DNA from: Minisyncoccota bacterium
GTDB taxonomy: Bacteria > Patescibacteriota > Minisyncoccia > UBA6257 > UBA9933
Reading direction: 5' to 3'
Assembly: GCA_041653755.1 (NCBI GenBank)
Contig: JBAZEU010000002.1
Location: 16,707-80,706, forward strand
DNA length: 64,000 nucleotides
Made by a program: the position numbers and the translations under genes
In this document: positions 1 through 64,000 of the stretch, piece after piece
How the letters are laid out: the number at the start of each line of letters is the position of its first letter
How positions within the stretch are numbered: the stretch's first letter is position 1
The notes under the pieces: model-generated
The model's input: the letters and a program-made list of their open reading frames with translations, nothing else
Told to the model about the DNA's origin: nothing
The model's database searches: none

Positions 1-1
1 A

Positions 2-526
2 TACGCAGATTTTATAAGTTTTGCTGTTTGGGATGAGATTGACCTTGATGATTTTTCAGCAATTGAAGAAGATATTGATATCTTAAACCAAAATATTCTT
101 ATTGTTGGTCTTAATATCAGTCGTGGCGTAAAAAAATTTCAAAATTTTCATGTTAGACATCGTGGCGGTAGAGATTCTTGGCTGAGGGGTGCATTCAATC
201 GCAGTTGTTTCCGTGGGGCTTACATGACTGATATTATTAAAAATGATGTGTCGCCAAAACAATCATTAGTAGATTTAAATAAAAATAATATTTTGAGAAA
301 TGTAGATGATTTTAGAAAAGAGATACATTTTATAGAGTGCAAAACTCCAGATATCATTGCGATCGGCGATAAAACAACCGAAATTTTACAACATTATTTT
401 CTTGAATATGCTGAAAGTATTTATTCTATACCGCATTATGCAAAACGTGGCATTAAGAAAGAAGAATTTTTTGAATCAGTGAAGGAATTAGAAGGAAAAT
501 TGATCAATAAAAAATTAGGCAAATAA
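2..526 (+). CDS. hypothetical protein, 5'-partial (frame open from window start; ATG at 224 is internal)
   Basis: Frame 2 has no stop from nt 2 to the TAA at 524-526; no recognisable motif. Confidence 0.4.
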   Translation, partial: YADFISFAVWDEIDLDDFSAIEEDIDILNQNILIVGLNISRGVKKFQNFHVRHRGGRDSWLRGAFNRSCFRGAYMTDIIKNDVSPKQSLVDLNKNNILRNVDDFRKEIHFIECKTPDIIAIGDKTTEILQHYFLEYAESIYSIPHYAKRGIKKEEFFESVKELEGKLINKKLGK

Positions 527-531
527 ATTTT

Positions 532-726
532 ATGAACGGACAAAATAGGGAAGACGTAAAAATCGGTTCGAAAGTGGAAATTGTGCTAAAGGCGGACCAG
601 AGAACGGGAACGCTTACTTACGGAATAGTGGCGGAAATTTTGACGAGCTCTAGTTTCCACCCTCATGGGATAAAAGTTCGCTTAGAAGACGGGCAGGTTG
701 GCCGGGTGCAAAATATTATTGAATAG
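532..726 (+). CDS. YwbE/DUF2196-like small protein
   Basis: 64 aa; KVEIVLK-DQRTG-LT-G-V-EILT-S--HPHGIKVRLEDGQVGRVQ pattern typical of DUF2196. Confidence 0.6.
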   Translation: MNGQNREDVKIGSKVEIVLKADQRTGTLTYGIVAEILTSSSFHPHGIKVRLEDGQVGRVQNIIE

Positions 727-2473
727 GGGTGTTGAGATATTTTTTAATCCCTTCTAATGCTTTTTGGGACCATTGCTTGGCTTTGGTCTTTTCTTTTTCT
801 AATTCCTCATCAGAAATTTTTGGCGATAGTTTTGTATTGGTTTGGTAGTAGATTTTTAAAAATGGTTCGGTGCCGGATGGACGAATAGTGATAGATTGAA
901 GCTTATCTGCAGACAGGTAAAAAGTTAAAGCGTTCGAATCAAGAAGATTATTTTTATCAAACCAGTCCTTTATTTTTAGAATTTTTTCGCCAGCCACTTC
1001 CTTCGGCGGATTCTTACGGAGTTTAGTCATTATTCCCCCCATTTTTGGAAAGTTTTCAGCTCCTTCAAAAGGAATTTCTAAAAGCGTTTCCCAGTAAAGG
1101 CCATATTTTTTGTAAAGTTCGTTTAGTTGGTCTATCAGGGTTTTATTTTTGCTTTTTAAAATCGAACAAAATTCAGCTAAAAGAAGCGCTGCGACAGCCG
1201 CATCTTTATCTCTAGCATAAATTCCTTTCAAGAAGCCGTTGGTGTCTTCAGCGCCGAAAGTAAATTTTCCGTTTTCATCAATCGTATGAATAATATATTT
1301 AAAACCAACTAGCAAATCGTCATTAATTTTTATATTAAATTCTTTCGCTAGATCGGATAAAAGAGAAGTAGTGATAAAAGTTTTAGAAATAAAAGAATTC
1401 TTATCCAGTCGTTTTCGGCCTCTTAATTCACTTAAAATATAAAACCCCAAGAGTGAAATGATTTGATTCCCGGTTAGAAAAACATATTTCCCATTTTTAT
1501 CGCGGCAAACTACGCCTAAACGATCAGCGTCTGGATCAGTAAAAAATCCGATATCGGCTTCAACCTCTTCGCATCTTTTGATAGTCAATTCTGCCGTTTC
1601 TTCGAATTCCGGATTAGGAATGTTGTTTTTGATTGTGGGGAATTTTCCATTTAGCTCCAGCTGTTCTTCTACTAAAAAGACATCCCTAAATCCGGCTTTT
1701 TCTATCACCGGTAAAACATTGGTTGCGCCGGTTCCGTGAAGAGGAGAAAAAACAATTTTTGCCGATCTGGCGCGAGGATTGAGAGATTCTCGAATTACGT
1801 TATATACATAAACATCATCGGTTTCTTCCTCAATAAATTTTATTTTTCCTTTTTCTTTGGCCTGTAAGAATCCCGTGGTTTTTATTTTTTCCGCTTTCTG
1901 GGCTAATTCTTTTATCTTTAATCCATCTTCCGGCATTACGGCGCCATCTTTGAAATATATTTTTATGCCGTTGTCGGTTGGGGGATTATGGCTGGCAGAA
2001 ATTACGATGCCGGCTTCGGCATTCAAGTGTCTTACGGTAAAAGACAGTTCAGGTGTTGAACGAGGGTTTTTAAAAAGATAAACCTGAAAACCATTAGCGA
2101 CAAAAATTGTGGCGACATAATTGGCAAAAACCTTTGAAGTCAGGCGAGTGTCGAAAGCGATTGCGACGCTGCCTTGATGCGTTTTTTTATTCAAAAAATC
2201 AGCTAGCCCCTGCGCTATCTCACCGATAGTAATTTTATTTATTCTGTTTGAGCCAACTCCGATTTTTCCGCGTCGGCCACTGGTACCGAAAGGAAGTATC
2301 TGGAAGAAAGCGTCATCAAGCTCTTCCCATTGATTCGATTGAATCAGTTCTTTCAAGTCTTTTTGGGAAGTTGCGTATTTCTTATCGCTAAGCCAGGCAA
2401 AAATATTTTTGTAAGCTGATGGAGAAATCTTTTTTTGTTTTAAGGCCGCATCAAGCTGCGGAAAAGAAGTCAT
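716..2473 (-). CDS. alpha-D-phosphohexomutase (phosphoglucomutase/phosphomannomutase family, PgcA-like)
   Basis: 585 aa; GTSGRRG and phosphoserine loop SASHNPPTDNGIK. Confidence 0.8.
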   Translation of the reverse strand: MTSFPQLDAALKQKKISPSAYKNIFAWLSDKKYATSQKDLKELIQSNQWEELDDAFFQILPFGTSGRRGKIGVGSNRINKITIGEIAQGLADFLNKKTHQGSVAIAFDTRLTSKVFANYVATIFVANGFQVYLFKNPRSTPELSFTVRHLNAEAGIVISASHNPPTDNGIKIYFKDGAVMPEDGLKIKELAQKAEKIKTTGFLQAKEKGKIKFIEEETDDVYVYNVIRESLNPRARSAKIVFSPLHGTGATNVLPVIEKAGFRDVFLVEEQLELNGKFPTIKNNIPNPEFEETAELTIKRCEEVEADIGFFTDPDADRLGVVCRDKNGKYVFLTGNQIISLLGFYILSELRGRKRLDKNSFISKTFITTSLLSDLAKEFNIKINDDLLVGFKYIIHTIDENGKFTFGAEDTNGFLKGIYARDKDAAVAALLLAEFCSILKSKNKTLIDQLNELYKKYGLYWETLLEIPFEGAENFPKMGGIMTKLRKNPPKEVAGEKILKIKDWFDKNNLLDSNALTFYLSADKLQSITIRPSGTEPFLKIYYQTNTKLSPKISDEELEKEKTKAKQWSQKALEGIKKYLNTPIQ

Positions 2474-2482
2474 GTGTTTTAT

Positions 2483-2833
2483 TTAATTTCTTTGGCTATT
2501 AATAAGTCCTAAAAGCATTTTTGATATAACTTCTAATTCTTTGTAAAAACCTTGAAATGTTTCTGTAGCGATTTGTTTTTCTTCGGAAATTATTTCCATC
2601 AAAGAGACGCATTCATAAACAGAGCCCCTAGCAATTGTATAAAAATTCTTTTTATCCGCTCTTGAAAATTTCCCGCTTCCCTCGGCTATATTTATTACCA
2701 TGCTAATGGAAGCTCTGCGTAGTTGATCACGGACATAAGAATCAATATGATTGTTATCTTTTAGGAATCTTAAAATCTTTTTATTCAGTTCTTTTGTCTT
2801 TTGATAAACGTTAAGATTTTCAAAATCAAACAT
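2483..2833 (-). CDS. four-helix-bundle protein (23S rRNA intervening-sequence protein family)
   Basis: 116 aa; FE-L-VYQK ... QLRRASIS--NIAEG-G ... IARGS--E pattern of the TIGR02436-type family. Confidence 0.8.
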   Translation of the reverse strand: MFDFENLNVYQKTKELNKKILRFLKDNNHIDSYVRDQLRRASISMVINIAEGSGKFSRADKKNFYTIARGSVYECVSLMEIISEEKQIATETFQGFYKELEVISKMLLGLINSQRN

Positions 2834-2937
2834 GTAATTTGTGTGAGTAACTTGTAGTTAGGGATAAATTTTTGCTATCAAATTACCAATTACTAAGTAC
2901 TAATTACTCAAATTTTGAGCATAGCGAAAAATTTATG

Positions 2938-3009
2938 TGCCCCCGATAGGAATCGAACCCATATCAACGCCTTAGAAGAGCGCTGCTCTGTCCATTGAGC
3001 TACAGGGGC
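2938..3009 (-). tRNA. tRNA-Arg (anticodon TCT)
   Basis: Reverse complement folds as a cloverleaf: acceptor GCCCCTG/CGGGGGC, T-loop GGTTCGATTCC, anticodon loop CTTCTAA. Confidence 0.65.
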
Positions 3010-3066
3010 TGACTATTAAAATCGTTATTGAAATAATATATTTTTTAGCGTAAAATTTCAATCTAA

Positions 3067-3137
3067 CGGAGAGTAGTATAATGGTAGTATTCGTGCTTTG
3101 GGAGCACGAGGCCCGGGTCCGATTCCCGGCTCTCCGA
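3067..3137 (+). tRNA. tRNA-Pro (anticodon TGG)
   Basis: Acceptor CGGAGAG/CTCTCCG, anticodon stem CGTGC/GCACG with loop TTTGGGA, T-loop GGTCCGATTCC. Confidence 0.75.
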
Positions 3138-3195
3138 CTCTTCAACGAATTCAGAGTCGTCCTGAACGAAGCCGAAGGACGACAAAAATAAAAAA

Positions 3196-3232
3196 GGCCT
3201 GATCATATAGCGATCAGGCCTTTGCGTGCTAA
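3196..3232 (-). terminator. rho-independent terminator (for the LysM gene; hairpin is symmetric)
   Basis: ggcctgatc ... gatcaggcc hairpin followed on the minus strand by a TTTTTTATTTTT run. Confidence 0.6.
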
Positions 3233-3241
3233 CCTCGAGGG

Positions 3242-3637
3242 TTAAAGATTTTTGGGATAAGAAAATTCACTATCCCATTGGTATTTTACTGCTGACGGAA
3301 TTAGTATTGGCTTATTAGCGGGGAGAGTTTGATCGATTCCGTTTTTTTGTCGAATTACTTCGATCAATAGTTGAGCATCGATTTTCTCTCCGTAAGATTT
3401 GGCGATACCCCAGAGAGTATTGCCGGGCTGAACTTGAATTTTTTGCCAACTAAGAACTTGTATATTCTTTGGTGTTGGCCAGCCCTGGTCTAATACTCCG
3501 GAGAATTTCCCCACAACCATTAAAAGAAGAAGTACCACCACAATCCAGCAAAAATTCTTATTATGCCTGCGTTCTTCCGCCTGTTGCAAGAGACTTGCGC
3601 GGTGGCTGCTTCCAATCGTTTCTCTTTTTTCTCTCAT
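3242..3637 (-). CDS. LysM domain membrane-anchored protein
   Basis: N-terminal hydrophobic segment, then LysM-like VQPGNTLWGIAKSYGEKIDAQLLIEVIRQKNGI. Confidence 0.7.
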   Translation of the reverse strand: MREKRETIGSSHRASLLQQAEERRHNKNFCWIVVVLLLLMVVGKFSGVLDQGWPTPKNIQVLSWQKIQVQPGNTLWGIAKSYGEKIDAQLLIEVIRQKNGIDQTLPANKPILIPSAVKYQWDSEFSYPKNL

Positions 3638-3807
3638 TTTTCTTCCCTCCGGTTAGCGTGAATTTGAAATTGTTAAGTTACAATTTAGAATATACATCAT
3701 AGCATAAAAGGTATTCTTTGTCAACTACCCTATCAAAGTCCTCAATGCTGACATTTAGTAAAACGGAATAATTTAGAATTTGTTTCTAACTCTAAAATTT
3801 TTTATTG

Positions 3808-3879
3808 TGCCTCGGGGCGGAATCGAACCACCGACGCCATCCTCTTCAGGGATGCGCTCTACCACTGAGCTACCGAGGC
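3808..3879 (-). tRNA. tRNA-Phe (anticodon GAA)
   Basis: Reverse complement GCCTCGGTAGCTCAGTGGTAGAGC...; anticodon stem CATCC/GGATG with loop CTGAAGA. Confidence 0.8.
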
Positions 3880-3956
3880 AATAAAATTTATTTTACAGAT
3901 TATAGATTTTAATTGCAAGAATTTTCGTTTTGTAATATATTAGACTTATTCGACAT

Positions 3957-4029
3957 GGAGACATTGGTGTAGTAGTAGCACAACAGTTTGTGGCACTGTT
4001 AGCAGGGGTGCAATCCCCCTATGTCTCCC
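3957..4029 (+). tRNA. tRNA-His (anticodon GTG) with encoded G-1
   Basis: Extra 5' G pairing with C73; anticodon stem ACAGT/ACTGT with loop TTGTGGC. Confidence 0.75.
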
Positions 4030-4044
4030 ACACTTTTTTGAAAC

Positions 4045-4072
4045 TTGACAACTTATTTTGGGTTGCTATACT
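4045..4072 (+). promoter_or_regulatory. sigma70-type promoter upstream of the 23S-5S operon
   Basis: TTGACA, 16-nt spacer, TATACT. Confidence 0.5.
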
Positions 4073-4370
4073 TAATTTGTATATGAAGATATTGTTATAC
4101 ATATTCAGCGGATGAAACACTCAGGCGTCTTATATTTTGCTTGAAGGTGTCCGCTAGATTGGCGGATTTTTTGTTGAAATGATGAACGGAAAGCTGTTTG
4201 AAAATTTAATAAAAGTTTTTATTCCGACTCGAGCGTGTGGAGTAAAAACTTTGCTAAGCATATATTTGTTATCTGTGCTTGGCACCCGAATTTGTTTCCG
4301 CCACATGCGGAGTAACAAATTCGGCAGAATAATATATTCGATATCTCGTTTCCTGAAAAATTTTAGGGAA

Positions 4371-7803
<3,433 letters not shown>

Positions 7804-7919
7804 TCCCTAAATTTTTCAGGAAACGAGAGAGCGAATATATTAAATTTTCAAACCAGAGCACAAAACAAGATTTTGTGCTCGGCCGAACACATAAAGATAT
7901 GTGCTCCGGTTTTAAAAAA

Positions 7920-8030
7920 CTTGCCAGTGATCTACTTGTGTGTGTCCCACCTCTTCCCATTCCGAACAGAGAAGTGAAAGCACATAGGGCCGATGATAGT
8001 CCTTCGGGGCGAAAGTAGGCTTTGCTGGCA
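7920..8030 (+). rRNA. rrf: 5S ribosomal RNA
   Basis: CCCACCTCTTCCCATTCCGAACAGAGAAGTGAAAG ... GCCGATGATAGT ... GAAAGTAGGCTTTGCTGGCA followed by a T7 run. Confidence 0.85.
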
Positions 8031-8058
8031 TTTTTTTGTTGTTTGAAAAAGTTGTATA
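8031..8058 (+). repeat. 28-nt direct repeat, copy 1 (tttttttgttgtttgaaaaagttgt)
   Basis: Near-identical copy at 8672-8697; the two copies flank the 8067-8630 gene. Confidence 0.6.
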
Positions 8059-8066
8059 ATTTGTTT

Positions 8067-8630
8067 ATGCCGAACTTAACGCCAGAGTTTCTATGTAGGG
8101 GTGATAACTTTTGTCTTTTTATATATTCTAAAAATTTCCAAATTCTTAGAATAGTCATTTTGTTTGTGTTGCTTTTATTGGTGATTGGGATTACTGGATT
8201 CATTATCAAGCTTTTCATAAAAAAATTAAAAACCGAATCTATAGACGATGTTACTAAACAACATATTGGCAAAAAAGGAATAAGAACAGGAATTTTAAAC
8301 TTAATATTCACTGCAATCACTTGGGTTATACTCGGCTTTCTTTACACCATTGGACCATCGGCTCAATCTTTTCTTTCTTCAGAAATGGTCATAATTTTTT
8401 TGTTTCCTGTCATAGCATCTATTCTAGAAATTCTTTTCTCTTTAAGAATGAACCAAAATTCTAAGGTTTCTAGAATAGTTCTTCTGATATGCTGGGCTAT
8501 TTCAATTTCTTTTTTCGTAGTAGCCGTATCAATCATTTTAGGTACCTTAACGGGTCCGATAGGTGTTGCCCTCGTTCTCATTATTACTTCTATAATATAT
8601 TTGGGTAACCGTAGGAAAAGAATAACTTAA
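8067..8630 (+). CDS. hypothetical integral membrane protein (4-5 TM helices)
   Basis: First ATG of the ORF; very hydrophobic with repeated TM-like segments. Confidence 0.55.
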   Translation: MPNLTPEFLCRGDNFCLFIYSKNFQILRIVILFVLLLLVIGITGFIIKLFIKKLKTESIDDVTKQHIGKKGIRTGILNLIFTAITWVILGFLYTIGPSAQSFLSSEMVIIFLFPVIASILEILFSLRMNQNSKVSRIVLLICWAISISFFVVAVSIILGTLTGPIGVALVLIITSIIYLGNRRKRIT

Positions 8631-8656
8631 GACAGAATTCAATATCGTATTAGGTC

Positions 8657-8678
8657 GCCACCGAAAAGTGGCTTTTTT
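8657..8678 (+). terminator. rho-independent terminator
   Basis: gccaccgaaaagtggc hairpin plus a T6 run. Confidence 0.6.
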
Positions 8679-8697
8679 GTTGTTTGAAAAGTTGTTG
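8672..8697 (+). repeat. 28-nt direct repeat, copy 2 (ttttttgttgtttgaaaagttgt)
   Basis: Matches 8031-8058. Confidence 0.6.
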
Positions 8698-8723
8698 ACG
8701 AGTAGAAATCTTTATTGTATATT
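8695..8723 (+). promoter_or_regulatory. sigma70-type promoter
   Basis: TTGACG, 17-nt spacer, TATATT. Confidence 0.45.
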
Positions 8724-8768
8724 AATAATAGCAACAATTTTGTATTACAAATAAATAAGGAGGATTTT

Positions 8769-8966
8769 ATGGCGAAATGGAAAGCAACGTATCGAAAAGA
8801 GGGGGTTAACCCGTTCAACCCAAACTACTGGGAGCTCGGCAATTCAATCGGCTCTATCACAACAAAAGAAGTGCCTGACGATACACCCCGCAAAGAAATA
8901 GAGAAGTTTGCGAGGAAAGTAACTCCAAAAGGGTACAGGTTCGTAAAAGTGGAAAAAGTTACGTAA
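8769..8966 (+). CDS. hypothetical small protein (65 aa)
   Basis: ATG 6 nt downstream of a strong AAGGAGG Shine-Dalgarno. Confidence 0.55.
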   Translation: MAKWKATYRKEGVNPFNPNYWELGNSIGSITTKEVPDDTPRKEIEKFARKVTPKGYRFVKVEKVT

Positions 8967-9004
8967 GAAAATATTTTTTGTATGTAATTTGGAAAGGAGG
9001 AATA

Positions 9005-9451
9005 ATGTCACAGAAACAAAAAGTTGTTTACCCCATTTTGAGCCAATCGAAACTGAGAAAACTTACTAAAGAACTGGTCGAGATGGGAGATGAAGGCGTA
9101 GTAAAAATTGATTCCCTCCGTGCGAATAAAGGTACTCTTGCTCTAAATATAAAACTGAGTCATAAAACGGGGTCGTTGAACAATGTATATATAGACGGGC
9201 TTTTGGGAATAGTCGGGTTCGAATTTAACCCCTGTAAGGAATTAGATAGGATATATGGCTCAACAGAAAAGTATTATATTTTCTCGTGGAAAAACGGGTT
9301 ATGGATTGCCCGTGGCGACAATTACTATTACGACGGTTATACTACAATATTGATTGAGTGGGCGAACAGGCTGGACAAGGAAACACGGGAAATTGTTTTA
9401 GACAATGATAGGGGAGAAAGAGTAGACGAACATGGGGATACGATAGAATAA
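9005..9451 (+). CDS. hypothetical protein (148 aa)
   Basis: ATG preceded by GGAAAGGAGG; followed by a strong terminator. Confidence 0.55.
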   Translation: MSQKQKVVYPILSQSKLRKLTKELVEMGDEGVVKIDSLRANKGTLALNIKLSHKTGSLNNVYIDGLLGIVGFEFNPCKELDRIYGSTEKYYIFSWKNGLWIARGDNYYYDGYTTILIEWANRLDKETREIVLDNDRGERVDEHGDTIE

Positions 9452-9469
9452 TGATTTACAAAGAAATCG

Positions 9470-9508
9470 AGGGCTTACTGGAAATTTCCAGTAAGCCCTG
9501 TTTTATTT
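9470..9508 (+). terminator. rho-independent terminator
   Basis: Perfect 11-bp stem gggcttactgg/ccagtaagccc followed by tgttttatttct. Confidence 0.75.
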
Positions 9509-9555
9509 CTAACAAGTTGCGGAGTGAGATTTTATGGGATAAAATGGACTTTATG

Positions 9556-9696
9556 CCCAGTAGTGAGCCGAGCGCTGCGTTTTCCGTAACGCCTCTGGGT
9601 ATACTAAGGTTTTTATTACCACATATAGAACTTGTTAATATTAAATGTCGATTAATAAAAACGATTGGGCGTTAATGCGCTCGATCTACTACTGGG
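9556..9696. repeat. 20-bp inverted repeat pair (cccagtagtgagccgagcgc / gcgctcgatctactactggg) separated by about 100 nt
   Basis: Arms complementary apart from an internal 4-nt stretch (16 of 20); the right arm ends 2 nt before the ATG at 9698. Confidence 0.5.
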
Positions 9697-9697
9697 T

Positions 9698-10447
9698 ATG
9701 AACCCACGAACCGTAAAGCAACTACTCTATTTCTTGTTATACGTAGCTATTTTGGCTGTGATTATTTTTTTGATATATCTTTGGCTTATTCAGCCGAAAT
9801 CGACTTGCTTTGATAACCGTCAGAATCAGAACGAGACCGGCATTGATTGCGGCGGGCCTTGTCAGTCATGCGAAATTAAGACACTTAAACCGTTAACGGC
9901 TCAAAAAATTAATTTTTCTCAAGCGCAGAATAAAGCTATTATCACTTTTGAAATTACTAATTCTAACCAAAATTTCGGCGCTGACAATTTTACTTATACG
10001 ATTGATTTTTATAATAAAGACGGAGCAAAAATCAATTCTTTGAGTAATAATTCGTTTATTTACGCTGCTGAGATAAAAGCAATTTTTGAAGTCGATGAAA
10101 AAGTAAATTTTTCAGAAATCAACAATGCTTCGATCAGTTTTTCTAATGTTCATTGGGTTTCAAAAGAAAATTTCAGCCAGCCGTCAATTGAATTGCAAAA
10201 TCAGAAAATTGTTAATGAAAAACCTTTAAAAATAGAAGGAACCGTTATCAATAAAAATAATTTTGGTATTAACCTTAAATTGATCGGGTTTATCTACGAT
10301 CATTATGGAATTCAAATTAGCGCGTCAAAAACAGAAATTGATAATTTAGGTGCAAAAGGGCAGATAGATTTTCAAATTGTTTTTCCGTCGGACGTTTTAT
10401 TTAACCAGAAAGACAGCAGTCAAGTTTTCATTGAGGCGAAACAATAG
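9698..10447 (+). CDS. hypothetical membrane-anchored protein with a CGGPCQSC motif
   Basis: First ATG (ORF track start at 9665 is a TTG); N-terminal TM helix then a soluble domain. Confidence 0.5.
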   Translation: MNPRTVKQLLYFLLYVAILAVIIFLIYLWLIQPKSTCFDNRQNQNETGIDCGGPCQSCEIKTLKPLTAQKINFSQAQNKAIITFEITNSNQNFGADNFTYTIDFYNKDGAKINSLSNNSFIYAAEIKAIFEVDEKVNFSEINNASISFSNVHWVSKENFSQPSIELQNQKIVNEKPLKIEGTVINKNNFGINLKLIGFIYDHYGIQISASKTEIDNLGAKGQIDFQIVFPSDVLFNQKDSSQVFIEAKQ

Positions 10448-10450
10448 ACA

Positions 10451-12589
10451 ATGAAAGAAGATTTTGATAAGCCATACGATCCAAAAAGCGCTGAAGCAAG
10501 AATTTACCAACTTTGGGAAGAGGGTGGTTTTTTTGACCCTGATAAGTTAAAAACGGATAAAAAGAAAAAGACATATTCTATTCTTCTCCCGCCGCCAAAC
10601 GTTACCGGCTCACTTCATCTTGGGCATGCTTTAAATGCCACCGTTTCCGATATTTTAATCAGATTTAATAGGATGACAGGCAAAAAAACTGTTTGGTTGC
10701 CGGGCATAGATCATGCCGGAATTGCTACTCAAAATGTTGTTGAAAAAGAATTAAGAAAGCAGGGGACAAGCAGATATGAATTAGGAAGAGAAAAATTCAT
10801 CGAAAGGGTTTGGCAGTGGAAAGAACAGTATGGATCAATAATTTTGGACCAGTTCAAACGATTGGGCGCTTCTTGCGATTGGTCTCGTCTGCGATTTACT
10901 TTGGATGAAAAATACGCCGATGAAGTTCTTAAAACATTTGTTCATTATTATGAGAAAGGGCTGATTTATCGCGGTTCTAGGGTGGTTAATTGGTGTCCAA
11001 GATGTCGGACAAGTTTGTCTGATTTGGAGGTACGCCATGAAGAAACCAAAACTAAATTATGGTACATAAAATACCCATTAGCAATTAAGAATGCAGAATT
11101 AAGAATGCAGAATTATATTGTTGTGGCGACGACTAGACCGGAAACAATGCTTGGCGATACTGCGGTAGCGGTTAATCCGTCAGATCCACGCTATAAAAAT
11201 CTAGTCGGACAAAAAGTTATTTTACCTATTCAAAATAAAAAGATTCCTATTATCGCCGATAGAAACGTGGATAAAGATTTTGGTACTGGCGCAGTGAAAG
11301 TTACACCAGCTCATAGTTTCACTGATTTTGAAATTGGAGAAAAAAATGGTTTAGAAATAGTTGAAGTTATTGGTCAAGACGGAAGAATGACAGAATTGGC
11401 AGGCATTAATTTCGCAGGATTAAAAATTGACGAGGCAAGAGAAAAAATAGTTCAAGAATTAGAAAAAGAAGGTTTGCTTGAAAAAATTGAGGACTACAAT
11501 AATTATGTTGGTCATTGCGATCGTTGCAATGCAGTTTTGGAACAGTTGATAAGCCCGCAGTGGTTTTTGAGAATGGATCATTTGAAAGATTTTGCGGTTA
11601 AAATTGTCCGCTCCGGCAAAACGAAAATCATTCCCAAAAATTTCGAAAAAACATATCTTAGTTGGCTTAATAATGTAAGGGACTGGTGCATTTCAAGGCA
11701 GATTTGGTGGGGGCACCGGCTTCCTGTCTATTTTTGCGAACAGAAGACAGAAGAATTCACAGTTTCGTTGGCGAAACCAGATAAATGTCCAATCTGCGGT
11801 AATTGTAAGATGAAGCAGTCAGAAGATGTTTTAGATACTTGGTTTTCGTCAGCACTTTGGCCGTTTGCGGCATTGTCTAAAAAGGACTTGCAGGATTTTT
11901 ATCCGAGCCAGGTTTTAATAACAGCCAGAGACATTATAAATCTTTGGGTAGCCAGAATGATTTTTTCCGGGATGGAGTTTAAGAGTGAAACGCCTTTCGA
12001 AAAAACCTTAATTCACGCCACTATTTTGACTAAGGACGGCAAGAGAATGTCGAAAAGCAAAGGGACTGGCATTGACCCGTTAATATTAATTGATAATTTC
12101 GGCGCTGACGCTTTGCGTTTCGGGATCATTTGGCAGTCGATGGGAAATCAGGATATTCGTTTTGATGAAACCGCTGTGATGGCTGGGAAAAAATTTGCCA
12201 ATAAAATCTGGAACGCTACAAGATTTGTGTTACAAAATGCGGAGTCAAAAGCAGGGGGAAAAGATTCAAAATCAAAACCTAAAACTCCGGCAGATAAAAA
12301 AGTTTTAGACAAGCTTCAGAAAGCCAAAAAATCCGTCGAGAAAGACATAAACAGTTTTAAATTTGGCCAGGCGCTTCATAAAGTATATGATTTTTTCTGG
12401 CATGATTTTTGCGATGTTTATATCGAGAAATCGAAAAAACAATCCGGTGACAAAACATTTATCTTTTTTATTCTTTTAGAATCGCTTAAGCTTATTCATC
12501 CTTTTATGCCGTTTGTTACCGAAGAAATCTATCAAAAAATTAAACCAAAAGGTTCGGCGAAAGCGCTGATGATTGAAAAATGGGATTAA
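10451..12589 (+). CDS. valS: valyl-tRNA synthetase (short form lacking the C-terminal coiled coil)
   Basis: PPPNVTGSLHLGHAL (HIGH motif), PGIDHAGIATQ, KMSKSKGT. Confidence 0.85.
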   Translation: MKEDFDKPYDPKSAEARIYQLWEEGGFFDPDKLKTDKKKKTYSILLPPPNVTGSLHLGHALNATVSDILIRFNRMTGKKTVWLPGIDHAGIATQNVVEKELRKQGTSRYELGREKFIERVWQWKEQYGSIILDQFKRLGASCDWSRLRFTLDEKYADEVLKTFVHYYEKGLIYRGSRVVNWCPRCRTSLSDLEVRHEETKTKLWYIKYPLAIKNAELRMQNYIVVATTRPETMLGDTAVAVNPSDPRYKNLVGQKVILPIQNKKIPIIADRNVDKDFGTGAVKVTPAHSFTDFEIGEKNGLEIVEVIGQDGRMTELAGINFAGLKIDEAREKIVQELEKEGLLEKIEDYNNYVGHCDRCNAVLEQLISPQWFLRMDHLKDFAVKIVRSGKTKIIPKNFEKTYLSWLNNVRDWCISRQIWWGHRLPVYFCEQKTEEFTVSLAKPDKCPICGNCKMKQSEDVLDTWFSSALWPFAALSKKDLQDFYPSQVLITARDIINLWVARMIFSGMEFKSETPFEKTLIHATILTKDGKRMSKSKGTGIDPLILIDNFGADALRFGIIWQSMGNQDIRFDETAVMAGKKFANKIWNATRFVLQNAESKAGGKDSKSKPKTPADKKVLDKLQKAKKSVEKDINSFKFGQALHKVYDFFWHDFCDVYIEKSKKQSGDKTFIFFILLESLKLIHPFMPFVTEEIYQKIKPKGSAKALMIEKWD

Positions 12590-13278
12590 TTATTTTTGCC
12601 TTAGTTTTAGGGTTGATTCCAAGCTTTGCCTGGCTCCTTTTCTTCTTAAAAGAGGATGTCCATCCCGAACCAAAGAAATTAATTGCTTCAACCTTTATCT
12701 TTGGGCTTATTGCTGCCTTGTTTGCTTTGTTTATTGAATATACTCTGGCAAAAAGCGTGAAAATTTTACAGATAGAGAATTATGGCGTTATATCTCTTTT
12801 GATAATGGCGGGCATAGAAGAGATTATCAAATTTATTTTCGTGTTTCTTTTGGTCAAAAGCAGTTTGTGTAATGAGTGCGAGGAGCCGATTGATATAATG
12901 GTTTATATGATAACTGCCGCTTTGGGCTTTGCCGCTTTTGAGAATTTAGCCGTAACCCTGAATATCGTCGCTTCACCTTTTAATGATTTAATTCTTAACC
13001 AGATGACGGGGACAATTATTTTCCGTTTTATCGGCGCTACTCTTCTTCACGCTTTAGCTTCTGGCGTCATAGGATATTGGTGGGCAACCGGAGTATTGCG
13101 TTACAGGCCTAAGATTTTTATTATTAACGGTTTGATTATCGCTGTCCTCTTGCATACATTTTTTAACTATCTTATACTTTCTTTTAAAGACACTATTGTT
13201 TACCCGACTATTTTTTTAAGCATTATTGCTTTTTTTACTTTTCTAAACTTTGATCAATTAAGAAAGAAAAATCCATGA
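12580..13278 (+). CDS. PrsW-family intramembrane protease-like protein
   Basis: Polytopic membrane protein with EExxK (EEIIK) and HxxxN (HTFFN) motifs. Confidence 0.5.
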   Translation: MGLIIFALVLGLIPSFAWLLFFLKEDVHPEPKKLIASTFIFGLIAALFALFIEYTLAKSVKILQIENYGVISLLIMAGIEEIIKFIFVFLLVKSSLCNECEEPIDIMVYMITAALGFAAFENLAVTLNIVASPFNDLILNQMTGTIIFRFIGATLLHALASGVIGYWWATGVLRYRPKIFIINGLIIAVLLHTFFNYLILSFKDTIVYPTIFLSIIAFFTFLNFDQLRKKNP

Positions 13279-13808
13279 GTGATAACGACCAAAAAGATTT
13301 TTTTGCCAAATTATTGGGCATAGAAGAAGCCGCCGAAAAGGGCCAGGTGGCTGATCGAAAAACCAGAGGAAGAAACAGGATAAAGCCCGAAGCGGAAAAA
13401 TCGTCAATCGACCAGCCGAAAATGATCATTGAAAAAGGTTCCGAAGAAACGATTGAACCGGATATTTTTGACGAATCAGAGGGACAATTGACTATAGATG
13501 TTTATCAAACGCCAACTTCTATTATCGTTGAATCAGCTTTGGCAGGAGTAAATGCTGAAGAATTAGATATCGCTATCACGGCTGAATCGGTTTCTATTAG
13601 AGGGAAAAGAGAGAAGATAGAAAAAGTTGAAGAAAAAGACTATTTATATCAAGAATGCTATTGGGGAAGATTTTCGCGTTCAATTATCCTGCCACAGGAA
13701 ATTGATCCGGACAGAGCGCAGGCATCTTTGAAAAATGGTGTTCTAAAAATTGTTTTGCCTAAGCTCAATAAACAAAAAACCAAAAAACTCAAAGTGAAAT
13801 TCGACTAA
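13275..13808 (+). CDS. Hsp20/alpha-crystallin family small heat-shock protein
   Basis: ACD-like LTIDVYQTP ... AEELDIAI ... NGVLKIVLPK. Confidence 0.75.
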   Translation: MSDNDQKDFFAKLLGIEEAAEKGQVADRKTRGRNRIKPEAEKSSIDQPKMIIEKGSEETIEPDIFDESEGQLTIDVYQTPTSIIVESALAGVNAEELDIAITAESVSIRGKREKIEKVEEKDYLYQECYWGRFSRSIILPQEIDPDRAQASLKNGVLKIVLPKLNKQKTKKLKVKFD

Positions 13809-13843
13809 AAAATCCCCCCGATGTTTATCGGGGGGATTTTTTT
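13807..13843. terminator. bidirectional rho-independent terminator
   Basis: atccccccgat/atcggggggat hairpin flanked by A- and T-runs between convergent hsp20 and ndk. Confidence 0.75.
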
Positions 13844-14360
13844 ATGCCCAGACGGTTGTTTCTTTTGATTTTACTTTTATTCTTTTTGTTTTAAAGACAG
13901 TACTTACTAATTCTTCTGGTTCAAACCACACTTTTATTTCTCGTTCCGCGCCTTCTCTAGAATCAGAAGCGTGGATTACGGTTTCAAAGACTCCTGTTTT
14001 GGTGTTTATTCTTCCGTAGCGTCCGCTTATCGTGTTTGGTTTGGCTTCTTCAGGATTGGTTGCGCCTCGTATTTTTCTGATTTTATCGATAGCATTTTTC
14101 CCTTGGTAGACCAAAGCCAATGCTCTGTCGTTAGAATGAAATTCTCCCATCAAGTATTTTATAGTTATTTCATAGATGTGGGGTTTTCTGATATGAAGAT
14201 CGTGATAATGTCTTTTGGCTAATTCACGGTCAATTTTTAAAATTTTCGCGCCGACAATTTTTAGCCGCGCTTCCGAAAGCGCGGTCAAAATATTGCCGGT
14301 TAAGCTTTTCGCAATCGCATCCGGCTTTATAATAATTAATGTTTGCTGTTCTTTTTCCAT
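13842..14360 (-). CDS. ndk: nucleoside diphosphate kinase
   Basis: TLIIIKPDA ... HASD motifs; start moved to the internal ATG at 14360 because the longer ORF would run through the tRNA at 14369-14440. Confidence 0.8.
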   Translation of the reverse strand: MEKEQQTLIIIKPDAIAKSLTGNILTALSEARLKIVGAKILKIDRELAKRHYHDLHIRKPHIYEITIKYLMGEFHSNDRALALVYQGKNAIDKIRKIRGATNPEEAKPNTISGRYGRINTKTGVFETVIHASDSREGAEREIKVWFEPEELVSTVFKTKRIKVKSKETTVWA

Positions 14361-14368
14361 AATATTTG

Positions 14369-14440
14369 TGCCCTCGAGAGGAATCGAACCCCTATTTGAA
14401 ACTCCGCAAGCTCCCGTCCTATCCATTGAACGACGAGGGC
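14369..14440 (-). tRNA. tRNA-Arg (anticodon read as GCG)
   Basis: Reverse complement GCCCTCGTCGTTCAATGGATAGGACG...; anticodon stem GGAGC/GTTTC with loop TTGCGGA; T-loop GGTTCGATTCC. Confidence 0.6.
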
Positions 14441-14444
14441 AACC

Positions 14445-14936
14445 CTAAAACCTTAATAACCTTGAAATAGAATCCATTAATCCTAACGGATATTGGTTTT
14501 CCGGTAAAATGCGGGAAACTATTTTTCTGATTTCCTCTTCTTTGTCTTTTGGAAAATAAACCTCTAAAAATGGGCTTAGAGCAGTTTTTTTCTTTAAAAC
14601 CAGCTCTTTAAAATTTCCCGAAGAATCTCTTATCCCGAAATCGACAAAATCGTTAGAAAAATTAAACTTTTTTTCGACCTGCCCTTTCTTTAAAAGAATT
14701 TCTGCTTCAGTCATTTCGACTCTCCATTCGCTAGGTTTTTTTGATCCCCATGAAATTATTATTAATTCTCCGATAACGACAAAAACCGCGAACAAAAAAT
14801 TATTTTGCCAAAGAGCCAAAAAAATCAATCCTAAAGCGATAAGAATAGTTACCCAATACCAACCTGCTGATTTCGGTTGATATTCAAAGTCGGGCGCTTT
14901 AAAAATAATTTCGCTTTTTGATTTATTTACTGGCAT
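14445..14936 (-). CDS. hypothetical membrane protein
   Basis: 163 aa ORF with two N-terminal TM segments. Confidence 0.5.
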   Translation of the reverse strand: MPVNKSKSEIIFKAPDFEYQPKSAGWYWVTILIALGLIFLALWQNNFLFAVFVVIGELIIISWGSKKPSEWRVEMTEAEILLKKGQVEKKFNFSNDFVDFGIRDSSGNFKELVLKKKTALSPFLEVYFPKDKEEEIRKIVSRILPENQYPLGLMDSISRLLRF

Positions 14937-14955
14937 AAAAATTGATTAGCTTCAA

Positions 14956-15372
14956 TTACCACCCTGACTTACAGTTATCATCAACTACTTTTTGTAAGCC
15001 CTTATCGTTGCCAAAAGTTTGATCAATGGTATCCCAATTCATGGTTCCTTTCGGAAAATAGCAATTAAGGTCTATAATGTCGTTTATTTTCCTCTGAAAA
15101 TGGCATTTTTCATTTTCTACTCCTAGAATCGTCAGCTCAATCTTTGTCGTGTTGTCCGATCCCGTCATTGCGACAGTCACGGGTAAACATCCGTTCATTC
15201 TACTTACGAAACACCCAGGATCTTCCGCTTGACCGCAATCAACCATTCCATTCTCGGTCGTAGTCCCTTGAGTTGCTTCTTTCGCATTTTTATTAATCAG
15301 AAAGAATATTCCGACACCGATAACAATTAAAGCTAAGATAATAATGATAAATAAACTTTTTTTATTTTTCAT
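14956..15372 (-). CDS. hypothetical secreted/membrane-anchored Cys-rich protein
   Basis: Signal-anchor followed by a Cys-containing soluble domain. Confidence 0.5.
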   Translation of the reverse strand: MKNKKSLFIIIILALIVIGVGIFFLINKNAKEATQGTTTENGMVDCGQAEDPGCFVSRMNGCLPVTVAMTGSDNTTKIELTILGVENEKCHFQRKINDIIDLNCYFPKGTMNWDTIDQTFGNDKGLQKVVDDNCKSGW

Positions 15373-15560
15373 ATCTTTTACATTAATTTGATTACATTAT
15401 CGACCTTTAAATTGTGTTGGTTCCCAGCTGGCGGAACATCGTGAAGGATGTTGGAAAGATACTTCAGCGACAAACCGAGTATATTTACATCCCCAATTTA
15501 AGTCCTCAAATTTAACTTTACTATATCAGATTTTACCCTACCCTGCCACTCACTATTGTT

Positions 15561-16157
15561 TTAAAACGCACTAAATAGCGTTTTTATTCCTAACAAAACT
15601 AAGATAGTGGCCAAAACCTTAAATGTAGTTTCAATAAGGTTTTTTCTTTGTAACAGAGGTCTGAATTGATAAAAAATAAAAGCTAAAGCAAACGTCATTA
15701 TTAGCCAGGCTAATTCAAAAACGGCCAAGAAAATGAATTTTCCGCCAGGAATAGAATTGTTTAATGCTAATGCCTTCGGAACACCAATCGTGATCCAAAA
15801 AATCCAATAGCCGCTATTAAAAGCGGTAAGTAAAATTATTTTGGGAAAGGTTAAAATCTTCTTAGCTTCAGTGTTTATTTCCTTTATTTTCCATACCTGT
15901 GAGCCCAACCAAAACAGAACAAGTGCTCCGCAAACCGAAATAATTTGTATTGCTAATTGATTCAAGCCGATCGCATAAAAAATGAGGAAAACCAGCAAAG
16001 CTCCAATTGTTTCGGCAATTAAAGCGTAGAAGATTACCCGAATTCCTTTTAAGAAACCAAGATTAAGTATCTCTGTAAAAGTTCCAGTCAAAATTGGGCC
16101 TGGGACAGCTCCTCCAACTAATCCCAATAAAAATGCTTCCACGAGTGAAGTGATCAT
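15561..16157 (-). CDS. LysE/RhtB-family translocator-like membrane protein
   Basis: About 6 TM helices; N-terminal GGAVPGPIL motif. Confidence 0.45.
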   Translation of the reverse strand: MITSLVEAFLLGLVGGAVPGPILTGTFTEILNLGFLKGIRVIFYALIAETIGALLVFLIFYAIGLNQLAIQIISVCGALVLFWLGSQVWKIKEINTEAKKILTFPKIILLTAFNSGYWIFWITIGVPKALALNNSIPGGKFIFLAVFELAWLIMTFALAFIFYQFRPLLQRKNLIETTFKVLATILVLLGIKTLFSAF

Positions 16158-16160
16158 AAT

Positions 16161-16487
16161 TTAAAATTCTTCTAATGGATAAATATCAAAAGCCACCTCT
16201 TCGTAAGGATGCACCTTCTTTATTGTCGCAATAACATCTTTTGCAAGGCTGCGTTCACATACAAATTCTATTCGTTCTTCCTGAACCGATTCCAGCTTTC
16301 CAACCTGACCAATAGCTGGATGTGCACCACTTTCAGGTTTGAATCTCCCAATACCCTTAGAGGAAAAGCTACAATAAGTGTAATTTCCGATTTTTCCTGC
16401 GCCAGTCTTACCTATAGCTTCTCTAACTATATCCGTATGAGTTTCGGGAACAAATACAACGATTTTAATGTTTTTTGATTCACTCAT
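16161..16487 (-). CDS. small conserved protein (PII/CutA-like fold, Nif3-insert-domain-related; COG3323-like)
   Basis: 108 aa, [29 protein letters not shown] ... [14 protein letters not shown]. Confidence 0.4.
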   Translation of the reverse strand: [108 protein letters not shown]

Positions 16488-16489
16488 AT

Positions 16490-16852
16490 TTATTCAAATT
16501 CTTCAATGTTTTTTATTGATATAACTACGGCAGCTTTTGGAGTGTAGTTTTTGTTTGTTTCCAAGCCCTTCACATAATCAAAATATTCGCCTGAGGAAAG
16601 ATATTCTGCTTCGCCAGTTATCTTAATTCCGTAGTGATAATCCTCCTCGTAGGCTAACACGAAAACTTTTTTATTGGCCAATATATTCTTCTCAGAGATA
16701 CCCATTTGATTAGAAGTAATGATAAGTTGATCCTTCTCTGCCTTATTAGCCTCGACGATAATAGCGCGAGGCTGGCAATCTTTATCCGTCGTAGCCAAAA
16801 TTACGAGATTTCTTCGACCTAATAGTTCTAATTGTTTTTGATTTAATTCCAT
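16490..16852 (-). CDS. pyridoxamine 5'-phosphate oxidase-like FMN-binding family protein
   Basis: 120 aa split-barrel-like; NLVILATTDKDCQPRAIIV pattern. Confidence 0.45.
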   Translation of the reverse strand: MELNQKQLELLGRRNLVILATTDKDCQPRAIIVEANKAEKDQLIITSNQMGISEKNILANKKVFVLAYEEDYHYGIKITGEAEYLSSGEYFDYVKGLETNKNYTPKAAVVISIKNIEEFE

Positions 16853-16865
16853 ATTATTAAGTTAA

Positions 16866-17834
16866 TTATAATCTTATTTCTTTTTCTAACCAATCTATTT
16901 TCTCATGCCTGCGCCGCCAGAATATGTCCTCCCAGATATAGTGAACTGCCAGCATCGAATAGCGACCATATTGCTTAAGAATATCCTTACGGATTGTGTT
17001 GGTTGAAACGAGTTTTTTATTATAGAAAAGCATTGAATAAATCTTCTGCTGCCAGGGAGCAATATGATCAAAAACATCGTAATGATGCAAGGCCTCAAAA
17101 AGCAATATACGTGAACTTTCAGGGCCGATTCCGTAAAGTTTAATCAGTTCATTTTTGGCATTCTCTTTATCAAGTGTCCGCAGTTGCATCTCATCCACCT
17201 TCTCTGCCGCAAAATCTTCAGAAAGACGTTTAATAAACTTCGCCCGATATCCAATCCTAAGATCGCGCAATTCCTGCTCGGTGACATCGGCCAAATCCTT
17301 GGGTAGCCAGATGGCATAAAAAGTCTTCTTATCAAACTCAACCTTAGTGCCGTATTTACTGAGCAATGCGTCTAACATTTGCTGACTACGTCGTACAGTC
17401 GCATTTTGTAAAACTACTGCGATTATAAGGAGTTCGTAGAGTGTGAACTGGCTCAGATTACGCATACCCATCCATTTCTTAAATATGGGATAGAATCGTT
17501 TATCCTTTTTAGCTAAAGCATTGAATTCTCCAAAATCTCTATCCAGCTCAAATCGCCAACTTATCTCTTTTTTAATAATCTCAAGTTCATCTTTCCCTAT
17601 ATTTCCCTTATAAAAAATTGATACTAAAAGCTCGGGCTTGGTTGCAGTGCCGCCATTTTTAATCTTCAATCCGAATAAATGCTTGCCAATCCGCAATGAT
17701 TGCCAATATACTCCTGGCTCCCAATCTTCCAATTTAAGATTATTAGGAAAATGTGATGGTTTGTGAAAAGTACCATCAAAATTAAATGGTGGCTTGGGAG
17801 AGAGAATAAAGTTTTTTGTAAGATTCAGTTTCAT
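16866..17834 (-). CDS. HhH-GPD superfamily DNA glycosylase (AlkA/Ogg-like)
   Basis: LIKLYGIGPESSRILLFEALHHYDVFDHIAPWQQ resembles the HhH-GPD LPGIG ... PDVFP-D motif; start set at an internal ATG to avoid overlap. Confidence 0.55.
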   Translation of the reverse strand: MKLNLTKNFILSPKPPFNFDGTFHKPSHFPNNLKLEDWEPGVYWQSLRIGKHLFGLKIKNGGTATKPELLVSIFYKGNIGKDELEIIKKEISWRFELDRDFGEFNALAKKDKRFYPIFKKWMGMRNLSQFTLYELLIIAVVLQNATVRRSQQMLDALLSKYGTKVEFDKKTFYAIWLPKDLADVTEQELRDLRIGYRAKFIKRLSEDFAAEKVDEMQLRTLDKENAKNELIKLYGIGPESSRILLFEALHHYDVFDHIAPWQQKIYSMLFYNKKLVSTNTIRKDILKQYGRYSMLAVHYIWEDIFWRRRHEKIDWLEKEIRL

Positions 17835-17836
17835 AC

Positions 17837-18673
17837 CTATTGAATAAACCCGCCATGCACAAAACAACGATAAATTATTTTACCCTTAAGCAAAATCTCC
17901 TCTATACCTGAAAATCTTGATAGGTCGCCGTCTACAGAAAACTTATACTCCCAATCTCCATCAACGAATTCGTTTGGGCCTCTAACGGGAACAGGGCTAT
18001 CATATTCTTGCATCAAGGCTTTTCTAAGAAAATTATAGACTTCTTTTTCTCCAATTTTTTCAGAAAGGATAAAGCCATAATAATTCGCGCCCCATGCTGG
18101 CTTTTCGTCCTGGTAGACAATCTCCTCACCGATAAAGTCTCGGCCACCAAAGTAAGTGTCGTGATAAATTAAGCCATCTTTTTCAAAATGATAATCCTCG
18201 GATTTCGGTCGACTTGATTCAACCTTTGGCGCATTCTTGTTTGCATATGTGCTCTTATTTGCTTCATTAAGAAAATGAGCAAGAACATCTTTCGGCAAGT
18301 CCTGATAATTTGGCAACTGATATTCTGGAATACCCAAAGTCAAACCATACTTTCTAACCTCGTCATATTGGGCTTTGTTATTACGATCGACATGAAAAAC
18401 CTTGTTTCTAAAAATAATGTAATGCTTCTTGTCATTCCTAAAATCTGCATACCAAGAGCTCACATGACTCATATCGATTACTTTGCTCAATTCTTGCGCT
18501 ATATCCTCGGCTTCAGATTCGGGAATCTCGACCCGATGCAAAGTCCATTGCTTTAGCCAGGGAGTTTGATGTTCGTCGATGACAGCCTCAACATTAGTCT
18601 TCAAAATCTTGAGTCGCTTGATGACCTTTGTATTATCCAAACTTTCTTCAATTATTGTGCCTTTGTAATTCAT
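17837..18673 (-). CDS. hypothetical protein
   Basis: 278 aa; 4-nt overlap with the downstream gene. Confidence 0.5.
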   Translation of the reverse strand: MNYKGTIIEESLDNTKVIKRLKILKTNVEAVIDEHQTPWLKQWTLHRVEIPESEAEDIAQELSKVIDMSHVSSWYADFRNDKKHYIIFRNKVFHVDRNNKAQYDEVRKYGLTLGIPEYQLPNYQDLPKDVLAHFLNEANKSTYANKNAPKVESSRPKSEDYHFEKDGLIYHDTYFGGRDFIGEEIVYQDEKPAWGANYYGFILSEKIGEKEVYNFLRKALMQEYDSPVPVRGPNEFVDGDWEYKFSVDGDLSRFSGIEEILLKGKIIYRCFVHGGFIQ

Positions 18674-19413
18674 TTGAAATATATATTTAAAAATTTCCCA
18701 AGCTCTGCGTTTACTTCCTCAATACTATCAGGAGAATAACGATAGTCATGAGTACTATGCAACTCTTTTATAATCTTGGGTTCGGGAGTATCCTCAAATA
18801 ACTTCCTGACGGTTTCGACTGGTGTAAATTCATCCTGATCGCCATAAATCAAAAGCTTCGATTTCTTACAATTTTTCAAGATTTCTCCCGCATTATATTG
18901 CTCGCCATCTTTCCAATAGGCGATCGGCAATTTGAATTCTTTCTGTTCCTTAGTTTCAGAAGTTCCTGGTGGCAAGTCTCTGTATGATAACTTGTAGCCT
19001 TTATTCATGGCTTCTTTGCCTGGCGCTGTGGGTTCTCCAAAGTTCGCCATGATTGGTACAATGCAGACTACGGCCGAATTCTCACTTGCGAATATCGATA
19101 CAGCAGCTCCTCGACTATGACCCAAAAGCAGAGTCGGTTTATTACCAAAATATTCAATCAGTTCGTTGACTGCTTTTATATAATTTGTGGTCGTATATAA
19201 ATCAATAGCCCCTGGACTTTCCCATGTCCCAGGTGGATCAAAGGCCACTGCATAAAAACCTTGCTTTGCGAGATAATCTGCATGGCTTGAAAAACAAGCG
19301 TAATCTTTAGTATCCAAACGGCCAGGCAAAATCAATGCTAATTTTTTAGCATTCTGATCGCCTCGCGTAAGCACCGCTAATTCAAATGATTTTGTTTTGA
19401 TAAGTTTATCCAT
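18670..19413 (-). CDS. alpha/beta-hydrolase fold esterase/lipase family protein
   Basis: GHSRG nucleophile elbow (GxSxG); start at the internal ATG to avoid a 59-nt overlap. Confidence 0.6.
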   Translation of the reverse strand: MDKLIKTKSFELAVLTRGDQNAKKLALILPGRLDTKDYACFSSHADYLAKQGFYAVAFDPPGTWESPGAIDLYTTTNYIKAVNELIEYFGNKPTLLLGHSRGAAVSIFASENSAVVCIVPIMANFGEPTAPGKEAMNKGYKLSYRDLPPGTSETKEQKEFKLPIAYWKDGEQYNAGEILKNCKKSKLLIYGDQDEFTPVETVRKLFEDTPEPKIIKELHSTHDYRYSPDSIEEVNAELGKFLNIYFK

Positions 19414-19417
19414 ATTA

Positions 19418-19864
19418 TTATTGTCCCCAGTCAATAAGTTCTGTAAATCGCAGATAGAATCCAAATGGATCTTCAACTCTGAAATCTCGCCAGAACGTTT
19501 CGCCGTCCTTTTTGCCCGTCACTGGTTGCTTGATGTTATCTTTTATCTTCGGCGCTATCTCATTATAAAAATCATCCACATGAGCGACGGGAATTGTTAA
19601 TTCGGTGGCGTACCCACGTTTTGTGTCTGTAGGAAAGTTCTTAAAATAAGCCTGGTTGTAGACTCTATCGTTACCGCCGTAAAAATTAAGGATCGTGTCA
19701 CCCTCATTATCATGTCGCCTGAGAACAAGATATCCAGGCTCCGTCGCAGTGGCCTTATTCTCCATAATCGGCTCGAAGCCAAGAAGGCCATAAAATTCCT
19801 TGGCAATGTTAAAATCTGGAACGTGTAATTCGATAATCAAATTGTTGCGTATAGGTAATTTCAT
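19418..19864 (-). CDS. VOC/glyoxalase-bleomycin resistance family protein
   Basis: 148 aa with two beta-alpha-beta-beta-beta modules (ELHVPDFNIAKEFY ...). Confidence 0.5.
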   Translation of the reverse strand: MKLPIRNNLIIELHVPDFNIAKEFYGLLGFEPIMENKATATEPGYLVLRRHDNEGDTILNFYGGNDRVYNQAYFKNFPTDTKRGYATELTIPVAHVDDFYNEIAPKIKDNIKQPVTGKKDGETFWRDFRVEDPFGFYLRFTELIDWGQ

Positions 19865-20463
19865 AATTTTTTATCTAATATCAAATATTTTATGAATTCT
19901 TTTCCAAACTCAGTTACTTTCACAAAAGGAGCAGCGATAGGGCCAACTCTGGATGAGTAATCTGACATCAATATTCCAGCAGTGACTAAATCATAAACAA
20001 GTTCATTTTTATTTTTAGTCTGTTCATAAATTTGATGGAAATCAGTCTTAGAAGTATCTACATCTCTCAAGACTACAAAATCATCAGCATTCAGAATACT
20101 TAAGATATGATACATCCTTTCCAACTCAAATCTATTCTGGTTATCAGATTGAGCAAAGCCCAGAAAAATAGCTCGCATCATTTTTCTTTTTTCTTCGTTT
20201 TTTTCACGAATATATCTCTCCAGAGCATACACAAATCCATCTTGAAATTTCGCATCTCTAAGAATGATCTCGGTGAAAGCTGACGGATTATCCTTAACCA
20301 TCTCAACCCATTCAAGCGCTCTCTGCTCACGAAGTTTCAAGCCCGCACCATATAAAGCCTTACTTAGACCCCAGGCTATATTCAGCCCAGGCAACGCCGA
20401 AGCGATTTGATCAGCGATGACTAATGCGGAGTCTTTTATAATTTGTTTATCTTTTTCGTTCAT
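19861..20463 (-). CDS. hypothetical protein, partner of the Mrr-domain fusion protein
   Basis: 200 aa; start overlaps the upstream gene's stop by 4 nt; no recognisable domain. Confidence 0.55.
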   Translation of the reverse strand: MNEKDKQIIKDSALVIADQIASALPGLNIAWGLSKALYGAGLKLREQRALEWVEMVKDNPSAFTEIILRDAKFQDGFVYALERYIREKNEEKRKMMRAIFLGFAQSDNQNRFELERMYHILSILNADDFVVLRDVDTSKTDFHQIYEQTKNKNELVYDLVTAGILMSDYSSRVGPIAAPFVKVTEFGKEFIKYLILDKKL

Positions 20464-21968
20464 GACTTTTTATTTTTAGATTTCTCTCTTTCAATAACAA
20501 AATCGTAGGTTTTCTTAAACTCATAAACATTCAGGGTTGCCTTTTTATCTGCTTCTTGTCCGATCTGCCGTTCTATCATCCATTGTTCTTCAGGATTTTT
20601 CTTAAGATAGTCTCCTAATTTTTCGCTTTCTGCATGTGTAATTTGGAGATAATATTTTGTGCTGCCTTCAGCGTCTTTATTAAGAATTAAGACTACATCT
20701 TTTGGTTTTAAGAAATTATACCGACCATCACATTCATAAAGGGTATTAAATGATTCATTGCCATGTTTAAGCATGTTAAAATCTGGATCATTTAGGGTTA
20801 TTCCTTTTTCTTCATGAATCGTTCCGATGGTGGGACTTGGAAAAGATTCTGTAAATTTTTTTACACGCTTATAGCCATCCAGAGATTGCTGTCTTTTTTT
20901 AACCTCCAAATATTCATAAGTGCCAGCAATTGGGCCAGTCTTAAAATCAAAATCAACAAATATGTGCGGGAAGTTATGCCATCCATCACCCTTATCGTCT
21001 ATAACCAGCATCTCATCATATCGAATTAACCCGTTACTAAAAAATGTTGCCTGGTGGCGATGGGGCAAATGTTCCCAAAAATCTTCAACCTTATCACGGA
21101 TTTCCTGTTGTTTAGTTCTTTCTTCATGGGAGTCACTATCTCGAAAAACAAGATCGGCGACTCCCGTAAAATCAAACTCTTTCTTTTCTATATCGATATA
21201 AGCAAAATGCTTACGTAAATTTACTATGATTCCAAGAGGATGATATTGAATAAACCTGTATTCGCGCCATCGGGGATGTTCGCCAAAATCTTTATACCCA
21301 TTCTTGTAAGGATATTTCGAATCCTTTGAATCTCGAAGCAAAATTGATTTATAAAAGTCGTTACCCTCGCCGAATGTTCTGTATAACTTATTTTTGCATG
21401 CTACAACCTGCCTTATTTCCGTGGCCCGTGACCGTCTTTTACTAACTAACGAAATTCCAAAAAAGGTAAAAAGAATGCGATCATTTTTTGGGAGATAGAG
21501 CATATCCTCAAGCTCCGCCTTTCCCCAAAGATAAAATTCCATTACGCCTTTGTTCCGCAGCTCTTCTCGAAACGCATCATAAGAATCTTTGGAAAAATTT
21601 GAAGAAGCGGCCAGAATGTATCCGTATGGAGGATTTTTAGAATCAACATCAGAAAGAATTTCTTTTACTCGTTTCGGGCCTATTTCTTTCTCTCTTTTTC
21701 CTTGAATCATCCAAAGATTACCTTCCATAGGGTGTTTTTCTTCTGCCTCGTCACTTACCTCATCGTTTTCAGGCTGGGAATTTTTATAAACTTTTTCATG
21801 GGCGCGGATGTCAAAACCTTCGTCATTTCCGCTCCTGCCAGTTGCTTCGATAGTTTGCCAATCTTTGTAGTCGTAAATAAGCTCTCGAATTAAATCTTCG
21901 AATCGATGAGGGTCTAAATCTTCAAAATGTATTGGCCCGTATGTTCTTGTGACTCTTGATTTCGCCAT
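20460..21968 (-). CDS. Mrr-type restriction-endonuclease (PD-(D/E)xK) N-terminal domain fused to a large unknown C-terminal domain
   Basis: FEDLIRELIY ... TGRSGNDEGFDIRA ... LWMIQGKRE ... GYILAASSNFS matches the Mrr_cat core (D ... QxK); roughly 330 aa C-terminal region unrecognised; start at internal ATG MAKSRV. Confidence 0.65.
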   Translation of the reverse strand: MAKSRVTRTYGPIHFEDLDPHRFEDLIRELIYDYKDWQTIEATGRSGNDEGFDIRAHEKVYKNSQPENDEVSDEAEEKHPMEGNLWMIQGKREKEIGPKRVKEILSDVDSKNPPYGYILAASSNFSKDSYDAFREELRNKGVMEFYLWGKAELEDMLYLPKNDRILFTFFGISLVSKRRSRATEIRQVVACKNKLYRTFGEGNDFYKSILLRDSKDSKYPYKNGYKDFGEHPRWREYRFIQYHPLGIIVNLRKHFAYIDIEKKEFDFTGVADLVFRDSDSHEERTKQQEIRDKVEDFWEHLPHRHQATFFSNGLIRYDEMLVIDDKGDGWHNFPHIFVDFDFKTGPIAGTYEYLEVKKRQQSLDGYKRVKKFTESFPSPTIGTIHEEKGITLNDPDFNMLKHGNESFNTLYECDGRYNFLKPKDVVLILNKDAEGSTKYYLQITHAESEKLGDYLKKNPEEQWMIERQIGQEADKKATLNVYEFKKTYDFVIEREKSKNKKS

Positions 21969-21978
21969 ATTAAACTTG

Positions 21979-22167
21979 CTATTTGTTTTTCTTATTACTT
22001 GTCTTCTCCAAAAAAGCGTGCAAATCTGATTCCTTGATTCTCCAAACCCCAATCTTAGATGCCTTTAACTTTCCAGATTCAATATACCGAGTTACCGATC
22101 GACCACTGACTCTCAGGATTTTTGCTACTTCGGGAATCGTGAGAAGTTTTTCCATTTTGGAATTCAT
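21979..22167 (-). CDS. excisionase/AlpA-type helix-turn-helix DNA-binding protein
   Basis: 62 aa; LLTIPEVAKILRVSGRSVTRYIESGKL ... IGVWRIKESDL is a classic Xis-family HTH. Confidence 0.7.
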   Translation of the reverse strand: MNSKMEKLLTIPEVAKILRVSGRSVTRYIESGKLKASKIGVWRIKESDLHAFLEKTSNKKNK

Positions 22168-22199
22168 AAAATTTATTGACTATTGATACGTCCATTGTA

Positions 22200-22258
22200 G
22201 CTCTACAAATCTTTGTTGTCAAAGTTGGCATTTTTTGTCATAATGGAAATAAATTACA
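22200..22258 (+). promoter_or_regulatory. divergent promoter region (TTGTCA, 17 nt, CATAAT for the plus gene; TTGACT on the facing strand)
   Basis: Hexamers seen in the 97-nt divergent intergenic region. Confidence 0.35.
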
Positions 22259-22264
22259 ATTACT

Positions 22265-22897
22265 ATGAGCCTACCAAAAACAATTTCAGATATCATCAGG
22301 GCTATCCACGCCAAATTAGAGATTGCTCCAGAAAAAGATAGAATTATCGCTATTTCTCTGTGGGATTTCCAAGACCAAAGCGGAGACACCATACCCAAGG
22401 GTGACATGAAAAGTGGACTAAAAAAATTAGCAGAAGATGAAAAACTCTTTCAATTAAAAGACATCCGATGCCTTGATAAATTGGGAAGATTTTCTGGCGA
22501 AGAAATAAAGATCGAAATAGATCGTGAGCGATTTGTAAAATTCTACAAAAAACACCTCCAAGAACAAAAAGCTCCGATCGGTAATATTGAATTCTTAGAC
22601 GATGAGGCATTGTTAAAACTGGGGGATAAAAAATGTCCCTTACCGCCATATAAAAACGAGCACTTTTTCTGCCAAGCCGCTTTCGAGCATCCAATCAATG
22701 AGCCGATTGACTGGTCGATTATTTACGAAAAAATGACGGGCTATTATGAGAAACACTTTGGCAAAACAAAGGATACGAGAGAAAACTGGCATCAGGTATA
22801 CGACACGATGGAAGCAATCAATAAACGAGCGGAAGAATTATTGAATATAGAAAAGTTATTTGTTTGGCGGGAAAAATCGATAAAAAGAACCCGATAA
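22265..22897 (+). CDS. hypothetical protein
   Basis: 210 aa ORF; 9-bp inverted-repeat hairpin and a terminator downstream. Confidence 0.5.
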   Translation: MSLPKTISDIIRAIHAKLEIAPEKDRIIAISLWDFQDQSGDTIPKGDMKSGLKKLAEDEKLFQLKDIRCLDKLGRFSGEEIKIEIDRERFVKFYKKHLQEQKAPIGNIEFLDDEALLKLGDKKCPLPPYKNEHFFCQAAFEHPINEPIDWSIIYEKMTGYYEKHFGKTKDTRENWHQVYDTMEAINKRAEELLNIEKLFVWREKSIKRTR

Positions 22898-22956
22898 GCC
22901 AACAAAATCAATTGAGTCAACAAATTCTCAGTTGACTCACCCAGTGATTTTATAAA

Positions 22957-22989
22957 GTCAAAGCAGGATACGCTTTGGCTTTTTTAATT
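22957..22989 (+). terminator. rho-independent terminator
   Basis: caaagc/gctttg stem followed by gctttttt. Confidence 0.45.
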
Positions 22990-23011
22990 CGCCAGAGCTC
23001 CCACAAATTAT

Positions 23012-23296
23012 ATGTCCAAAAAATTATCCAAAAATGGGGAGCAAGAATACACGCCCGAAGACTACACAAAATATTTATCCACGTTTGATCTGGGAGCAGC
23101 CGCCTCACTGGTGTCGGCTGGTTTTGAGCTTGTCTCGCTGGATAAAACCAACCCCAGAAAAGTGCAGTTCATCTTTCGCCGAGTCATCGGCATTGAAAAG
23201 GTCGTTGATGATTACTGGTCAGATAAGCTCGAAGTTAAGGCACGATCATTCTTTGACAATGTGAAGATGCTAAAAAACCGAATCTATTCGGAATAG
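23012..23296 (+). CDS. DUF5659-like small protein (common in phage/plasmid/CPR mobile-element contexts)
   Basis: 94 aa; DLGAAASLVSAGFELVSL ... KVQFIF resembles the DUF5659 pattern. Confidence 0.45.
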   Translation: MSKKLSKNGEQEYTPEDYTKYLSTFDLGAAASLVSAGFELVSLDKTNPRKVQFIFRRVIGIEKVVDDYWSDKLEVKARSFFDNVKMLKNRIYSE

Positions 23297-23300
23297 GCCT

Positions 23301-23498
23301 ATGCTGTCGGACGAGCAAATTAAAAAATACCAGATGCTTCATAAGAATCGCTATGGCACAGAGATCAGCAGAGAAGAAGCATACACGAGAGGCGCACAGC
23401 TCCTCCGACTCATTGAACTTATTTACAAACCGATGACCGAAGAAGAATTCCAAAAACTTCAGGAGCGACGCAAGGAAACTGGCGACCTAAAAACCTAA
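23301..23498 (+). CDS. hypothetical small protein
   Basis: 65 aa, charged, helical. Confidence 0.4.
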   Translation: MLSDEQIKKYQMLHKNRYGTEISREEAYTRGAQLLRLIELIYKPMTEEEFQKLQERRKETGDLKT

Positions 23499-23509
23499 GT
23501 AAAAACATT

Positions 23510-25687
23510 ATGCAAGAATTACAAACAATTACCATTAAAGAATATTTATCCCGCAAAGGCGTTGCTTTTCGGGAGAGTGGCAATGAGCTCGTCGTTAAGT
23601 GCCTTTTTAATAACTGCGATAAAGATAGCCAATCAAACGAAGCTCACCTGTATTTTGATATTGCCACTGGCCAATACGAATGCAAGAAATGCGGCGAGAA
23701 AGGTAACCTCATAACGCTCGCAAAATATCTGGGGGATGATATAAGCGAGATCGCAATAAATCAGCGAGATTCAGCGATTAAGCCACGTCTCGCAAAATTT
23801 GGAGCTGTGTCGGCAGATGCCTGCCACTTGGCACTTACTCCCGATATCAGAAAGTATTTGAACGCCAGGGGCATTTCTGACCCCGTTGTGGACGCTTTCA
23901 AACTGGGCTGGGGAAAGTTCTACGGAAAATACTGGATTACCATACCCATAAAGAACATCTATGGGTCTTTTCAGTTTTTGAAATTACGCCAAGACCCGAA
24001 CGCTGGGAACGACAAAATGACTTATCCAAAAGGAATCGAGGCTCAGATTTACGGCTGGGAGATGCTGACGGAAAATCATGATCGGATAATAATCTGCGAA
24101 GGCGAGCTGGACAGGCTGGCTTTGCTCTCAAAAAATATTCCTGCCGTCACCTCAACGCATGGCGCACTGACCTTCAAAAAAGAATGGATAGAGAAAATCG
24201 GAAAAGGCAAAAAAATTTATATCTGCTACGACAACGACGAGGCTGGCAGAAAAGGATCGGAGCGGGTGGCAAAGTTGCTGGAAAATTCTGGCAATGAAAT
24301 CTTTATCGTTACGCTTCCAAACGAAGTCGGCGAAGGCGGAGACATTACTGACTACCTGGTAAAACTCAACGGCGATCCCGAAGATTTATTCAACAGATAC
24401 GCCAAACCCTATCCAGAGAAAATCGATGCCTCACAATTCAAACCATTAACCGCAAAAGAAATCGTTGAAACACTGGGATTGACTATAAAAAAAGATGAGG
24501 AAAATAAGCTGATAACATTTCTATGCGAGCTCTCGGCCTACACAGAAAACTCCCAGCTCAACATTTCTTTTAACGCCCCGTCATCAACAGGCAAGTCATA
24601 CATCCCAACTGAGATTGCCAGACTCTTTCCAGAAGACGATGTTATTGAAGTCGGTTACTGCAGCCCCACAGCATTTTTTCATGACGTGGGAGAATATGAC
24701 AAAGAAAGAAATGGCTACTTGGTAGACTTGAGTCGCAGGATTTTAATCTTTTTGGATCAGCCACACACCCTACTCCTTCAACACTTGAGGCCGCTACTTT
24801 CTCACGATAAAAAAGAAATTAGATTAAAAATCACTGATAAGTCTCAAAGAGCAGGCCTGAAAACCAAAAACATATTTCTCAGAGGATTCCCTGCGGTGAT
24901 TTTCTGCACGGCAGGACTGACGGCCGATGAACAGGAAGCAACTCGATTTATGCTCCTCTCTCCAGAAACCAATCAGGAAAAAATCAGGCAGGCAATCTAC
25001 GAAAAAATAAAGAAAGAAACCGATAGTCAGAAATACGAAAACCTACTGGAAGGGAACAAAGAAAGAAAATCCCTTAAAGAAAGAATACGAGCCATCAAAC
25101 TGGAAAACGTCAAGGGAATAAAAATAGGTTCACCAGAAGAATTAGAGAAGACGTTTTTCAGACAGAATAAAATGCTTAAACCAAGACACCAGCGAGACAT
25201 CGGCCGCATCATTTCTCTTGTCAAAGCATTTGCGCTATTGAATTTATGGTTTAGGGAAAGAGACGGGTCAATCATTGTTGCGAACGAAGATGATATCAAA
25301 GAAGCGTTCAACGTCTGGGATACGATTTCCGAGAGCCAAGAGCTCAATCTTCCGCCATATGTTTACAAGCTTTTTCAGGAAATAATAATCCCAGCATGGA
25401 ATGAAAAAAATCAAAGCCGAGACGAGTTTGAAAAAATCACGGGCCAGCTGGGATTAACCAGGCGAGAGATTCAGCGAAAACATGTTCAGGTTTATGGGAG
25501 AACGCTGGCCGACTGGTTTCTGCGCCAGCAAATTATTCCATTGCTTGAAAGCGCAGGATTGATCTGCCAAGAACCTGATCCGAATGATAAACGGAAAATG
25601 TTAATTTACCCCACCGCTCCACTCGGTAATTCAATAAGCCAAAACAATAGTGAGCCCAATGGTGGGGTAGAAAAATTAAGCCTATGA
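23510..25687 (+). CDS. primase-helicase: CHC2 zinc finger + DnaG-type TOPRIM + P-loop NTPase
   Basis: C-x5-C ... H ... C-x2-C zinc finger (KCLFNNCDKD ... HLYFD ... ECKKCGEKG); TOPRIM IIICEGELD and YICYDNDEAGRKG; Walker A FNAPSSTGKS and Walker B-like ILIFLDQPH. Confidence 0.8.
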   Translation: MQELQTITIKEYLSRKGVAFRESGNELVVKCLFNNCDKDSQSNEAHLYFDIATGQYECKKCGEKGNLITLAKYLGDDISEIAINQRDSAIKPRLAKFGAVSADACHLALTPDIRKYLNARGISDPVVDAFKLGWGKFYGKYWITIPIKNIYGSFQFLKLRQDPNAGNDKMTYPKGIEAQIYGWEMLTENHDRIIICEGELDRLALLSKNIPAVTSTHGALTFKKEWIEKIGKGKKIYICYDNDEAGRKGSERVAKLLENSGNEIFIVTLPNEVGEGGDITDYLVKLNGDPEDLFNRYAKPYPEKIDASQFKPLTAKEIVETLGLTIKKDEENKLITFLCELSAYTENSQLNISFNAPSSTGKSYIPTEIARLFPEDDVIEVGYCSPTAFFHDVGEYDKERNGYLVDLSRRILIFLDQPHTLLLQHLRPLLSHDKKEIRLKITDKSQRAGLKTKNIFLRGFPAVIFCTAGLTADEQEATRFMLLSPETNQEKIRQAIYEKIKKETDSQKYENLLEGNKERKSLKERIRAIKLENVKGIKIGSPEELEKTFFRQNKMLKPRHQRDIGRIISLVKAFALLNLWFRERDGSIIVANEDDIKEAFNVWDTISESQELNLPPYVYKLFQEIIIPAWNEKNQSRDEFEKITGQLGLTRREIQRKHVQVYGRTLADWFLRQQIIPLLESAGLICQEPDPNDKRKMLIYPTAPLGNSISQNNSEPNGGVEKLSL

Positions 25688-26376
25688 CGAGAGAAATAAT
25701 ACCAATTAAAAATAATAGCTTGAACCTCGACAACCCAGAGGATAGATTAATTTTTTACAAAGAAACCCTAAGCAAGATTACGAGCGTATTTTTTGACCCG
25801 CAAAAAATGGACGAAATCTATAAAGGGTTTGAAGAAATAGCAGAGCTTAGACGCAAGGCAAAAACAGAAAAAGAAGAAAAAGCACTAAACCAGAGATCGC
25901 TTAAACTAAGCCAGCAGGCCGCTCACATAAAATTGTATCCCTGGGAGAACCTGCTCCCGCTTGCCCTTAGCGGCAAAGAAGATATAACACCCGTCTCAGA
26001 AATGCGCAGCTCGCTCATTGACGAATACTGCCCGAAGACTCCAACCGAATTGGCCTTGATAGAAACCATCGCCATTGCCCATTATAACTTCATAAGAAAT
26101 ACGGGGGTTTTGAATACGCACCTGATGACCAAAGACGAAACTTCGAGAACGCTCCATTTTGACTCACTACAGATGAAAGCAGCAAAAGAAGCTGCAAAAG
26201 CCGTTGATCTTGCTTACAGGCAATTCACCAATTCAATTATGCTCCTGAAAGAACTGAGACAACCGAAATTAAATATCCATGTCAAAACCGAGAACGCTTA
26301 TCTTGCCAAAAATCAGCAGGTAATCAATGTCAAAAAATCAAACAGAAAAAAGGAGAAAATCATTAATGCCAAATGA
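25684..26376 (+). CDS. hypothetical protein
   Basis: 230 aa ORF translationally coupled to the primase. Confidence 0.5.
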   Translation: MTREIIPIKNNSLNLDNPEDRLIFYKETLSKITSVFFDPQKMDEIYKGFEEIAELRRKAKTEKEEKALNQRSLKLSQQAAHIKLYPWENLLPLALSGKEDITPVSEMRSSLIDEYCPKTPTELALIETIAIAHYNFIRNTGVLNTHLMTKDETSRTLHFDSLQMKAAKEAAKAVDLAYRQFTNSIMLLKELRQPKLNIHVKTENAYLAKNQQVINVKKSNRKKEKIINAK

Positions 26377-26707
26377 TTTCGGAAAAAAATATATGAGAAC
26401 CCTCATCGAACAATGCCAAAAAATCAATATCGACAGCCTGCTAAAAGACATAAAGGCCGAGATCAAGGAGTTGCGCCTGAAGATAAAGCTGAAGGAATTC
26501 GGACAGAAGATTGAAATAACTTCAACGCCTTGCTACTTCGGCGAAGAAAGATATTGGTTTATCTGCCCGAAATGCAGGAAACGAGCAGGAACTCTGTATA
26601 AGCCACCGACTCAAGACATCTTCCTTTGCCGAAAATGCCACGACTTAAAATACATGAGTTCCAGTCATCATCGAATGTTCGAAGAAAAATTAACCAAAGG
26701 CTTATAG
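26366..26707 (+). CDS. zinc-ribbon protein (C-x2-C ... C-x2-C)
   Basis: ATG after AAAAGGAG; CPKCRKR ... CRKCHD. Confidence 0.5.
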   Translation: MPNDFGKKYMRTLIEQCQKINIDSLLKDIKAEIKELRLKIKLKEFGQKIEITSTPCYFGEERYWFICPKCRKRAGTLYKPPTQDIFLCRKCHDLKYMSSSHHRMFEEKLTKGL

Positions 26708-26712
26708 CACAT

Positions 26713-26741
26713 TGAGAAATCAGACAAAATGAGGTAAAATA
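26713..26741 (+). promoter_or_regulatory. sigma70-type promoter
   Basis: TTGAGA, 17-nt spacer, TAAAAT. Confidence 0.5.
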
Positions 26742-26747
26742 TAATTG

Positions 26748-26896
26748 CGTCCTACAAGTTTGAATATCTGCACAGGGTGATTGCTTCTTTTGAAGCCCAA
26801 TTGCGGGCTGAAAGGGGCGACTATCCTCCACAATTGGTTGCCTTGTGCAATTCAATCTTGTGGGACGCAGGCTCTGGTCGTCCCTTTTTGTTTTAT
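26748..26896 (+). ncRNA. candidate small RNA or cis-regulatory leader (about 145 nt) with its own promoter and intrinsic terminator
   Basis: Promoter at 26713-26741; internal hairpins such as gcccaattgcgggc; terminator gggacg ... cgtccc plus tttttgttttattt at 26862-26896; no plausible ORF. Confidence 0.4.
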
Positions 26897-26961
26897 TTGA
26901 CTTCCTTAAACCTTTGGCCCATGTATGTGTGTAGAGCAATACAATTAAAAGTTTACATAAT

Positions 26962-27996
26962 ATGACAAGACCATTAAACACAAAAATATTAATATTAAGC
27001 ATTAGCGGAATAGTCCTGCTGACTTTGACGGCAATCGGGCTATTCGCATACTTCTCACTCTTTGGCGCACCGCAAACAAAAGCTGAGCCAGAAAGATTCA
27101 TCGTCTCAATGAATCAATCAAAACAAGACCTAATCGCAAAACTCCACGAGCAAGGATTTATCAAAAGCGAGTGGGGTTTTAATTATGCGCTTGAAGGAAA
27201 CGACATCCAGCCAGGCGGATACAAAATCTCAAAAAGCATGACGGCCTGGGAGATGGCGAAAGCACTTAAAGAACCTTACATGAAATGGGTCGTAATTCCC
27301 GAAGGATTAAGAAAAGAACAGATCGGAGAACTTATCGGTGATGCGCTTAGTTGGAACGAACAGCAAAAGAAAGACTGGGCCGTGAAGTATACAGCAATGG
27401 CTTACGACCAGCTGGAAGGCATTTACTTTCCTGACACATATCTCCTTCCGAAGGACGAAACAGTGCTCCAGATTTCTGATCGGCTGAGAGCTAAATTCAA
27501 TGAAAAATTTAAGCCTTATGCCAACAAATTTGTGACAGCTAATATCCAATGGACAACGGCATTAAAGCTTGCCTCAATCGTCCAAAGAGAAGCAGCTGGC
27601 AAGAGCGATATGCCACTCGTGGCAGGAATTCTCTGGAACAGATTATTAAAAGGAATGAAGCTCGAAGCTGACGACACAATCCAATACATCCGAGACGACG
27701 TGATCCATTACGGCGAAGCCAGATTTGATGCACAGCCAAAAAATTATACCAGCAAGGGAGATTGGTGGAAGCCAATAAAATTGGCCGATAAACAGATCGA
27801 GTCGCCTTATAACACATACAGAAATAAAGGACTTCCACCTCATCCAATCTGCAACCCAGGCCTGGATGCAATCGATGCGGTGTTAAACTCGGCCGACACT
27901 GAATGTCTTTATTATCTGCACGATTCAAGTGGACAAATTCACTGCGCCAAAACCTACGAGGAACACAAGGCCAACATTGAAAAATATTTGAAATAA
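26962..27996 (+). CDS. mltG: MltG/YceG-family endolytic transglycosylase (island copy)
   Basis: N-terminal TM, YceG-like domain; C-terminal YNTYRNKGLPPHPICNPG shared with the paralog at 40100. Confidence 0.75.
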   Translation: MTRPLNTKILILSISGIVLLTLTAIGLFAYFSLFGAPQTKAEPERFIVSMNQSKQDLIAKLHEQGFIKSEWGFNYALEGNDIQPGGYKISKSMTAWEMAKALKEPYMKWVVIPEGLRKEQIGELIGDALSWNEQQKKDWAVKYTAMAYDQLEGIYFPDTYLLPKDETVLQISDRLRAKFNEKFKPYANKFVTANIQWTTALKLASIVQREAAGKSDMPLVAGILWNRLLKGMKLEADDTIQYIRDDVIHYGEARFDAQPKNYTSKGDWWKPIKLADKQIESPYNTYRNKGLPPHPICNPGLDAIDAVLNSADTECLYYLHDSSGQIHCAKTYEEHKANIEKYLK

Positions 27997-27998
27997 CT

Positions 27999-29723
27999 AT
28001 GGAAAAGCCAGCTCAAAAAATTAAATACTTCCTCTACGCAAGAAAATCATCGGAGAGCGAGGATCGGCAGGTTCAATCCATTGATGACCAGATCGACCGC
28101 CTAAAAGAACTTGCCAGAGATTTGAGCTTGGATATCAAGAAAATATATAAGGAGTCGAAATCAGCAAAAAAGCCAGACAACAGGCCATTGTTTGACGAAA
28201 TGATTCAACGTATTGAAGAAGGTGAGGCTGACGGCATTTTATGCTGGCAAATTAATCGACTCTCAAGAAATCCTATTGATAGCGGAAAGCTAAGCTGGCT
28301 TTTGCAGCAGGGCACGCTTAAATCAATTCAGACCATAGATCGGCAATATCTTCCAGACGATAACGTTATTCTCTTCAGCGTTGAAAGCGGAACGGCCAAT
28401 CAATATATTCTTGATTTAAGAAAGAATGTAAAACGAGGCCAGGCATCAAAACTGGCCAGAGGTTGGATGCCCGCATGCGCTCCCCAGGGTTACTTAAACA
28501 GCAAGACAAAGGAAAAGGGAGATAACGATATTTTTAAAGACCCAGAACGCTTTCCGATGATACGGAGAATGTGGGATTTAATGCTGACAGGAAATTACAC
28601 ACCCCCTCAAATCGCAAAGATCGCGAACGAGCAATGGGGCTACACAACCAGAAAGACGAAACGATCTGGCGGTAATCCTCTATCAAAAAGTGGAATTTAC
28701 AGAATTCTCACAAACATTTTCTATACAGGAATTATTGATTACGGCGGCCAACAATACGAAGGCAAGCATGAACCGATAATCACACTTGAAGAATACGATC
28801 ACGTGCAGAAGCTTCTTGGGAGAAAAGGCAGACCCAGGGCAAAGAGTCATACCTTCGCCTTTACTGGCTCATTCCGCTGTGCTGAATGCGGTTGCCTTTA
28901 TACAGCCGAAGAAAAACAAAAGCTCATCAAGAAAACTGGCAAAATAAAGGAATACACCTATTATCACTGCACCCGACGCAGAGAAGATTATGATTGTTCG
29001 CAAAAGAAAAGCATCACGCTTGATGATTTGGAATTGAAGATTGAAAAAGAAATCGAGAAATACACGATTCTGCCAGAGTTTCTGCAGTGGGCACTGGAAG
29101 GCTTAAGCAAAAAGAACGACACAGAGATCGAGGACAGAACAAAGATTTACGAAATGCAACACAAAACACTCGTCCAAACTCAGAAAGAACTGGACGAGCT
29201 GACTAAAATGAGGTACCGCCAGCTCATTGATGACGAAACATTTGTCAAAGACAAAAACGAACTATCAACCAAAATCGCCCAATTGAAAAATAAGCTCAGG
29301 GAAACTGAGGCCAGGGCTGAACGCTGGCTTGAATTAACCGAAAATACTTTCAGCTTCGCTACTTACGCACGATCAGCATTTATTAAGGCCAGTGAAATAG
29401 GCAAGGCAGGGTTAGAACTGAAGAAAGAAATACTTCTGGCATTGGGCCAAAGCCCTAAAATTAAAGACGGAGAGCTCGTGATCGAGCCCAATGAATGGTT
29501 TGTGCCAATACAAAAAGGCTATCCTGCACTTGAAAAGAAATACTTAGCGTTAGAACCGACGAAATTGCCACTAAATAAAGCAAAAACAGAGGCTTTGGCC
29601 TCTGTTCGTGCACACTGGCGGAGAGGGAGGGATTCGAACCCTCGGGGCCCTTTCGAACCCAACATCTTAGCAGGATGCTGCTTTAAGCCACTCAGCCACC
29701 TCTCCTTGTTATATCTCGGTTAG
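27999..29723 (+). CDS. large serine recombinase (resolvase N-domain + recombinase domain + zinc ribbon); ORF reads into the tRNA-Ser 3' end
   Basis: YARKSSESEDRQVQSIDDQ with catalytic Ser; CWQINRLSRN (DRLSR-type); zinc ribbon CAECG ... HCTRRREDYDC; the last ~35 codons overlap the tRNA at 29616-29705. Confidence 0.8.
   Translation: MEKPAQKIKYFLYARKSSESEDRQVQSIDDQIDRLKELARDLSLDIKKIYKESKSAKKPDNRPLFDEMIQRIEEGEADGILCWQINRLSRNPIDSGKLSWLLQQGTLKSIQTIDRQYLPDDNVILFSVESGTANQYILDLRKNVKRGQASKLARGWMPACAPQGYLNSKTKEKGDNDIFKDPERFPMIRRMWDLMLTGNYTPPQIAKIANEQWGYTTRKTKRSGGNPLSKSGIYRILTNIFYTGIIDYGGQQYEGKHEPIITLEEYDHVQKLLGRKGRPRAKSHTFAFTGSFRCAECGCLYTAEEKQKLIKKTGKIKEYTYYHCTRRREDYDCSQKKSITLDDLELKIEKEIEKYTILPEFLQWALEGLSKKNDTEIEDRTKIYEMQHKTLVQTQKELDELTKMRYRQLIDDETFVKDKNELSTKIAQLKNKLRETEARAERWLELTENTFSFATYARSAFIKASEIGKAGLELKKEILLALGQSPKIKDGELVIEPNEWFVPIQKGYPALEKKYLALEPTKLPLNKAKTEALASVRAHWRRGRDSNPRGPFEPNILAGCCFKPLSHLSLLYLG
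29616..29705 (-). tRNA. tRNA-Ser (anticodon GCT), type II, CCA encoded
   Basis: Reverse complement GGAGAGGTGGCTGAGTGG ...; anticodon stem CATC/GATG with loop CTGCTAA; long variable arm; GGTTCGAATCC; ends CCA. Confidence 0.8.
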
Positions 29724-29954
29724 TAGATATTTGATTCTTTCTTTGCCCTTGCCAGATTTTAAAAACAATTCTTCGCGTCTGGCATCTTTTTTAGAAAGAA
29801 ACGCTTCATAGTAAATCAATTTCCATGGCCCATTATTTTTTGTGTAAACTGATTTACCTGTATTATGTTCGATCATTCTTCTTTTTAAATCGTTCGTAAG
29901 GCCTTTATATAGTTTATCATTCTTACAGCTTTTCAAAAGATATACATAATACAT
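29709..29954 (-). CDS. GIY-YIG nuclease-domain small protein
   Basis: YYVYLLKS ... LYKGLTNDLKRRMIEHN is the GIY-YIG signature. Confidence 0.7.
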   Translation of the reverse strand: MYYVYLLKSCKNDKLYKGLTNDLKRRMIEHNTGKSVYTKNNGPWKLIYYEAFLSKKDARREELFLKSGKGKERIKYLLTEI

Positions 29955-30082
29955 GTCTTTTATCGGTTTTATACTCAGCCCCAGCCTAAGGCTGGTCCGC
30001 CTCGGGCGGAACCTCTCCTTGTTAAAGCCGACGCTTATTTTTCCTTGTAATTATCTACAATTTCTGCTAATTTTACAAGATA

Positions 30083-31546
30083 ATGAAGAAAAAACAAGCT
30101 GAAAAATTATCGCCTCGACCGCCGATTGTAGTCATCTTGGGACATGTTGATCACGGTAAAACCACTCTTTTGGACTATATCCGAAAAACCAACGTTGCTG
30201 CCAAAGAAGCGGGCGGTATCACTCAATCAATCGGTGCTTACGAAATAGAACATACTGGCAAAAAAATAACTTTTGTTGATACGCCTGGTCATGAGGCCTT
30301 TAATAAAATGAGAGAACGCGGCGCTAATGTTGCTGACCTAGCTATTTTAGTGGTAGCGGCCGAAGAAGGGTTGAAACCTCAAACCAAAGAATCAATAGAT
30401 ATTTTAAACAAAACTAAAACGCCTTTTGTTGTCGCGATAAATAAAATTGATAAGCCAGCCGCTAATATCGATAAGGTTATTAATGATTTATTAGAGGCGG
30501 GTGTTTTATTAGAAAAATATGGCGGTCATATTCCGTGGCAAGGGATTTCCGCTAAGACCGGTGAAGGCGTGAACGAACTTTTAGATCTTATTCTTCTGGT
30601 TGGTGAAATGGAAAGTTTGACATATTCTTTCGATGTTCAAGCTAAAGGAATAATCATTGAATCAAAACTTGACCCGAAAAGGGGAGCTACAGCGGCTATT
30701 GTTTTGAAGGATGGAACTTTGAAAATCGGTGATCAAATCGCCACACAAACAGCTTTTGGCAAAATAAAAACATTGGAGAACTTTTTAGGAAAAAGAGTAG
30801 ATGAAATTTTGCCTTCAAGTCCGGTTTTAATCTTGGGTTTTGAAACAATGCCGCAGATTGGCGAAGAGTTCTGGGCCGGCGGAATAAACATCGTTGAGAT
30901 TAAAACGCCGCCCCTCGAGGCGCCGCCCGAAAGAATAGCGGTTCAAGAAGAAGGGCTAAAAGAAAATTATATCAATCTGATTATAAAAGCGGATAGTGCC
31001 GGATCATTAGAAGCCTTGAGAAGCATAATTGAGGCGATTCCGTTGAAAGACCAAAAAATGAAATTTTTGGAAGCGTCAGTCGGAGATATAACCGATGGCG
31101 ATATCGGCTTGGCTCAAGCCAGCAAAGCGGTAATTATTGGTTTCAAGGTGAAAGTTCAGAAAGCCGCTCAAGAGTTTGCTAGGATCCACAACGTAAAAAT
31201 CGTTACGTCAGACATCATCTATGAGATTGTTAAAATTTTGGAAGAGGGCTCGATCGCTAAAATGCCTCCGACTATATTAGGCGAATTGGAAGTTTTGGCT
31301 GTTTTTAACCAAAAAACAAAAAAACAAATTATTGGCGGGAAAGTAATTTCTGGCGTCATCAAGGCCAATAGTCGGCTCAAGGTAAAAAGAGGCGATGGAG
31401 ATCTCGGTACCGGGAAAATTTTAAATCTTCAACAACAAAAACAGGATGCCAAAGAAATTAAAGCTGACAATGAATGTGGTATGCTTTTTGAATCAGACAC
31501 GAAGATTAATGTTGGCGACCACTTAGTCCATGAATCACAGAATTGA
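30083..31546 (+). CDS. infB: translation initiation factor IF-2 (short form)
   Basis: G-domain VVILGHVDHGKTTLLD, DTPGHEAF, NKID; domain order as in the C-terminal two-thirds of IF-2. Confidence 0.85.
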   Translation: MKKKQAEKLSPRPPIVVILGHVDHGKTTLLDYIRKTNVAAKEAGGITQSIGAYEIEHTGKKITFVDTPGHEAFNKMRERGANVADLAILVVAAEEGLKPQTKESIDILNKTKTPFVVAINKIDKPAANIDKVINDLLEAGVLLEKYGGHIPWQGISAKTGEGVNELLDLILLVGEMESLTYSFDVQAKGIIIESKLDPKRGATAAIVLKDGTLKIGDQIATQTAFGKIKTLENFLGKRVDEILPSSPVLILGFETMPQIGEEFWAGGINIVEIKTPPLEAPPERIAVQEEGLKENYINLIIKADSAGSLEALRSIIEAIPLKDQKMKFLEASVGDITDGDIGLAQASKAVIIGFKVKVQKAAQEFARIHNVKIVTSDIIYEIVKILEEGSIAKMPPTILGELEVLAVFNQKTKKQIIGGKVISGVIKANSRLKVKRGDGDLGTGKILNLQQQKQDAKEIKADNECGMLFESDTKINVGDHLVHESQN

Positions 31547-31865
31547 ACGTTTAAACGAACTGGTTAAAGAAGAGCTGGGAAAAATGTTTTTGAAAGAACT
31601 GGATTTTGAAAATGTTTTGGTTACTATCATGACAGTGGAAATTTCTGATGACTTGGTGGACGCAAGGATAAAGGTGAATGTTATGCCGTTGACGAAATTC
31701 AACGAAGTGGCGGAAATTTTAAGACAGAATCGTAATCATTTGAGATTTCTTTTAATGAAACGAATTAAGATTAGACAAATTCCCCAATTAAATTTTGAGA
31801 TTAACGAACAGCCGGAAAAAGCATCAGAGGTTGAAAAAATCTTTTCAAACGATAAAATAGAATAA
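31530..31865 (+). CDS. rbfA: ribosome-binding factor A
   Basis: RIERLNELVKEEL ... VTIMTVEISDDL pattern; downstream of infB. Confidence 0.8.
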   Translation: MNHRIERLNELVKEELGKMFLKELDFENVLVTIMTVEISDDLVDARIKVNVMPLTKFNEVAEILRQNRNHLRFLLMKRIKIRQIPQLNFEINEQPEKASEVEKIFSNDKIE

Positions 31866-31872
31866 TATTTTA

Positions 31873-31944
31873 GGCCAGGTAGCCAAGTGGTAAGGCAAGG
31901 GTCTGCAAAACCCTTATACGCGGGTTCGATTCCCACCCTGGCCT
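31873..31944 (+). tRNA. tRNA-Cys (anticodon GCA)
   Basis: Acceptor GGCCAGG/CCTGGCC; anticodon stem AGGGT/ACCCT with loop CTGCAAA. Confidence 0.75.
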
Positions 31945-31954
31945 CTCGAATTAT

Positions 31955-32038
31955 GCCCGGGTGGCGGAATTGGTATACGCAAAGGACTTAAAATCCTTCA
32001 CTCGCAAGGGTTTGTGGGTTCGAGTCCCACCCCGGGCA
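31955..32038 (+). tRNA. tRNA-Leu (anticodon TAA), type II
   Basis: Acceptor GCCCGGG/CCCGGGC; anticodon stem AAGGA/TCCTT with loop CTTAAAA; long variable arm. Confidence 0.75.
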
Positions 32039-32055
32039 CAAGTTTACATAGGACG

Positions 32056-33426
32056 TTAATCTCCTCTTCTGAAAAACGGTCTGAATAATAGTTGAAGATA
32101 ATGATAAGGTAATTTCACTCCTTTGACGGGACGGACTTCGTTTACTTTTCTGCCAAAAATTAGAATACTTATTAATCTTAAAATCCCAGAAATCAAAAAT
32201 ATAAACAGAAAGATATTCATAAAACCTATTGGCATTTTAGCTAAAAATCCTCCTAGCCCAGCGCCGATGAAAACTCCGAATCCGGCTAAAACGCTGAAAT
32301 AAGCAAAACACAAACTTCTTCTTTTCGGAGTGACATTATCAAAAATAAAATTAGCAGTGGCTAAGTTGAGACCGGCCCAAGCGATACCGTTAAGAATCAT
32401 CGGGACTAATAAAATATAGTAAAAGTTTTGAGAAAAAATCCACAATATAGGATAGATTGAAGCTAAGAGACCACTGGCCTTTAATGTTTCGACGTTGCCG
32501 TATTTATCGGAAAATTTTCCCCAAAATGGGAATAAGATAACTTGGATAACTGTTGGGACGATAATTAAAGCAATCGTATATTGAACATAGCTGAACCCCA
32601 GTTCTCTTAAAACAAAAACGCCATAAAAGGGAGCGGCAATATTTACGGCTAAAGCGAATATTGATCGATGAAGGACAAATTTGCCGAAATTATTATTTTT
32701 CATCCGCTTAATAAAACTCCAAAAACTGAAATAGTAACCTTCTTCGAGGGTTAATTTCGGCTCGTATTTTTGTTTGGTGTAATAAAGCGCAAAAAACCTG
32801 AAAATAGCGCTTGCGCCGAAAAGGGCGATAAAGCAATAAAAAAGATTATTTCTTTGTTTGCCGTAATCCAGGAAGAATGAAGAGGCGATTACCCCAATAA
32901 GAGAAATAATGCTTCCAGTGGAATTGAGGAAAGCAAAATATCTTCCTCTTTTTATTTCGGGAACCAAATCGCCAATCCATGAGTTTCCGGCTGGCGCTGA
33001 CAAGTTCCCGACTAAAGCGTAAACAGTCCACAAAACAATAATTAGGAAAGAGATATTCTTTAACCCATTCAAGTACAACAAAACAGAAGCAATTATCGGT
33101 AACCAGATTAAGGCCTGAAGAATCGCTAGCCGAAATACAATTTTTTTCCTTCCAAATTTTTCTATTAATCTTGAGGTGAAAAGCTGGGCCAAAGGAGCGA
33201 CTAAGCTGGTGATAGAAGTAAAGGCTGCGATTTCTGAAAGGGTGGCCTTAACGGCGATTAAATACGGCGTGATATAAGTATCGCCGATTGAACCAGCTGC
33301 GGAACCTAAAGCATTTTCTTTAACGGTAATTCTTAAACTTTTATCTTTGAGGTCTTCTTCCTCGCTTATGCCCGGTTCTTCGGTAGAGGTCATTTTTCTA
33401 TAATAGTTGGTGAACTTTTTAAACAT
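32056..33426 (-). CDS. major facilitator superfamily transporter
   Basis: 456 aa, about 12 TM helices. Confidence 0.65.
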   Translation of the reverse strand: MFKKFTNYYRKMTSTEEPGISEEEDLKDKSLRITVKENALGSAAGSIGDTYITPYLIAVKATLSEIAAFTSITSLVAPLAQLFTSRLIEKFGRKKIVFRLAILQALIWLPIIASVLLYLNGLKNISFLIIVLWTVYALVGNLSAPAGNSWIGDLVPEIKRGRYFAFLNSTGSIISLIGVIASSFFLDYGKQRNNLFYCFIALFGASAIFRFFALYYTKQKYEPKLTLEEGYYFSFWSFIKRMKNNNFGKFVLHRSIFALAVNIAAPFYGVFVLRELGFSYVQYTIALIIVPTVIQVILFPFWGKFSDKYGNVETLKASGLLASIYPILWIFSQNFYYILLVPMILNGIAWAGLNLATANFIFDNVTPKRRSLCFAYFSVLAGFGVFIGAGLGGFLAKMPIGFMNIFLFIFLISGILRLISILIFGRKVNEVRPVKGVKLPYHYLQLLFRPFFRRGD

Positions 33427-33526
33427 TTTTAAAACAGATTGATGTTTATAATAGATATATCAGAATTAATTCTGATATATCAAACCTTGATTTGATATAT
33501 CGAGCAAGCTCGCTATACTCATTCTA

Positions 33527-35662
33527 ATGGTTACACTCAATAATTCAATCACCGAAGTAAAAGGCATCGGTCCGAAATTCGCCGTTAAACTAAAAAAGCT
33601 TGGTATCGAAACTGTCAAAGATTTACTTTGGCATTTTCCGTTTCGCTATGAAGATTTTGCCGAAGTTAAGAAAATTGCTGATTTGAAAGTTAACGAACCG
33701 GCCACTATTTCTGGCGTGATACAACAAGTAAGAGTGCAGCGAACATGGAAAAGAAAAATGTTCATTGTTGAAATTGTGGTGGTTGATGACACCGGGAGTA
33801 TCTCAGCTGTTTGGTTCAATCAGCGACACTTAGCGGCGATCTTAAAAAAAGGGAAAACCATAAATTTAGCCGGGAAAGTTGTCTCCAAGAAAAATAGAAT
33901 ATATTTATCAAGCCCGGTTTATGAATTCGTAAACTATGAGGAGCAAGACACTAAACATACGGCTCGGTTAGTTCCTATTTATCCTGAAACGCGAGGATTA
34001 ACATCAAAGGCATTAAGATATTTAATAAAGCCGGTTTTGGACGACTTGGAAAAGTTAGATGATTTTTTACCTGAGACGGTTTTAGGGAAGTTTAATTTCC
34101 CAGAAATAAATTCTGCGCTAAATCAAATTCATTTTCCTGATAAACCCGAAGAAAGTAAGTTTGCCAAAAGACGTTTTGCTTTTGAAGATTTATTTTTACT
34201 TCAGCTTATTAATTTGAGACAGCGGTTGAAATTAGCCAAGCAAAAATCTTTTTCTTTTGAAGCAACTGATGAATATATAGAAAAACTTTTTAAAAACCTG
34301 CCCTTTGAATTAACTGAATCACAGAAAAAGTCATTTTTTGAAGTGATTAACGACCTGAAAAAATCTAGGCCGATGAACAGATTGCTCCAGGGTGATGTTG
34401 GCTCTGGGAAAACAATTGTCGCTGCTTTAGTCGCTATTATCGTTAGTAAGCCCTTCGGTGCTACTCAGGGTAAACAAAGCGTTTTTATGGCTCCTACTGA
34501 AGTTTTAGCCCGTCAGCATTATGAAACATTTAAGAAATTCTTTCCTGAATTTGAAAAAGGTTTAGGGCTTTTTATATCAAGTGAAGTAAAAGTTTTTTAT
34601 GGCGATGGTTTGGAACAGACCATACCGAAAGCTGATTTTTTGAAAAAAATTTCTTCTGGTGAATTAAAAATAATTATTGGGACTCACGCTCTTATCCAGA
34701 AAGGCGTGAAATTTAAAGATTTAGCTTTTGTGGTAATTGACGAACAGCACAGGTTCGGCGTTTCCCAACGTGCCCAGCTTGTTAAAGGATCAAAAACTGT
34801 TCCGCATTTTTTGAGTATGTCAGCCACCCCGATTCCACGAACGCTTACTTTAACTATTTTTGGCGACTTGGATTTATCGATTATTGACGAGCTTCCGAAA
34901 GATCGAAAACCAGTTATTACCAAAATTGTCGCGCCTGAAAATCGCGACAAGGCCTATGCTTTTATTCGTGGCCAAGTTAAAAAAGGAAGACAAGTTTTTG
35001 TTATTTGCCCTAGAATTGAAAAGGACACTACTATTTTGCCCGAAGGAATTGGTTACCAATTTGATTGGCGTATTGAATTAAAAGCAGTTGAAGAGGAATA
35101 CGAAAAGCTTTCAAAAAATGTTTTCCCGGATTTGAAAGTTGGTATGCTTCACGGAAAGTTGAAAGCCAAAGAAAAAGCAAGAATAATGAAAGAATTCAAA
35201 AATAAAGAGATAGATATTTTGGTTGCCACTTCGGTTGTGGAAGTTGGCGTTGATGTGCCAAACGCCACCATTATGATGATTGAAGGAGCGGAAAGATTTG
35301 GCTTGGCCCAGCTTTATCAGTTTCGCGGTAGAGTCGGCAGAGGAGAACATCAATCATTTTGTTTTTTATTCACTGAATCGTTTAGCTCGACCACGAGAGA
35401 GCGTTTAGAATCTTTACTTGAAGCAAAAAACGGATTTGAATTGGCTGAAAAGGATTTGGCGATTCGCGGCCCGGGAGAAATTTTAGGCGAAAGCCAAACC
35501 GGTTTGCCTGATTTAGCAATGAAAGCAATTCAAAATCCGGATTTAGTAAAAGCCAGCCGCGAAATGGCTGAGGAAACATTAAAAGAAGACCCGAAACTAG
35601 AAAATCATCTCGCCTTAAAAAATCGTTTAGATTTATTTCAGAAAGAAGTTCACCTAGAGTAG
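33527..35662 (+). CDS. recG: ATP-dependent DNA helicase RecG
   Basis: N-terminal wedge/OB domain; helicase motifs GDVGSGKT, DEQHRFG, QLYQFRGRVGRG. Confidence 0.85.
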   Translation: MVTLNNSITEVKGIGPKFAVKLKKLGIETVKDLLWHFPFRYEDFAEVKKIADLKVNEPATISGVIQQVRVQRTWKRKMFIVEIVVVDDTGSISAVWFNQRHLAAILKKGKTINLAGKVVSKKNRIYLSSPVYEFVNYEEQDTKHTARLVPIYPETRGLTSKALRYLIKPVLDDLEKLDDFLPETVLGKFNFPEINSALNQIHFPDKPEESKFAKRRFAFEDLFLLQLINLRQRLKLAKQKSFSFEATDEYIEKLFKNLPFELTESQKKSFFEVINDLKKSRPMNRLLQGDVGSGKTIVAALVAIIVSKPFGATQGKQSVFMAPTEVLARQHYETFKKFFPEFEKGLGLFISSEVKVFYGDGLEQTIPKADFLKKISSGELKIIIGTHALIQKGVKFKDLAFVVIDEQHRFGVSQRAQLVKGSKTVPHFLSMSATPIPRTLTLTIFGDLDLSIIDELPKDRKPVITKIVAPENRDKAYAFIRGQVKKGRQVFVICPRIEKDTTILPEGIGYQFDWRIELKAVEEEYEKLSKNVFPDLKVGMLHGKLKAKEKARIMKEFKNKEIDILVATSVVEVGVDVPNATIMMIEGAERFGLAQLYQFRGRVGRGEHQSFCFLFTESFSSTTRERLESLLEAKNGFELAEKDLAIRGPGEILGESQTGLPDLAMKAIQNPDLVKASREMAEETLKEDPKLENHLALKNRLDLFQKEVHLE

Positions 35663-37183
35663 TTAGGGATTTTCTATTATTCGTCTTTTCGGTGTAACCC
35701 AAAAATCAAGCCGGTGTTTTCCGCTTAACATAAGCCGGGTTTGAGCATCGAGAGCTGGTATTGATCCGAAAAATATTAAATTTATAGGCATCAAAAACCA
35801 TTGCAAAATATAGAGTGAGTAATGCCATTTTTTAAACCATTTTGGTTTATCTGGGAGCGTTAGAATATTAAAAATCACTGTTGATATTATTCCAATGGAA
35901 GCGAACGTCATTAAAAACGAGGTAATTTTCGGCAGGTTATAAGATAGAATCGATATATTGAATCTGTCTCCGCCCAGTTGGATTGGCAACCATCCGAGAA
36001 GAAAAATCAAAAGCGCATTTGTTGACCAGCCGAAAGAACCGGATATTAAGTCGAGAGACCATTTAATTTTTTCTTTAAGAAGAATTTTTTTATTTTTTGC
36101 AAAGCCAGCTACTAAGTAAGCAATATTCTCGGCCCCCCAAGCCCATCGTCTTTGTTGTTTATAAAGATTAGAAATAGTTTCTTTCATGGTCGGACCGACA
36201 TTGGCATCCATCGAAACAGGATAGAAAAGGGGAATGACTCGCCAGTCACCATTGTAATGCAGAAAACATTGAAAAAAGATATTCGAATCCTCAGAAACTA
36301 TATTGGTATTCCAAAAACCAATTTCAGCCAGCGCTTTGAATGGGATAGATTGAGAGGAAAAAGTTGTTAATTTTTCTGGTCTGCTTTGCTGCATCAATTG
36401 CCAGGAACTGCAGGTGAAAGAAACAACTCGGGCTAATGCCGGCGCTTGGTAAATATTATTGTTGAAAAAAGGAATCGGCTGATAGCTTGAACGAAGGGGA
36501 TTCTTGGCGGTTAAAAAATTATAAGTTAAAACTCCGAAATAATCTTTCATAATTTGAGTGTCGACATCAAAAATTGAAACTAAAATATTTTCGTAAGGAA
36601 TTTTTAAAGGATCGATAATCGTTTTTTTAACTTCTTTGCCCGCCCATGCTTCATTTGATCCTTTCCCGGCTATTTCACCCGGTAAGTTTTTCGGATGGAC
36701 AGTTATTAAAAATTTAAAAAATTTATCGCCGAAATCTTGTTTTATCCTTTTGGCTGTTTCCTGAGCTTCTGGGCTTGCTCTTTCTTCTGTGGCCAAGACC
36801 ACGATTATTTTATCTGCTGGATAGTTAGCATTGGCTATTGTTTCAAAGCTTTCTTTTACAACGTTATATGGTTCTTTATACATTGGAAGGATTACAACGT
36901 GATAAATATCTTCCCAGCGAATTTGCATAAAGCAGGAATTAAGCGGTAGGATTTTGAGTTTTTCGAGCCAATTAGTTTTTAAATTTTGGTCAGCTTTTGA
37001 GAATCCGAGATGAAGATGAATTGCTAAGTAAAGAGTTTTTAAAAGCCAATATAAATCAAAAACAATAATAAAAACAGCTACCCAAACAGGCTGAAACCAA
37101 GAAAAGAAAATAGCCAAGGCCAAAGCAGTCCAAGCTAATGCGCCAGGCAAAATTTCAAAAAACCGATAAAGTTTTGATGACAT
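35663..37183 (-). CDS. family 2 glycosyltransferase, membrane-embedded processive type
   Basis: DVDTQ and QQRRWAWG (QxxRW) motifs with multiple TM helices. Confidence 0.7.
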   Translation of the reverse strand: MSSKLYRFFEILPGALAWTALALAIFFSWFQPVWVAVFIIVFDLYWLLKTLYLAIHLHLGFSKADQNLKTNWLEKLKILPLNSCFMQIRWEDIYHVVILPMYKEPYNVVKESFETIANANYPADKIIVVLATEERASPEAQETAKRIKQDFGDKFFKFLITVHPKNLPGEIAGKGSNEAWAGKEVKKTIIDPLKIPYENILVSIFDVDTQIMKDYFGVLTYNFLTAKNPLRSSYQPIPFFNNNIYQAPALARVVSFTCSSWQLMQQSRPEKLTTFSSQSIPFKALAEIGFWNTNIVSEDSNIFFQCFLHYNGDWRVIPLFYPVSMDANVGPTMKETISNLYKQQRRWAWGAENIAYLVAGFAKNKKILLKEKIKWSLDLISGSFGWSTNALLIFLLGWLPIQLGGDRFNISILSYNLPKITSFLMTFASIGIISTVIFNILTLPDKPKWFKKWHYSLYILQWFLMPINLIFFGSIPALDAQTRLMLSGKHRLDFWVTPKRRIIENP

Positions 37184-37187
37184 AACG

Positions 37188-37262
37188 CAGCCCCGACGGG
37201 ATTCGAACCCGTGTTACCAGGATGAAAACCTGGCGTCCTGGACCAGGCTAGACGACAGGGCC
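37188..37262 (-). tRNA. tRNA-Glu (anticodon TTC)
   Basis: Reverse complement GGCCCTGTCGTCTAGCCTGGTCCAGGAC ...; anticodon stem CCAGG/CCTGG with loop TTTTCAT; GGTTCGAATCC; acceptor has two G-U pairs. Confidence 0.7.
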
Positions 37263-37397
37263 CTAATAAAGCATCTTATCAAAAACATTCTCTTTCTTCA
37301 ACCGAAAAAATTTATTGACATGAAATTGAATAGATGATAATATTTTAACTTCAAGGATTTGTTGTTTTACATTTTTTATATTCTATGGAGGGAAGGC

Positions 37398-37571
37398 ATG
37401 AGCGGAACCTTTAATGAACTTCGGAGAGGAATTGCTAAAGAGCAATTCGGTTGTCAGTTTAGGCGTTTAAGTCCAGATCAACGAAAACAAGTGAAAGATC
37501 TAGCACGTAGAACGGTGGTTGAACGAGACCTTGCAATACGAAGCGTAAAAGACGGAGATAGAAAAAAATAA
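37398..37571 (+). CDS. hypothetical small protein (57 aa)
   Basis: ATG after GGAGGGAAGGC; basic helical peptide. Confidence 0.4.
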   Translation: MSGTFNELRRGIAKEQFGCQFRRLSPDQRKQVKDLARRTVVERDLAIRSVKDGDRKK

Positions 37572-37595
37572 AAACTTTGTCACTTTTAATATTTT

Positions 37596-37696
37596 GGGGC
37601 CTTAGCTCAGTGCTAGAGCGCCATGTTAAACCGTGATAAGAAGGATCACGGTTTGATTTATCGCGGAGGTCGTAGGTTGGATTCCTACAGGCTCCA
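37596..37696 (+). tRNA. atypical 101-nt tRNA-Ala-like gene with a 27-nt perfect hairpin inserted in the anticodon-arm region
   Basis: Acceptor GGGGCCT/AGGCTCC with G3-U70, D-arm GCTCAGTGCTAGAGC, GGAGGTC before T-arm GTAGG-TTGGATT-CCTAC (all Ala-like), but no canonical anticodon arm; 10-bp stem AAACCGTGAT/ATCACGGTTT with loop AAGAAGG at 37634-37660. Confidence 0.45.
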
Positions 37697-37700
37697 CTTC

Positions 37701-37773
37701 GCGGCCCTAACTCAACGGAAGAGTGCTCCTGACCAGGGAGAAGTTGCGGGTTCGAATCCCGTGGGCCCGACCA
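37701..37773 (+). tRNA. degenerate tRNA-like element with canonical T-arm and encoded CCA (identity undetermined; possible pseudogene)
   Basis: GCGGG-TTCGAAT-CCCGT T-arm, 3' GGGCCCG-A-CCA, D-arm ACTC-AACGGAA-GAGT, but acceptor positions 1-2 unpaired and no clean anticodon stem. Confidence 0.35.
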
Positions 37774-37785
37774 AGCCTCACATCA

Positions 37786-37812
37786 AAATATCGATGTGGG
37801 GCTTTTTACTTT
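37786..37812 (+). terminator. rho-independent terminator
   Basis: cctcacatc/gatgtgggg hairpin followed by ctttttactttttt. Confidence 0.6.
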
Positions 37813-37846
37813 TTACAGCCAACAATTTTTAATATAGAATCCTTTT

Positions 37847-38989
37847 ATGCTTAGTGACAAGAAATCCGCCAGCCGGCGGATGAAAATTCTAGCGATTGAA
37901 ACGTCTTGTGATGAAACAGCGGTCGCCCTGCTTGAGGCGAGCGGCGGAATAAATCCTTCGGTAAGCTCAGGACCGAAATTTAAAATTTTAGAAAATTTAG
38001 TTGCGTCTCAAATTAAAATTCATCAACCATTTGGAGGAGTAGTTCCTAATTTAGCAAAACGAGAACACCTCAAGAATTTGCCGATTTTATATCGACAAAT
38101 TCTTGCAAATTCTAAATCCGAAATTCTAAATTCTAAACAAATTAAAAATAAGATAAATCATAAATCAAAATTCGAAATTAAAAATTGTGACCTTATCGCC
38201 GTCACTGTCGGCCCCGGGCTTGAACCATGTTTGTGGACCGGAATAAATTTTGCGCAAGAACTCCATAAAAAATTCCTGCCTACCGGCAGGCAGGCAAAAT
38301 TAAAAACAAAAATTGTTGGAGCATCTCATCTTGAGGGACATTTATATTCATCTTTACTAAATCCGAAAAAGAAAATTCAATTCCCCGCGGTGGCTCTAAT
38401 CGTCAGCGGTGGCCATACGAGCTTGATATTTATGAAAGATCTAACGCATCTTAAAAAACTTGGCGAAACCCGCGATGACGCAGCTGGAGAATCATTTGAT
38501 AAAGTGGCGCGATTATTAAAACTTCCTTATCCCGGCGGCCCGGAAATCGAAAAAATAGCGAAGAAAGGGGATTCGAACGCAATTAATTTTCCCCGACCGA
38601 TGCTTAACCAAAAAAATTATGATTTCAGCTTCTCCGGCCTTAAAACATCGGTTTTATATTATTTGAGAGATAATAAAGCGTTAATTAGTAATGTGGCAGC
38701 TTCGTTTCAAGAGGCTGCTTTTGACGTTTTAATCAAAAAAACCTTGAGAGCAGTTAGGGAGTTTGGCGCTAAAACAATTGTAGTCACCGGCGGCGTGGCA
38801 GCCAATAAAACCTTAGGGCAGATGTTTAAAAAAGCCGTCAAAAAGAATAAAATGAAAATAGGCTTAGTCATACCTGAAATAAAATTCTGCACTGATAATG
38901 CTGCTATGATTGCCGTCAGTGCGTATATTAATTATTTACGAAATAAAAAGTACAAATTGATTGCTAATTCGAATATAAACATTTCTTAA
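37847..38989 (+). CDS. tsaD: tRNA N6-adenosine threonylcarbamoyltransferase TsaD (with a lineage-specific insertion)
   Basis: ILAIETSCDETAVAL N-terminus; Kae1/YgjD-type motifs SGGV, GPGLEPCLWTG, FSGLKT. Confidence 0.8.
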   Translation: MLSDKKSASRRMKILAIETSCDETAVALLEASGGINPSVSSGPKFKILENLVASQIKIHQPFGGVVPNLAKREHLKNLPILYRQILANSKSEILNSKQIKNKINHKSKFEIKNCDLIAVTVGPGLEPCLWTGINFAQELHKKFLPTGRQAKLKTKIVGASHLEGHLYSSLLNPKKKIQFPAVALIVSGGHTSLIFMKDLTHLKKLGETRDDAAGESFDKVARLLKLPYPGGPEIEKIAKKGDSNAINFPRPMLNQKNYDFSFSGLKTSVLYYLRDNKALISNVAASFQEAAFDVLIKKTLRAVREFGAKTIVVTGGVAANKTLGQMFKKAVKKNKMKIGLVIPEIKFCTDNAAMIAVSAYINYLRNKKYKLIANSNINIS

Positions 38990-40065
38990 TGCCTTCTATT
39001 CTCAAAAAACTTGATTGGCCGTTGATGAGCTCAATGTTTTTTATAATGCTGGTTAGCTCTATTTCTCTTTTGTCTTCGTCGCCGGCCAAATTACGGCAGC
39101 AACTCGTTTGGTATTTGATAGGCGCTATAATCTTCTTTTTGATTCTAAAAATTAACTGGAAACCAATCACTAACTATTGGGGAGTGATAGTCGGAATTTA
39201 TTTTTTCGTGATTTTGCTTTTAGTCGTAACTTATTTTTTCGCGCCGTCAATTCGGGGAACTAGAAGTTGGTTGCAGATTGGAGGTTTCCAATTTCAACCG
39301 TCGGAATTAGCCAAGCTGGCTTTGATTCTCCTTTTCGCCAAATTTTTTTCCCGCAAACATATCAGTATCGCGCGCGTCTCTAATCTTTTATCTTCATTTA
39401 TTTATCTTGTAATCCCTCTGGCGTTAGTTGCGATTCAGCCGGACTTCGGCTCGGGCTTGATTTTATTTTTTATCTGGTTTGGCTTTCTTCTGGTATCAGG
39501 GATAAAGTGGCGGCATTTGGTTATCGCTCTGATTATTTTTTTGATTTTTGGCGCAGTTCTCTGGGTAAAAGTTTTAAAAGATTATCAGAAAGAAAGAATC
39601 ATGGTGTTTTTGTTTCCGAACAGAGACCCTTTGGGAATTAATTATTCGACCATTCAGGCGAAAATCGCCATTGGTTCAGCCGGTCTTTTTGGTCAAGGGT
39701 TCAAACAAGGAACACAAGTTCAGTTAGGGTTTTTGCCAGAGGTCCAAACGGACTTTATTTTAGCGGCTTTTATTGAGGAATGGGGGATTTTGCTTGGGGT
39801 TTTATTAATCTCCGTATTTTTCATAATGGTGACACGAATCATTAAAATCGGCCTTGAAGTAGAGAATAATTTTGACCGTCTTTTTTGTCTGGGAACGGCA
39901 ATTTTGTTTGTTGTCCAGTTTGCTTTTAATGCTGGGTCAAATCTGGGGCTAATGCCGGTTATTGGAGTCACTTTCCCGTTTTTAAGCTATGGCGGTTCAT
40001 CTCTGTTGACTGACTTTATTTTAGTTGGTATGGTAGAGAGTATAGCGGCTCAACGAGCCTTTTGA
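38989..40065 (+). CDS. SEDS-family peptidoglycan polymerase (FtsW/RodA/SpoVE)
   Basis: 10-TM protein with PDFGS and LPEVQTDFIL SEDS motifs. Confidence 0.8.
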   Translation: MPSILKKLDWPLMSSMFFIMLVSSISLLSSSPAKLRQQLVWYLIGAIIFFLILKINWKPITNYWGVIVGIYFFVILLLVVTYFFAPSIRGTRSWLQIGGFQFQPSELAKLALILLFAKFFSRKHISIARVSNLLSSFIYLVIPLALVAIQPDFGSGLILFFIWFGFLLVSGIKWRHLVIALIIFLIFGAVLWVKVLKDYQKERIMVFLFPNRDPLGINYSTIQAKIAIGSAGLFGQGFKQGTQVQLGFLPEVQTDFILAAFIEEWGILLGVLLISVFFIMVTRIIKIGLEVENNFDRLFCLGTAILFVVQFAFNAGSNLGLMPVIGVTFPFLSYGGSSLLTDFILVGMVESIAAQRAF

Positions 40066-40099
40066 GGATTCTTTTTAAGAATATTAAGAATCGGAATCA

Positions 40100-41128
40100 A
40101 TGTTCCAATTGAGAAATTTTTTGTTGCTTTTTTTACTTTTTATCCTAATCGTTGGTGGGACGATTTTTTTTGCATTAAATTTAAGACCAGTTTCAACAGA
40201 TAAAACGCAAAGTATTTTAGAAATTTCTCAGGGAATGTCTTTCAATCAGATTGTCAATCAGCTTCACGATAAAGGATTAATCCGGTCATCAAAAATTTTT
40301 AAAGCTTTCGCTTTATTAAGCGGGCAAGCTCATCAGTTTAAACCGGGTGAATATTTTTTAAGTCCTAATTTATCATCGAAAGAGATTATCAATTATTTAA
40401 CGAATGGGCCAAAAGAAATTTCAATTACTATAATTCCCGGCAGGACATTAAAAGAGATAGACGATCTTTTATCCAGTAGCGGCGTTATAAAAAAGGGAGA
40501 TTTAATCGGGTTAAGCGTAAACGAAGTTTTTTCAGTTGACCAAGACAAATATTTTTTCTTGAAAGATAAAAAAACACTCGAAGGATTTCTTTTGCCGGAT
40601 ACTTATCGATTTTTACCGGGAGAAACCGCCAAAACAGTGGCCTTAAAGATACTGGATAACTTCGAGGCCAAGGCCTTGCAAAGTTTTAAGAAGGGTGCTA
40701 GTATAAACGTGAAAGAGGATTTTGATTACAAAACCCTCATTTTGGCATCTCTCTTAGAGAAAGAAATTCCTGTCTACGAAGATCAGAGAATTGCCGCTGG
40801 TATTTTTCAAAAACGACTTAAAATAGGAATGCCGTTGCAGATTGATGCTTGTATTTTATACGCGAAATGCGATGGACGATTTATAAATTGTTCAACGCTT
40901 CAGAAAGAAGATTTTAAAATTGATTCGCCGTATAACACATATTTAAACAAGGGATTAGTGCCTACACCGATTTCCAATCCTTCAAGCTCTACTATTGAGG
41001 CAGCTGCGAACCCGATACCGTCTGATTATTTATATTATTTAGCAAAACCTAAAACAAACCAAACAATTTTTTCTAAAACATTTGAAGAACATAACCGCAA
41101 TCGGTATCAATATTTATTAAATAATTAG
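40100..41128 (+). CDS. mltG: MltG/YceG-family endolytic transglycosylase (core copy)
   Basis: N-terminal TM; YceG-like domain; YNTYLNKGLVPTPISNP. Confidence 0.75.
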   Translation: MFQLRNFLLLFLLFILIVGGTIFFALNLRPVSTDKTQSILEISQGMSFNQIVNQLHDKGLIRSSKIFKAFALLSGQAHQFKPGEYFLSPNLSSKEIINYLTNGPKEISITIIPGRTLKEIDDLLSSSGVIKKGDLIGLSVNEVFSVDQDKYFFLKDKKTLEGFLLPDTYRFLPGETAKTVALKILDNFEAKALQSFKKGASINVKEDFDYKTLILASLLEKEIPVYEDQRIAAGIFQKRLKIGMPLQIDACILYAKCDGRFINCSTLQKEDFKIDSPYNTYLNKGLVPTPISNPSSSTIEAAANPIPSDYLYYLAKPKTNQTIFSKTFEEHNRNRYQYLLNN

Positions 41129-41175
41129 GAGTTTTCGCTCTGCGTTTTAGCGGAGGATTTTGTTTTGTTTTTGAG

Positions 41176-44100
41176 ATGAATAAATTACCCACCAAAAATT
41201 TTTCTTCTCGGCCATCAATTCCTGTTGAACAGCCAAAATTGATTGAGATTCAAACCGCCTCTTGGCGTTGGTTTGTTGAAAAAGGAATAAAAGAGCTCTT
41301 TGAAGAAATTTCTCCGATTAAAGATTATTCCGGAAAAGAAATGGATTTGTATTTGATGGATTATTACTTTGATGAACCAAAGCACGACGAGGAAACCGCT
41401 CGCAGCAAAGAACTCACTTACGAAGCTGCGCTCCGAGCCAAGGCAAAACTGGTCAATCATAGATTAAAACAGACAAAAGAGCAGGAAATTTATTTGGGCG
41501 ATTTTCCGGTCATGACTTCCCGCGGCACTTTTATCATTAATGGCGTGGAGAGAGTTGTTGTATCCCAGCTGATTCGTTCAGCTGGGCTTTATTTTACGGC
41601 GGACGTTGTTAAAGGCAGAAAACTTTTTGGCGCAAAAATTATTCCTAATCGTGGCAGCTGGATTGAGTTCACAACCGAGCCGGATGGATTTTTAAGCGTT
41701 AAAATTGACAGGCATCGTCGTGTGGCGGTAACAGACCTTCTTAGAATTTTTTCTCTCCCGAATTCCGAAAAAAGTTTTAAGAGTAACGAAGAAATTCTAA
41801 AAGCTTTTTCGAGCATCGATAACGGCCAGATAAAGTTTATCAAAAAAACTCTTGATAAAGATTCGGCCAAGACAGCTTCGGAGTCATATATCGAAATTTA
41901 TAAACGGTTAAGACCGGGTGATTTGGCGACTCCAGAAAATGCTCAAAGCTTGATTGATGCGATGTTCAAGCGTTTAGATCGTTATAGCTTGTCAGCCGTT
42001 GGAAGATATAAATTGAATCAACGTCTTGAATTAAAAAACAAGATAAGTCACCTTGTTGATTTGGAAGATTTAGTGGCAATCACTAAAGAAATTATCCGAT
42101 TGAATAATGATCCTTTGGCTGAACCGGACGACATTGATCATTTGTCAAATCGTCGAATAAAAGCGGTTGGTGAACTTCTTCAAACCCGTTTAAGAATTGG
42201 TTTCCAAAGAACGAGAAGGACGGTGCAAGACAGAATGTCCACTTTGGATTTGGCAACGCTTTTGCCGGCCCAACTTATAAATTCTCGACTATTAGTTTCG
42301 GTGGTAAGAGAATTCTTAACAACTTCGCAGTTATCCCAATTTATGGATCAACACAATCCGTTGGCGGAGTTGGAGCACAAGAGACGGCTTTCTTCGCTGG
42401 GGCCAGGCGGTTTAACCCGGGAAAGAGCAAAATTCGAAGTTCGAGATGTTCACCCTTCTTATTACGGCCGAATTTGTCCTATTCAAACTCCGGAAGGCCA
42501 GAATATCGGTTTGATAAACCATTTGGCTAATTATAGCCGGCTCAATGAATTTGGATTTCTGACGACTCCTTATCTGAAAGTCAAAAAGGGCGTTATTACC
42601 AATGAAGTAATTTGGCTTGAGGCCAACGAAGAACAAAAATATAAAATTGCTCAAGGTAATACCAATGTTGATGAGAAAGGAAGAATCTTGGAAGAAATCT
42701 TAGAGGCAAGAATTAACGGTGAACCATCAACCTGCAAAAAAGAAGAAGTTGATTTAATTGACGCTTCACCGCAACAGGTAGTAAGCGTGGCAACATCTTT
42801 AATTCCTTTCTTGGAGCACAACGATGCCAACCGGGCGTTGATGGGTTCAAACATGCAAAGACAGGCTGTGCCTTTGGTCAAACCCAGCGCGCCATTAGTT
42901 TCAACCGGCATAGAAGATAAAGCGGCTTACGATTCGGGGTATGTGGTTATCAGCGGTTTTGACGGAGTGGTTCAAGAGGTGGACGCTTCAAAAGTTGTTA
43001 TCAAAACAAAAGAGGGAAAAACAAAAACTTATCATCTTTATAAATTTAGGCGTTCAAACCAATATACCTGCATTTCTCAAAAACCTTTAGTCAAAAAAGG
43101 ACAGAAAATAAAGAAGGGGGATATTTTAGCTGATGGTCCTTCGATGGACAACGGCACTTTGGCTCTTGGTCAGAATCTTTTAGTAGCTTTTATGCCTTTC
43201 GAAGGCGCTAATTTTGAAGACGCAATTATTCTTTCTGAACGCGTGGTGAGAGACGATTTATTCAGTTCTATTCATATTGAAGATTTTTATTGCGATATTA
43301 GAGAAACAAAACTGGGTCCGGAAATTACCACTTGTGATATTCCGAATGTTTCTGAAGAAAAATTAAGAAATCTTGACGAAGAAGGAATTATTCGGATTGG
43401 CGCTGAAGTTAAGGCCGGAGATATTTTAGTCGGAAAAATTTCCCCAAAGGGTGAGGTGGAATTAACGCCTGAAGAAAAATTGCTTCAGGCGATTTTTGGC
43501 GAACAAGCCAGAGATATCAAAGATACTTCTTTAGTTTTGCCGCACGGTAAAAGCGGACGAGTAATAAGAGTAAAAATCTTTTCACGGGATCAAGGCGATA
43601 AGCTTGAGCCGGGAGTGATAAAAAGAATTCAGGTTGAAGTCGCTAAATTAAGAAATCTTAGGGCGGGTGACAAGCTTTCCGGCCGCCACGGAAACAAAGG
43701 GGTGGTCTCGCAGGTTAGAGTAATGGAAGACATGCCTTATCTTGAAGACGGTACGCCTGTTGACGTCATTCTCAATCCTTTAGGCGTCGGTAAAAGAATG
43801 AACTTGGGCCAGATTTTGGAAACTCATCTTGGAATGGCTGCCAAGAAATTAAATTATCGAGCCATAACACCTATTTTTATCGGCGCTACTGAAAAACAAA
43901 TTAAAGAGGAGTTAAAGAAAGCCGGCGTTGCGGAAGACGGGAAAATGACCTTATACGATGGAAGAACCGGTCAGTCATTTCCGAAACCAGTAACTGTCGG
44001 TTGTATTTATATAATGAAGCTTCTTCATTTGGTTGAAGATAAAATCCATATGCGCGCTATCGGTCCTTATTCATTGATTACTCAGCAGCCGCTTGGCGGA

Positions 44101-44373
44101 AAAGCTCAGTTCGGCGGACAGAGATTTGGAGAGATGGAGGTCTGGGCTTTAGAAGGTTACGGTGCCGCCCATACGTTACAGGAAATGTTGACTATCAAAT
44201 CAGACGATGTTTTGGGGCGTTCAGCCGCTTTTGAATCAATTATTCGCGGTGAAAAAATTAAAAAACCAAACATTCCTTCGGTATTCAACGTAATGATAAG
44301 CGAATTAAAAGCGTTGGGTTTGAATATTGACCAGATGAACGAAGACGAAACAAAAAATAAAAACAATGGATAA
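41176..44373 (+). CDS. rpoB: DNA-directed RNA polymerase subunit beta
   Basis: 1065 aa with conserved RpoB blocks (SQLSQFMDQ-NPL, GRHGNKGV). Confidence 0.95.
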   Translation: MNKLPTKNFSSRPSIPVEQPKLIEIQTASWRWFVEKGIKELFEEISPIKDYSGKEMDLYLMDYYFDEPKHDEETARSKELTYEAALRAKAKLVNHRLKQTKEQEIYLGDFPVMTSRGTFIINGVERVVVSQLIRSAGLYFTADVVKGRKLFGAKIIPNRGSWIEFTTEPDGFLSVKIDRHRRVAVTDLLRIFSLPNSEKSFKSNEEILKAFSSIDNGQIKFIKKTLDKDSAKTASESYIEIYKRLRPGDLATPENAQSLIDAMFKRLDRYSLSAVGRYKLNQRLELKNKISHLVDLEDLVAITKEIIRLNNDPLAEPDDIDHLSNRRIKAVGELLQTRLRIGFQRTRRTVQDRMSTLDLATLLPAQLINSRLLVSVVREFLTTSQLSQFMDQHNPLAELEHKRRLSSLGPGGLTRERAKFEVRDVHPSYYGRICPIQTPEGQNIGLINHLANYSRLNEFGFLTTPYLKVKKGVITNEVIWLEANEEQKYKIAQGNTNVDEKGRILEEILEARINGEPSTCKKEEVDLIDASPQQVVSVATSLIPFLEHNDANRALMGSNMQRQAVPLVKPSAPLVSTGIEDKAAYDSGYVVISGFDGVVQEVDASKVVIKTKEGKTKTYHLYKFRRSNQYTCISQKPLVKKGQKIKKGDILADGPSMDNGTLALGQNLLVAFMPFEGANFEDAIILSERVVRDDLFSSIHIEDFYCDIRETKLGPEITTCDIPNVSEEKLRNLDEEGIIRIGAEVKAGDILVGKISPKGEVELTPEEKLLQAIFGEQARDIKDTSLVLPHGKSGRVIRVKIFSRDQGDKLEPGVIKRIQVEVAKLRNLRAGDKLSGRHGNKGVVSQVRVMEDMPYLEDGTPVDVILNPLGVGKRMNLGQILETHLGMAAKKLNYRAITPIFIGATEKQIKEELKKAGVAEDGKMTLYDGRTGQSFPKPVTVGCIYIMKLLHLVEDKIHMRAIGPYSLITQQPLGGKAQFGGQRFGEMEVWALEGYGAAHTLQEMLTIKSDDVLGRSAAFESIIRGEKIKKPNIPSVFNVMISELKALGLNIDQMNEDETKNKNNG

Positions 44374-47300
44374 TTTATTTGCTCTAAAAATTAAAATTGC
44401 CTCGCCGGAAGATATTCTCTCTTGGTCAAAGGGTGAAGTTACAAAACCGGAAACGATAAATTATCGAACTCAGCGTCCGGAAAAAGACGGGCTTTTCTCG
44501 GAAAAGATTTTCGGTCCGGCTCGGGACTACGAATGTTACTGCGGGAAATACAGAGGCGTGCGTTACAAAAATACTGTTTGCGAACGTTGCGGCGTTGAAG
44601 TGACTAATTCTATCGTCAGGCGCGAAAGAATGGGCCATATCACCTTGGCAACGCCGGTTACGCATATTTGGTTTTTAAAGAGCTTGCCGTCAAAAGTAGG
44701 TTTGTTTTTGGATATTCCTCTATCAAAACTGGAAAAAGTTATTTATTACGCTAATTATGTTGTTACAAACGTTAATGAAGATGAGAAAAAGAAATCTCTT
44801 TCAGAAATTGAAAAAGAATATAATTCAAGAAAGAAAACTTTAAAAGGGCAGGATCTTAAAGAATTTCAAACGGCAACTCTTACGGCCAAGCAAGAGCTTA
44901 CCGCGCTTAAACCGGGGAAAGTTTTAGCCGAAGCCGAATATTTTAATTTGGCCAGCAGATTCCCGAATGTTTTTGAGGCCTCAAGCGGAGCCGAAGCGGT
45001 CAGAAAGATTTTAGAAAAAATTGATTTGAAGAAATTAGCTTCTAAAACAAAAGAAGAAATCGAGAAGACCAAAGAAAAAATTCAATCTCAAAAATTATTT
45101 TATCGTCTTCAATTGATTCGTTCTTTCTTAAAAAACAACATGCGTCCTGAATGGATGATTTTGACGGTTTTGCCGGTTTTGCCGCCTGATTTAAGACCGA
45201 TGGTTGCCCTTGATGGCGGACGTTATGCCACTTCTGATCTTAACGATCTTTATCGCAGAGTTATCAATCGTAACAACCGATTGAAAAAATTATTGGAATT
45301 GAAAGCGCCGGAAGTTATCATTATCAACGAAAAAAGAATGCTTCAGGAAGCTGTCGACGCGTTGATTGATAATTCAGCCCGGCTTGGCACTCAAGGCCAG
45401 CAGTCGCAAGCCAGTCAGCAACCGACAAGATCTCTCGCTGACATTATCAAAGGCAAACAAGGAAGATTCCGTCAGAATCTTTTAGGCAAGAGAGTTGATT
45501 ATTCTGGTAGGTCAGTAATCGTGGTTGGCCCTCAACTGGAGCTTAACCAGTGCGGATTGCCTAAGAAAATGGCTTTGGAACTTTTCCGACCTTTCGTGAT
45601 CAGTAAAATTATTGAGAGCGGAGCGGCTTATAACGTTAAAAACTCCAATCGTTTAATCGAGCAAGCCGGCCCGGAAATTTGGGCGATTCTTGAAGAGGTG
45701 ATCAAAAACAAAGTTATTCTTTTAAACCGCGCTCCGACGCTTCACCGTTTGGGTATTCAGGCGTTCAGACCGTTATTGACCGAAGATCTTTGTATTAAAA
45801 TTCCGCCAATGGTTTGTACGGCGTTTAACGCTGATTTTGACGGCGATCAGATGCCGGTGCATTTGCCGTTGACTGATGAAGCGCAGAAAGAATCAATTGA
45901 TAGAATGATTGCTTCCAATAATCTATTAAAGCCTGCTACCGGTGAACCGATAGTCACACCGACTAACGATATTGTTTTAGGATGTTACTTCTTAACTAAG
46001 ATTAACGAGAAAGCCAAAGGGAGTGGCAAGATTTTCCTTGGCCCAGAGGACGTTTTAACATCTTTCCAGTTTGGAGAAATAGATATCAATGCGTTGATAA
46101 AGGTTAAGTATATTGAAAAAGGCGGAAAGTTTAAGGACTTAGAAACAAGCTGCGGCAGAATTATTTTCAACAATGCTTTGCCGGAAGATTTTACGTTCGT
46201 AAATAAATTATTGGTTAATAAATCGCTTCAAGAAATTGTTTCGTTATTAATCGAGAATTACGGAATTAAAAAAGTTGGCGCCATTTTAGATGGTATAAAG
46301 GAGCTAGGGTTTATGTACGCGACTATTTCCGGCACCACATGGGGTATGGATGATTTGCCTGTCTTCAAAGAAAAAGGCGCGATTATGGCACAGGCCGAAA
46401 AAGCGGTTGATTTGGTAAAACAGCAATATGAGCAAGGCCTTTTAACTGATTTCGAACGCAAAGCAAGAATTATAGAAATTTGGGAAGGAGTGAAAGATAC
46501 TATCCAAAAAGTTCTTCCTAGCGCTTTTGATCCGCATGGCTCGGTTTATTCTATTATTGATTCAAGAGCCAGAGGCAGTTGGATGCAGCCGTTGCAAATG
46601 GTGGGTATGAAAGGGTTAGTGCAAAATCCGAAAGGTGAAACCATCGAGTTGCCGATTAAATCTTGCTACAAGGATGGTCTTTCTGTTTTGGAATACTTTA
46701 TTTCTACCCATGGCGCCAGAAAAGGTTTGACCGATACAGCGTTGAAAACCGCTTCGGCCGGATATTTGACCAGAAGAATGGTAGACGTCAATCAAGACGT
46801 GGTGATTCGCGAGAAAGATTGCGGCACCCAAGAAGGTATCGATATATATAGGAAAGAAGGCGAAGGGTTTGGTTACAATTTTGGACCGCGAGTATTCTCC
46901 CGCACTGCCGCTGAAGATATTAAGATTGGCAATAAAATTTTAGTAAAGAAAGGACAAATTATCGACAGAAAAGCAGTGGAGTTAATCGAAAAATCAAAAA
47001 TTGAAAAAGTAAAAATTTATTCTCCTATAACTTGCAAAACTCTTTATGGCCTTTGCTCAAAATGTTATGGGTTTGATTTAGCCACTTTGAAACCAGTTGA
47101 AGTCGGTGAAGCAGTTGGTATCATCGCCGCTCAATCGATCGGTGAGCCGGGAACACAGTTGACTTTAAGAACATTCCACACTGGTGGTGTTGCTGGTGTT
47201 GACATTACTCATGGTTTGCCCCGCGTTGAAGAACTTTTGGAAAATAGGTTGCCTAAAGGTTATGCTCCTTTGGCGCCGGCTGACGGCGTGGTAGACGATA

Positions 47301-47944
47301 TTGAAATTCGCGGTCAATTAAAAGTTGTGAAAATTAAAGTTGCCGGAAAAACAAAGAAAACCAAAACAATAGAATATTTAGTGCCAAGAACCGCGGAAGT
47401 GTTTATGAAACCTGGCCAGAAGATTAAAAAAGGCGAACAACTTTTCGAAGGTAACTTGAGCTTGCGAGAATTGATGAATTTGCGCGGACGTCGGGATGCC
47501 GAAAGATATGTCATCAACGAAATCCAAAGAATCTATGTTTCTGAGGGAAGTAATATTAACGACAAGCATATTGAAATTCTGGTAAGGCAAATGTTCTCTC
47601 GAATGAGGATAAAAGAATCTGGCGATAGCAGTTTTGTTTCTGGCGAAATAATGGAGAAATCAAAACTAACGGAAGCTAACAAAATTTTGAAGAAATCAAA
47701 CAAGGCTTCTGCGGTTGGTGAACAATTATTGATGGGTATCTCTCGGGTTGCTATTTCTTCCGATAGTTTCTTGTCAGCCGCTTCTTTCCAGGAAACAGTC
47801 AGAGTTCTAACTACTGCCGCTTGTGAGGGAAAAGTTGATAAGCTTCTTGGTCTTAAAGAAAATGTTATTATCGGTCGATTAATTCCAGCTGGAACAGGTC
47901 TTGAAAAAGAGGTAGGTCTTGAGAAAAAAGAAGAAATCATTTAA
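44366..47944 (+). CDS. rpoC: DNA-directed RNA polymerase subunit beta'
   Basis: 1192 aa; zinc-binding CYCGKY ... CERCG and NADFDGDQM catalytic motif. Confidence 0.95.
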   Translation: MDNLFALKIKIASPEDILSWSKGEVTKPETINYRTQRPEKDGLFSEKIFGPARDYECYCGKYRGVRYKNTVCERCGVEVTNSIVRRERMGHITLATPVTHIWFLKSLPSKVGLFLDIPLSKLEKVIYYANYVVTNVNEDEKKKSLSEIEKEYNSRKKTLKGQDLKEFQTATLTAKQELTALKPGKVLAEAEYFNLASRFPNVFEASSGAEAVRKILEKIDLKKLASKTKEEIEKTKEKIQSQKLFYRLQLIRSFLKNNMRPEWMILTVLPVLPPDLRPMVALDGGRYATSDLNDLYRRVINRNNRLKKLLELKAPEVIIINEKRMLQEAVDALIDNSARLGTQGQQSQASQQPTRSLADIIKGKQGRFRQNLLGKRVDYSGRSVIVVGPQLELNQCGLPKKMALELFRPFVISKIIESGAAYNVKNSNRLIEQAGPEIWAILEEVIKNKVILLNRAPTLHRLGIQAFRPLLTEDLCIKIPPMVCTAFNADFDGDQMPVHLPLTDEAQKESIDRMIASNNLLKPATGEPIVTPTNDIVLGCYFLTKINEKAKGSGKIFLGPEDVLTSFQFGEIDINALIKVKYIEKGGKFKDLETSCGRIIFNNALPEDFTFVNKLLVNKSLQEIVSLLIENYGIKKVGAILDGIKELGFMYATISGTTWGMDDLPVFKEKGAIMAQAEKAVDLVKQQYEQGLLTDFERKARIIEIWEGVKDTIQKVLPSAFDPHGSVYSIIDSRARGSWMQPLQMVGMKGLVQNPKGETIELPIKSCYKDGLSVLEYFISTHGARKGLTDTALKTASAGYLTRRMVDVNQDVVIREKDCGTQEGIDIYRKEGEGFGYNFGPRVFSRTAAEDIKIGNKILVKKGQIIDRKAVELIEKSKIEKVKIYSPITCKTLYGLCSKCYGFDLATLKPVEVGEAVGIIAAQSIGEPGTQLTLRTFHTGGVAGVDITHGLPRVEELLENRLPKGYAPLAPADGVVDDIEIRGQLKVVKIKVAGKTKKTKTIEYLVPRTAEVFMKPGQKIKKGEQLFEGNLSLRELMNLRGRRDAERYVINEIQRIYVSEGSNINDKHIEILVRQMFSRMRIKESGDSSFVSGEIMEKSKLTEANKILKKSNKASAVGEQLLMGISRVAISSDSFLSAASFQETVRVLTTAACEGKVDKLLGLKENVIIGRLIPAGTGLEKEVGLEKKEEII

Positions 47945-47953
47945 TATCTTCAA

Positions 47954-48370
47954 ATGAACGAACAGCAAAAATTTTACGAAATTGGTTTTGTCTCTGGCGT
48001 AGAAGAAGGCAAGGCGCAGGTAGAAAAGACGATAAAGGACCTGCAGGGAGAAATAACCAGAGAGGGAGAGAACTTAAAGTTGAGGTTATCTTATCCGATT
48101 AATAAGCAGACAAATGGCTTTTTTTCTTATGTTCAGTTCATGTTAGACCCGAAGGACATAGACGTTTTAAAAAAGACGTTAAAGCTTAATTCTTCGATAT
48201 TAAGATTTCTTGTTATAAAGCCAACTGAAGAAAAAGAGAGGACCCAGCCGGAAAAAGAAATAAAAAGAGAAAGAGTTGTTTCAGCTCCGGTTGAATTGCC
48301 AAGCCGAAAATCTACGGATACTTTAAGCAACGAAGAATTAGAAAAAAAGATAGAGGAAATATTGCAATAA
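47954..48370 (+). CDS. rpsF: 30S ribosomal protein S6
   Basis: YEIGFV ... N-terminal bS6 pattern; conserved rpsF-ssb-rpsR order. Confidence 0.8.
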   Translation: MNEQQKFYEIGFVSGVEEGKAQVEKTIKDLQGEITREGENLKLRLSYPINKQTNGFFSYVQFMLDPKDIDVLKKTLKLNSSILRFLVIKPTEEKERTQPEKEIKRERVVSAPVELPSRKSTDTLSNEELEKKIEEILQ

Positions 48371-48371
48371 T

Positions 48372-48824
48372 ATGAATTTAAATAAAGTTTTTATCATAGG
48401 ACGATTGACTGATGACCCGCAATTGCGGGCTACTCAGACCGGTACGCCAGTCGGCAGTTTTTCGCTTGCCACTAATCGTGTTTGGACCGACAAAAGCGGA
48501 ATGAAGCAGGAAGAAGCTGAATATCACAATATCGTAGTTTGGGGAAGACAAGCGGAAATTGCCAATCAATTCTTGAAAAAAGGAAGCGAGGCCTTAATCG
48601 AAGGAAGATTAAGGACAAGAACATGGCAGGATAAACAGGGGCAAAATCGAAGAACCACTGAAATAATTTGCGAAAGATTACAGCTTGGACAAAGACCGAT
48701 GGGGCAAGCTAGCGGTTCTAATTTTTCTCCTAAACCAGAGGTTGGAGCTCCAGCCCCGGTTCAAGACCTTCCGGAAATCAATATCGACGAAGAAGGAATT
48801 AAAGCAGAGGATTTGCCATTTTAA
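48372..48824 (+). CDS. ssb: single-stranded DNA-binding protein
   Basis: OB-fold NKVFIIGRLTDDP ... HNIVVWGRQAE and acidic DLPF C-terminal tail. Confidence 0.9.
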   Translation: MNLNKVFIIGRLTDDPQLRATQTGTPVGSFSLATNRVWTDKSGMKQEEAEYHNIVVWGRQAEIANQFLKKGSEALIEGRLRTRTWQDKQGQNRRTTEIICERLQLGQRPMGQASGSNFSPKPEVGAPAPVQDLPEINIDEEGIKAEDLPF

Positions 48825-48827
48825 AAT

Positions 48828-49025
48828 ATGCAGTGCTTTTTTTGTTCACAAAATTTAAAAGAAGTTGACTATAAAGATATTGAGCTTTTGAAGCGTTTTG
48901 TTTCCGGCCAGGCAAAAGTCATCGACCCTGTTCATACCGGCACTTGCGCCAAGCATCAAAGAAAATTAGCGCAGGCCATCAAACGCGCGCGTTATTTGGC
49001 GTTACTCCCGTTTGTGAGGAGATAA
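48828..49025 (+). CDS. rpsR: 30S ribosomal protein S18
   Basis: CFFC ... YKD ... LLKRFVS ... G ... TGTCAKHQRKLAQAIKRARYLALLP. Confidence 0.9.
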   Translation: MQCFFCSQNLKEVDYKDIELLKRFVSGQAKVIDPVHTGTCAKHQRKLAQAIKRARYLALLPFVRR

Positions 49026-49027
49026 AA

Positions 49028-49546
49028 ATGCTTTTCGACACAACAATCTTTAATTTCATCTTTGGCTTAGCCAGAAAGAGCAAGTTGCTCGATAGTTTAG
49101 GAATCTTTTTGGCAAAATATTTGCCGTATATTTTAGTTATCTTAGCGATTGTTTTAATCTTAAAAGAAAAAAACTGGAAAAATCAGGTTTATATTTTTTC
49201 TTTGATGGCGCTTTCAGTAATTTTAAGCAGGGGAATAATAACAGAAATAATTAAATTTTTTTGGCATAGAGAAAGACCTTTTGTGGCTATGAATTTTCAG
49301 CCGTTGGCGACGCCTTGGACTAATTGGTCTTTCCCTTCGGCTCACGCTGTGGCATTTTTTGCTCTAGCTTTCGCGATATTTTTAATAAGCAAGCATTTAG
49401 GGGTTTGGTTTATTGTTGGTGCGTGTTTAATAGGCCTAGCCAGAATTTTTATAGGCGTCCATTGGCCAACAGATATTTTAGGAGGGATTTTAGTTGCATT
49501 TATTAGTGTTTTGATTGTAAAAAAATTATTGCCGGGAGTAAGTTAA
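49028..49546 (+). CDS. PAP2-family phosphatase (undecaprenyl-diphosphatase-like)
   Basis: KxxxxxxRP (WHRERPF), PSGH-like PSAH, SRxxxxxHxxxD-like GVHWPTD; start at internal ATG after the rpsR stop. Confidence 0.7.
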   Translation: MLFDTTIFNFIFGLARKSKLLDSLGIFLAKYLPYILVILAIVLILKEKNWKNQVYIFSLMALSVILSRGIITEIIKFFWHRERPFVAMNFQPLATPWTNWSFPSAHAVAFFALAFAIFLISKHLGVWFIVGACLIGLARIFIGVHWPTDILGGILVAFISVLIVKKLLPGVS

Positions 49547-49568
49547 AAGCAATAGAAAATCTATTAAA

Positions 49569-49593
49569 AAACATCCATTATGGATGTTTTTTT
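49569..49593. terminator. bidirectional rho-independent terminator
   Basis: aacatcca-tta-tggatgtt hairpin flanked by A6 and T7 runs. Confidence 0.7.
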
Positions 49594-49594
49594 G

Positions 49595-49678
49595 TGCCCG
49601 GGGAGAGGGTCGAACTCTCACAATCTTGCGATTACAGGATTTTGAGTCCTGCGCGTCTGCCAGTTCCGCCACCCGGGC
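49595..49678 (-). tRNA. tRNA-Leu (anticodon CAA), type II
   Basis: Reverse complement GCCCGGGTGGCGGAACTGG ...; anticodon stem CAGGA/TCCTG with loop CTCAAAA; GAGTTCGACCC. Confidence 0.75.
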
Positions 49679-49731
49679 GAACTACTTATTTTTACCAAAA
49701 AATTCGCTTATAGTAAACAACTTTCGGTATT

Positions 49732-51741
49732 TTATTCTTCAATTTTTTGTCCTTCGGTTTCTGTTCCTGGTTTTTTCCAGCTTATGAAATCGCATTTTGG
49801 CCATATTGAACAGCCGTAAAACATCCTTCTTTTTTTAGTTCGTCTCATTACAACTTTTCCCTCCTTACATTTTGGGCACGGGCCTAAATCAATGGAATCG
49901 GAATATGACTTGGTGTTTTTGCATTCCGGAAAGCCGGAACAGGCCAAGAATTTTCCAAAACGGCCATATTTTACTATCATTGGTTTTCCGCATAGGTCGC
50001 AAGCTTTATCTATTTTTTCTTCAGTGAGCTCAACTTTTTCTACGATATTTATTTTCGCTTCAAGGTTTTTTATGAACGGCTCATAAAATTCTCTGATAAC
50101 CTTTTTCCACTCGATTTTTCCTTCCGCGATTTCATCTAACTCTTCTTCCATTTTCGCGGTGAAACTAATATCAACAATTTCAGGGAAGTGAGCAACTAAA
50201 AGCTTATTTACTGCTTCGCCGATTTCAGTCGGCACAAACTGCCTACTTTCGTTTTTAATAACGTAATTTCGGTCTTGGATAACGGATATTGTCGGTGCGT
50301 AAGTCGATGGCCGTCCAATACCATATTTTTCCAATATTTTGATAAGAGAAGCTTCATTATATCGGGCTGGGGGCTCGGTGAAGTGTTGATCTGGTTTAAC
50401 TTCAACTAGGTCTAATTTCTCGTTTTCAGAAAGCTCCGGCAATGATTTTTCTTCAAATTTAGTTTGCCAAACCTTTAAAAATCCATCGAAACGAAGCATG
50501 CTTCCATTAGTCTGCAGCTTATATGAATTTTTGTTTTTTGCTTCGATTTCTATTTTTGTTGAATCAAAGATTGCCTGCGGCAGCTGTGAAGCGATAAATC
50601 TTCTCCAGATTAAATCATAGAGTTTTGTTTCTTGTTTGCTTTCAGATTTAAAATCTTGCCCTGTTAAATCAGGACGAGTTGGTCTTATTGCTTCGTGCGC
50701 TTCTTGGGCAGTTTTTGATTTTGTCTTGAAAAATCTCGGCGCTTGGCTGGCATATTTTTCACCGAAGTTTTTTTCAATCCAGTTTTTTGTGGCAAGAACT
50801 GAATCTTTTGATAAGTTTAAAGAATCAGTTCTCATATAAGTAATTAGACCTTTTTCATAAAGGCCTTGGGCTAATCGCATCGTTTGTTTTGCGGAATATC
50901 CTAATCGGTTGGCTGATGCTTGTTGCAAGGACGAAGTTGTAAACGGCGTTGGCGGATTTTTAAAAATTTCTTTCTTTTCTATCGTTAAAATTTTTAAGTC
51001 GCATTTTTCTAAATCTTTCGCAATTTTTTCCGCTTCGTCTTTTGTCTTTATCCCTAATTTAGGAATTGGCTTATCGTTGATTTCCGATAGGTTTGCTAAA
51101 AATTGAGTTTTTTTATTTTTCGGCTGAAGCAATGTTTCAATTGTCCAGTATTCATCGGGCTTGAAATTTCTGATTTCATCTTCCCTTTCAACGATTAAGC
51201 GCAAGGCAACCGATTGAACCCGGCCGGCGGAAAGCCGTTTCATTATTTTTGCCCACAGGAAAGGGGAGAGCTTATAGCCAACTAAGCGATCAAGCACTCT
51301 TCTGCCTTGTTGGGCGTTTACCATGTTTAAATCAATGCTTCGCGGGGTTTTTAGCGCTTCTTCGATAGCTGGTTTGGTGATTTCGTGGAAAACAATACGT
51401 TCAACCTTTATTGGTTCTGAATTCTTAATTCTTAGTTCTTCATTCTCAAGCCCCAAGGCTTGAGTTAGGTGCCAAGCAATGGCTTCGCCTTCCCGGTCTT
51501 CGTCAGTGGCAAGAATGATTTTATCGGCTTTTTGAGATTCTTTTTTAAGAAAAGTAACCCGCTTTTTTGATTTAGTGGGTATGATATATTGGGGCTCAAA
51601 ATCTTTTTCAAGATCAACGCCTAATTTGCTTTTCGGCAAATCTCTGATGTGACCATAAGAGGATTCAACTTTATAGTCAGACCCAAGAAATTTTGAGATG
51701 GTTGTTGCTTTTGTCGGCGACTCTACGATTACTAATTTCAT
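49732..51741 (-). CDS. topA: DNA topoisomerase I
   Basis: TOPRIM KLVIVESPTKA ... E; type IA core; C-terminal C4 zinc ribbons. Confidence 0.9.
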   Translation of the reverse strand: MKLVIVESPTKATTISKFLGSDYKVESSYGHIRDLPKSKLGVDLEKDFEPQYIIPTKSKKRVTFLKKESQKADKIILATDEDREGEAIAWHLTQALGLENEELRIKNSEPIKVERIVFHEITKPAIEEALKTPRSIDLNMVNAQQGRRVLDRLVGYKLSPFLWAKIMKRLSAGRVQSVALRLIVEREDEIRNFKPDEYWTIETLLQPKNKKTQFLANLSEINDKPIPKLGIKTKDEAEKIAKDLEKCDLKILTIEKKEIFKNPPTPFTTSSLQQASANRLGYSAKQTMRLAQGLYEKGLITYMRTDSLNLSKDSVLATKNWIEKNFGEKYASQAPRFFKTKSKTAQEAHEAIRPTRPDLTGQDFKSESKQETKLYDLIWRRFIASQLPQAIFDSTKIEIEAKNKNSYKLQTNGSMLRFDGFLKVWQTKFEEKSLPELSENEKLDLVEVKPDQHFTEPPARYNEASLIKILEKYGIGRPSTYAPTISVIQDRNYVIKNESRQFVPTEIGEAVNKLLVAHFPEIVDISFTAKMEEELDEIAEGKIEWKKVIREFYEPFIKNLEAKINIVEKVELTEEKIDKACDLCGKPMIVKYGRFGKFLACSGFPECKNTKSYSDSIDLGPCPKCKEGKVVMRRTKKRRMFYGCSIWPKCDFISWKKPGTETEGQKIEE

Positions 51742-52799
51742 ATTATGAAACCTTTTTCTGTTTCTTTCACAATGCCTTCAATAATTAAGAAAGAAATTGC
51801 CTGGTTTGCGGCTTGCGGTTCCAGTTTAGCCAGAAAACTTATTTTGTCAATAGTTAGAGGTGTCCCAGATTCTTCTAATGCTTTCAGAATAGTGATTTGA
51901 TTTTTATCGCTAATACCATCAATAATTGATTTTTGTTTTTCCTTTTTCGCCTGCCTGCTGGTAGGCAAGGTTTTTGTTTCTATCCCCAAATCTTCTAAAA
52001 CATCTTTAGCCGAAGTAATTAGCCTTGCTCCCTCCCGGAGTAATTTTAACGAGCCGTCGTAATTTTTATTGTTTAACGGTCCAGGCACGACAAAAATTTC
52101 TCGATTTTGCTCAATTGCATACCGTGCGGTATTTAATGAACCGGATTCAAAAGGCGCTTCGATAATAATTATAGCGGTGGATAAGCCGCTAATTATTCTG
52201 TTCCTCGCAAGAAAATTATCGCGATACGTTGGAGAACCCAGCGGATATTCAGAAATGATGCAGCCGCCGGTTTCTAAAATTTGCTTGGCCAATCGGTGGT
52301 TTTGTCTCGGATAAAAACTTCCAATTTCATTTCCTAAAACTGCGATAGTTTTTGCTTTTGCCTTTAACGCGCCTAAATGGCTGGCGGAATCAATGCCTAG
52401 CGCCAATCCGCTGACAATCGTTAGCCCATTTTCTCCCAATTCTTTTGCAAAACATTCGGCAATGTCCCGACCGACAGTCGTTGCTTTTCTTGTGCCCACG
52501 ATAGCAATTCGTGTTTCGTTATTTTCGGGCAATTCGCCTTTAACGTAAATTCCTAAAGGCGGGAAGGGGATTTCTTTAAGCAGGGCAGGATATTCCTGAT
52601 CATCGGTTAGAATAAGGCGAATGTTTTGCCTTATAAGCTTTTGCCACTCATTATCAATATCAATTTTCCCGATTTTTCCCTCAAATGAGTTAAAAGCTTT
52701 CTCGTAAGACGTAAATTCGAGCTTTAATTTGCTTATAGTCTTATAATTGGCTTTCAGGATTAGGTTTAGCGCGTTAAAATATTTACTTTCTTTTTTCAT
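51738..52799 (-). CDS. dprA: DNA processing protein DprA
   Basis: Rossmann-like DprA core (TIVSGLALGIDSASHLGAL). Confidence 0.8.
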   Translation of the reverse strand: MKKESKYFNALNLILKANYKTISKLKLEFTSYEKAFNSFEGKIGKIDIDNEWQKLIRQNIRLILTDDQEYPALLKEIPFPPLGIYVKGELPENNETRIAIVGTRKATTVGRDIAECFAKELGENGLTIVSGLALGIDSASHLGALKAKAKTIAVLGNEIGSFYPRQNHRLAKQILETGGCIISEYPLGSPTYRDNFLARNRIISGLSTAIIIIEAPFESGSLNTARYAIEQNREIFVVPGPLNNKNYDGSLKLLREGARLITSAKDVLEDLGIETKTLPTSRQAKKEKQKSIIDGISDKNQITILKALEESGTPLTIDKISFLAKLEPQAANQAISFLIIEGIVKETEKGFII

Positions 52800-52838
52800 T
52801 TGCTTGCTGTTTTCATTATGGATATAATTAAAAGGTAG

Positions 52839-53363
52839 ATGGCTAGCTTCAATAAATCCCTTACAAAATCTTTTATGATAACATTGGTTATCGTTTTGAT
52901 TTTGATTGCAGGAATTTGGTACGTTTCAAAAGATATTAACAAAAGAGTAGCTTCAATTCAAAGCTTACAGAATCAAATAGCCGTAACTTTGGGAGAATCT
53001 TATTCTTTAGCCACTCTCCGGCCCGCTTCGATTAAAGCCAATGAAGTAATCCCGATTTTAGACACTTATTTAATAGATAAGGACGACGTGGTGGTTAATT
53101 TCAAATCAGCCATTGAAGCATTAGCTAAAGAAAACAAAATTACTTCCCTAAATTTTTCTTTTACCGGTGAAGGAATTTTAACCAGTGAAGGGTTCACAAG
53201 AACTAGTTTTAGCCTTAATTTCATCAGCGCTTACGATGATCTGATTAATTTTCTGAAATCAGCCGGAGATAGCCATTTTGTGATTAAATTTATTAATCCT
53301 GATATTTCGCAACAGGATGCAAGATATAATACTTCAATCTTCGGCCAAGTATTTTCTTTTTAA
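52839..53363 (+). CDS. hypothetical membrane-anchored protein
   Basis: N-terminal TM then soluble domain. Confidence 0.45.
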   Translation: MASFNKSLTKSFMITLVIVLILIAGIWYVSKDINKRVASIQSLQNQIAVTLGESYSLATLRPASIKANEVIPILDTYLIDKDDVVVNFKSAIEALAKENKITSLNFSFTGEGILTSEGFTRTSFSLNFISAYDDLINFLKSAGDSHFVIKFINPDISQQDARYNTSIFGQVFSF

Positions 53364-53369
53364 TCTTAT

Positions 53370-53663
53370 ATGCTTACCCAAGACAAAAAATTAATTACCT
53401 TTACAGTCATTACTCTTCTAATCATTTTAATAATGGTTGGCTGTGTGGCGTGGATGATCAGATATTTAACCGAAGGATTAAATCTGGCTTTGACCTATAG
53501 GGGTTCTGGCGATGGGAAAATTCAGGGATTTAATTTTGAGGGATTAAAAAACATTGGGATAAAAGAAATCAATGATATTCTAAATGCTACTTCAATGTCT
53601 ACTTCAACCACTCCAACGTCAACAAATTCGACCTCGACTTCGGCCACTTCAACCGATCATTAA
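53370..53663 (+). CDS. hypothetical membrane-anchored protein with Ser/Thr-rich C-terminus
   Basis: N-terminal TM; C-terminal STSTTPTSTNSTSTSATSTD low-complexity tail. Confidence 0.45.
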   Translation: MLTQDKKLITFTVITLLIILIMVGCVAWMIRYLTEGLNLALTYRGSGDGKIQGFNFEGLKNIGIKEINDILNATSMSTSTTPTSTNSTSTSATSTDH

Positions 53664-53717
53664 GTAAAAAGGTATTGCTGTTTTTTACCCTTTTTGGTAA
53701 GGTGGTAATTGTTTTTT

Positions 53718-53792
53718 GGGTGCGTAGTTCAGTGGTAGAACGCTGTCCTGATAAGACAGAGGTCGAAGGTCCGATTCCTTCCGCACCCACCA
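53718..53792 (+). tRNA. tRNA-Ile (anticodon GAT), CCA encoded
   Basis: Acceptor GGGTGCG/CGCACCC; anticodon stem CTGTC/GACAG with loop CTGATAA. Confidence 0.8.
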
Positions 53793-53793
53793 A

Positions 53794-53865
53794 GGGCGTT
53801 TAGCTCAGTGGTAGAGCGTTTCATTGACATTGAAAAGGTCAGAGGTCCGATCCCTCTAACGCCCA
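53794..53865 (+). tRNA. tRNA-Val (anticodon GAC)
   Basis: Acceptor GGGCGTT/AACGCCC; anticodon stem TTTCA/TGAAA with loop TTGACAT. Confidence 0.75.
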
Positions 53866-53893
53866 CAAAATCCCGATGTAGCGGGATTTTTTG
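53866..53893 (+). terminator. rho-independent terminator
   Basis: atcccg-atgtag-cgggat hairpin plus a T6 run. Confidence 0.65.
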
Positions 53894-53906
53894 ATACAAT
53901 ATAAAA

Positions 53907-54629
53907 ATGGAACCAAAGATTATTTACGAAGATGAAAATTTTATCGCGGTTAACAAGCCAGCGGGGATGCTGGTACATCCCATTAACGGCAGAGAGAAGG
54001 AACCAACCTTGGTAAGTTTTATTACTGAAAAATATCCTGAAATAAAAGATGTTGGTGATCAGCCCGAAACAAGGCCAGGCATTGTTCATCGTTTAGACAG
54101 AGATACTTCCGGAGTGATTTTAGTGGCGCGTAATCAAAGATATTTTGAATATCTAAAAAATCTTTTTCAAACCCGTCAGATTAAAAAAACTTATTTGGCT
54201 TTAGTGCTAGGGAAATTAGAACCGAAACAGGGGATTATTGAAAAGCCGATCAGCTTGAAAACAGGAAGCGTTAAAAGAACAGTTTGGGAAGGAAAAGATG
54301 CAAAACCGGCTGTTACAGAATATAAGGTTAAAAAATATTTCAGTTTTGACGGGCAAGATTATTCTTTAGTTGAAGCGTTTCCGAAAACCGGCCGAACCCA
54401 TCAAATTAGAATTCATTTTTCATCTACTGGCCATCCGATAATTGGCGATAAGCTTTACGGTTCTAAAAAATCGAATCCGCCAGCTGGCGAACCGTTCAAT
54501 TTGAACCGGCAATTCCTTCATGCCCAGTCATTAGAGTTTATTACCGAAGACGGCAAACGAATAAAAATAGAAGCTGATTTACCGGAGGAATTAAAGGAAA
54601 TTATTGACAGTTTAAGTAATAACCGATAA
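53907..54629 (+). CDS. RluA-family pseudouridine synthase
   Basis: HRLDRDTSGV catalytic-Asp motif. Confidence 0.8.
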   Translation: MEPKIIYEDENFIAVNKPAGMLVHPINGREKEPTLVSFITEKYPEIKDVGDQPETRPGIVHRLDRDTSGVILVARNQRYFEYLKNLFQTRQIKKTYLALVLGKLEPKQGIIEKPISLKTGSVKRTVWEGKDAKPAVTEYKVKKYFSFDGQDYSLVEAFPKTGRTHQIRIHFSSTGHPIIGDKLYGSKKSNPPAGEPFNLNRQFLHAQSLEFITEDGKRIKIEADLPEELKEIIDSLSNNR

Positions 54630-54642
54630 ACTGTAACCTGTC

Positions 54643-54942
54643 ATGGATGAAGCAATCTTAACCAAAATTAAATCAGGCGCTACAGTCAGGGTTCACGAGA
54701 AAAATGGCGGGACCTTTCAAGGGATTGTAATAGCGAGAAAGCACGGCAGCGAAATCGGCGCCACCTTTACGGTTAGGGCTGTTTTGGCTGGTGTTGGCGT
54801 TGAAAAAGTTTACCCAATTCATTCGCCTAATATAAAAGTAGATATTGTAAACTCTCCTAAAAAAGTTCATCGTTCAAAGCTCTATTTTGTTCGGGATCTT
54901 TCCAAGAAAAAATCTCGTCAGAAAATCGGCGTCGCGGCTTAA
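54643..54942 (+). CDS. rplS: 50S ribosomal protein L19
   Basis: GATVRVH ... GIVIARKH ... TFTVR bL19 pattern. Confidence 0.85.
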   Translation: MDEAILTKIKSGATVRVHEKNGGTFQGIVIARKHGSEIGATFTVRAVLAGVGVEKVYPIHSPNIKVDIVNSPKKVHRSKLYFVRDLSKKKSRQKIGVAA

Positions 54943-54945
54943 AAC

Positions 54946-55029
54946 GCGCGGGTGGCGAAACTGGCAGACGCACTACCTTGAGGTGGTAGCGCCCGCAAGG
55001 GCTTGGAGGTTCGAGTCCTCTCCCGCGCA
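54946..55029 (+). tRNA. tRNA-Leu (anticodon GAG), type II
   Basis: Acceptor GCGCGGG/CCCGCGC; anticodon stem CTACC/GGTAG with loop TTGAGGT; long variable arm. Confidence 0.75.
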
Positions 55030-55045
55030 CTTATACTTAAAAAAA

Positions 55046-55082
55046 GAAAACCCTAATTGCCAGAGGGCAATTAGGGTTTTTT
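55046..55082. terminator. bidirectional rho-independent terminator
   Basis: ccctaattgcc-aga-gggcaattaggg hairpin flanked by A- and T-runs. Confidence 0.7.
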
Positions 55083-55553
55083 GATACCAAGTATTTCTTG
55101 GGTCTTAACTACTTTCAAAACAAGCTCTTTTATCTCGATGCTTGAAAAATCAAGGAATGGGTTTTGGCCGTTGGTAATGTGTAATGCCGAGTTAAGTACC
55201 AGCGTTGATCCTTGAGGCGCGTTTGTCACTTTGGGTATAGTTTTAGTTTCTGACGTTTCTTGCAGCAGCTCTTCTTTGATAGATAAGCTCTTGGTTTGCG
55301 GTTCGTATGTCACTGCGATTAACTTTCCATTGTTGGTTATCTTTACAAAAAAATCTGCAATTTTGATGTTGGGAGCGTGGAAGATTGTCTCGGGGCCATT
55401 GAAGATGCGCAAGTTCGTCGGGTTAACTACTAATGTTGATCCTTGAGGCGCGGTGATTGTTTTTGCTGTGCTTGGCGTTTGTTGAATTGTCTCTTCTTTC
55501 ACGAGCAAGGATTTTGTTTCCTGGCTATATGTTACCGTGGCTATCATATCCAT
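55071..55553 (-). CDS. hypothetical protein built from two tandem copies of a roughly 70-aa domain
   Basis: Internal repeat: TITAPQGSTLVVNPTNLRIFNGPETI ... versus TIPKVTNAPQGSTLVLNSALHITNGQNPF ... Confidence 0.5.
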   Translation of the reverse strand: MDMIATVTYSQETKSLLVKEETIQQTPSTAKTITAPQGSTLVVNPTNLRIFNGPETIFHAPNIKIADFFVKITNNGKLIAVTYEPQTKSLSIKEELLQETSETKTIPKVTNAPQGSTLVLNSALHITNGQNPFLDFSSIEIKELVLKVVKTQEILGIKKP

Positions 55554-55683
55554 AATGTTCCTCCTGTTTTAAAAGAACGATATTTCTATCATTATGTAAG
55601 GGTAGATATTTTTTGTCAAGTACGGCTCTGGGTATACAAAAAGCCGAAAATTTATTAAACTGAAAACACTTATTCGACTAATT

Positions 55684-58089
55684 ATGAATTACAATCATCA
55701 AAAAATCGAGAAGAAATGGCAGGCCTATTGGGAAAAGAATAATTTTAATCGAGCCGAAGATTTTTCCAAAAAACCAAAATATTATTGTTTGGTTGAATTT
55801 CCTTATCCTTCCGGCGACGGGCTTCACATGGGACATTTGAGGAGTTATACGGCGATGGACATTGTTGCCAGAAAAAGAAGGATGGAGGGCTTTAATGTTT
55901 TATTCCCAATCGGCTGGGATGCTTTTGGTTTACCAACAGAGAATTACGCCATCAAAACTGGAATTCATCCCAAGATTGTTACTAAAAAAAACACGGATAC
56001 TTTTAGGAAACAATTAAAGTCATTGGGTTTTTCTTTCGATTGGGATAGAGAGATAGACACAACCGACCCGCAATACTATAAATGGACGCAGTGGATATTT
56101 TTACAGCTTTACAAAAAGGGATTAGCGTATAAAAAGAAAACTACGATAAATTGGTGTCCTTCTTGTAAAATTGGGTTAGCAAACGAAGAAGCTGTTGGTG
56201 GAAAATGCGAAAGATGCGGGACGCCAGTTGAGAAAAAAGAAAAAGAGCAGTGGATTTTAAAAATCACTGAATACGCAGAAAAATTATTAAAGGATTTGAA
56301 TTTAGTTGATTATTGGGAAAAGATAAAAATTCAGCAAGCAAATTGGATTGGAAAGTCAGAAGGTGCATCAATAGATTTTAAGATTCAAGGTTCAAGTTTT
56401 AAGATTCAAGTATTCACGACTCGTCCTGATACTTTATACGGCTGTACATATATGGTTTTGTCGCCGGAACATGAACTGGTTCAAAATCTTAAATCCGAAA
56501 TTTCAAATTTCTCCGAAGTTGAAAAATACATAAATGAAGCAAAAAATAAGTCTGATTTGCAGAGAACGGAAGAGAAGGAAAAAACGGGTGTTGAGTTGAA
56601 GGGGATAAAAGCGATTAATCCTGTTAACGGAAAAGAAATTCCGATTTTTGCGGCTGATTATGTTCTATCGTCTTATGGCACAGGAGCGATTATGGCTGTG
56701 CCGGCTCACGACCAGCGGGATTTTGATTTCGCAAGAAAATTTGGTTTAGAAATTATTCAGGTTATAGCTTCGAAATCTGGCGAAAAAGCTGATATCTCGA
56801 AAAAAGCTTTTGAAGAAGAAGGCACAACGATGAATTCGGAAGAATTTGACGGGATGGATAATAGAAAAGCAGGGGAGTTAATAGTTGGGAAAATCGGTGC
56901 TAAAAAAACCGTAAATTATAAACTTCGTGATTGGATTTTTTCCAGACAGCATTATTGGGGAGAACCAATACCAATTGTGTTTTGCGAGAAATGTGGAGAA
57001 GTTCCGGTCGACGAAAAAGATTTACCAGTAAAGCTTCCGGAAGTGAAAAAATATGAACCAACTGATACCGGTGAATCACCGCTAGCTGCTATCAAAGAAT
57101 GGGTAAATACGAAATGTCCGAAGTGCGGCGGACCGGCAAAAAGGGAAACTGATACAATGCCGAATTGGGCAGGTTCGTCTTGGTATTTTTTAAGATACAT
57201 TGATCCGAAAAACGATAAGTCATTTGCGGATTTCAAAAAATTAGAATATTGGACGCCTGTTGATTGGTACAATGGCGGGATGGAACATACCACTCTTCAT
57301 TTATTATATTCCCGTTTTTGGAATAAATTTTTATATGATATCGGCGTAGTTCCAACCACAGAGCCTTATAAAAAGAGGACTTCTCAGGGAATGATATTGG
57401 GAGAGGGCGGAGAAAAAATGTCTAAATCCAGAGGCAATGTTGTGAACCCCGACGATCTAGTAAAAGAATTCGGAACTGACGCGACAAGAGTATATGAGAT
57501 GTTTATCGGGCCCTTTGATCAAGCCATCGCTTGGGATCCGCACGGCATAGAAGGAGCATCAAGGTTTTTAAATAAGGTTTGGAATATCAGCCAAGAGAAG
57601 AAAATCAGCGAAGATGTAAACAATGAAGAAATCGAAAAAGAGATAAACAAAGCTATCAAGAAAGTAGGGGAAGATATCGAAATGATGAGATTCAATACGG
57701 CGGTGTCAACGTTGATGATATTTATAAATAAATGTTACGAGTTAGAAGAAATTCCGCTTTCCGTCTGGAAAAAGTTTTTGATAATCTTAGCTCCATTTGC
57801 GCCGCACATCAGCGAAGAATTATGGCAAATTATTGGCGACGAAAAGGAATCAGTTTCAAAGCAAAATTGGCCGAAATATGATGAAAAACTTATAAAAGAA
57901 GATAATTTCGACCTTATTATTCAGGTTAATGGCAAACTACGCCACAAAATCACGACTTCTAAGAACATTTCTCAAAAAGAAGCGGAAGAATTGGCGTTAG
58001 CGGAAGAAAAAATAAAAAATCTCGTCAGAGGCCAATCAATCAAAAAGATAATTTTCGTTAAAGATAAACTTATAAACATTGTTTTATAG
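55684..58089 (+). CDS. leuS: leucyl-tRNA synthetase
   Basis: HMGH (HIGH) and KMSKSRGN motifs; CP1 editing domain; 801 aa. Confidence 0.9.
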   Translation: MNYNHQKIEKKWQAYWEKNNFNRAEDFSKKPKYYCLVEFPYPSGDGLHMGHLRSYTAMDIVARKRRMEGFNVLFPIGWDAFGLPTENYAIKTGIHPKIVTKKNTDTFRKQLKSLGFSFDWDREIDTTDPQYYKWTQWIFLQLYKKGLAYKKKTTINWCPSCKIGLANEEAVGGKCERCGTPVEKKEKEQWILKITEYAEKLLKDLNLVDYWEKIKIQQANWIGKSEGASIDFKIQGSSFKIQVFTTRPDTLYGCTYMVLSPEHELVQNLKSEISNFSEVEKYINEAKNKSDLQRTEEKEKTGVELKGIKAINPVNGKEIPIFAADYVLSSYGTGAIMAVPAHDQRDFDFARKFGLEIIQVIASKSGEKADISKKAFEEEGTTMNSEEFDGMDNRKAGELIVGKIGAKKTVNYKLRDWIFSRQHYWGEPIPIVFCEKCGEVPVDEKDLPVKLPEVKKYEPTDTGESPLAAIKEWVNTKCPKCGGPAKRETDTMPNWAGSSWYFLRYIDPKNDKSFADFKKLEYWTPVDWYNGGMEHTTLHLLYSRFWNKFLYDIGVVPTTEPYKKRTSQGMILGEGGEKMSKSRGNVVNPDDLVKEFGTDATRVYEMFIGPFDQAIAWDPHGIEGASRFLNKVWNISQEKKISEDVNNEEIEKEINKAIKKVGEDIEMMRFNTAVSTLMIFINKCYELEEIPLSVWKKFLIILAPFAPHISEELWQIIGDEKESVSKQNWPKYDEKLIKEDNFDLIIQVNGKLRHKITTSKNISQKEAEELALAEEKIKNLVRGQSIKKIIFVKDKLINIVL

Positions 58090-58137
58090 ATATTTCTTTA
58101 TGATTTTGTTCAGGGTCTAGGTCTATTAGACATAAAG

Positions 58138-58169
58138 TTGCTATTTCTCGCGGCCGCGAGAAATAGCAA
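58138..58169. repeat. 32-bp perfect palindrome (contains GCGGCCGC) between convergent leuS and the htrA-like gene
   Basis: ttgctatttctcgcggccgcgagaaatagcaa is exactly self-complementary; weak flanking T-runs. Confidence 0.6.
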
Positions 58170-58194
58170 TAAGAAAAAACGAAAGATAAATCCT

Positions 58195-59067
58195 CTAATT
58201 TTTTTCTTTTACCGTTAAAGAGAACTCAAGAACTTCGTCGTTCCTTAAAACCGTAAATTTTACGGTTTCTCCGACATTAAGTTCGTTTAAGCAATCTTCT
58301 AGTTGAAGATTTTCTCCGATTTTTTTCCCATTACATTCTAGGACAACATCCTTTTCTTTTAATTCGTTCTGGCATAATTCATCCACGTCTACGATGAGCG
58401 CTCCTTCTTCTTGGTCAATATAATTAAATCCTAAAAACGGGTATCTTACTCTTCCATATTTTTTAATATCTTCCAAGTCCTCTTTGGCTTCATTTATTGG
58501 AATGGCAAAACCGATATTTTCCGCATCAGTAACCATAATTGAATTTATGCCGATTGCCTCACCGTTATTATTTATTAGCGGACCGCCGGAATTACCGGGG
58601 TTTATTGCGGCATCCGTCTGAATCAAATTTCTCATTGTTTCGACTTTTCTGGTGAGCCCGGAAATAATTCCTTGAGAAACCGTGTCCTCAAATCCTAGGG
58701 CATCGCCGATAGCGAAAACTTCTTGACCAAGCTCCAAGCTGGAAGAATCGCCGAGCGGAATAAAAGGAAAAGGAATTTGATTCTCAATTTTTAAAATGGC
58801 TATATCGTTTTCTTTGTTTCTTGATAGAATTCTTGCTTCATATTTTCCTCCGTCATTTGTGATAACGGTGTATTGCTGGGTTTTCTCCATGACAACATGA
58901 AGATTGGTTAAAATAGTGCCGGTATCGTCGATGATAAAACCGGAGCCGCCCTCGATTTTCTTGGTTCGCAAAGGATTTCGTTTTTTCCCTTCTGGCATAA
59001 TTGAAACTACCGCTGGCACAGCCTTTTTGAGAATATTTACGATGTTTGATTGGGTACCTTCAGGCAT
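58195..59067 (-). CDS. HtrA/DegP-family trypsin-like serine protease with PDZ domain
   Basis: Catalytic triad context TNLHV ... DIAIL ... GNSGGPL; C-terminal PDZ. Confidence 0.8.
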   Translation of the reverse strand: MPEGTQSNIVNILKKAVPAVVSIMPEGKKRNPLRTKKIEGGSGFIIDDTGTILTNLHVVMEKTQQYTVITNDGGKYEARILSRNKENDIAILKIENQIPFPFIPLGDSSSLELGQEVFAIGDALGFEDTVSQGIISGLTRKVETMRNLIQTDAAINPGNSGGPLINNNGEAIGINSIMVTDAENIGFAIPINEAKEDLEDIKKYGRVRYPFLGFNYIDQEEGALIVDVDELCQNELKEKDVVLECNGKKIGENLQLEDCLNELNVGETVKFTVLRNDEVLEFSLTVKEKN

Positions 59068-59193
59068 TAAATGAATTGTAACAAATCTTGCCTTGCTATA
59101 TCAAAACCCTGATATATAATTAGAAGATAAGAGCTTCGGTCGTTAGAATGTTTTGATTACAATTAAAATATATTATTAAATAATTAAAATTAT

Positions 59194-59613
59194 ATGGACA
59201 AGCAAAAAAATTTAGTTTTAATCGTGGACGACGAAGAAGATTATCGCAAAATTGTAAAAGCGCAGTTGGAAGCAGCCAGCTTTAAGGTTGTTGAAGCTAA
59301 AGACGGTGTAGATGCCTTGAAGATTTTAGATGCAACGCCAGAACCGATAGCGGTAGTGGTGATGGATGTGGCAATGCCCAATATGAATGGTATAGAAACA
59401 CTATTTAAGATTAAAGAAAATAATAAAACAAGAAACATTAGAGTCATTATGTTGACGGGGAAAGGCGATCCTCGGGAAGAAATAACAAAAATGAATAAAA
59501 AGTTCGCCCAAGAATCAGGCGCGTTTGACTATATAAGAAAAGAGTCAGATATAAATGTTTTGATAGACCGAGTTAATAAGATTATGACGGAGAACGGAGA
59601 GAACGCAACATAA
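59194..59613 (+). CDS. stand-alone response-regulator receiver (CheY-like)
   Basis: LVLIVDDEE ... VVMDVAMPNMNG ... IMLTGKGD. Confidence 0.75.
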   Translation: MDKQKNLVLIVDDEEDYRKIVKAQLEAASFKVVEAKDGVDALKILDATPEPIAVVVMDVAMPNMNGIETLFKIKENNKTRNIRVIMLTGKGDPREEITKMNKKFAQESGAFDYIRKESDINVLIDRVNKIMTENGENAT

Positions 59614-59617
59614 ATCT

Positions 59618-61708
59618 ATGTTTGTTTATTCTGTCGTCGTTACATCGCTTGGCGGGTTGACTGCGCTTGTTTTAGGTTGGTTAGTATTCCTAAAAAATAA
59701 AAAAAATCCGGTTAACCGGACATTCTTTTTGATGAACATGGCCGGCGTCGTCTGGACGTCTGCAAATGTAATTTGGCTTTTTCAAAAAACCGAGACCTCT
59801 CTTTTATTCTGGGCGCATATTTTTTATTTAGGATCTATATTGTTTCCAATCTTTTTTCTTCATTGGGTATTGGCCCTGCTTGATAAAGTAAAAGAAAATA
59901 AGAAGATACTTGTTGTTGCGTATACGATTAGCTTTTGTTTCTTTCTGTTGAGTTTTTCTCCATGGTTTATTTCCGGATTACGACAGATTCTACCTTATCA
60001 GCCTCCAGGTCCACAAGCAGGGCCATTGTTCACCGCTAATATGATTTACAGTTGGGGCATTTTAACGGGCTTTGCTTTTTTTCAGCTTGTTAAAAGTTTC
60101 AAAAAAGCTGCCGGCTATAAACGAGCGCAAATAAAATATGTTATTTTGGGTATCGCTCTTGGCGTTGTTGCGGGTATGTCGAATTTCCCTTTGTCCTTTG
60201 GTATTCGTGTGGACCCGTGGGGATTGCCCTTAATTTCCATCTATACTTTCATATATGCCTACGCAATCATCAAGTATCGTTTGATGGATATTAGGTTAAT
60301 CATCAAACGAACGATTATCTTCTCGGTCGTAGTGATCTTAGTGTCTGTCATATATGTCTTAGCGACTTTCTTTTTTAGTTCCTTAATCTTCGGCAAATAT
60401 ATTGGGCCAGACGGCATCAAACCTATGATATTATCTGGTTTGTTGGTGAGTCTATTGGTGGCTTTCGGTATCAAACCTTTGTACGCTTTTTTGGAAAATT
60501 CAACTGATAAGATCTTTTTTAAGGGAGAGTATCGTTCCCAAGAACTTATCAAAACAATCTTTGAAAAACTCATTACATCTTTGGAAACGATTAAAATTCA
60601 TCAAACCTTGAGCGAAGAGATTGTCAAAGCGATGAAGCTGGAAGGAGCCACCTTTTTCGACCTTTCTATTTCTATTAATAAATTGCCTATTGATAATTTG
60701 ATTAAGTATTTAAGCGAGAATAAAGAAACTCTGGTTGTTCAGGAAATGAAATTGGAATATCAGGACGGTTTGAAGCGTGACCAGAGATATTTGGCTTTTA
60801 AGGATTTGGAGCAGACGCCGGCCGCGGTAGTTTTGCCAATCTACAAAAAATCCGAACTTGGAGAAGATAAAACAGCTGGGCATGGCAGATTATCGACTCT
60901 TCTGATTTTGCAAGATAAGAAATCGGGTGATACCTTTACCAGCCAGGACATCCAGACGCTGGAATTAATCGCTTCTCAAGCATCCATCGCTTTGGATAAC
61001 GCCAAGATGTACGAAGAGATTAAACAATTACTTGAAGCTAAAACCCGCCTTGTGTCAATTGTTTCTCATCAAATTAAAAATCCTTTAGCCATTATCAAGG
61101 GCTACGCTTCTTTAATAGATACCGGCGCTTACAGCAAGAAAGATCAGGTTAAAGAAGTGGCTGTGAAGATTAAGCAAACCAGCGATCGTCTTTTCTTGAT
61201 GGTTAATAATATCTTGGATACTCAACGAGTGGAAAGCGGTACCTTAGAATATGAATTCAAGAAAATTGATCTGAAAAAGATGGTTGAGGAAGCGGCCGAG
61301 AGAATTCAAGTTTTGACCAAAGAAAAAGGTTTGAATTTTGAGCTTGATTTGGAGCCTAAAGAGGTTTTTGTCATGGCTGATGAAATTAAGCTCTATCAAT
61401 GTGTTATCAATCTTTTGGATAACGCGGTAAAATTTACCGACTCGGGTTTTATAAAAGCAAAACTTTCCATCGATAACGATTGGGCCATTTTTGAGGTCTT
61501 AGACAGCGGCAGGGGAATCGAAAGAGATATTCTACCTAAACTGTTTAATAAATTTGAAAGAGGCGGAGAAGAAGTTTTGTCCGGTTTCGGTTTGGGTCTT
61601 TATGTCGTAAAACTTTTTGTTGACGCTCATCACGGAGAGATTGGAGCAGAGTCGGACGGCAAGGATAAAGGTTCAAAATTCTTTATCAAGCTGAGGTTGG
61701 CTAAGTAA
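59618..61708 (+). CDS. sensor histidine kinase with multi-TM N-terminal domain
   Basis: About 7 N-terminal TM helices; H-box SHQIKNPLAI; HATPase N/G boxes (LDNAVKFT, GRGIERD, GFGLGL). Confidence 0.8.
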   Translation: MFVYSVVVTSLGGLTALVLGWLVFLKNKKNPVNRTFFLMNMAGVVWTSANVIWLFQKTETSLLFWAHIFYLGSILFPIFFLHWVLALLDKVKENKKILVVAYTISFCFFLLSFSPWFISGLRQILPYQPPGPQAGPLFTANMIYSWGILTGFAFFQLVKSFKKAAGYKRAQIKYVILGIALGVVAGMSNFPLSFGIRVDPWGLPLISIYTFIYAYAIIKYRLMDIRLIIKRTIIFSVVVILVSVIYVLATFFFSSLIFGKYIGPDGIKPMILSGLLVSLLVAFGIKPLYAFLENSTDKIFFKGEYRSQELIKTIFEKLITSLETIKIHQTLSEEIVKAMKLEGATFFDLSISINKLPIDNLIKYLSENKETLVVQEMKLEYQDGLKRDQRYLAFKDLEQTPAAVVLPIYKKSELGEDKTAGHGRLSTLLILQDKKSGDTFTSQDIQTLELIASQASIALDNAKMYEEIKQLLEAKTRLVSIVSHQIKNPLAIIKGYASLIDTGAYSKKDQVKEVAVKIKQTSDRLFLMVNNILDTQRVESGTLEYEFKKIDLKKMVEEAAERIQVLTKEKGLNFELDLEPKEVFVMADEIKLYQCVINLLDNAVKFTDSGFIKAKLSIDNDWAIFEVLDSGRGIERDILPKLFNKFERGGEEVLSGFGLGLYVVKLFVDAHHGEIGAESDGKDKGSKFFIKLRLAK

Positions 61709-61745
61709 AAAAAGTTTGATATATTAACTCCTAGTTTTTGAGTTT

Positions 61746-61816
61746 GGGCCCATAGTTAAGTGGTAGAACACCTCATTTGCAATGAGGAGACGGCAGTCCG
61801 ATTCTGCCTGGGTCCA
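61746..61816 (+). tRNA. tRNA-Ala (anticodon TGC)
   Basis: Acceptor GGGCCCA/TGGGTCC with G3-U70; anticodon stem CCTCA/TGAGG with loop TTTGCAA. Confidence 0.75.
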
Positions 61817-61821
61817 CATCG

Positions 61822-61911
61822 GGAGGCGTGCCAGAGTGGTTGAATGGGACGGTCTTGAAAACCGTTATACCAGAAATGGTATCAGAGGTTCGAATCCTCT
61901 CGCCTCCGCCA
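61822..61911 (+). tRNA. tRNA-Ser (anticodon TGA), type II, CCA encoded
   Basis: Acceptor GGAGGCG/CGCCTCC; anticodon stem ACGGT/ACCGT with loop CTTGAAA; long variable arm. Confidence 0.75.
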
Positions 61912-61961
61912 GGAGGATAGCGAAAGCTCTCGGTGTTTCGGTTGATGAGCTCTTGATGTAA
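61912..61961 (+). pseudogene. 3' fragment of an HTH-XRE-family gene (... IAKALGVSVDELLM-stop) abutting tRNA-Ser
   Basis: In-frame translation IAKALGVSVDELLM then TAA at 61959-61961 matches the typical end of XRE HTH domains; no upstream start (reads into the tRNA). Confidence 0.35.
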
Positions 61962-62084
61962 TTATGAGCCAAAAAGGATTTATAAGCGTGAGGAAGTTAA
62001 AATCTGTTTTTGTACATAATGTTTAAAATGATATAATAAAGTGGTCTAAATATTAGCATAGTAATTAAAAAATAAGTTTAAAAA

Positions 62085-62672
62085 ATGAAATTTAAATTAC
62101 GGGTCTTCATTCCGCTGCTGTTCATTATTATTTTTTCGGTCGGGGCATTCTATTTTCAATCACAGCGCTCCCAGAATCCGGCAAGTAATAATGTCGGAAA
62201 TTCAAATGTTCAAGGAGGGGAGGAAAGCGTAAGTATAACTTCAACGGAGTGTAACATTCTTAGTTTGATTCCTAATATTGCTCCTTCTCCCCCTACTCAA
62301 GGATTTATCAATATGGCAGCAGCAGGAACCGTCAGCGCACACGTTGGTTACGAATTAGATTTGATTTTAGTTGTTGATACTTCCGGAAACAATATAGATC
62401 CTAATATTAAATTAGATTGCGGGGTATGGACAAAAGGCAATGTCAAATATGCTCATACGTGCGTGCGCGAGGAAGGAGATCCTGATAGCACAACGTGGAG
62501 CATTGAGGCTAATAATATTAAAGCCGACTTAAAAAGTCTGACTGACTGGGAAAATAACACGATAGATCGGGATTTATTGACACACGTACGAGCAACGATT
62601 GTTATTACATCACAGGCAAAAGAATTTCCCCAGCTCCCTCCCCCTGTCGATCAACTATTCTATTGCAAATAA
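62085..62672 (+). CDS. hypothetical secreted/membrane-anchored protein
   Basis: N-terminal signal-anchor; 195 aa. Confidence 0.45.
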   Translation: MKFKLRVFIPLLFIIIFSVGAFYFQSQRSQNPASNNVGNSNVQGGEESVSITSTECNILSLIPNIAPSPPTQGFINMAAAGTVSAHVGYELDLILVVDTSGNNIDPNIKLDCGVWTKGNVKYAHTCVREEGDPDSTTWSIEANNIKADLKSLTDWENNTIDRDLLTHVRATIVITSQAKEFPQLPPPVDQLFYCK

Positions 62673-62760
62673 ATAAAGCCGTAATTCCTGTATACTTTTA
62701 TCAATAACCTCGAACTTAAGCCACCTTTTTGGTTCAAAGTTCCGGCAATCGTGCCCGCCA

Positions 62761-63885
62761 ATGAAAAAAACAATTCTTTCTTTTGCGACTTTTGCCAGCA
62801 CGATGATAGGTGTTGGATTTTTTTCTTTGCCTTATCTTGCTTCAAGGTTGGGTTTTTGGACGATGGTCGTTTATCTTTTCGCGATGGCCGCGATAGCCAT
62901 TATAATTCATCTAATTTTTAGCAGGTTAGTTTTGAAAGCGCCGGATTATTCGAGATTTCCCGGGTTCGTTGGTTTTTATTTAGGGAAAAACTGGAAGAAA
63001 ATTGGTTTTTTAACATCTACCATAGGGATGCTTGGAGCGATGCTGGCTTATTTGATTATCGGTGGAGAATTTTTAGCCAATATTTTTTCTCCAGTTTTTG
63101 GCGGCAGCTACACAATTTATATTCTTATTTATTTTTTCATTGGAGCAGCGCTGATTTTTTCAGGCATCAGAATAGTAGAGAAAATTGAATTATGGGGTTT
63201 GGTTTTATTTATTGTTGCTCTAGTCTTTATTTTTATAAAAGGCCTGCCGGTTTTTGATGTGAGCAATCTATTTATGGTTCATAGCCAATCATTTAATGTT
63301 CATAATTTATTTTTGGCTTTTGGCCCGATTCTTTTTTCTTTTTGGGGAATATCGGTTGTTCCGGAAATGGAAGAACAACTTAAAGACAATAAACAGCAAT
63401 TGAAAAAAGTCATTCCAGCTGGAATTTTAACGGCGTTGGTCGTTTATTTGGTTTTTATTATTGTTGTTTACGGTATCTGTGGGAGATATGTCACGCCAGA
63501 CGCTTTGAGCGGACTTAAAATGTTTTTGACCAGAGACGCTTTGATCGTCGGATTTTTGTTCGGAATTATAGCCACATTTACTTCTTTCATTTCAATCGGG
63601 CTTACTTTGAAAAAGATTTTTAAATACGATTTGAAAATTCCGGAGATTCTTTCATGGTTTATCGCTTGCTTTGTTCCTTTAGCTTTTTTCTTTATCGGAT
63701 TTAAAAATTTTATTCAAGTCATCGGTTTTGTCGGAGGCATTGTGCTTTCATTAGACGGAATTTTGATTTGTTTAATGTATCAGAGGCTTAGAAGAACAAA
63801 AAAAGCCAAAACCTTAACATCAATTCTGGCCTTAGTTTTCATCTTGGCGATTATCTGCGAAATAAAATATTTTTTAATTAAATAA
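62761..63885 (+). CDS. polytopic membrane transporter, amino-acid permease-like
   Basis: 374 aa, about 11 TM helices; N-terminal FATFASTMIGVGFFSLPY resembles amino-acid transporter families. Confidence 0.4.
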   Translation: MKKTILSFATFASTMIGVGFFSLPYLASRLGFWTMVVYLFAMAAIAIIIHLIFSRLVLKAPDYSRFPGFVGFYLGKNWKKIGFLTSTIGMLGAMLAYLIIGGEFLANIFSPVFGGSYTIYILIYFFIGAALIFSGIRIVEKIELWGLVLFIVALVFIFIKGLPVFDVSNLFMVHSQSFNVHNLFLAFGPILFSFWGISVVPEMEEQLKDNKQQLKKVIPAGILTALVVYLVFIIVVYGICGRYVTPDALSGLKMFLTRDALIVGFLFGIIATFTSFISIGLTLKKIFKYDLKIPEILSWFIACFVPLAFFFIGFKNFIQVIGFVGGIVLSLDGILICLMYQRLRRTKKAKTLTSILALVFILAIICEIKYFLIK

Positions 63886-63890
63886 ATTCT

Positions 63891-64000
63891 ATGCTATCGA
63901 AAGTAATTTCAGAACTAAAACCGAGAGAAGATTGGAATAAGTATTTTAAAAAGAACACTGGTTTGATAATAGATTTGGGCTGTGGCCACGGAGCTGACAG
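63891..64000 (+). CDS. SAM-dependent methyltransferase-like protein, 3'-partial
   Basis: MLSKVISELKP ... GLIIDLGCGHGAD contains a glycine-rich motif I. Confidence 0.4.
   Translation, partial: MLSKVISELKPREDWNKYFKKNTGLIIDLGCGHGAD

Follow-up and report, generated by a model that had tools for sequence, protein, structure and literature searches.

In the Type IV enzyme Mrr of Escherichia coli the N-terminal part is a winged-helix sensor and the nuclease follows at the C-terminus; in PvuRts1I and AbaSI the nuclease is N-terminal and the sensor comes after it. Modification-dependent enzymes are modular and combine sensors of the PUA superfamily (YTH, SRA, EVE, and ASCH) with PD-(D/E)xK, HNH, PLD, or GIY-YIG nucleases; in some of them the nuclease is N-terminal and the sensor C-terminal, and their genes rarely adjoin methyltransferases (PMC6765204, PMC7641849, PMC12191111). 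Examples include the MspJI family (SRA with a Mrr-like PD-QxK nuclease), TspA15I and VcaM4I (EVE-HNH), and YenY4I (EVE-DUF3427-PD-(D/E)xK) (PMC6765204, PMC12707154). The END nucleases, which join a PLD nuclease to an inactive EndoIII domain, also have the catalytic domain ahead of the sensor (PMC12191111).

The locus considered here lies in a stretch of 64,000 nucleotides (the window) from a Minisyncoccota bacterium and holds three co-directional minus-strand open reading frames, encoding proteins of 62 aa (HTH62, 21979-22167), 502 aa (Mrr502, 20460-21968), and 200 aa (P200, 19861-20463). An earlier sequence-only reading treated them as an undescribed three-gene module; the locus is instead probably a small defence islet beside an integrative element and not a dedicated three-component system. 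The 10-nt gap between the first two genes (CAAGTTTAAT) and the ATGA overlap between the Mrr502 and P200 genes are as that reading gave them, but the large protein, for which it counted 503 aa, has 502 aa from the ATG at 21968. The P200 stop overlaps the start of the following gene, again by ATGA. That gene (19418-19864, minus strand, 148 aa) has no family match, lies outside any module, and among the P200-family loci is seen only in an identical contig (L081); it marks a run of genes that continues past the three. Eight more unrelated genes prolong this packed minus-strand run, which extends to 15561 and includes genes for an alpha/beta hydrolase, DUF5680, HhH-GPD, and PNPOx proteins, among others. 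Same-strand neighbours across the whole Paceibacterota window are separated by a median of 6 nt, and at most 10 nt lies between the members of 28 of the 49 pairs. The tight spacing of the three genes is thus at background level and is uninformative. Because the spacing is ordinary, the run continues, and no terminator-like site was found on the minus strand between 19000 and 22600, the boundary of a three-gene operon is arbitrary. In streamlined genomes an overlap of start and stop codons is no evidence for a functional module, which calls for caution in genome scans.

Mrr502 is a stand-alone protein predicted to be a single-chain modification-dependent restriction endonuclease. The N-terminal Mrr-type PD-(D/E)xK core that the sequence-only reading recognised is borne out by a match to Mrr_cat (Pfam PF04471) at residues 17-135 (21564-21920, minus strand), which scores 32.2 bits against a cut-off of 21, and the motifs TGRSGNDEGFDIRA, IQGKRE, and ILAASSNFS are all present. 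Residues D53, Q89, and K91 (Q89-x-K91) are invariant across a 19-sequence cross-phylum alignment (A1); together with the Mrr_cat match, this predicts that Mrr502 is a nuclease. Mean pairwise identity in the nuclease core is 78-85%, and the core contains a variable acidic insert at aa 58-82. It is followed on the same strand by a conserved linker (aa 151-232, 21273-21518; ELEDML..PKNDRILFTFFGISLVSKRRSR; 71% mean identity), whose maximum Kyte-Doolittle score of 0.87 shows that it is not a transmembrane segment, and by a middle beta-rich domain (aa 233-380, 20829-21272; pLDDT 80-94; 48% mean identity). A membrane toxin was also considered, but neither Mrr502 nor P200 has a hydrophobic stretch at transmembrane level.

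The C-terminal region, in which the sequence-only reading recognised no motif, is modelled as an ASCH/PUA-like beta-barrel at about aa 381-495 (20484-20828, minus strand). Its borders are inferred from the beta-alpha-beta pattern of the model, and the domain borders of Mrr502 are approximate, as the fold tools give no aligned residue ranges. The C-terminal 300 aa are modelled with pLDDT 80-95, whereas residues 150-183 have low pLDDT and the nuclease domain is poorly modelled (pLDDT below 50 for residues 1-93). ASCH domains rank first for the model, independently in Foldseek, the top structural match is YqfB, and the predicted barrel shows the five- or six-stranded pseudo-barrel of the PUA/ASCH superfamily. 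The model thus suggests that Mrr502 carries a reader-like fold. The likeness to ASCH is at fold level only: outside Mrr_cat there is no Pfam match at E <= 0.1, including to ASCH, EVE, YTH, or SRA, hhalign gives a probability of 0.8% against E. coli YqfB, and searches of Pfam, NCBIfam, PHROGs, and PADLOC with the C-terminus returned nothing, while among PDB sequences only the non-significant 2qp2 (E = 0.24) appeared. RNA binding and enzymatic activity are also known for ASCH domains (YqfB is an ac4C amidohydrolase), and a reader of DNA modification is one of several readings of such a domain. The C-terminus diverges to 39% identity, and the contrast between this end and the conserved nuclease engine fits a modification-dependent enzyme.

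Mrr502 resembles the enzymes with PUA sensors in that one polypeptide joins a nuclease to a barrel of the PUA-superfamily type, the putative sensor end is variable, and there is no cognate methyltransferase; it resembles MspJI in particular in its Mrr-like nuclease with a D...QxK site. Unlike MspJI, TspA15I/VcaM4I, and YenY4I, its predicted reader is ASCH-like (not SRA or EVE) and C-terminal, and about 230 extra residues (the linker and the beta domain) lie between nuclease and reader. No sequence similarity to any characterised modification-dependent enzyme or PDB entry was found. With E. coli Mrr, Mrr502 shares the Mrr_cat domain and the D/QxK variant motif, but its nuclease is N-terminal and its C-terminus is beta-rich and ASCH-like, not a winged helix; the domain order is therefore reversed, as the sequence-only reading noted, and the protein is not of Mrr type. 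The order of catalytic domain then sensor in a single chain is that of the END nucleases and of PvuRts1I/AbaSI, which however use other nuclease superfamilies (PLD or Vsr-like) and another sensor fold.

Clustered at 90% identity, the homologues of Mrr502 (about 500 aa each) fall into more than 1,400 clusters and come from Patescibacteria, Proteobacteria, Bacteroidota, Cyanobacteria, and Asgard archaea. Among the hosts in culture are Pedobacter antarcticus ATCC 51969, Acidovorax, Mucilaginibacter, Ruegeria, and Bradyrhizobium. Databases annotate the family just as "restriction endonuclease". A search of 73 Mrr502 genome loci with tblastn and profile HMMs (remote P200 relatives included) found no homologue of HTH62 or P200 within 6 kb of any, and clustering of the neighbours revealed no conserved neighbour family of any kind. 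The closest relatives (74-80% identity) also have other neighbours. The commonest Pfam family beside Mrr502 occurs 3 times among 106 adjacent proteins, and methyltransferases are few (N6_Mtase 3, C5 DNA_methylase 1), so that Mrr502, like Type IV enzymes, is a solitary gene with no obligatory cognate methyltransferase. Many neighbours are housekeeping genes; some loci have restriction-modification (R-M), GmrSD, or recombinase neighbours, and about 9 of the 73 copies are truncated or frameshifted. In these respects Mrr502 behaves like a mobile defence gene. The family has no record in the phage collection and is nearly absent from plasmids (three weak matches), and the cross-phylum identity of more than 70% in the N-terminal half is unusually high for a defence gene.

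PrrC/Rlo genes and genes for C (controller) proteins are accessory genes lodged in R-M operons. AbiE and stand-alone EVE/ASCH proteins lodge inside Type I loci (PMC7641849). P200 is found in comparable places, between hsdM and hsdS, between mod and res, or directly upstream of nuclease subunits, but matches none of these proteins by sequence or by profile. The sequence-only reading saw no recognisable domain in it. Pfam is indeed empty, as are PADLOC-DB v2, NCBIfam, and PHROGs, and PDB sequences give nothing at E <= 10; the protein nevertheless divides into a conserved helical N-domain (aa 1-135, 20059-20463) and, at about aa 136-200 (19864-20058), a C-terminal winged helix-turn-helix, both on the minus strand. 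Its winged helix is of DNA-binding type, and its gene is frequently immediately upstream of Res, HsdS, or DUF2726 genes, although here it is downstream of the nuclease; C proteins are small Xre-type helix-turn-helix proteins that bind C-boxes and are encoded immediately before the R gene, whereas P200 has 200 aa and an extra helical domain of 135 aa.

Members of the P200 family occur in Type I R-M, Type III R-M, PifA, and AbiE operons. A member may separate Type III Mod from Res, precede Type I HsdS, follow a PifA-like KAP NTPase, or adjoin AbiEii, HEPN, DUF2726, or other genes, usually with an overlap or a gap of at most 20 nt. A muramidase and membrane proteins are also among the partners. 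Mrr502 lies upstream of P200 in one of 66 P200-family loci, on a contig identical to the window. P200 is thus a family separate from Mrr502 that hitchhikes in many different bacterial immune operons. The defence character that the sequence-only reading gave the locus is upheld in this sense, as in other genomes members of both families have R-M and Abi genes around them. For CPR bacteria, whose immune systems have been little mapped, P200 is a marker of defence islands, and it illustrates the shuffling of small genes into R-M operons. In one relative (P0329) an Mrr_cat nuclease is joined to the P200 N-domain (hhalign 99.5%), and this fusion gave the only Pfam match among the relatives of P200. 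A 170-aa membrane protein (TM170) follows either Mrr502 or P200 in related contigs, which have no synteny with the window beyond the genes themselves. Because of this fusion and the shared TM170 partner, Mrr502 and P200 may have a lineage-specific functional link, and the two genes need not be fully independent here.

HTH62 (minus strand, pI 10.3) is the first gene product of the leftward transcription unit. That it is an excisionase-type protein, as the sequence-only reading had it, is corroborated by its matches to HTH_17 (PF12728; E = 1.9e-16, 60.5 bits against a cut-off of 27), to TIGR01764 'excise' (39.9 bits against 28.8), and to PHROG excisionase/regulator families. Like MAD1 and the HTH_17 regulators of the Xis/AlpA type, it heads a defence-type transcript, and it matches PADLOC mad1 with E = 2.4e-8. 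It is not MAD1 of the MADS system, however, as it scores 20.5 against the NCBIfam equivalog cut-off of 80, and no other MADS components were seen nearby. HTH_17 genes also head seven other operons that contain P200. Upstream of HTH62, a consensus scan places a near-consensus sigma-70-type promoter at 22194-22222 (minus strand; TTGACA-17-TACAAT, 11/12), 27 nt from the start of the gene. It is the best-scoring site, though the number of sites in the region is not above shuffled expectation, and a promoter-like site on the plus strand (22216-22244) stands back-to-back with it. Nothing convincing by way of operator palindromes was found in the promoter region (22168-22264).

Mrr502 is probably a self-sufficient, modular restriction endonuclease, predicted to be modification dependent (Type IV-like). 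Its nuclease, with D53 and Q89-x-K91 as the putative active site, is joined through the linker and the middle domain to a variable ASCH/PUA-like barrel that would recognise a modified (flipped) base of the incoming DNA and thereby license cleavage. A methyltransferase would be unnecessary because host DNA would lack the mark. HTH62, a putative Xis/AlpA-type regulator at back-to-back promoters shared with the replication block of the element, probably sets expression of the cargo region. P200 is probably an independent accessory gene, found mainly in Patescibacteria and co-transcribed with an adjacent restriction or abortive-infection gene, and most likely acts as a DNA-binding controller or adaptor for the nuclease activity next to it.

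Several other explanations have to be set against this one. It is very improbable that the three genes form a dedicated defence or toxin-antitoxin system with HTH62 as regulator, Mrr502 as nuclease effector, and P200 as obligate partner or antitoxin. Their common direction, the short gap and overlap, the single upstream promoter with no internal terminator found, and the setting in a defence and mobile region are what such a system would show, but equal spacing is the norm throughout the genome and the run enters unrelated genes. The proposal is largely refuted because the genes are not co-conserved, around either Mrr502 or P200, and the co-occurrence across genomes that the sequence-only reading itself had made decisive is lacking. 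A toxin, moreover, should always be accompanied by its antitoxin, yet Mrr502 is solitary in every other locus examined. It is unlikely that P200 acts as a plug-in adaptor or regulator in physical partnership with PD-(D/E)xK or restriction nucleases and modulates Mrr502 in this lineage, for example by winged-helix DNA targeting or by gating activity. P200 is almost always in an operon with a restriction or abortive-infection enzyme, and TM170 indicates that the two families share a gene pool; P0329 and the operons headed by HTH_17 point the same way. The partners of P200 (HsdS, Type III Res, PifA, AbiEii, a muramidase, and membrane proteins) are however too diverse to share one physical mechanism, P0329 has an Mrr_cat domain that is not close to the one in Mrr502 and is the sole fusion among 150 representatives listed, Mrr502 functions elsewhere without P200, and tight spacing weighs little in these genomes. 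The P0329 fusion and the pairwise adjacencies of Mrr502, P200, and TM170 also raise the unlikely prospect that P200, HTH_17 heads, and TM170 form an unrecognised plug-in module of Patescibacteria that docks onto diverse restriction and abortive-infection nucleases; Mrr502 would then be two-component here, with the winged helix or the helical domain gating or targeting the nuclease.

The target of Mrr502 could also be RNA. ASCH/PUA domains classically bind RNA, YqfB acts on N4-acetylcytidine, the nuclease half is unusually conserved across phyla, and many neighbours are housekeeping genes, all of which would suit an RNA-directed or abortive-infection nuclease, or a housekeeping nucleic-acid enzyme, whose ASCH-like domain binds modified RNA. 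This is nonetheless quite unlikely given the patchy distribution, the truncated or frameshifted copies, the R-M, GmrSD, and recombinase neighbours in several loci, and the variable sensor end; Mrr_cat domains, moreover, are typically DNA nucleases. It is possible that HTH62 is an excisionase (recombination-directionality factor) or lifecycle switch of the adjacent integrative element and only incidentally upstream of the nuclease. Its excisionase-family matches suggest this role, as does its place at divergent promoters, opposite the DUF5659/primase block and 6 kb from a serine recombinase, but the 10-nt distance to Mrr502 makes co-transcription of the two unavoidable, P200-containing R-M operons elsewhere also begin with HTH_17 genes, and HTH62 resembles the MAD1 regulator. 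Such a role for HTH62 is compatible with a defence islet in which Mrr502 acts alone.

The Mrr502 family is large and uncharacterised, and PADLOC does not detect it: PADLOC-DB v2 yields no significant match for Mrr502 (PDC-S02 only, E = 0.007 over 43 residues), in agreement with the earlier failure to match the locus to a named system. Should the ASCH-like domain of Mrr502 prove to read a base modification, the Type IV enzymes would gain a reader type not yet tried by experiment, and Mrr502 could become a reagent for mapping that modification.

The locus lies, as first described, between tRNA-Arg (14368-14440) and tRNA-Ser (29616-29705), which bracket the region, and a serine recombinase adjoins tRNA-Ser. 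The neighbouring element has annotated DUF5659, Toprim primase, and serine recombinase genes. Direct repeats of att type that might delimit the island are short and at chance level, RNA elements were not found in the region, and GC content is 0.43-0.44 between positions 23 and 29 kb of the window. The mobile-element block with DUF5659 and the primase-helicase begins with a divergent gene for a 210-aa protein (22265-22897, plus strand), and a 65%-identical homologue of this gene is divergent from another P200-containing block (L097/L125).

The three minus-strand genes are located at 21979-22167 (HTH62, a 62-aa HTH_17 protein), 20460-21968 (Mrr502, a Mrr_cat nuclease) and 19861-20463 (P200, a 200-aa protein with a helical N-domain and a winged helix), where the sequence-only reading had placed them. 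That reading also recognized the 10 nt between the stop of the HTH gene and the ATG of the large gene and the ATGA overlap joining the large gene to that of P200, but the large protein has 502 residues, not 503, with its ATG start at 21968. The proposed excisionase/AlpA-type HTH is confirmed by a match of HTH62 to Pfam HTH_17 (E = 1.9e-16), and searches of NCBIfam and PHROGs return the excisionase-family domain TIGR01764 and excisionase/regulator families, respectively. The Mrr-type nuclease core is recovered as Pfam Mrr_cat on residues 17-135 of Mrr502 (32.2 bits, cut-off 21), and P200, described as having no recognizable domain, has zero Pfam matches. In the PADLOC search, mad1 is the only match to HTH62, and nothing significant was found for Mrr502 or P200. 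The flanking tRNA-Arg, tRNA-Ser and serine recombinase are all real.

Accurate as the description is, it delimits the cluster too tightly since the packed run continues beyond three genes. An ATGA overlap also joins the stop of the P200 gene to the start of the next gene, and the minus-strand run reaches 15561, taking in an alpha/beta hydrolase, DUF5680, a HhH-GPD glycosylase homologue, PNPOx and others. A near-consensus promoter (TTGACA-17-TACAAT, 22222-22194 on the minus strand, consensus match 11/12) is predicted directly upstream of HTH62, and no minus-strand terminator-like sites were found from this promoter down to 19000. HTH62 is probably the opening gene of a long leftward transcript, and splitting that run into three genes is arbitrary. 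The tight spacing of HTH62, Mrr502 and P200 is uninformative; same-strand neighbours in the window have a median distance of 6 nt and lie within 10 nt of each other in 28 of 49 pairs.

The domains and the defence flavour of the earlier interpretation were right but the conserved three-gene defence or toxin module was not. The database search returned 1,404 clusters of Mrr502 homologues, and the best 120 of these, at 50-80% identity, are nearly all 490-530 aa long and belong to Patescibacteria, delta-, gamma- and betaproteobacteria, Cyanobacteriota and one Asgard archaeon. A genome scan yielded 73 loci with a taxonomic range wider still, including the cultured hosts Pedobacter, Mucilaginibacter, Acidovorax, Hydrogenophaga, Ruegeria, Bradyrhizobium and Caenimonas; the enzyme family is large and has cultured hosts, and it is still uncharacterised. 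Truncation or a frameshift affects approximately 9 of the 73 copies. No homologue of HTH62, P200, the 148-aa gene that follows P200 or the divergently transcribed 210-aa gene was found by tblastn within 6 kb of the loci, and profile HMMs of HTH_17 heads and of 150 near and remote P200 relatives had no match adjoining any of them. The three genes are thus not co-conserved elsewhere. Neighbour clustering found no family common to more than five of the 73 loci, and among the 106 proteins of 100 aa or more encoded immediately next to Mrr502 homologues no Pfam family exceeds three occurrences, a number reached by N6_Mtase, Resolvase, Recombinase and HSDR_N_2; the remainder are a mixture of restriction-modification, helicase, recombinase and plain housekeeping proteins. 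The closest relatives of Mrr502 (74-80% identity) are preceded by GmrSD_N, Type III-like ResIII, HsdR or small unknown genes, and P200 is absent from all of their loci. Mrr502 is a solitary gene.

At least 231 close homologues of P200 were identified, the named ones almost all from Patescibacteria, and an exhaustive profile search of 1.84 billion representatives gave 340 clusters of relatives, many of which are 230-300 aa long and have only the first ~135 residues in common. No transmembrane segment was found in P200. The 66 loci surveyed in metagenomes and MAGs place it beside a wide variety of defence genes. The arrangements include HTH_17-Type III Mod-P200-Type III Res (L126, L127, L137), HTH_17-P200-Res (L104, L111), P200-HsdS within Type I operons (L107, L113, L115, L118, L130, L133; in one case directly after an inserted AbiEi/AbiEii pair), a PifA-like KAP NTPase (PADLOC E = 9e-94) followed by P200 and a 170-aa membrane protein (L077, L078, L083, L085, L088), P200-DUF2726 (L079, L080), and single cases with HEPN, AbiJ/AbiU2, PycTM and others. 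Mrr502 lies upstream of P200 in only one of the 66 (L081), which is 100% identical to the window. Given these varied neighbours, P200 is promiscuous and defence-island-associated, and is a new marker for the defence islands of CPR bacteria; it is not a partner reserved for Mrr502. Close to P200 genes in two loci (L090:261-1706 and L097:2379-3938, both minus strand) are fusions of 481-519 aa that combine a LexA DNA-binding domain, an S24 self-cleaving peptidase and an N6_N4 DNA methyltransferase, an unusual architecture that would link methylation with an SOS-like signal.

A physical system formed by Mrr502 and P200 is unlikely in our estimation, and several links between the two families speak in its favour. 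One P200 relative (P0329, 514 aa) fuses the P200 N-domain (hhalign 99.5%, E = 6e-23) with a C-terminal Mrr_cat/CARF-associated PD-(D/E)xK-like nuclease (Mrr_cat, 23.7 bits) that is not close to the Mrr_cat of Mrr502, hinting at a Rosetta-stone-type link between P200-like domains and Mrr-type nucleases. TM170, a multi-pass membrane protein of 165-177 aa, lies 2 nt after Mrr502 homologues in L149-L151 (L150:4051-4563, L149:2106-2606) and follows P200 homologues by ATGA overlap in L082-L085 (L085:5585-6097, L082:981-1478) with 80-87% identity between the two sets; in L088 (3689-4210, 8-nt gap) and L091 (1989-2522, overlapping) the protein after P200 is a more distant relative (43-65%). No flanking synteny was found that explains this dual adjacency, and neither the window nor any of the 73 Mrr502 genome loci contains a member of the family. 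Seven other operons that contain P200 begin with an HTH_17 gene. In L097/L125, a homologue of the divergent 210-aa gene occurs together with DUF5659, divergent from the P200 block, in which the cargo consists of the LexA-methyltransferase, an unknown protein of 295 aa and a muramidase. This block is surrounded by homologues of the DUF5659, 210-aa and YceG genes of the window (L097/L125:516-1594 and 8912-9880), suggesting that an element or hot spot related to the one here carries different cargo there. These observations do not establish a physical system but suggest that Mrr502, P200, TM170 and HTH_17 belong to a shared cargo pool circulating on related elements of Patescibacteria, and P200 may have a general tendency to associate with systems that contain a nuclease. 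The explanation we prefer, with somewhat better than even confidence, is that Mrr502 is a solitary, widespread, predicted Mrr_cat-ASCH-like, Type IV-like restriction endonuclease that would be co-transcribed with an Xis-type HTH regulator (HTH62) and followed by P200 as a promiscuous winged-helix accessory gene. The findings at the locus do not conflict with current understanding.

The anatomy of Mrr502 is consistent with this assignment. An alignment of 19 sequences from across phyla shows no variation at D53 (FDIRA) or Q89-x-K91 (IQGKRE), the Mrr-type D...QxK site. The AlphaFold2 model has pLDDT 80-95 over residues 200-500, with the nuclease part poorly modelled because the alignment is shallow. 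A structural comparison has YqfB as its top match, with YTH domains and the N-domain of T. gammatolerans McrB, which binds m5C, ranked lower. Independently, Foldseek ranks ASCH domains first (3s9x, probability 0.99; 3iuw, 0.91); no ASCH signal was found at the sequence level. Mean pairwise identity declines along the chain from the nuclease (78-85%) through the linker (71%) and middle beta domain (48%) to the ASCH-like end (39%), suggesting a fixed catalytic engine and a diversifying specificity end. Modification-dependent restriction enzymes are modular, combining PUA-superfamily sensors, explicitly including ASCH, with PD-(D/E)xK, HNH, PLD or GIY-YIG nucleases; the nuclease is N-terminal in some and adjacent methyltransferases are usually absent (PMC6765204, PMC7641849, PMC12707154, PMC12191111). 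Mrr502 agrees with this published model and is therefore read as a predicted single-chain Type IV-like endonuclease, and we infer that it reads a modification and targets DNA rather than RNA. In L149 (4193-5384), a stand-alone ASCH/DUF3850 protein and an AbiTii gene, 2 kb downstream of the Mrr502 homologue and adjoining a serine recombinase, are another small defence islet.

Directly beside HTH62, Mrr502 and P200, across divergent promoters, a plus-strand block begins at 22265 with the 210-aa gene, DUF5659, a Toprim primase-helicase and unknown genes, followed by YceG/MltG and a large serine recombinase abutting tRNA-Ser. This block looks like an integrative element and has a higher GC content (0.43-0.44); the HTH62-Mrr502-P200 stretch has that of the surrounding genome. 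A search for att-type direct repeats that would mark the ends of the element gave only short repeats at chance level. A plus-strand promoter-like site with an extended TG (10/12) is back-to-back with, and partly overlaps, the minus-strand promoter within 22194-22244, and the pair, between HTH62 and the divergent 210-aa gene, could act as a regulatory switch of the element. The recombinase ORF (27999-29723) runs antisense across the entire tRNA-Ser(gct) gene (29616-29705), and 2 nt separate the start of this ORF from the end of the preceding YceG/MltG gene, which is of housekeeping type. The 14-nt sequence ACCTCTCCTTGTTA is repeated exactly, at 29698 and at 30011.

Elsewhere in the window, the 23S rRNA match at 4362-7813 spans 3,452 nt versus 2,925 nt for the model, implying ~500 nt of insertions, and is followed by 5S at 7923-8030. 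No 16S is present in the window and the rRNA genes are therefore unlinked. An Rfam tRNA match of 101 nt (37596-37696, 45.6 bits), not called by ARAGORN, immediately precedes tRNA-Gly (37702-37773) and may represent a tRNA with an intron or some other atypical feature.

Follow-up and report, generated by a model that had tools for sequence, protein, structure and literature searches.

A 14.2-kb island at a tRNA-Ser gene, probably still mobile, with its own large serine recombinase and a primase-AAA+ replication protein

Introduction

Six co-directional plus-strand genes (22265-26707), one of them encoding a primase-like protein, lie within the 64,000-nucleotide stretch of DNA analysed here (the window), raising the question of whether they belong to the core chromosome or to a mobile element. 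A sequence-only reading had proposed a plasmid- or phage-like replication module of an integrative element, and all six ORFs were recovered as it had placed them. With a probability of roughly 0.8, we read the block as part of an integrated, probably still mobile 14.2-kb island with its own large serine recombinase (LSR), replication protein and swappable cargo.

Results

The island spans 14,187 bp (15429-29615), with the six-gene block at its centre, and reaches about 6.8 kb to the left of that block. An 8-bp direct repeat, CTGGCGGA, read from the sequence, marks both ends, and the att cores (attL, 15428..15435; attR, 29615..29622) are identical. Homology to a related metagenomic locus, L001, begins exactly at attL, while past attR the homology to L001 and to a second locus, L004, is generic tRNA T-loop only. 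The insertion point is the CCA end of tRNA-Ser(GCT), at the very 3' end of the gene, and this target (29616..29705, minus strand; ARAGORN and Rfam, 57.7 bits) is intact. An intrinsic-terminator-like hairpin with a T-run (29584..29607, minus strand; inverted repeat I10) lies 8 nt downstream of the tRNA 3' end, inside the integrase coding sequence. It has 10 pairs, the longest stem of such sites in the region, and its sequence is kept in L001 and L004.

At the left end, a conserved terminal segment (15429..15563) is 94.8% identical to L001, L002 and L003, compared with 80% for the adjoining cargo in the same comparison. It includes the P' arm of attP (15429..15515, plus strand), an open 29-codon continuation that reads WRNIVKDVGKILQRQTEYIYIPNLSPQI up to a stop and that, by translation, would complete the integrase ORF in an excised circle. 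All element ORFs are open. An excised or circular form was looked for and not found: the same-genome contigs all carry the integrated form, exact-pattern searches across viral and metagenome collections returned 0 matches to a circular or attP-bearing contig of this element, and terminal overlaps occurred in no contig examined. No origin came to light, and a repeat search yielded no iterons.

Upstream of IF-2 in related Saccharibacteria, tRNA-Arg(GCG) lies next to tRNA-Ser(GCT), whereas 14.2 kb separates the two in the window; these empty-site relatives are not close, even the nearest sharing only 50-68% IF-2 identity. The host is probably Saccharibacteria-like. It has its own MltG elsewhere in the window (40100-41128) and encodes DprA, consistent with natural transformation.

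The LSR gene (27999..29723, plus strand; Pfam Resolvase, Recombinase and Zn_ribbon_recom, with PHROG matches) overlaps the oppositely oriented tRNA-Ser(GCT). The sequence-only reading had noted a large serine recombinase beside a tRNA and following the block; it does follow, but as part of the same element, with an unmentioned MltG gene in between. The element-encoded part of the LSR stops at W540 (29616-29618), and the final 34 codons are antisense tRNA-Ser plus its 5' flank. In an LSR alignment (A1), conservation extends to W540 and gives way to divergence beyond it, and the W540 codon, TGG, is the reverse complement of the tRNA CCA. Since conservation ends at this TGG, attP falls within the integrase gene, and the protein's C-terminal tail is swapped on integration. 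The same pattern runs through the family: in a census of 44 related metagenomic loci and the window, a complete opposite-strand tRNA begins exactly at that TGG. Nine anticodon types abut the junction across the 44 loci, and several cases scored as lacking a tRNA are intron-bearing tRNAs. Tails of attP type were found at L049, L029, L052, L064, L074 and L088; another marks the left junction of L001, where a truncated LSR runs on into the tail seen in the window. Such junctions may be tandem arrays, not free circles (L001, L029).

The left-end P' arm carries a GAAA motif at nt 26, compared with GAAC at nt 21 in the tRNA arms. Relative to its counterpart in attP, the T-loop GAAC of attB is placed 5 bp nearer the core, a constant offset (8/8 arms each) that agrees with the published shift of the LSR zinc-ribbon-domain (ZD) motif (PMC3783163). 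The best NCBIfam matches of the LSR, including CcrB, CcrC and CcrA, fall far under their cutoffs (72 bits against 900), and its IMG/VR relatives are only 21-24% identical. The LSR belongs to the element, and the literature searched held no description of this LSR-element family.

The integrase operon has a structured leader RNA (26735..26906, plus strand) with a conserved -10 box and a long hairpin (26745-26871). Its apical motif AAAGGGGCGA (26812-26821) is matched by a complementary stretch, TCGTCCCTTT (26879-26888), after which comes a T-run. The minimum free energy is -67 kcal/mol (z -5.8), and compensatory changes support the structure. A covariance model detects the RNA immediately ahead of the LSR start at some 20 divergent loci; there was no Rfam match. 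Identity to L001 is 95-97% for the leader RNA and the leftmost 135 bp of the element, compared with 80-84% for coding DNA, which points to purifying selection on sites needed for mobility.

The 725-aa replication protein (23510..25687, plus strand) combines a zinc-ribbon pattern and a Toprim primase region (residues ~1-300) with an AAA+ ATPase and a C-terminal helical/winged-helix region (~300-705). Its DnaG-type TOPRIM, already called from the letters, was borne out by Toprim_2 (2.8e-13) and three other Pfam Toprim models, by PDB sequence matches to DnaG and T7 gp4 primase domains, and by the presence of the Toprim Glu E197 and the DxD motif D241/D243. Residues 8-369 match the PHROG families DNA primase (2.5e-28) and primase/helicase (4.4e-24). 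The CHC2 zinc finger of the sequence-only reading survived as a Cys/His zinc-ribbon pattern (C31-x4-C36...H46...C58-x2-C61), without a Pfam zinc-finger model at E<=0.01.

The C-terminal P-loop is likewise present, its Walker A FNAPSSTGKS showing no variation across a family alignment of 46 sequences (S59, G62 and K63 of the C-terminal domain). In the same alignment Walker B reads LDQ and lacks the usual catalytic Glu, so ATP hydrolysis and helicase activity are only presumed. The C-terminal half, covered by no solved PDB structure at the sequence level, was modelled by AF2 with a pLDDT of 91, and its top 43 PDB Foldseek matches are all MCM. On this predicted fold, the protein joins a DnaG/T7-like primase domain to an AAA+ ATPase with MCM helicases as its nearest solved folds; it is neither DnaB-like nor D5-like. 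Of the label primase-helicase, the first term holds, and for the MCM-like half we infer helicase function. Pfam gave no match to DUF927 or Primase_Cterm, and the NCBIfam search no DnaB-binding domain. Neither the 50,697 phage records nor the 72,556 plasmids held a full-length relative, and the literature searched offered no description of a Toprim primase-MCM-like AAA+ fusion.

Sequences 65-92% identical to this protein occur across contigs whose labels name several CPR lineages, Margulisbacteria, Saganbacteria and Thermodesulfovibrionia. With the NCBIfam dnaG equivalog it scores 55 bits (cutoff 283.6), and in L004 a canonical 613-aa full-length DnaG lies 6 kb from the element copy; this host DnaG beside a sister element argues that the 725-aa protein is not host machinery. 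In primase-less variants a Phage_CRI-like rolling-circle Rep candidate fills the same slot, which argues that the slot serves replication initiation.

Linkage of the other plus-strand genes was counted in 40 LSR loci with at least 5 kb upstream. A 65-aa conserved protein (23301..23498; 28-85% identity) is the most closely tied to this LSR clade (38/40 loci), followed by the 94-aa DUF5659 protein (23012..23296; 33/40), whose earlier assignment was upheld by Pfam PF18903 (E 1.1e-10, over cutoff). The primase is present in 18/40. The earlier statement that DUF5659-primase modules recur needs adjusting: the block's gene order does repeat in many independent metagenomic loci, and so is not due to chance, but DUF5659 and the 65-aa gene are tied to the recombinase more closely than the primase is. 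The 126-aa protein (26327..26707), found in 18/40 loci nearly always alongside the primase, has the CPKC and CRKC pairs of the zinc ribbon ascribed to it, although its Pfam match is sub-threshold (Zn_ribbon_10, E 0.0036). The 230-aa protein (25684..26376) has tblastn relatives at 30-41% identity in several loci and at 90% in L037, and its C-terminal half is kept in proteins of about 160 aa in related elements. The 210-aa protein (22265..22897) occupies a variable slot: it has relatives in only 2/40 loci, shows no DNA-level conservation with L001 or L004, and is replaced in other elements by unrelated proteins of 240-530 aa. As the sequence-only reading had it for the 210- and 230-aa proteins, neither these nor the 65-aa protein matched a family in Pfam, PHROGs or NCBIfam.

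Back-to-back promoter-like sites (22194..22244), the two best sigma-70-like matches of the region (11/12 and 10/12, by consensus match only), separate this operon from a minus-strand HTH_17 gene (21979..22167; Pfam HTH_17 1.9e-16, NCBIfam 'excise' 4e-10, PHROG excisionase families). The gene has the same position in L001 and stands directly upstream of the LSR in L045, L046, L056, L074, L093 and L094; judged by sequence, its product is a candidate regulator or recombination directionality factor. A PHROG terminase-small-subunit match (2.5e-05) is weak and far below its excisionase matches. Further left lie a Mrr_cat restriction-endonuclease-like protein (20460..21968, minus strand; Pfam 1.5e-07), 502 aa from an internal ATG as in the gene call of same-genome contig L104 (the ORF lister extends it to 22052), and a minus-strand cargo arm (15561..20463). 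By Pfam, the arm encodes a LysE-type exporter, a P-II-like protein, PNPOx, an HhH-GPD-like protein, DUF5680 and an alpha/beta hydrolase, together with 148-aa and 200-aa proteins without an assigned family; 16490-19874 is common to L001 at 80% DNA identity. Between leader RNA and integrase, the element carries a YceG/MltG endolytic transglycosylase (26962..27996, plus strand; Pfam 8.8e-69, NCBIfam MltG 7e-43), present in 3/40 related loci and only 31% identical to the host MltG.

PHROGs was run on the ten ORFs of 20460-29723, and the leftward cargo ORFs were covered by Pfam only. Apart from the weak terminase match, the PHROGs matches were confined to primase, integrase and excisionase/HTH types (HTH_17 protein), which, with 0/50,697 phage records holding a full-length primase relative, did not bear out the term phage-like. 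Phage-structural, relaxase and T4SS genes were absent by Pfam on all element ORFs and PHROGs on 20460-29723, and this PHROGs scan returned no capsid, redirecting or lysis genes.

Discussion

The junctions, the empty site in relatives, the distribution of the replication protein and its non-DnaG score support assigning the block to an integrative element, as its replication module, rather than to the core chromosome. A fixed remnant, integrated in the past and now inherited vertically, its replication genes relics or co-opted, seems unlikely. It would suit the exclusively integrated contigs, the scans without a circle, and degraded copies elsewhere, such as the truncated LSR that lies to the left of the element in L001. 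It sits poorly with intact ORFs, identical att cores, an open attL tail and the preferential conservation of left end and leader RNA, and with three primases (P0001-P0003) 92% identical to the window's in different flanking contexts, their modules 84-87% identical at the DNA level. Equally doubtful is a helper-dependent satellite that excises and replicates but is transferred by a co-resident phage, vesicles or host competence. Integrase, excisionase-like HTH and primase/helicase without transfer genes is the PICI/tycheposon layout (10.1101/2020.12.28.424599; PMC7581432), and the host's DprA would fit; the missing capsid and redirecting genes, a sole packaging-related match that is weak and falls on the HTH_17 protein, and the remoteness of the IMG/VR LSR relatives count against it. 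To our knowledge, no helper phage for the element has been described. This reading refines the transfer step of the main model and does not contradict it.

A prophage or its remnant is very improbable: PHROGs do match primase, integrase and excisionase-like protein, but the ten ORFs scanned give no structural or lysis match beyond the weak terminase hit, 14.2 kb is too small, and the replication protein lacks a full-length relative among the phage records. Least credible is that these are host replication genes, supplying a reduced genome with its sole DnaG/DnaB equivalent. CPR genomes are indeed reduced, and no more than 64 kb of this one is in view; yet the protein falls far short of the dnaG cutoff, lacks a DnaB-binding domain, is shared by contigs labelled as different phyla and has a canonical DnaG beside its sister copy in L004, and relatives lack the segment at the syntenic site.

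For the favoured reading, a mobile island, we propose that the LSR inserted the element by attP x attB recombination. The common core, TGGCGGA, comprises the encoded CCA and discriminator base of tRNA-Ser(GCT) plus its first acceptor bases. The tRNA is left intact, with a new terminator hairpin supplied behind it by the element. The last 27 integrase codons are exchanged for antisense-tRNA codons, and excision would restore a 567-aa protein. On the excised circle, the 725-aa protein may initiate replication, its AAA+ half melting or unwinding a putative origin and its Toprim half laying primers, with host polymerase copying. The DUF5659, 65-aa, 230-aa and zinc-ribbon proteins could be accessory, regulatory or directionality factors, and the integrase is presumably expressed from its own promoter through the leader RNA. 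The left arm, with its Mrr-like nuclease, hydrolases and exporter, is swappable cargo.

By analogy, the closest counterparts are SCCmec elements and tycheposons. Staphylococcal SCC/SCCmec elements are likewise islands with variable cargo moved by large serine recombinases; a self-loading initiator helicase operon (Cch, or Cch2 with primase) lies just upstream of the recombinase, insertion falls at the very 3' end of a housekeeping gene that is conserved and keeps its function, and replication after excision is likewise inferred (PMC7581432). They differ in their target (rlmH, against a tRNA gene here), in using CCPol-MP or a separate primase instead of a DnaG/Toprim-type domain fused to AAA+, and in their recombinases, of which the window LSR is not a Ccr orthologue; here, too, attP lies within the integrase ORF and the hosts are CPR and other uncultivated lineages. 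Prochlorococcus tycheposons share tRNA targeting, a recombinase at one end, primase/helicase, excisionase, swappable cargo and tandem arrays at the same tRNA; 27/937 have a large serine recombinase and 910/937 tyrosine recombinases (10.1101/2020.12.28.424599). Hallmark gene families and host phylum differ, and the portion of their description consulted notes no equivalent of the DUF5659/65-aa pair or the leader RNA. SaPI/PICI islands of about 15 kb also combine an integrase, an excisionase-like protein and a primase-helicase (Rep) initiator, and replicate after excision (as summarised in PMC7581432). PICIs differ in their tyrosine integrases and packaging/interference genes, for which the ORFs scanned offer one weak terminase match, on the HTH protein, and SaPI origins have iterons downstream of rep, of which the repeat search found none here.

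T7 gp4 and the Bacillus cereus prophage MCM-primase also join a primase to a hexameric-helicase-type ATPase in one polypeptide, the latter pairing MCM with a 'primase domain' (PMC3273815). T7 gp4 differs in pairing its Toprim primase with a RecA-fold SF4 helicase. The BcMCM primase domain we take to be of archaeo-eukaryotic type.

The integrases of A118/LI, Bxb1 and phiC31 share with the window LSR three domains and a ZD motif 5 bp nearer the crossover in attB than in attP (PMC3783163). The window LSR differs from them in that its attP overlaps the integrase's own stop-proximal codons. Their known attB sites lie in protein-coding genes or intergenic DNA, whereas the window family uses tRNA 3' ends as attB, with at least nine tRNA types represented. 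Use of tRNA genes by serine integrases was termed unreported in 2020 (PMC7192596). The family described here is large, and its serine integrase is unusual in targeting tRNA genes.

Boundaries of the island and its empty site

The six co-directional plus-strand ORFs between 22265 and 26707, taken in the sequence-only reading for the replication module of a mobile element, lie exactly at those positions and prove to be the replication core of an island with exact boundaries that targets tRNA genes and is driven by a serine integrase. The boundaries were determined by comparison with contigs carrying 92%-identical primases (L001-L006), in which the common gene order is a variable gene, DUF5659, a ~65-aa protein, the primase, a ~160-aa protein, a ~128-aa zinc-ribbon protein, an optional gene and a large serine recombinase (LSR). 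On the right, the window remains homologous at the DNA level to L001 and to L004 as far as position 29640. Inspection of this junction revealed that element-specific sequence ends with ...GTTCGTGCACAC directly before a TGG, beyond which the loci differ, each reading into the 3' end of another tRNA gene in reverse complement. At the left end, homology to L001 starts at 15429 with TGGCGGAACATCG. The sequence CTGGCGGA forms a direct repeat at 15428-15435 and 29615-29622. From the repeat copies and the homology end points, the element therefore extends over 15429-29615, a length of 14,187 bp.

The host is Saccharibacteria-like, with an IF-2 68% identical to that of the best genome match. Its relatives share the order tRNA-Arg(GCG), a short relative of the 163-aa ORF in the window, tRNA-Ser(GCT), IF-2 and RbfA, followed by tRNA-Cys and tRNA-Leu where the contig reaches that far (L008-L010), and the gap between tRNA-Arg(GCG) and tRNA-Ser(GCT) is 17-320 nt (L007, L009). 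In the window, where these flanks recur, the island separates the two tRNA genes. The NDK ORF as called (13842-14426) is over-extended, its first codons overlapping tRNA-Arg at 14368-14440. A second serine tRNA, tRNA-Ser(TGA) at 61822-61911, also ends in ...CCTCCGCCA (reverse complement TGGCGGAGG); it has an 8-nt core in common with the element site attP, is unoccupied in the window, and is a possible secondary integration target.

The exact 42-nt left-end pattern had 0 matches in both the viral and the metagenome collection, giving no free attP form of this element, and a terminal-overlap test identified no circular contig among the fetched loci. Contigs of the same genome, recovered via the 138-aa flank protein and IF-2, were all in the integrated form. 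One of these same-genome contigs, L106 (Logan SRR18595300), corresponds to window 29617-31902, so that it begins within the att core, a single base past the T of TGG. The break may reflect an assembly branch between occupied and empty site, but it lies 2 nt off the position expected for an attR/attB fork and is not counted as evidence. A repeat does not account for it, as the second tRNA-Ser has only 8 nt in common.

A large serine recombinase that abuts tRNA 3' ends

The recombinase noted beside a tRNA is a three-domain LSR (27999-29723, plus strand), and its ORF runs antisense into tRNA-Ser(GCT) at 29616-29705. The N-terminal catalytic domain matches Pfam Resolvase (2.2e-18), with a serine nucleophile motif, YARKSSESEDRQ, invariant in the LSR alignment; C-terminal to it are matches to PF07508 (3.9e-12) and PF13408 (5.1e-09), the Recombinase and zinc beta-ribbon domains. 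The protein also matches the PHROG integrase family phrog_95 (2.7e-69). This domain composition, together with the shifted position of the motif for its zinc-ribbon domain (ZD) described below, marks it as a large serine recombinase of the serine integrase type, predicted to recombine attP with attB. In a three-LSR alignment, identity to the window LSR is 73-88% up to W540, and the sequences are unrelated beyond it.

To place this junction in a wider context, 80 further metagenomic LSR loci were fetched. In 44 of the 80, as in the window, a complete opposite-strand tRNA begins exactly at the Trp-encoding TGG, which is the encoded CCA of the tRNA. The targets among the 44 were Asn(GTT) in 13 loci, Ser(GCT) in 8, Gln in 6, Trp in 5, Ser(GGA) and Asp in 3 each, and Glu, His and Ser(TGA) in 2 each. 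Several loci for which ARAGORN called no tRNA have a group I intron directly after the junction (L004:15858-16087, L036:2689-2961, L045:11612-11815 and L098:4643-4897, minus strand), indicating that their targets are intron-bearing, Asn-like tRNAs missed by the program. Such introns fit the intron-bearing tRNAs reported for Patescibacteria (PMC13011429).

About seven loci, and the left junction of L001, have a non-tRNA tail past the junction, resembling the 29 codons at the window's left junction attL (WRNIVKDVGKILQRQTEYIYIPNLSPQI, then a stop). These junctions are of the attP type (P-O-P'), derived either from free forms or from tandem arrays; signs of tandem arrays are a truncated LSR left of the L001 element and a second LSR 4 kb downstream in L029. 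For the window, the junctions predict an attP form ...TCTGTTCGTGCACAC-TGGCGGA-ACATCGTGAAGGATG... and an attB form, the target at the tRNA end, ...TTGTTGGTTCCCAGC-TGGCGGA-GAGGGAGGGATTCG....

In the tRNA arms (8/8) the motif GAAC begins at nt 21, counted from the T of TGG; in the attP-type arms (8/8) it begins at nt 26 and reads GAAC, or GAAA for the window type. A ZD motif located 5 bp inward in attB relative to attP is a published hallmark of serine-integrase sites (PMC3783163). From this geometry we infer that the universal T-loop sequence serves as the ZD motif, which would explain the hops of the clade between tRNA species. After the TGG, attP and attB have 7-10 nt in common, placing the crossover in the discriminator/acceptor end, with the tRNA regenerated unchanged.

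As a consequence, the integrase ORF crosses attP: the excised form would encode a protein of 567 aa, and the integrated form in the window is 574 aa with an antisense-tRNA tail. The tail may serve the protein or be conserved as DNA alone. In many loci the LSR frame stops 3-4 codons past the Trp. A minus-strand hairpin at 29607-29584 (10 bp plus a T-run) lies within conserved integrase codons, 8 nt past the tRNA 3' end, and is probably a replacement terminator for tRNA-Ser.

The replication protein

The 725-aa protein (23510-25687, plus strand) carries the expected Toprim primase, matching four Pfam Toprim models (best Toprim_2, 2.8e-13). Residues 8-369 match PHROGs DNA primase (2.5e-28) and primase/helicase (4.4e-24) families, and the Toprim residues E197 and D241-x-D243 are present. 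In a PDB sequence search, only DnaG and T7 gp4 primase domains matched, over residues ~117-292. The CHC2 zinc finger claimed from sequence survives as a visible pattern, C31-x4-C36...H46...C58-x2-C61, but not as a domain assignment, with no Pfam zinc-finger model matching at E<=0.01. These features point to a DnaG/T7 gp4-like Toprim primase domain with a putative zinc-binding element preceding it. The protein is not a bacterial DnaG orthologue: it scores 55.4 bits, far below the 283.6-bit cutoff of the TIGR01391 equivalog, only the Toprim segment aligns, and Pfam gave no match to Zn_ribbon_DnaG, DNAG_N or DnaB_bind; the L004 locus has a true DnaG for comparison.

The reported Walker A motif is present (G361 K362 S363) and invariant across the family. 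Clustered at 50% identity, the family defined by the C-terminal 426 residues comprises 1,560 clusters, with both Toprim-fused and stand-alone members. An AlphaFold (AF2) model of this half, built from 46 sequences, reached a pLDDT of 91. In a Foldseek search of the PDB the top 43 matches were all MCM proteins, eukaryotic MCM2-7 or archaeal (E 4.7e-09 to ~2e-06, probability 1.0; query-normalised TM 0.38-0.50), with RavA next. Against a viral structure library, the best matches were unnamed proteins and fusellovirus ORFs, then MoxR-like ATPases and, lower still, DUF927, DUF3987 and NrS-1-type helicases. The modelled fold thus places the C-terminal half among the AAA+ ATPases close to MCM, with a helical/winged-helix region at its C-terminus; it is neither a DnaB-type nor clearly a D5-type helicase. 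An invariant Arg occurs in a 'TRF' motif, and Walker B reads LDQ, lacking the Glu; ATPase activity is predicted only. At the sequence level there was no MCM Pfam match, and no PDB sequence match for residues 300-725. The N-terminus holds the primase domain where MCM has an OB-fold/zinc DNA-binding domain. The model therefore suggests a protein that is MCM-like in fold and may work like an MCM, with no sequence-level sign of membership in the MCM family.

More than 2,300 primase homologues were found. INPHARED phages and PLSDB plasmids contained no full-length relative, the primase half alone matching there at 26-29% identity, and an exact lookup of the 725-aa sequence returned no record. A search of the element for an origin or iterons gave only short two-copy repeats, as expected by chance.

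Composition of the module and cargo

Among the remaining module genes, the DUF5659 assignment of the 94-aa protein was confirmed (Pfam E 1.1e-10). The 126-aa zinc-ribbon protein has two CxxC pairs, but its Pfam zinc-ribbon match is sub-threshold. The 210-, 65- and 230-aa proteins had no match in Pfam, PHROGs or NCBIfam, and PADLOC, applied to the cargo and the unknown proteins including those of 210 and 230 aa, returned nothing significant. Downstream of the module is a YceG/MltG gene (26962-27996, 8.8e-69), 31% identical to the host MltG, which is located at 40100-41128 beside FtsW.

The generality of the module was examined in the 40 LSR loci whose upstream sequence reaches 5 kb or more. The 65-aa gene was present in 38 of them and DUF5659 in 33, followed by primase-AAA+ and the zinc-ribbon gene (18 each), a relative of the 230-aa protein (9) and MltG (3). 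DUF5659 and the 65-aa protein thus travel with the integrase and may act as its regulator or as a directionality factor. Variants lacking the primase have an ORF of 376-384 aa in its slot (L025:8678-9832, L045:8529-9659). For the L025 ORF, the rolling-circle initiator family Phage_CRI matched weakly over nearly the full length (E 0.0016, below cutoff), which suggests a replication-initiator slot that may be exchanged between elements.

An HTH_17/excisionase-family gene is divergent from the operon in the window and in L001, and directly precedes the LSR in other loci. The HTH_17 and 65-aa proteins are both candidate directionality factors for excision. The neighbouring Mrr-like ORF (listed as 20460-22052) is over-extended and overlaps the HTH_17 gene at 21979-22167; it starts at the ATG at 21968, giving 502 aa as called on contig L104. 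Copies of the LOOT RNA, an orphan Rfam motif (RF03000), occur on the minus strand inside three related elements (L040:2155-2274, L042:5035-5162, L045:5996-6118), upstream of and divergent from the DUF5659 operon, and next to the L004 element, beyond its boundary, is a DUF3800-IX RNA (L004:17271-17335). The window element has neither RNA.

A structured leader RNA upstream of the integrase

The zinc-ribbon gene and MltG are separated by 254 nt that are 97% identical to L001, compared with ~84% for the adjoining coding DNA. This gap holds a leader RNA (26735-26906, plus strand), also found at L026:9867-10012, L033:9863-10011, L060:9854-10001 and in ~20 other loci. The RNA folds into a long four-helix hairpin (-67 kcal/mol, z -5.8) starting ~6 nt past a conserved -10 box. 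A covariance model built from six sequences located the motif in 25 loci, nearly always ending at the LSR start codon. It follows that MltG, wedged between leader and integrase in the window, was inserted there, as was a 288-aa ORF in L004; the island MltG is presumably co-regulated with the integrase.

In the model-fitted alignment, 93% of cells pair, versus 62% in shuffled and 35-44% in slid controls, and double changes occur in 35 of 36 pairs, figures that the fitting biases upward. Analysis of 19 divergent copies with MAFFT and RNAalifold revealed a long-range helix of AAGGGGCGGYY with RRCCGUCCCUU, whose distal pairs covary (GA/TC, AG/CT, GG/CC, AT/AT, AA/TT). Through this helix the apical loop of the hairpin is connected with the sequence immediately preceding the start codon: the loop AAGGGGCGR is complementary to YCGUCCCUU near the start codon, and both pairings covary. 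In the window, the two strands of this helix are AAGGGGCG/CGUCCCUU. With a linker of only ~4 nt from the base of the hairpin to the helix, the two pairings are either a compact pseudoknot or alternative switch states. In the window, a terminator can also form when the 3' strand of the hairpin pairs with that downstream segment. The leader looks like a regulatory switch or pseudoknot. A role as a targeting guide, by analogy to the IS110 bridge RNA, was rejected, as L004/L095 and L055 have identical leaders and different tRNA targets. Rfam 15 gave no match to the leader at E<=1.

Relation to known mobile elements

In logic, the layout is closest to SCC/SCCmec, where the serine recombinase gene directly follows an operon for an initiator helicase and a primase, and the insertion occupies the 3' end of a housekeeping gene (PMC7581432). 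Membership of that class was rejected, with CcrB at 72 bits and CcrC at 57 against cutoffs of 900, and a target of tRNA-Ser, not rlmH. Tycheposons also have a recombinase at the element end abutting a tRNA, replication genes, variable cargo and tandem arrays, a likeness that is functional only; a large serine recombinase was reported for 27 of 937. The ten ORFs of 20460-29723 gave no structural or lysis PHROG match indicative of a prophage; the HTH_17 protein matched a terminase small subunit weakly (phrog_57, 2.5e-05), its best matches being excisionase families. The cargo arm (15561-20463) was covered by the Pfam scan, in which no element ORF of at least 90 aa matched a relaxase, coupling protein or T4SS component of an ICE or IME.

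Use of tRNA genes by serine integrases was found in 14 of 297 candidate cases by Mageeney et al., who called it previously unreported (PMC7192596), and in that 2020 work it was considered in need of proof. Our literature search found no published description of this element family, of DUF5659 or of a Toprim and MCM-like fusion. For the window copy, excision, replication and transfer are predicted; its notable features are the tRNA-end att geometry, the integrase ORF crossing attP and the leader RNA. A more ambitious joint reading, to which we give a probability of roughly one in three, is that the island is one member of a large family of serine-integrase islands, with no description found in the literature searched, whose integrase reads generic features of tRNA 3' ends and differs as a protein between the integrated and the excised state, and whose integrase expression is gated by a new riboswitch-like leader RNA with two covarying pairings that exclude each other. 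The features read would be the CCA encoded by the tRNA gene, its acceptor end and, at a fixed spacing, the universal T-loop GTTCGAA, and one scaffold would retarget to at least nine tRNA species in several bacterial phyla.

Other features of the window

The 23S rRNA match (4362-7813, GC 0.48) spans 3,452 nt against a 2,925-position model, corresponding to ~0.5 kb of insertion(s); such insertions are common in CPR rRNA genes. A 101-nt Rfam tRNA match at 37596-37696 has no ARAGORN call and possibly contains an intron or long insert, and a weak tRNA adjoins it at 37701-37773 (ARAGORN Gly(ACC), 34 bits in Rfam). Two class-I aminoacyl-tRNA synthetase genes match the Leu editing domain, one weakly (10451-12589, 712 aa) and the other a clear LeuRS of 801 aa (55684-58089).

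Significance

Serine integrases are genome-engineering tools, and a clade keyed to tRNA ends, with many attP/attB pairs readable from metagenomes, is a practical resource; if the T-loop is the ZD recognition motif, the clade would consist of natural integrases whose landing sites are nearly universal. For biochemistry, the fusion of a Toprim primase with an MCM-like AAA+ ATPase, apparently exchanged for a rolling-circle Rep in the corresponding slot of other elements, offers a compact replication initiator, and the leader is a candidate new class of cis-regulatory RNA tied to integrase control. Genes for tRNAs were thought to be the preserve of tyrosine integrases; here a whole serine-integrase clade uses them with consistent att geometry. 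Little has been charted of the mobile elements in CPR/Patescibacteria and other uncultivated lineages, and a recurrent island type is now defined base by base, showing how nucleases, an extra MltG and exporters move between such genomes.

Follow-up and report, generated by a model that had tools for sequence, protein, structure and literature searches.

A conserved structured RNA preceding large serine recombinase genes in mobile elements of Patescibacteria, a possible two-state leader

The window analyzed here is a stretch of 64,000 nucleotides from a contig of a Minisyncoccota bacterium. Within it, a gene for a 126-aa CxxC...CxxC zinc-ribbon protein (26327-26707, + strand), which provided a handle for related loci, is followed by a promoter, by a structured RNA region representing a type A member of the family described below (26746-26893, +; putative start to U-tract), and by the cargo gene mltG/YceG (26962-27996, +; PF02618, E = 8.8e-69) as the first gene downstream of the RNA. 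Next comes the gene for a large serine recombinase, i.e. an integrase (27999-29723, +), with Resolvase, Recombinase and Zn_ribbon_recom domains and assignment to phrog_95 integrase. Its start is separated by 2 nt from the stop codon of mltG (TAA-CT-ATG), the two genes being coupled, and at its 3′ end it extends antisense through tRNA-Ser. For the neighboring genes, PHROG and Pfam searches gave no clue to a regulator.

The well-spaced promoter named in the original prediction (26712-26745, +) consists of the -35 hexamer TTGAGA (26712-17), a 17-nt spacer and the -10 hexamer TAAAAT (26735-40), reached 10/12 in the promoter scan, and contains a perfect TATAAT at 26740-26745 that overlaps the TAAAAT box. 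Transcription would start at about 26746-47, the first nucleotide of helix P1. The promoter is borne out not only by this arrangement but also by a TATAAT-like -10 box located at the same distance, 4-6 nt upstream of P1, in every homologue; hexamers, spacer and a position conserved among homologues argue for a promoter of the sigma-70 type.

For 26746-26893 on the + strand, the minimum free energy (MFE) is -65.4 kcal/mol, compared with -41.3 +/- 3.7 kcal/mol for shuffled sequences (z = -6.56), and the GC content is 0.47 versus about 0.40 nearby. Together with the covariation across the family, these values confirm the earlier claim of a structured, GC-richer RNA. The fold does not consist of the several local hairpins described along with it; it is a single long nested hairpin, P1-P2-P3, plus a long-range helix, PK. 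P1 is formed by GCGUCCUACAAG-U-UUGAAU (26747-26765, +) and AUUCAA-U-CUUGUGGGACGC (26850-26868, +) with 18 of 19 positions paired, and P2 by UGCACAGGG (26769-26777, +) and CCUUGUGCA (26841-26849, +) with 9 of 9 positions paired. After the pyrimidine/U-rich joining segment J2 (26778-26796, +; UGAUUGCUUCUUUUGAAGC), the P3 strands CCAAUUG (26797-26803, +) and CAAUUGG (26831-26837, +) close a 27-nt loop, which carries the 5′ strand of PK (26810-26821, +; GAAAGGGGCGAC). All 12 positions of this strand pair with the 3′ strand (26877-26888, +; GUCGUCCCUUUU), which leads directly into the U-tract, and the resulting 12-bp duplex has an energy of -23.7 kcal/mol. Across the family, PK comprises 12-18 bp between the P3 loop and the 3′ tail, with a purine-rich strand (AAAGGGGC...) in the apical loop and a pyrimidine-rich strand (...GUCCCUUU) in the tail, and the P3 loop measures 19-27 nt, 12-18 nt of which belong to the PK strand. 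In the single-sequence MFE structure, GCUUCUUUU of J2 pairs with GAAAGGGGC, i.e. with the PK 5′ strand, and J2 may serve as an anti-PK element; the U-run at the J2 position is nearly invariant across the family. The hairpin gcccaattgcgggc, the example given in the original prediction, is present in the single-sequence MFE as well, but it competes with P3, and it is P3 that is supported by compensatory changes in the homologues. It was rejected as a conserved pairing, being real in the single sequence while the homologues conserve P3 instead.

Homologues were found at 30 distinct loci in Patescibacteria MAGs, metagenomes and 10 IMG/VR contigs; the set started with RNAs at the same position in L002, L008, L011 and L013 and grew to 23 and finally 30 distinct sequences, with a family architecture of the four helices P1, P2, P3 and PK. 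The zinc-ribbon protein as query found related loci via a protein database and via metagenome and genome scans, and gave no match against viral contigs. With mltG as search handle, the only viral relative was L001 (45% identity), which is without such an RNA upstream. Two DNA patterns based on PK recovered true members (L016, L018, L019 and seven more). Two other patterns were discarded: the 7 matches to GCGGGCTGAAAGGGGC were all unrelated, and none of the 51 matches to the "terminator" pattern GGGACGC...GTCCCTTTTTG was homologous. The leaders of L107/L030, L110/L003 and L052 look different; those of L107/L030 and L110/L003 have the same crossing arrangement ending beside the start codon, and in L052 about 100 nt lie between the PK 3′ strand and the start of the recombinase.

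As plain MAFFT alignments were structurally inconsistent between subtypes, a covariance model and a hand-curated alignment were used. In the covariance-model alignment (A7), for which the model was built on 8 close members with PK absent from it, 93.7% of the cells are paired and 36 of 47 pairs change on both sides; none of 500 shuffles reached the observed level, and slid controls gave 32-53% paired cells. For PK in the same alignment, pairing is seen in 94.8% of the cells and a change on both sides in 7 of 16 pairs, with one conserved G.U. In the alignment of the whole family including the window (A9), which was hand-curated, N-padded and left unchanged by MAFFT, and in which the type A rows were placed by hand to fit the structure, 94.5% of the cells are paired and both sides have changed in 46 of 58 pairs (P1, 16 of 20; P2, 10 of 11; P3, 11 of 11), again a level that none of 500 shuffles attained. 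The architecture of the window is kept with different sequences in L002, L029 and L019: at the position of P2, L002 has GUCAUGAGGAC/GUCCUCGUGAC, and at the position of P3, CCGAUUG/CAAUCGG is found in L002, CUUUUAGUG/CACUAAAGG in L029 and CCUGUUAU/AUAACAGG in L019. A covariation analysis of homologous regions, of the kind that had been suggested for this locus, finds the region conserved, and compensatory substitutions beyond the controls point to an evolutionarily conserved structured RNA.

The same pattern bears on the proposal of a small protein encoded by the 62-aa ORF 26777-26965 or by another short ORF, which we consider barely credible. ORFs of 29-62 codons do exist on the + strand, but their starts, frames and lengths differ among homologues, 1-nt indels occur between close relatives, the substitutions come as couples that preserve base pairs, and no Pfam match was obtained; the earlier statement that the region holds no credible ORF stands. 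A DNA-level element, i.e. a recombination site, a cruciform or a single-strand origin for the primase of the island, is suggested by the long inverted repeat beside replication and recombination genes and by the - strand, which folds well too (z = -6.5, with an MFE about 9 kcal/mol weaker than that of the + strand). Such an element is nevertheless very improbable, since G.U pairs are frequent (strand signal of 48 G.U cells versus 21 A.C cells) and the one G.U inside PK, kept by 26 of 30 sequences, would read as a C.A mismatch on the opposite strand, since the crossing PK, the fixed promoter and the fixed orientation to the downstream ORF fit an RNA, and since no complementarity to the island ends was found. 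Moreover, the elements of the window and L027 are near-identical, whereas the recombinases abut different tRNAs (Ser and Asn). A recombinase guide RNA resembling bridge RNAs was rejected as well, as matches to the island ends or tRNA-Ser are limited to 7-9-mers at chance level, and the nearly identical RNAs of the window and L027 go with recombinases that abut tRNA-Ser in one case and tRNA-Asn in the other.

At the 3′ end of the RNA, the original prediction placed a strong intrinsic terminator. Its sequence elements are present, namely GGGACG (26862-67) and CGUCCC (26879-84) around an 11-nt loop (26862-26884, +), followed by the U-tract UUUUUGUUUUAUUU (26885-26898, +), which is conserved as U5GU4 in the window, L027, L002 and L029 and comes right after GUCGUCCC in the window. 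The hairpin itself, however, was not called by the scan tool because of its 11-nt loop, is weak (6 bp, -8.7 kcal/mol alone), costs about 9 kcal/mol relative to the MFE when enforced, and competes with both P1 and PK, the base of P1 having to be opened for it. In addition, the CGUCCC strand also pairs with 26810-21 over 12 bp, and this pairing covaries across the family; the local hairpin is not conserved outside type A. The CGUCCC strand probably has its relevant partner elsewhere than in the local stem, which was discarded as a conserved pairing, real in the single sequence and not what the homologues keep. The candidate terminator stems before the U-tract are the 6-bp local stem and the 12-bp PK, neither of them a canonical short-loop hairpin; PK in this role would enclose a structured "loop" of about 55 nt, which is unusual for an intrinsic terminator.

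Because P3 closes tightly around the PK 5′ strand and PK exceeds one helical turn, P3 and the full PK should be mutually exclusive and give two states; the exclusion is argued from geometry, and P3 might tolerate a partial pseudoknot beside it. In 18 members, the energy gap between the P3 state and the PK state is within about 2-9 kcal/mol; the values for the window are -65 versus about -62 kcal/mol. Covariation of both P3 and PK, near-equal energies and the location of PK near an ATG or a U-tract are together consistent with a bistable leader containing a kinetic trap.

Across the family, the RNA is almost always followed by the gene for a large serine recombinase. In type B, the recombinase ATG lies 9-25 nt after the CCC of the PK 3′ strand, the usual spacing in the family. 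RNA and recombinase are separated by a cargo gene in the window and its closest relatives, and there the PK 3′ strand is followed by U5GU4; in the window, PK lies about 75 nt ahead of mltG. Besides mltG, the cargo found at this place comprises ORFs of 294 aa and 65 aa as well as type III R-M genes; the latter follow the RNA in L019, where the recombinase is oriented divergently. The RNA is found upstream of the recombinase in two unrelated backbones, i.e. islands with primase and zinc-ribbon genes and Zot/Rep inovirus-like contigs, from which the zinc-ribbon gene is absent. This distribution favours the large serine recombinase operon, and not mltG as such, as the controlled unit. Of the two readings in the original prediction, a trans-acting sRNA and a leader that controls mltG by read-through, the second is favoured in so far as the family, with its ATG 9-25 nt after PK in most members, speaks for a cis-acting leader or attenuator; mltG as such is not upheld as the target.

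The other part of that proposal, a stand-alone trans-acting sRNA, appears unlikely overall, though it may hold for the subtype of the window; such an RNA would start at its own promoter, end at the U-tract and pair with another transcript through the exposed P3 loop. In the window subtype, promoter, structure and U5GU4 would form a complete unit, and the RNA is kept with compensatory changes even when cargo genes separate the recombinase; in L019 it is not in cis with the recombinase. Furthermore, a conserved, -35-like motif containing TTGACT (TTGACTTCCT; 26897-26906, +) is located downstream of the U-tract, and mltG might own a promoter there; a matching -10 (TAATGT) is found only in L002 and L029, however, and the promoter scan of the window called none between the RNA and mltG, including at TTGACTTCCT. 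With the ATG 9-25 nt after the PK 3′ strand, most homologues leave no room for a separate transcription unit, so that these members have no separate terminator, and the terminator-like end is found only in the window subtype. The sole conserved complement of the loop lies within the same RNA, and the window holds no second target-like copy, the recombinase start included.

Comparison with Rfam 15 (4227 models including riboswitches, ribozymes, sRNAs and T-box) gave no match at gathering score in 26.7-26.9 kb; at E up to 10, the best hits were at chance level (MIR398, 15 bits; HPnc0260, 25 bits versus a threshold of 59). Likewise, no match on the RNA was obtained for 8 homologous loci, so that the check for a known family was negative at gathering and at permissive thresholds. 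A literature search, covering few of the subscription journals, found no prior description of this RNA.

The riboswitch component of the original prediction, in the sense of metabolite binding, is not supported by the alignment: conserved nucleotides are essentially all in helices, the invariant and near-invariant columns falling into P1, P2 and PK, and the junctions vary in sequence and length except for the U-run. More broadly, a small molecule, a protein (recombinase, zinc-ribbon protein or directionality factor as candidates), temperature or a ribosome on a 5′ leaderless uORF might select the P3 or PK state. Two conserved, mutually exclusive and nearly isoenergetic states would suit such a factor-responsive switch, as would the PK core AAAGGGGC/GUCCCUUU with its fixed G.U and the U-run, both conserved beyond pairing needs, and many type B RNAs start with AUG. 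We nevertheless regard a switch of this kind as doubtful, because the RNA is without the conserved unpaired core typical of metabolite aptamers, its near-invariant positions lying in helices, because the zinc-ribbon gene is missing from the IMG/VR members and because Rfam gave no match; the 5′ AUG and the uORF frame vary among homologues, and the leaderless uORF was not retained as a conserved feature.

Self-cleaving ribozymes are known from similar neighborhoods of mobile elements and integrases. A new ribozyme or an RNase III substrate, whose cleavage or processing would set the stability of the integrase mRNA, would agree with the compact pseudoknot-like topology beside an integrase in mobile elements and with P1-P2 and PK as long perfect helices. 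This, too, is improbable, more so than either the sRNA or the factor-responsive switch, as no known ribozyme family matched even at E up to 10 and no conserved unpaired nucleotides of a catalytic core were found.

We therefore lean, with slightly better than even confidence in both parts jointly, towards a structured 5′ leader RNA family of integration modules of mobile elements, uncatalogued so far, that functions as a bistable cis-acting leader of the integrase operon with PK as the OFF state and P3 as the trap, i.e. the ON state. During transcription, the P3 hairpin would form first, leaving the tail free (ON); opening of P3 would then allow PK to form (OFF). In most members, PK would bury about 20 nt upstream of the recombinase start codon, thereby blocking translation initiation, while in the window subtype PK and U5GU4 would constitute the stem and tract of an intrinsic terminator that attenuates read-through into mltG and the recombinase. 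The net effect would be a low, time-limited expression of the integrase operon, and the fold switching most likely serves to limit integrase expression. Transcription and the direction of regulation are inferred, and the switch may be purely kinetic or driven by a factor. A more tentative extension, which we consider possible rather than probable, regards RNA and large serine recombinase as one portable module, with the RNA as a dedicated regulator of integration and excision, i.e. a sensing leader. The cue might be a protein, either the recombinase or a directionality factor, that binds the conserved AAAGGGGC/GUCCCUUU helix and its fixed G.U, or a coupling to transcription or translation upon entering a new host.

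Large serine recombinases drive the integration of phages and islands and are major tools of genome engineering, and to our knowledge little is known about how their expression is limited. If the portable-module reading is correct, the RNA would be the first layer of RNA control to be reported for large serine integrases, and one common to Patescibacteria islands and inovirus-like elements. A two-state leader traveling with the recombinase across unrelated backbones would represent a compact and testable control of integration at the RNA level. It would also join the small number of structured RNA families that have been defined for Patescibacteria (CPR) and their mobile elements. As Patescibacteria are not easily cultured, comparative evidence is the main route to function, and with the covariance model as a marker, such integration modules can be sought in metagenomes.

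Several known systems share individual features with the proposed leader. Like terminator/antiterminator leaders, the RNA is promoter-proximal and its GC-rich 3′ strand leads directly into the U-tract. As in attenuators, the 3′ strand can pair with one or the other of its 5′ partners, the PK 5′ strand and the P1 3′ strand, and a competing helix, either P3 or the J2 pairing, could block terminator formation. In contrast to attenuators, the putative stem closes over about 55 nt of structured RNA instead of a short loop, and in contrast to attenuators and riboswitches, no sensing domain, leader peptide or conserved aptamer core was found, nor a match in Rfam.

Fold-back inhibition of IS10 RNA-IN and the 5′ UTR of IS200 tnpA are cases in which structure buries the translation start of a transposase; there, short local stems, in part together with antisense RNAs, control DDE or HUH transposases. 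The mobile elements studied here would similarly keep their recombinase low via a buried start region, but they encode large serine recombinases, and the RNAs show no homology. In the control of repZ/repA translation in IncI-alpha and IncB plasmids, a hairpin loop pairs with a distant sequence near the start region, forming a pseudoknot of about 7-8 bp that activates translation and is blocked by an antisense RNA. The pairing of a loop with a distant start-adjacent sequence in a mobile replicon is common to both; the helix described here has 12-18 bp, would repress, and no antisense partner was found for it. For type I toxin mRNAs such as hok and aapA3, successive co-transcriptional hairpins and a final long-range pairing set the access to the start region (PMC6733600). 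They concern another class of genes without homology to the RNA described here, and the toxin systems add an antisense RNA and 3′ processing.

In the leader of the MS2 maturation (A) gene, an upstream complement pairs over a long distance with the ribosome-binding region and shuts off translation, and a metastable hairpin holds the upstream strand and delays this pairing, resulting in a short burst of translation on the nascent RNA (PMC4615214). There is no homology of sequence or fold, PK has 12-18 bp compared with 7 nt of SD pairing in MS2, and a C-rich strand instead of an SD adjoins the start codon. MS2 is an RNA phage, whereas the RNA studied here resides in DNA mobile elements and is known from sequence alone, and the window subtype seems to use termination at the U-tract instead of start-site occlusion. 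Nevertheless, as in MS2, the PK 5′ strand would be held in a hairpin, P3, and PK would cover the region just upstream of the recombinase ATG.

In the window, the RNA (26746-26893, + strand) is located between a gene for a 126-aa zinc-ribbon protein (26327-26707) and mltG (26962-27996). The original prediction had placed a promoter in this region, and the promoter scan calls the same site, TTGAGA-17-TAAAAT at 26712-26740, with a score of 10/12; a perfect TATAAT at 26740-45 overlaps it. The 156 nt 3′ of the promoter fold with -65.4 kcal/mol compared to -41.3 ± 3.7 kcal/mol in dinucleotide shuffles (z = -6.56), and the fold of the opposite strand of the same region is 9 kcal/mol weaker. A structured RNA, as predicted, is thus supported, but its fold is a single long hairpin and not several local ones. 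Three nested helices were assigned, namely P1 (26747-65 with 26850-68; 18/19 positions paired), P2 (26769-77 with 26841-49; 9/9) and P3 (26797-803 with 26831-37; 7/7), together with a long-range helix PK formed by the P3 loop and the 3′ tail (26810-21 with 26877-88; 12/12). The proposed terminator hairpin GGGACG/CGUCCC is present, but it reaches only -8.7 kcal/mol, needs the base of P1 to be open and is unconserved outside the window subtype. The suggested Rfam scan of the window RNA returned no family match, neither at the gathering score nor at E up to 10.

For finding homologous loci, mltG was a poor handle and the zinc-ribbon protein, with ten relatives in the protein database, a good one. 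Among the contigs of these relatives, L002 carries a homologous intergenic element with the outer stem GCGUCCCAUAUUACCGA/UCGGUAAUGUGGGACGC, which is GCGUCCUACAAG.../...CUUGUGGGACGC in the window, and more distant versions were found in the loci L008, L011, and L013. Further members were obtained by scanning metagenome and genome contigs with an alignment of the zinc-ribbon protein, by iterative nhmmer, and by searching IMG/VR with a pair of DNA patterns based on the long-range helix. The family comprises 30 distinct sequences, ten of them on IMG/VR contigs, and the named genome hosts are Patescibacteria only (Parcubacteria, Saccharibacteria, and 'Patescibacteria group' MAGs). All members share the same order from 5′ to 3′: a -10 box located 4-6 nt 5′ of P1, P1, a variable joint, P2, a U-/pyrimidine-rich joint, P3 enclosing a loop of 19-27 nt, the return strands, and the tail. 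The tail follows the P3/P2/P1 return strands directly or past a linker of 3-8 nt and pairs over 12-18 bp with a purine-rich strand in the P3 loop, thereby forming PK with the core AAAGGGGC/GUCCCUUU. Small ORFs are unconserved among the homologues, in agreement with the earlier view that the region holds no credible ORF. In most RNAs of type B, the common subtype, the inferred transcription start coincides with an AUG (e.g. L008 3476, L011 1221, L013 644, L037 3119), which could open a leaderless upstream ORF of 24-48 codons across the structure; among these RNAs, neither its start nor its frame is conserved, as ACG, GUG, GCG, and AUU variants and 1-nt indels occur.

For the analysis of covariation, which had been named as a check on the structure, a covariance model comprising only P1, P2, and P3 was built on eight close members, and 25 sequences were aligned with it. 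Standard pairs make up 93.7% of the cells, and double-sided changes were found in 36 of the 47 pairs (P1, 11/12; P2, 8/8; P3, 10/11; PK, 7/16). None of 500 shuffles reached any of the five measures, and pairing falls to 32-53% when the partners are slid by 1-3 columns. Since PK was left out of the model, its pairing of 94.8% is no product of fitting. To include the window, this sequence and those of L027, L002, L029, and L019 were hand-placed in the same frame in an N-padded alignment, which MAFFT left unaltered; pairing is 94.5% and 46/58 pairs show double-sided changes, with the caveat that these five rows were fitted to the structure. G.U cells outnumber A.C cells (48 vs 21) and one G.U within PK is retained in 26 of 30 sequences, which indicates that the RNA is on the + strand. 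A role at the DNA level is disfavoured by this conserved G.U, by the crossing helix, and by the fixed promoter and orientation. A metabolite riboswitch is unlikely because the conserved positions lie within helices. Processing or self-cleavage of the RNA would be a further, less likely alternative.

Judged from gene neighborhoods, the RNA is tied to the large serine recombinase and to neither the zinc-ribbon gene nor mltG, which had been considered as a possible controlled gene. The ATG of the recombinase is located 9-25 nt 3′ of the CCC in the 3′ strand of PK in most members. In IMG/VR members, the backbone is a different one, which encodes a Zot-like ATPase, contains a Rep-like gene, and lacks the zinc-ribbon gene; here too the recombinase is found 3′ of the RNA, at times beyond a 65-aa ORF. 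An inserted mltG is present in the window, L002, and L029, and a 294-aa ORF in L027. The sole exception is L019, where the RNA is located 5′ of type III R-M genes and the recombinase is divergent. In relatives without the RNA, different leaders occupy this position upstream of the recombinase; those of L107 (5357-5560)/L030 (2788-2990) and of L110 (5315-5500)/L003 show the same crossing a-b-a′-b′ pairing, which ends beside the start codon. The leader of L052 (349-500) keeps the core GGGGCA/UGUCCC, and its recombinase begins ~100 nt past the 3′ strand of PK. Both the structure of the RNA and its linkage to the recombinase are well supported.

Several of these loci showed additional features. 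In the IMG/VR members L016, L018, L249, L253, L255, L264, L277, L310, and L319, inovirus-like modules were observed with the order small membrane protein, Zot-like P-loop ATPase (GKPGAGKT), Rep-like protein of ~260 aa, RNA, optional 65-aa ORF, and recombinase; they may be filamentous prophages. The R-M pair of L019 (432-6068, IMG/VR) consists of mod (569 aa) and res (774 aa), with the divergent recombinase ~130 nt upstream. L044 has a group I intron match at 2689-2961 (-) (68.9 bits, E = 7e-16), ~1.7 kb 3′ of the leader RNA and inside or beside the recombinase region.

The zinc-ribbon gene and mltG are both part of a ~7.5 kb island with GC above its surroundings, which also contains a DUF5659 gene, a Toprim primase-helicase gene, two unknown genes, and the large serine recombinase gene (27999-29723), starting 2 nt past the mltG stop codon. 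Antisense to the recombinase 3′ end is tRNA-Ser(gct) (29616-29705), and the last ~47 codons of the ORF (29584-29723) run antisense through this tRNA gene and its terminator. A tRNA gene (Asn, Ser, Gln, His, Gly or Glu) is located antisense at or just past the recombinase 3′ end in most related loci (listed for the window, L027, L037, L041, L108, L039, L111, L112, L038, L019, L004, L005, and L107), which suggests attachment sites inside tRNA genes overlapping the integrase 3′ end. An exact 14-nt direct repeat, ACCTCTCCTTGTTA, is found at 29698-29711 and 30011-30024 (copies 313 nt apart) and corresponds to the tRNA-Ser 5′ end plus upstream bases; it could be left over from a previous integration or reflect duplication of a promoter region. 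A function as guide RNA was rejected: the RNA is complementary to neither the tRNA nor the island ends, and the RNAs of the window and L027 are near-identical, yet their recombinases abut tRNA-Ser and tRNA-Asn, respectively. A gene at the island's left edge (20460-22052, -) adjoins divergent promoter-like sites at 22194-22244; its 530-aa product has an Mrr_cat restriction-endonuclease domain. Elsewhere in the window, the 23S rRNA match (4362-7813) spans 3452 nt compared to 2925 nt of the model, i.e. ~500 nt are inserted; insertions or introns in 23S rRNA are common in Patescibacteria. A tRNA match at 37596-37696 (45.6 bits) is unusually long with 101 nt and may therefore contain an intron or a long insertion.

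In members with cargo of >150 aa (mltG, the 294-aa ORF, R-M genes), the tail continues as U5G and then a U-rich stretch, with the next ORF at a distance of 54-93 nt. Several members whose next ORF begins within a few nucleotides have a U5 run as well. For the window subtype, a stand-alone RNA acting in trans, as originally considered, is possible: the RNA ends in a U-tract, the conserved TTGACTTCCT is accompanied by a usable -10 in L002 and L029, and the gene order of L019 would be compatible with it. It does not fit most of the family, and the window holds no other complement of the P3 loop. TTGACTTCCT (26897-26906) immediately follows the U-tract and is conserved in the window, L027, L002, and L029; a 17-nt spacer separates it from TAATGT in L002 and L029, whereas the window offers only CATGTA at this distance. 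The site may serve the cargo gene as a secondary promoter; the window scan called no promoter between the RNA and mltG.

For the family, we infer a leader mechanism based on alternative pairing of P3 and PK. P3 is tight around the 5′ strand of PK and PK exceeds one helical turn, so that full PK would require opening of P3. As both helices are kept by covariation, both states should matter. The hairpin state and the 'P1 + P2 + PK' state are close in energy, 2-9 kcal/mol apart in 18 members before any pseudoknot penalty; in the window, they have -65 and about -62 kcal/mol, and prefix folding gives the hairpin first. The single-sequence MFE structure of the window pairs the pyrimidine-rich joint GCUUCUUUU with the 5′ strand of PK, and this joint could be a further anti-PK element, on which comparative data are uninformative, as U can pair with A as well as with G. 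PK of the common subtype would span positions from about -5 to -25 relative to the recombinase start and represent the translational OFF state, with P3 as a trap delaying PK. In the window subtype, PK adjoins the U-tract and would hence serve as terminator stem, with attenuated read-through into mltG and the recombinase.

A literature search covering few subscription journals yielded no published description of the element, and Rfam holds no family describing it. We regard the RNA as a new family. New aspects are the P3/PK design and the tie to large serine recombinases; its likely mode, alternative pairing in a leader, is of a known kind. The leader of the MS2 maturation gene (PMC4615214) is a known case of trap-delayed translational OFF logic, and the common subtype would follow the same logic, with a hairpin trap delaying translational shut-off.
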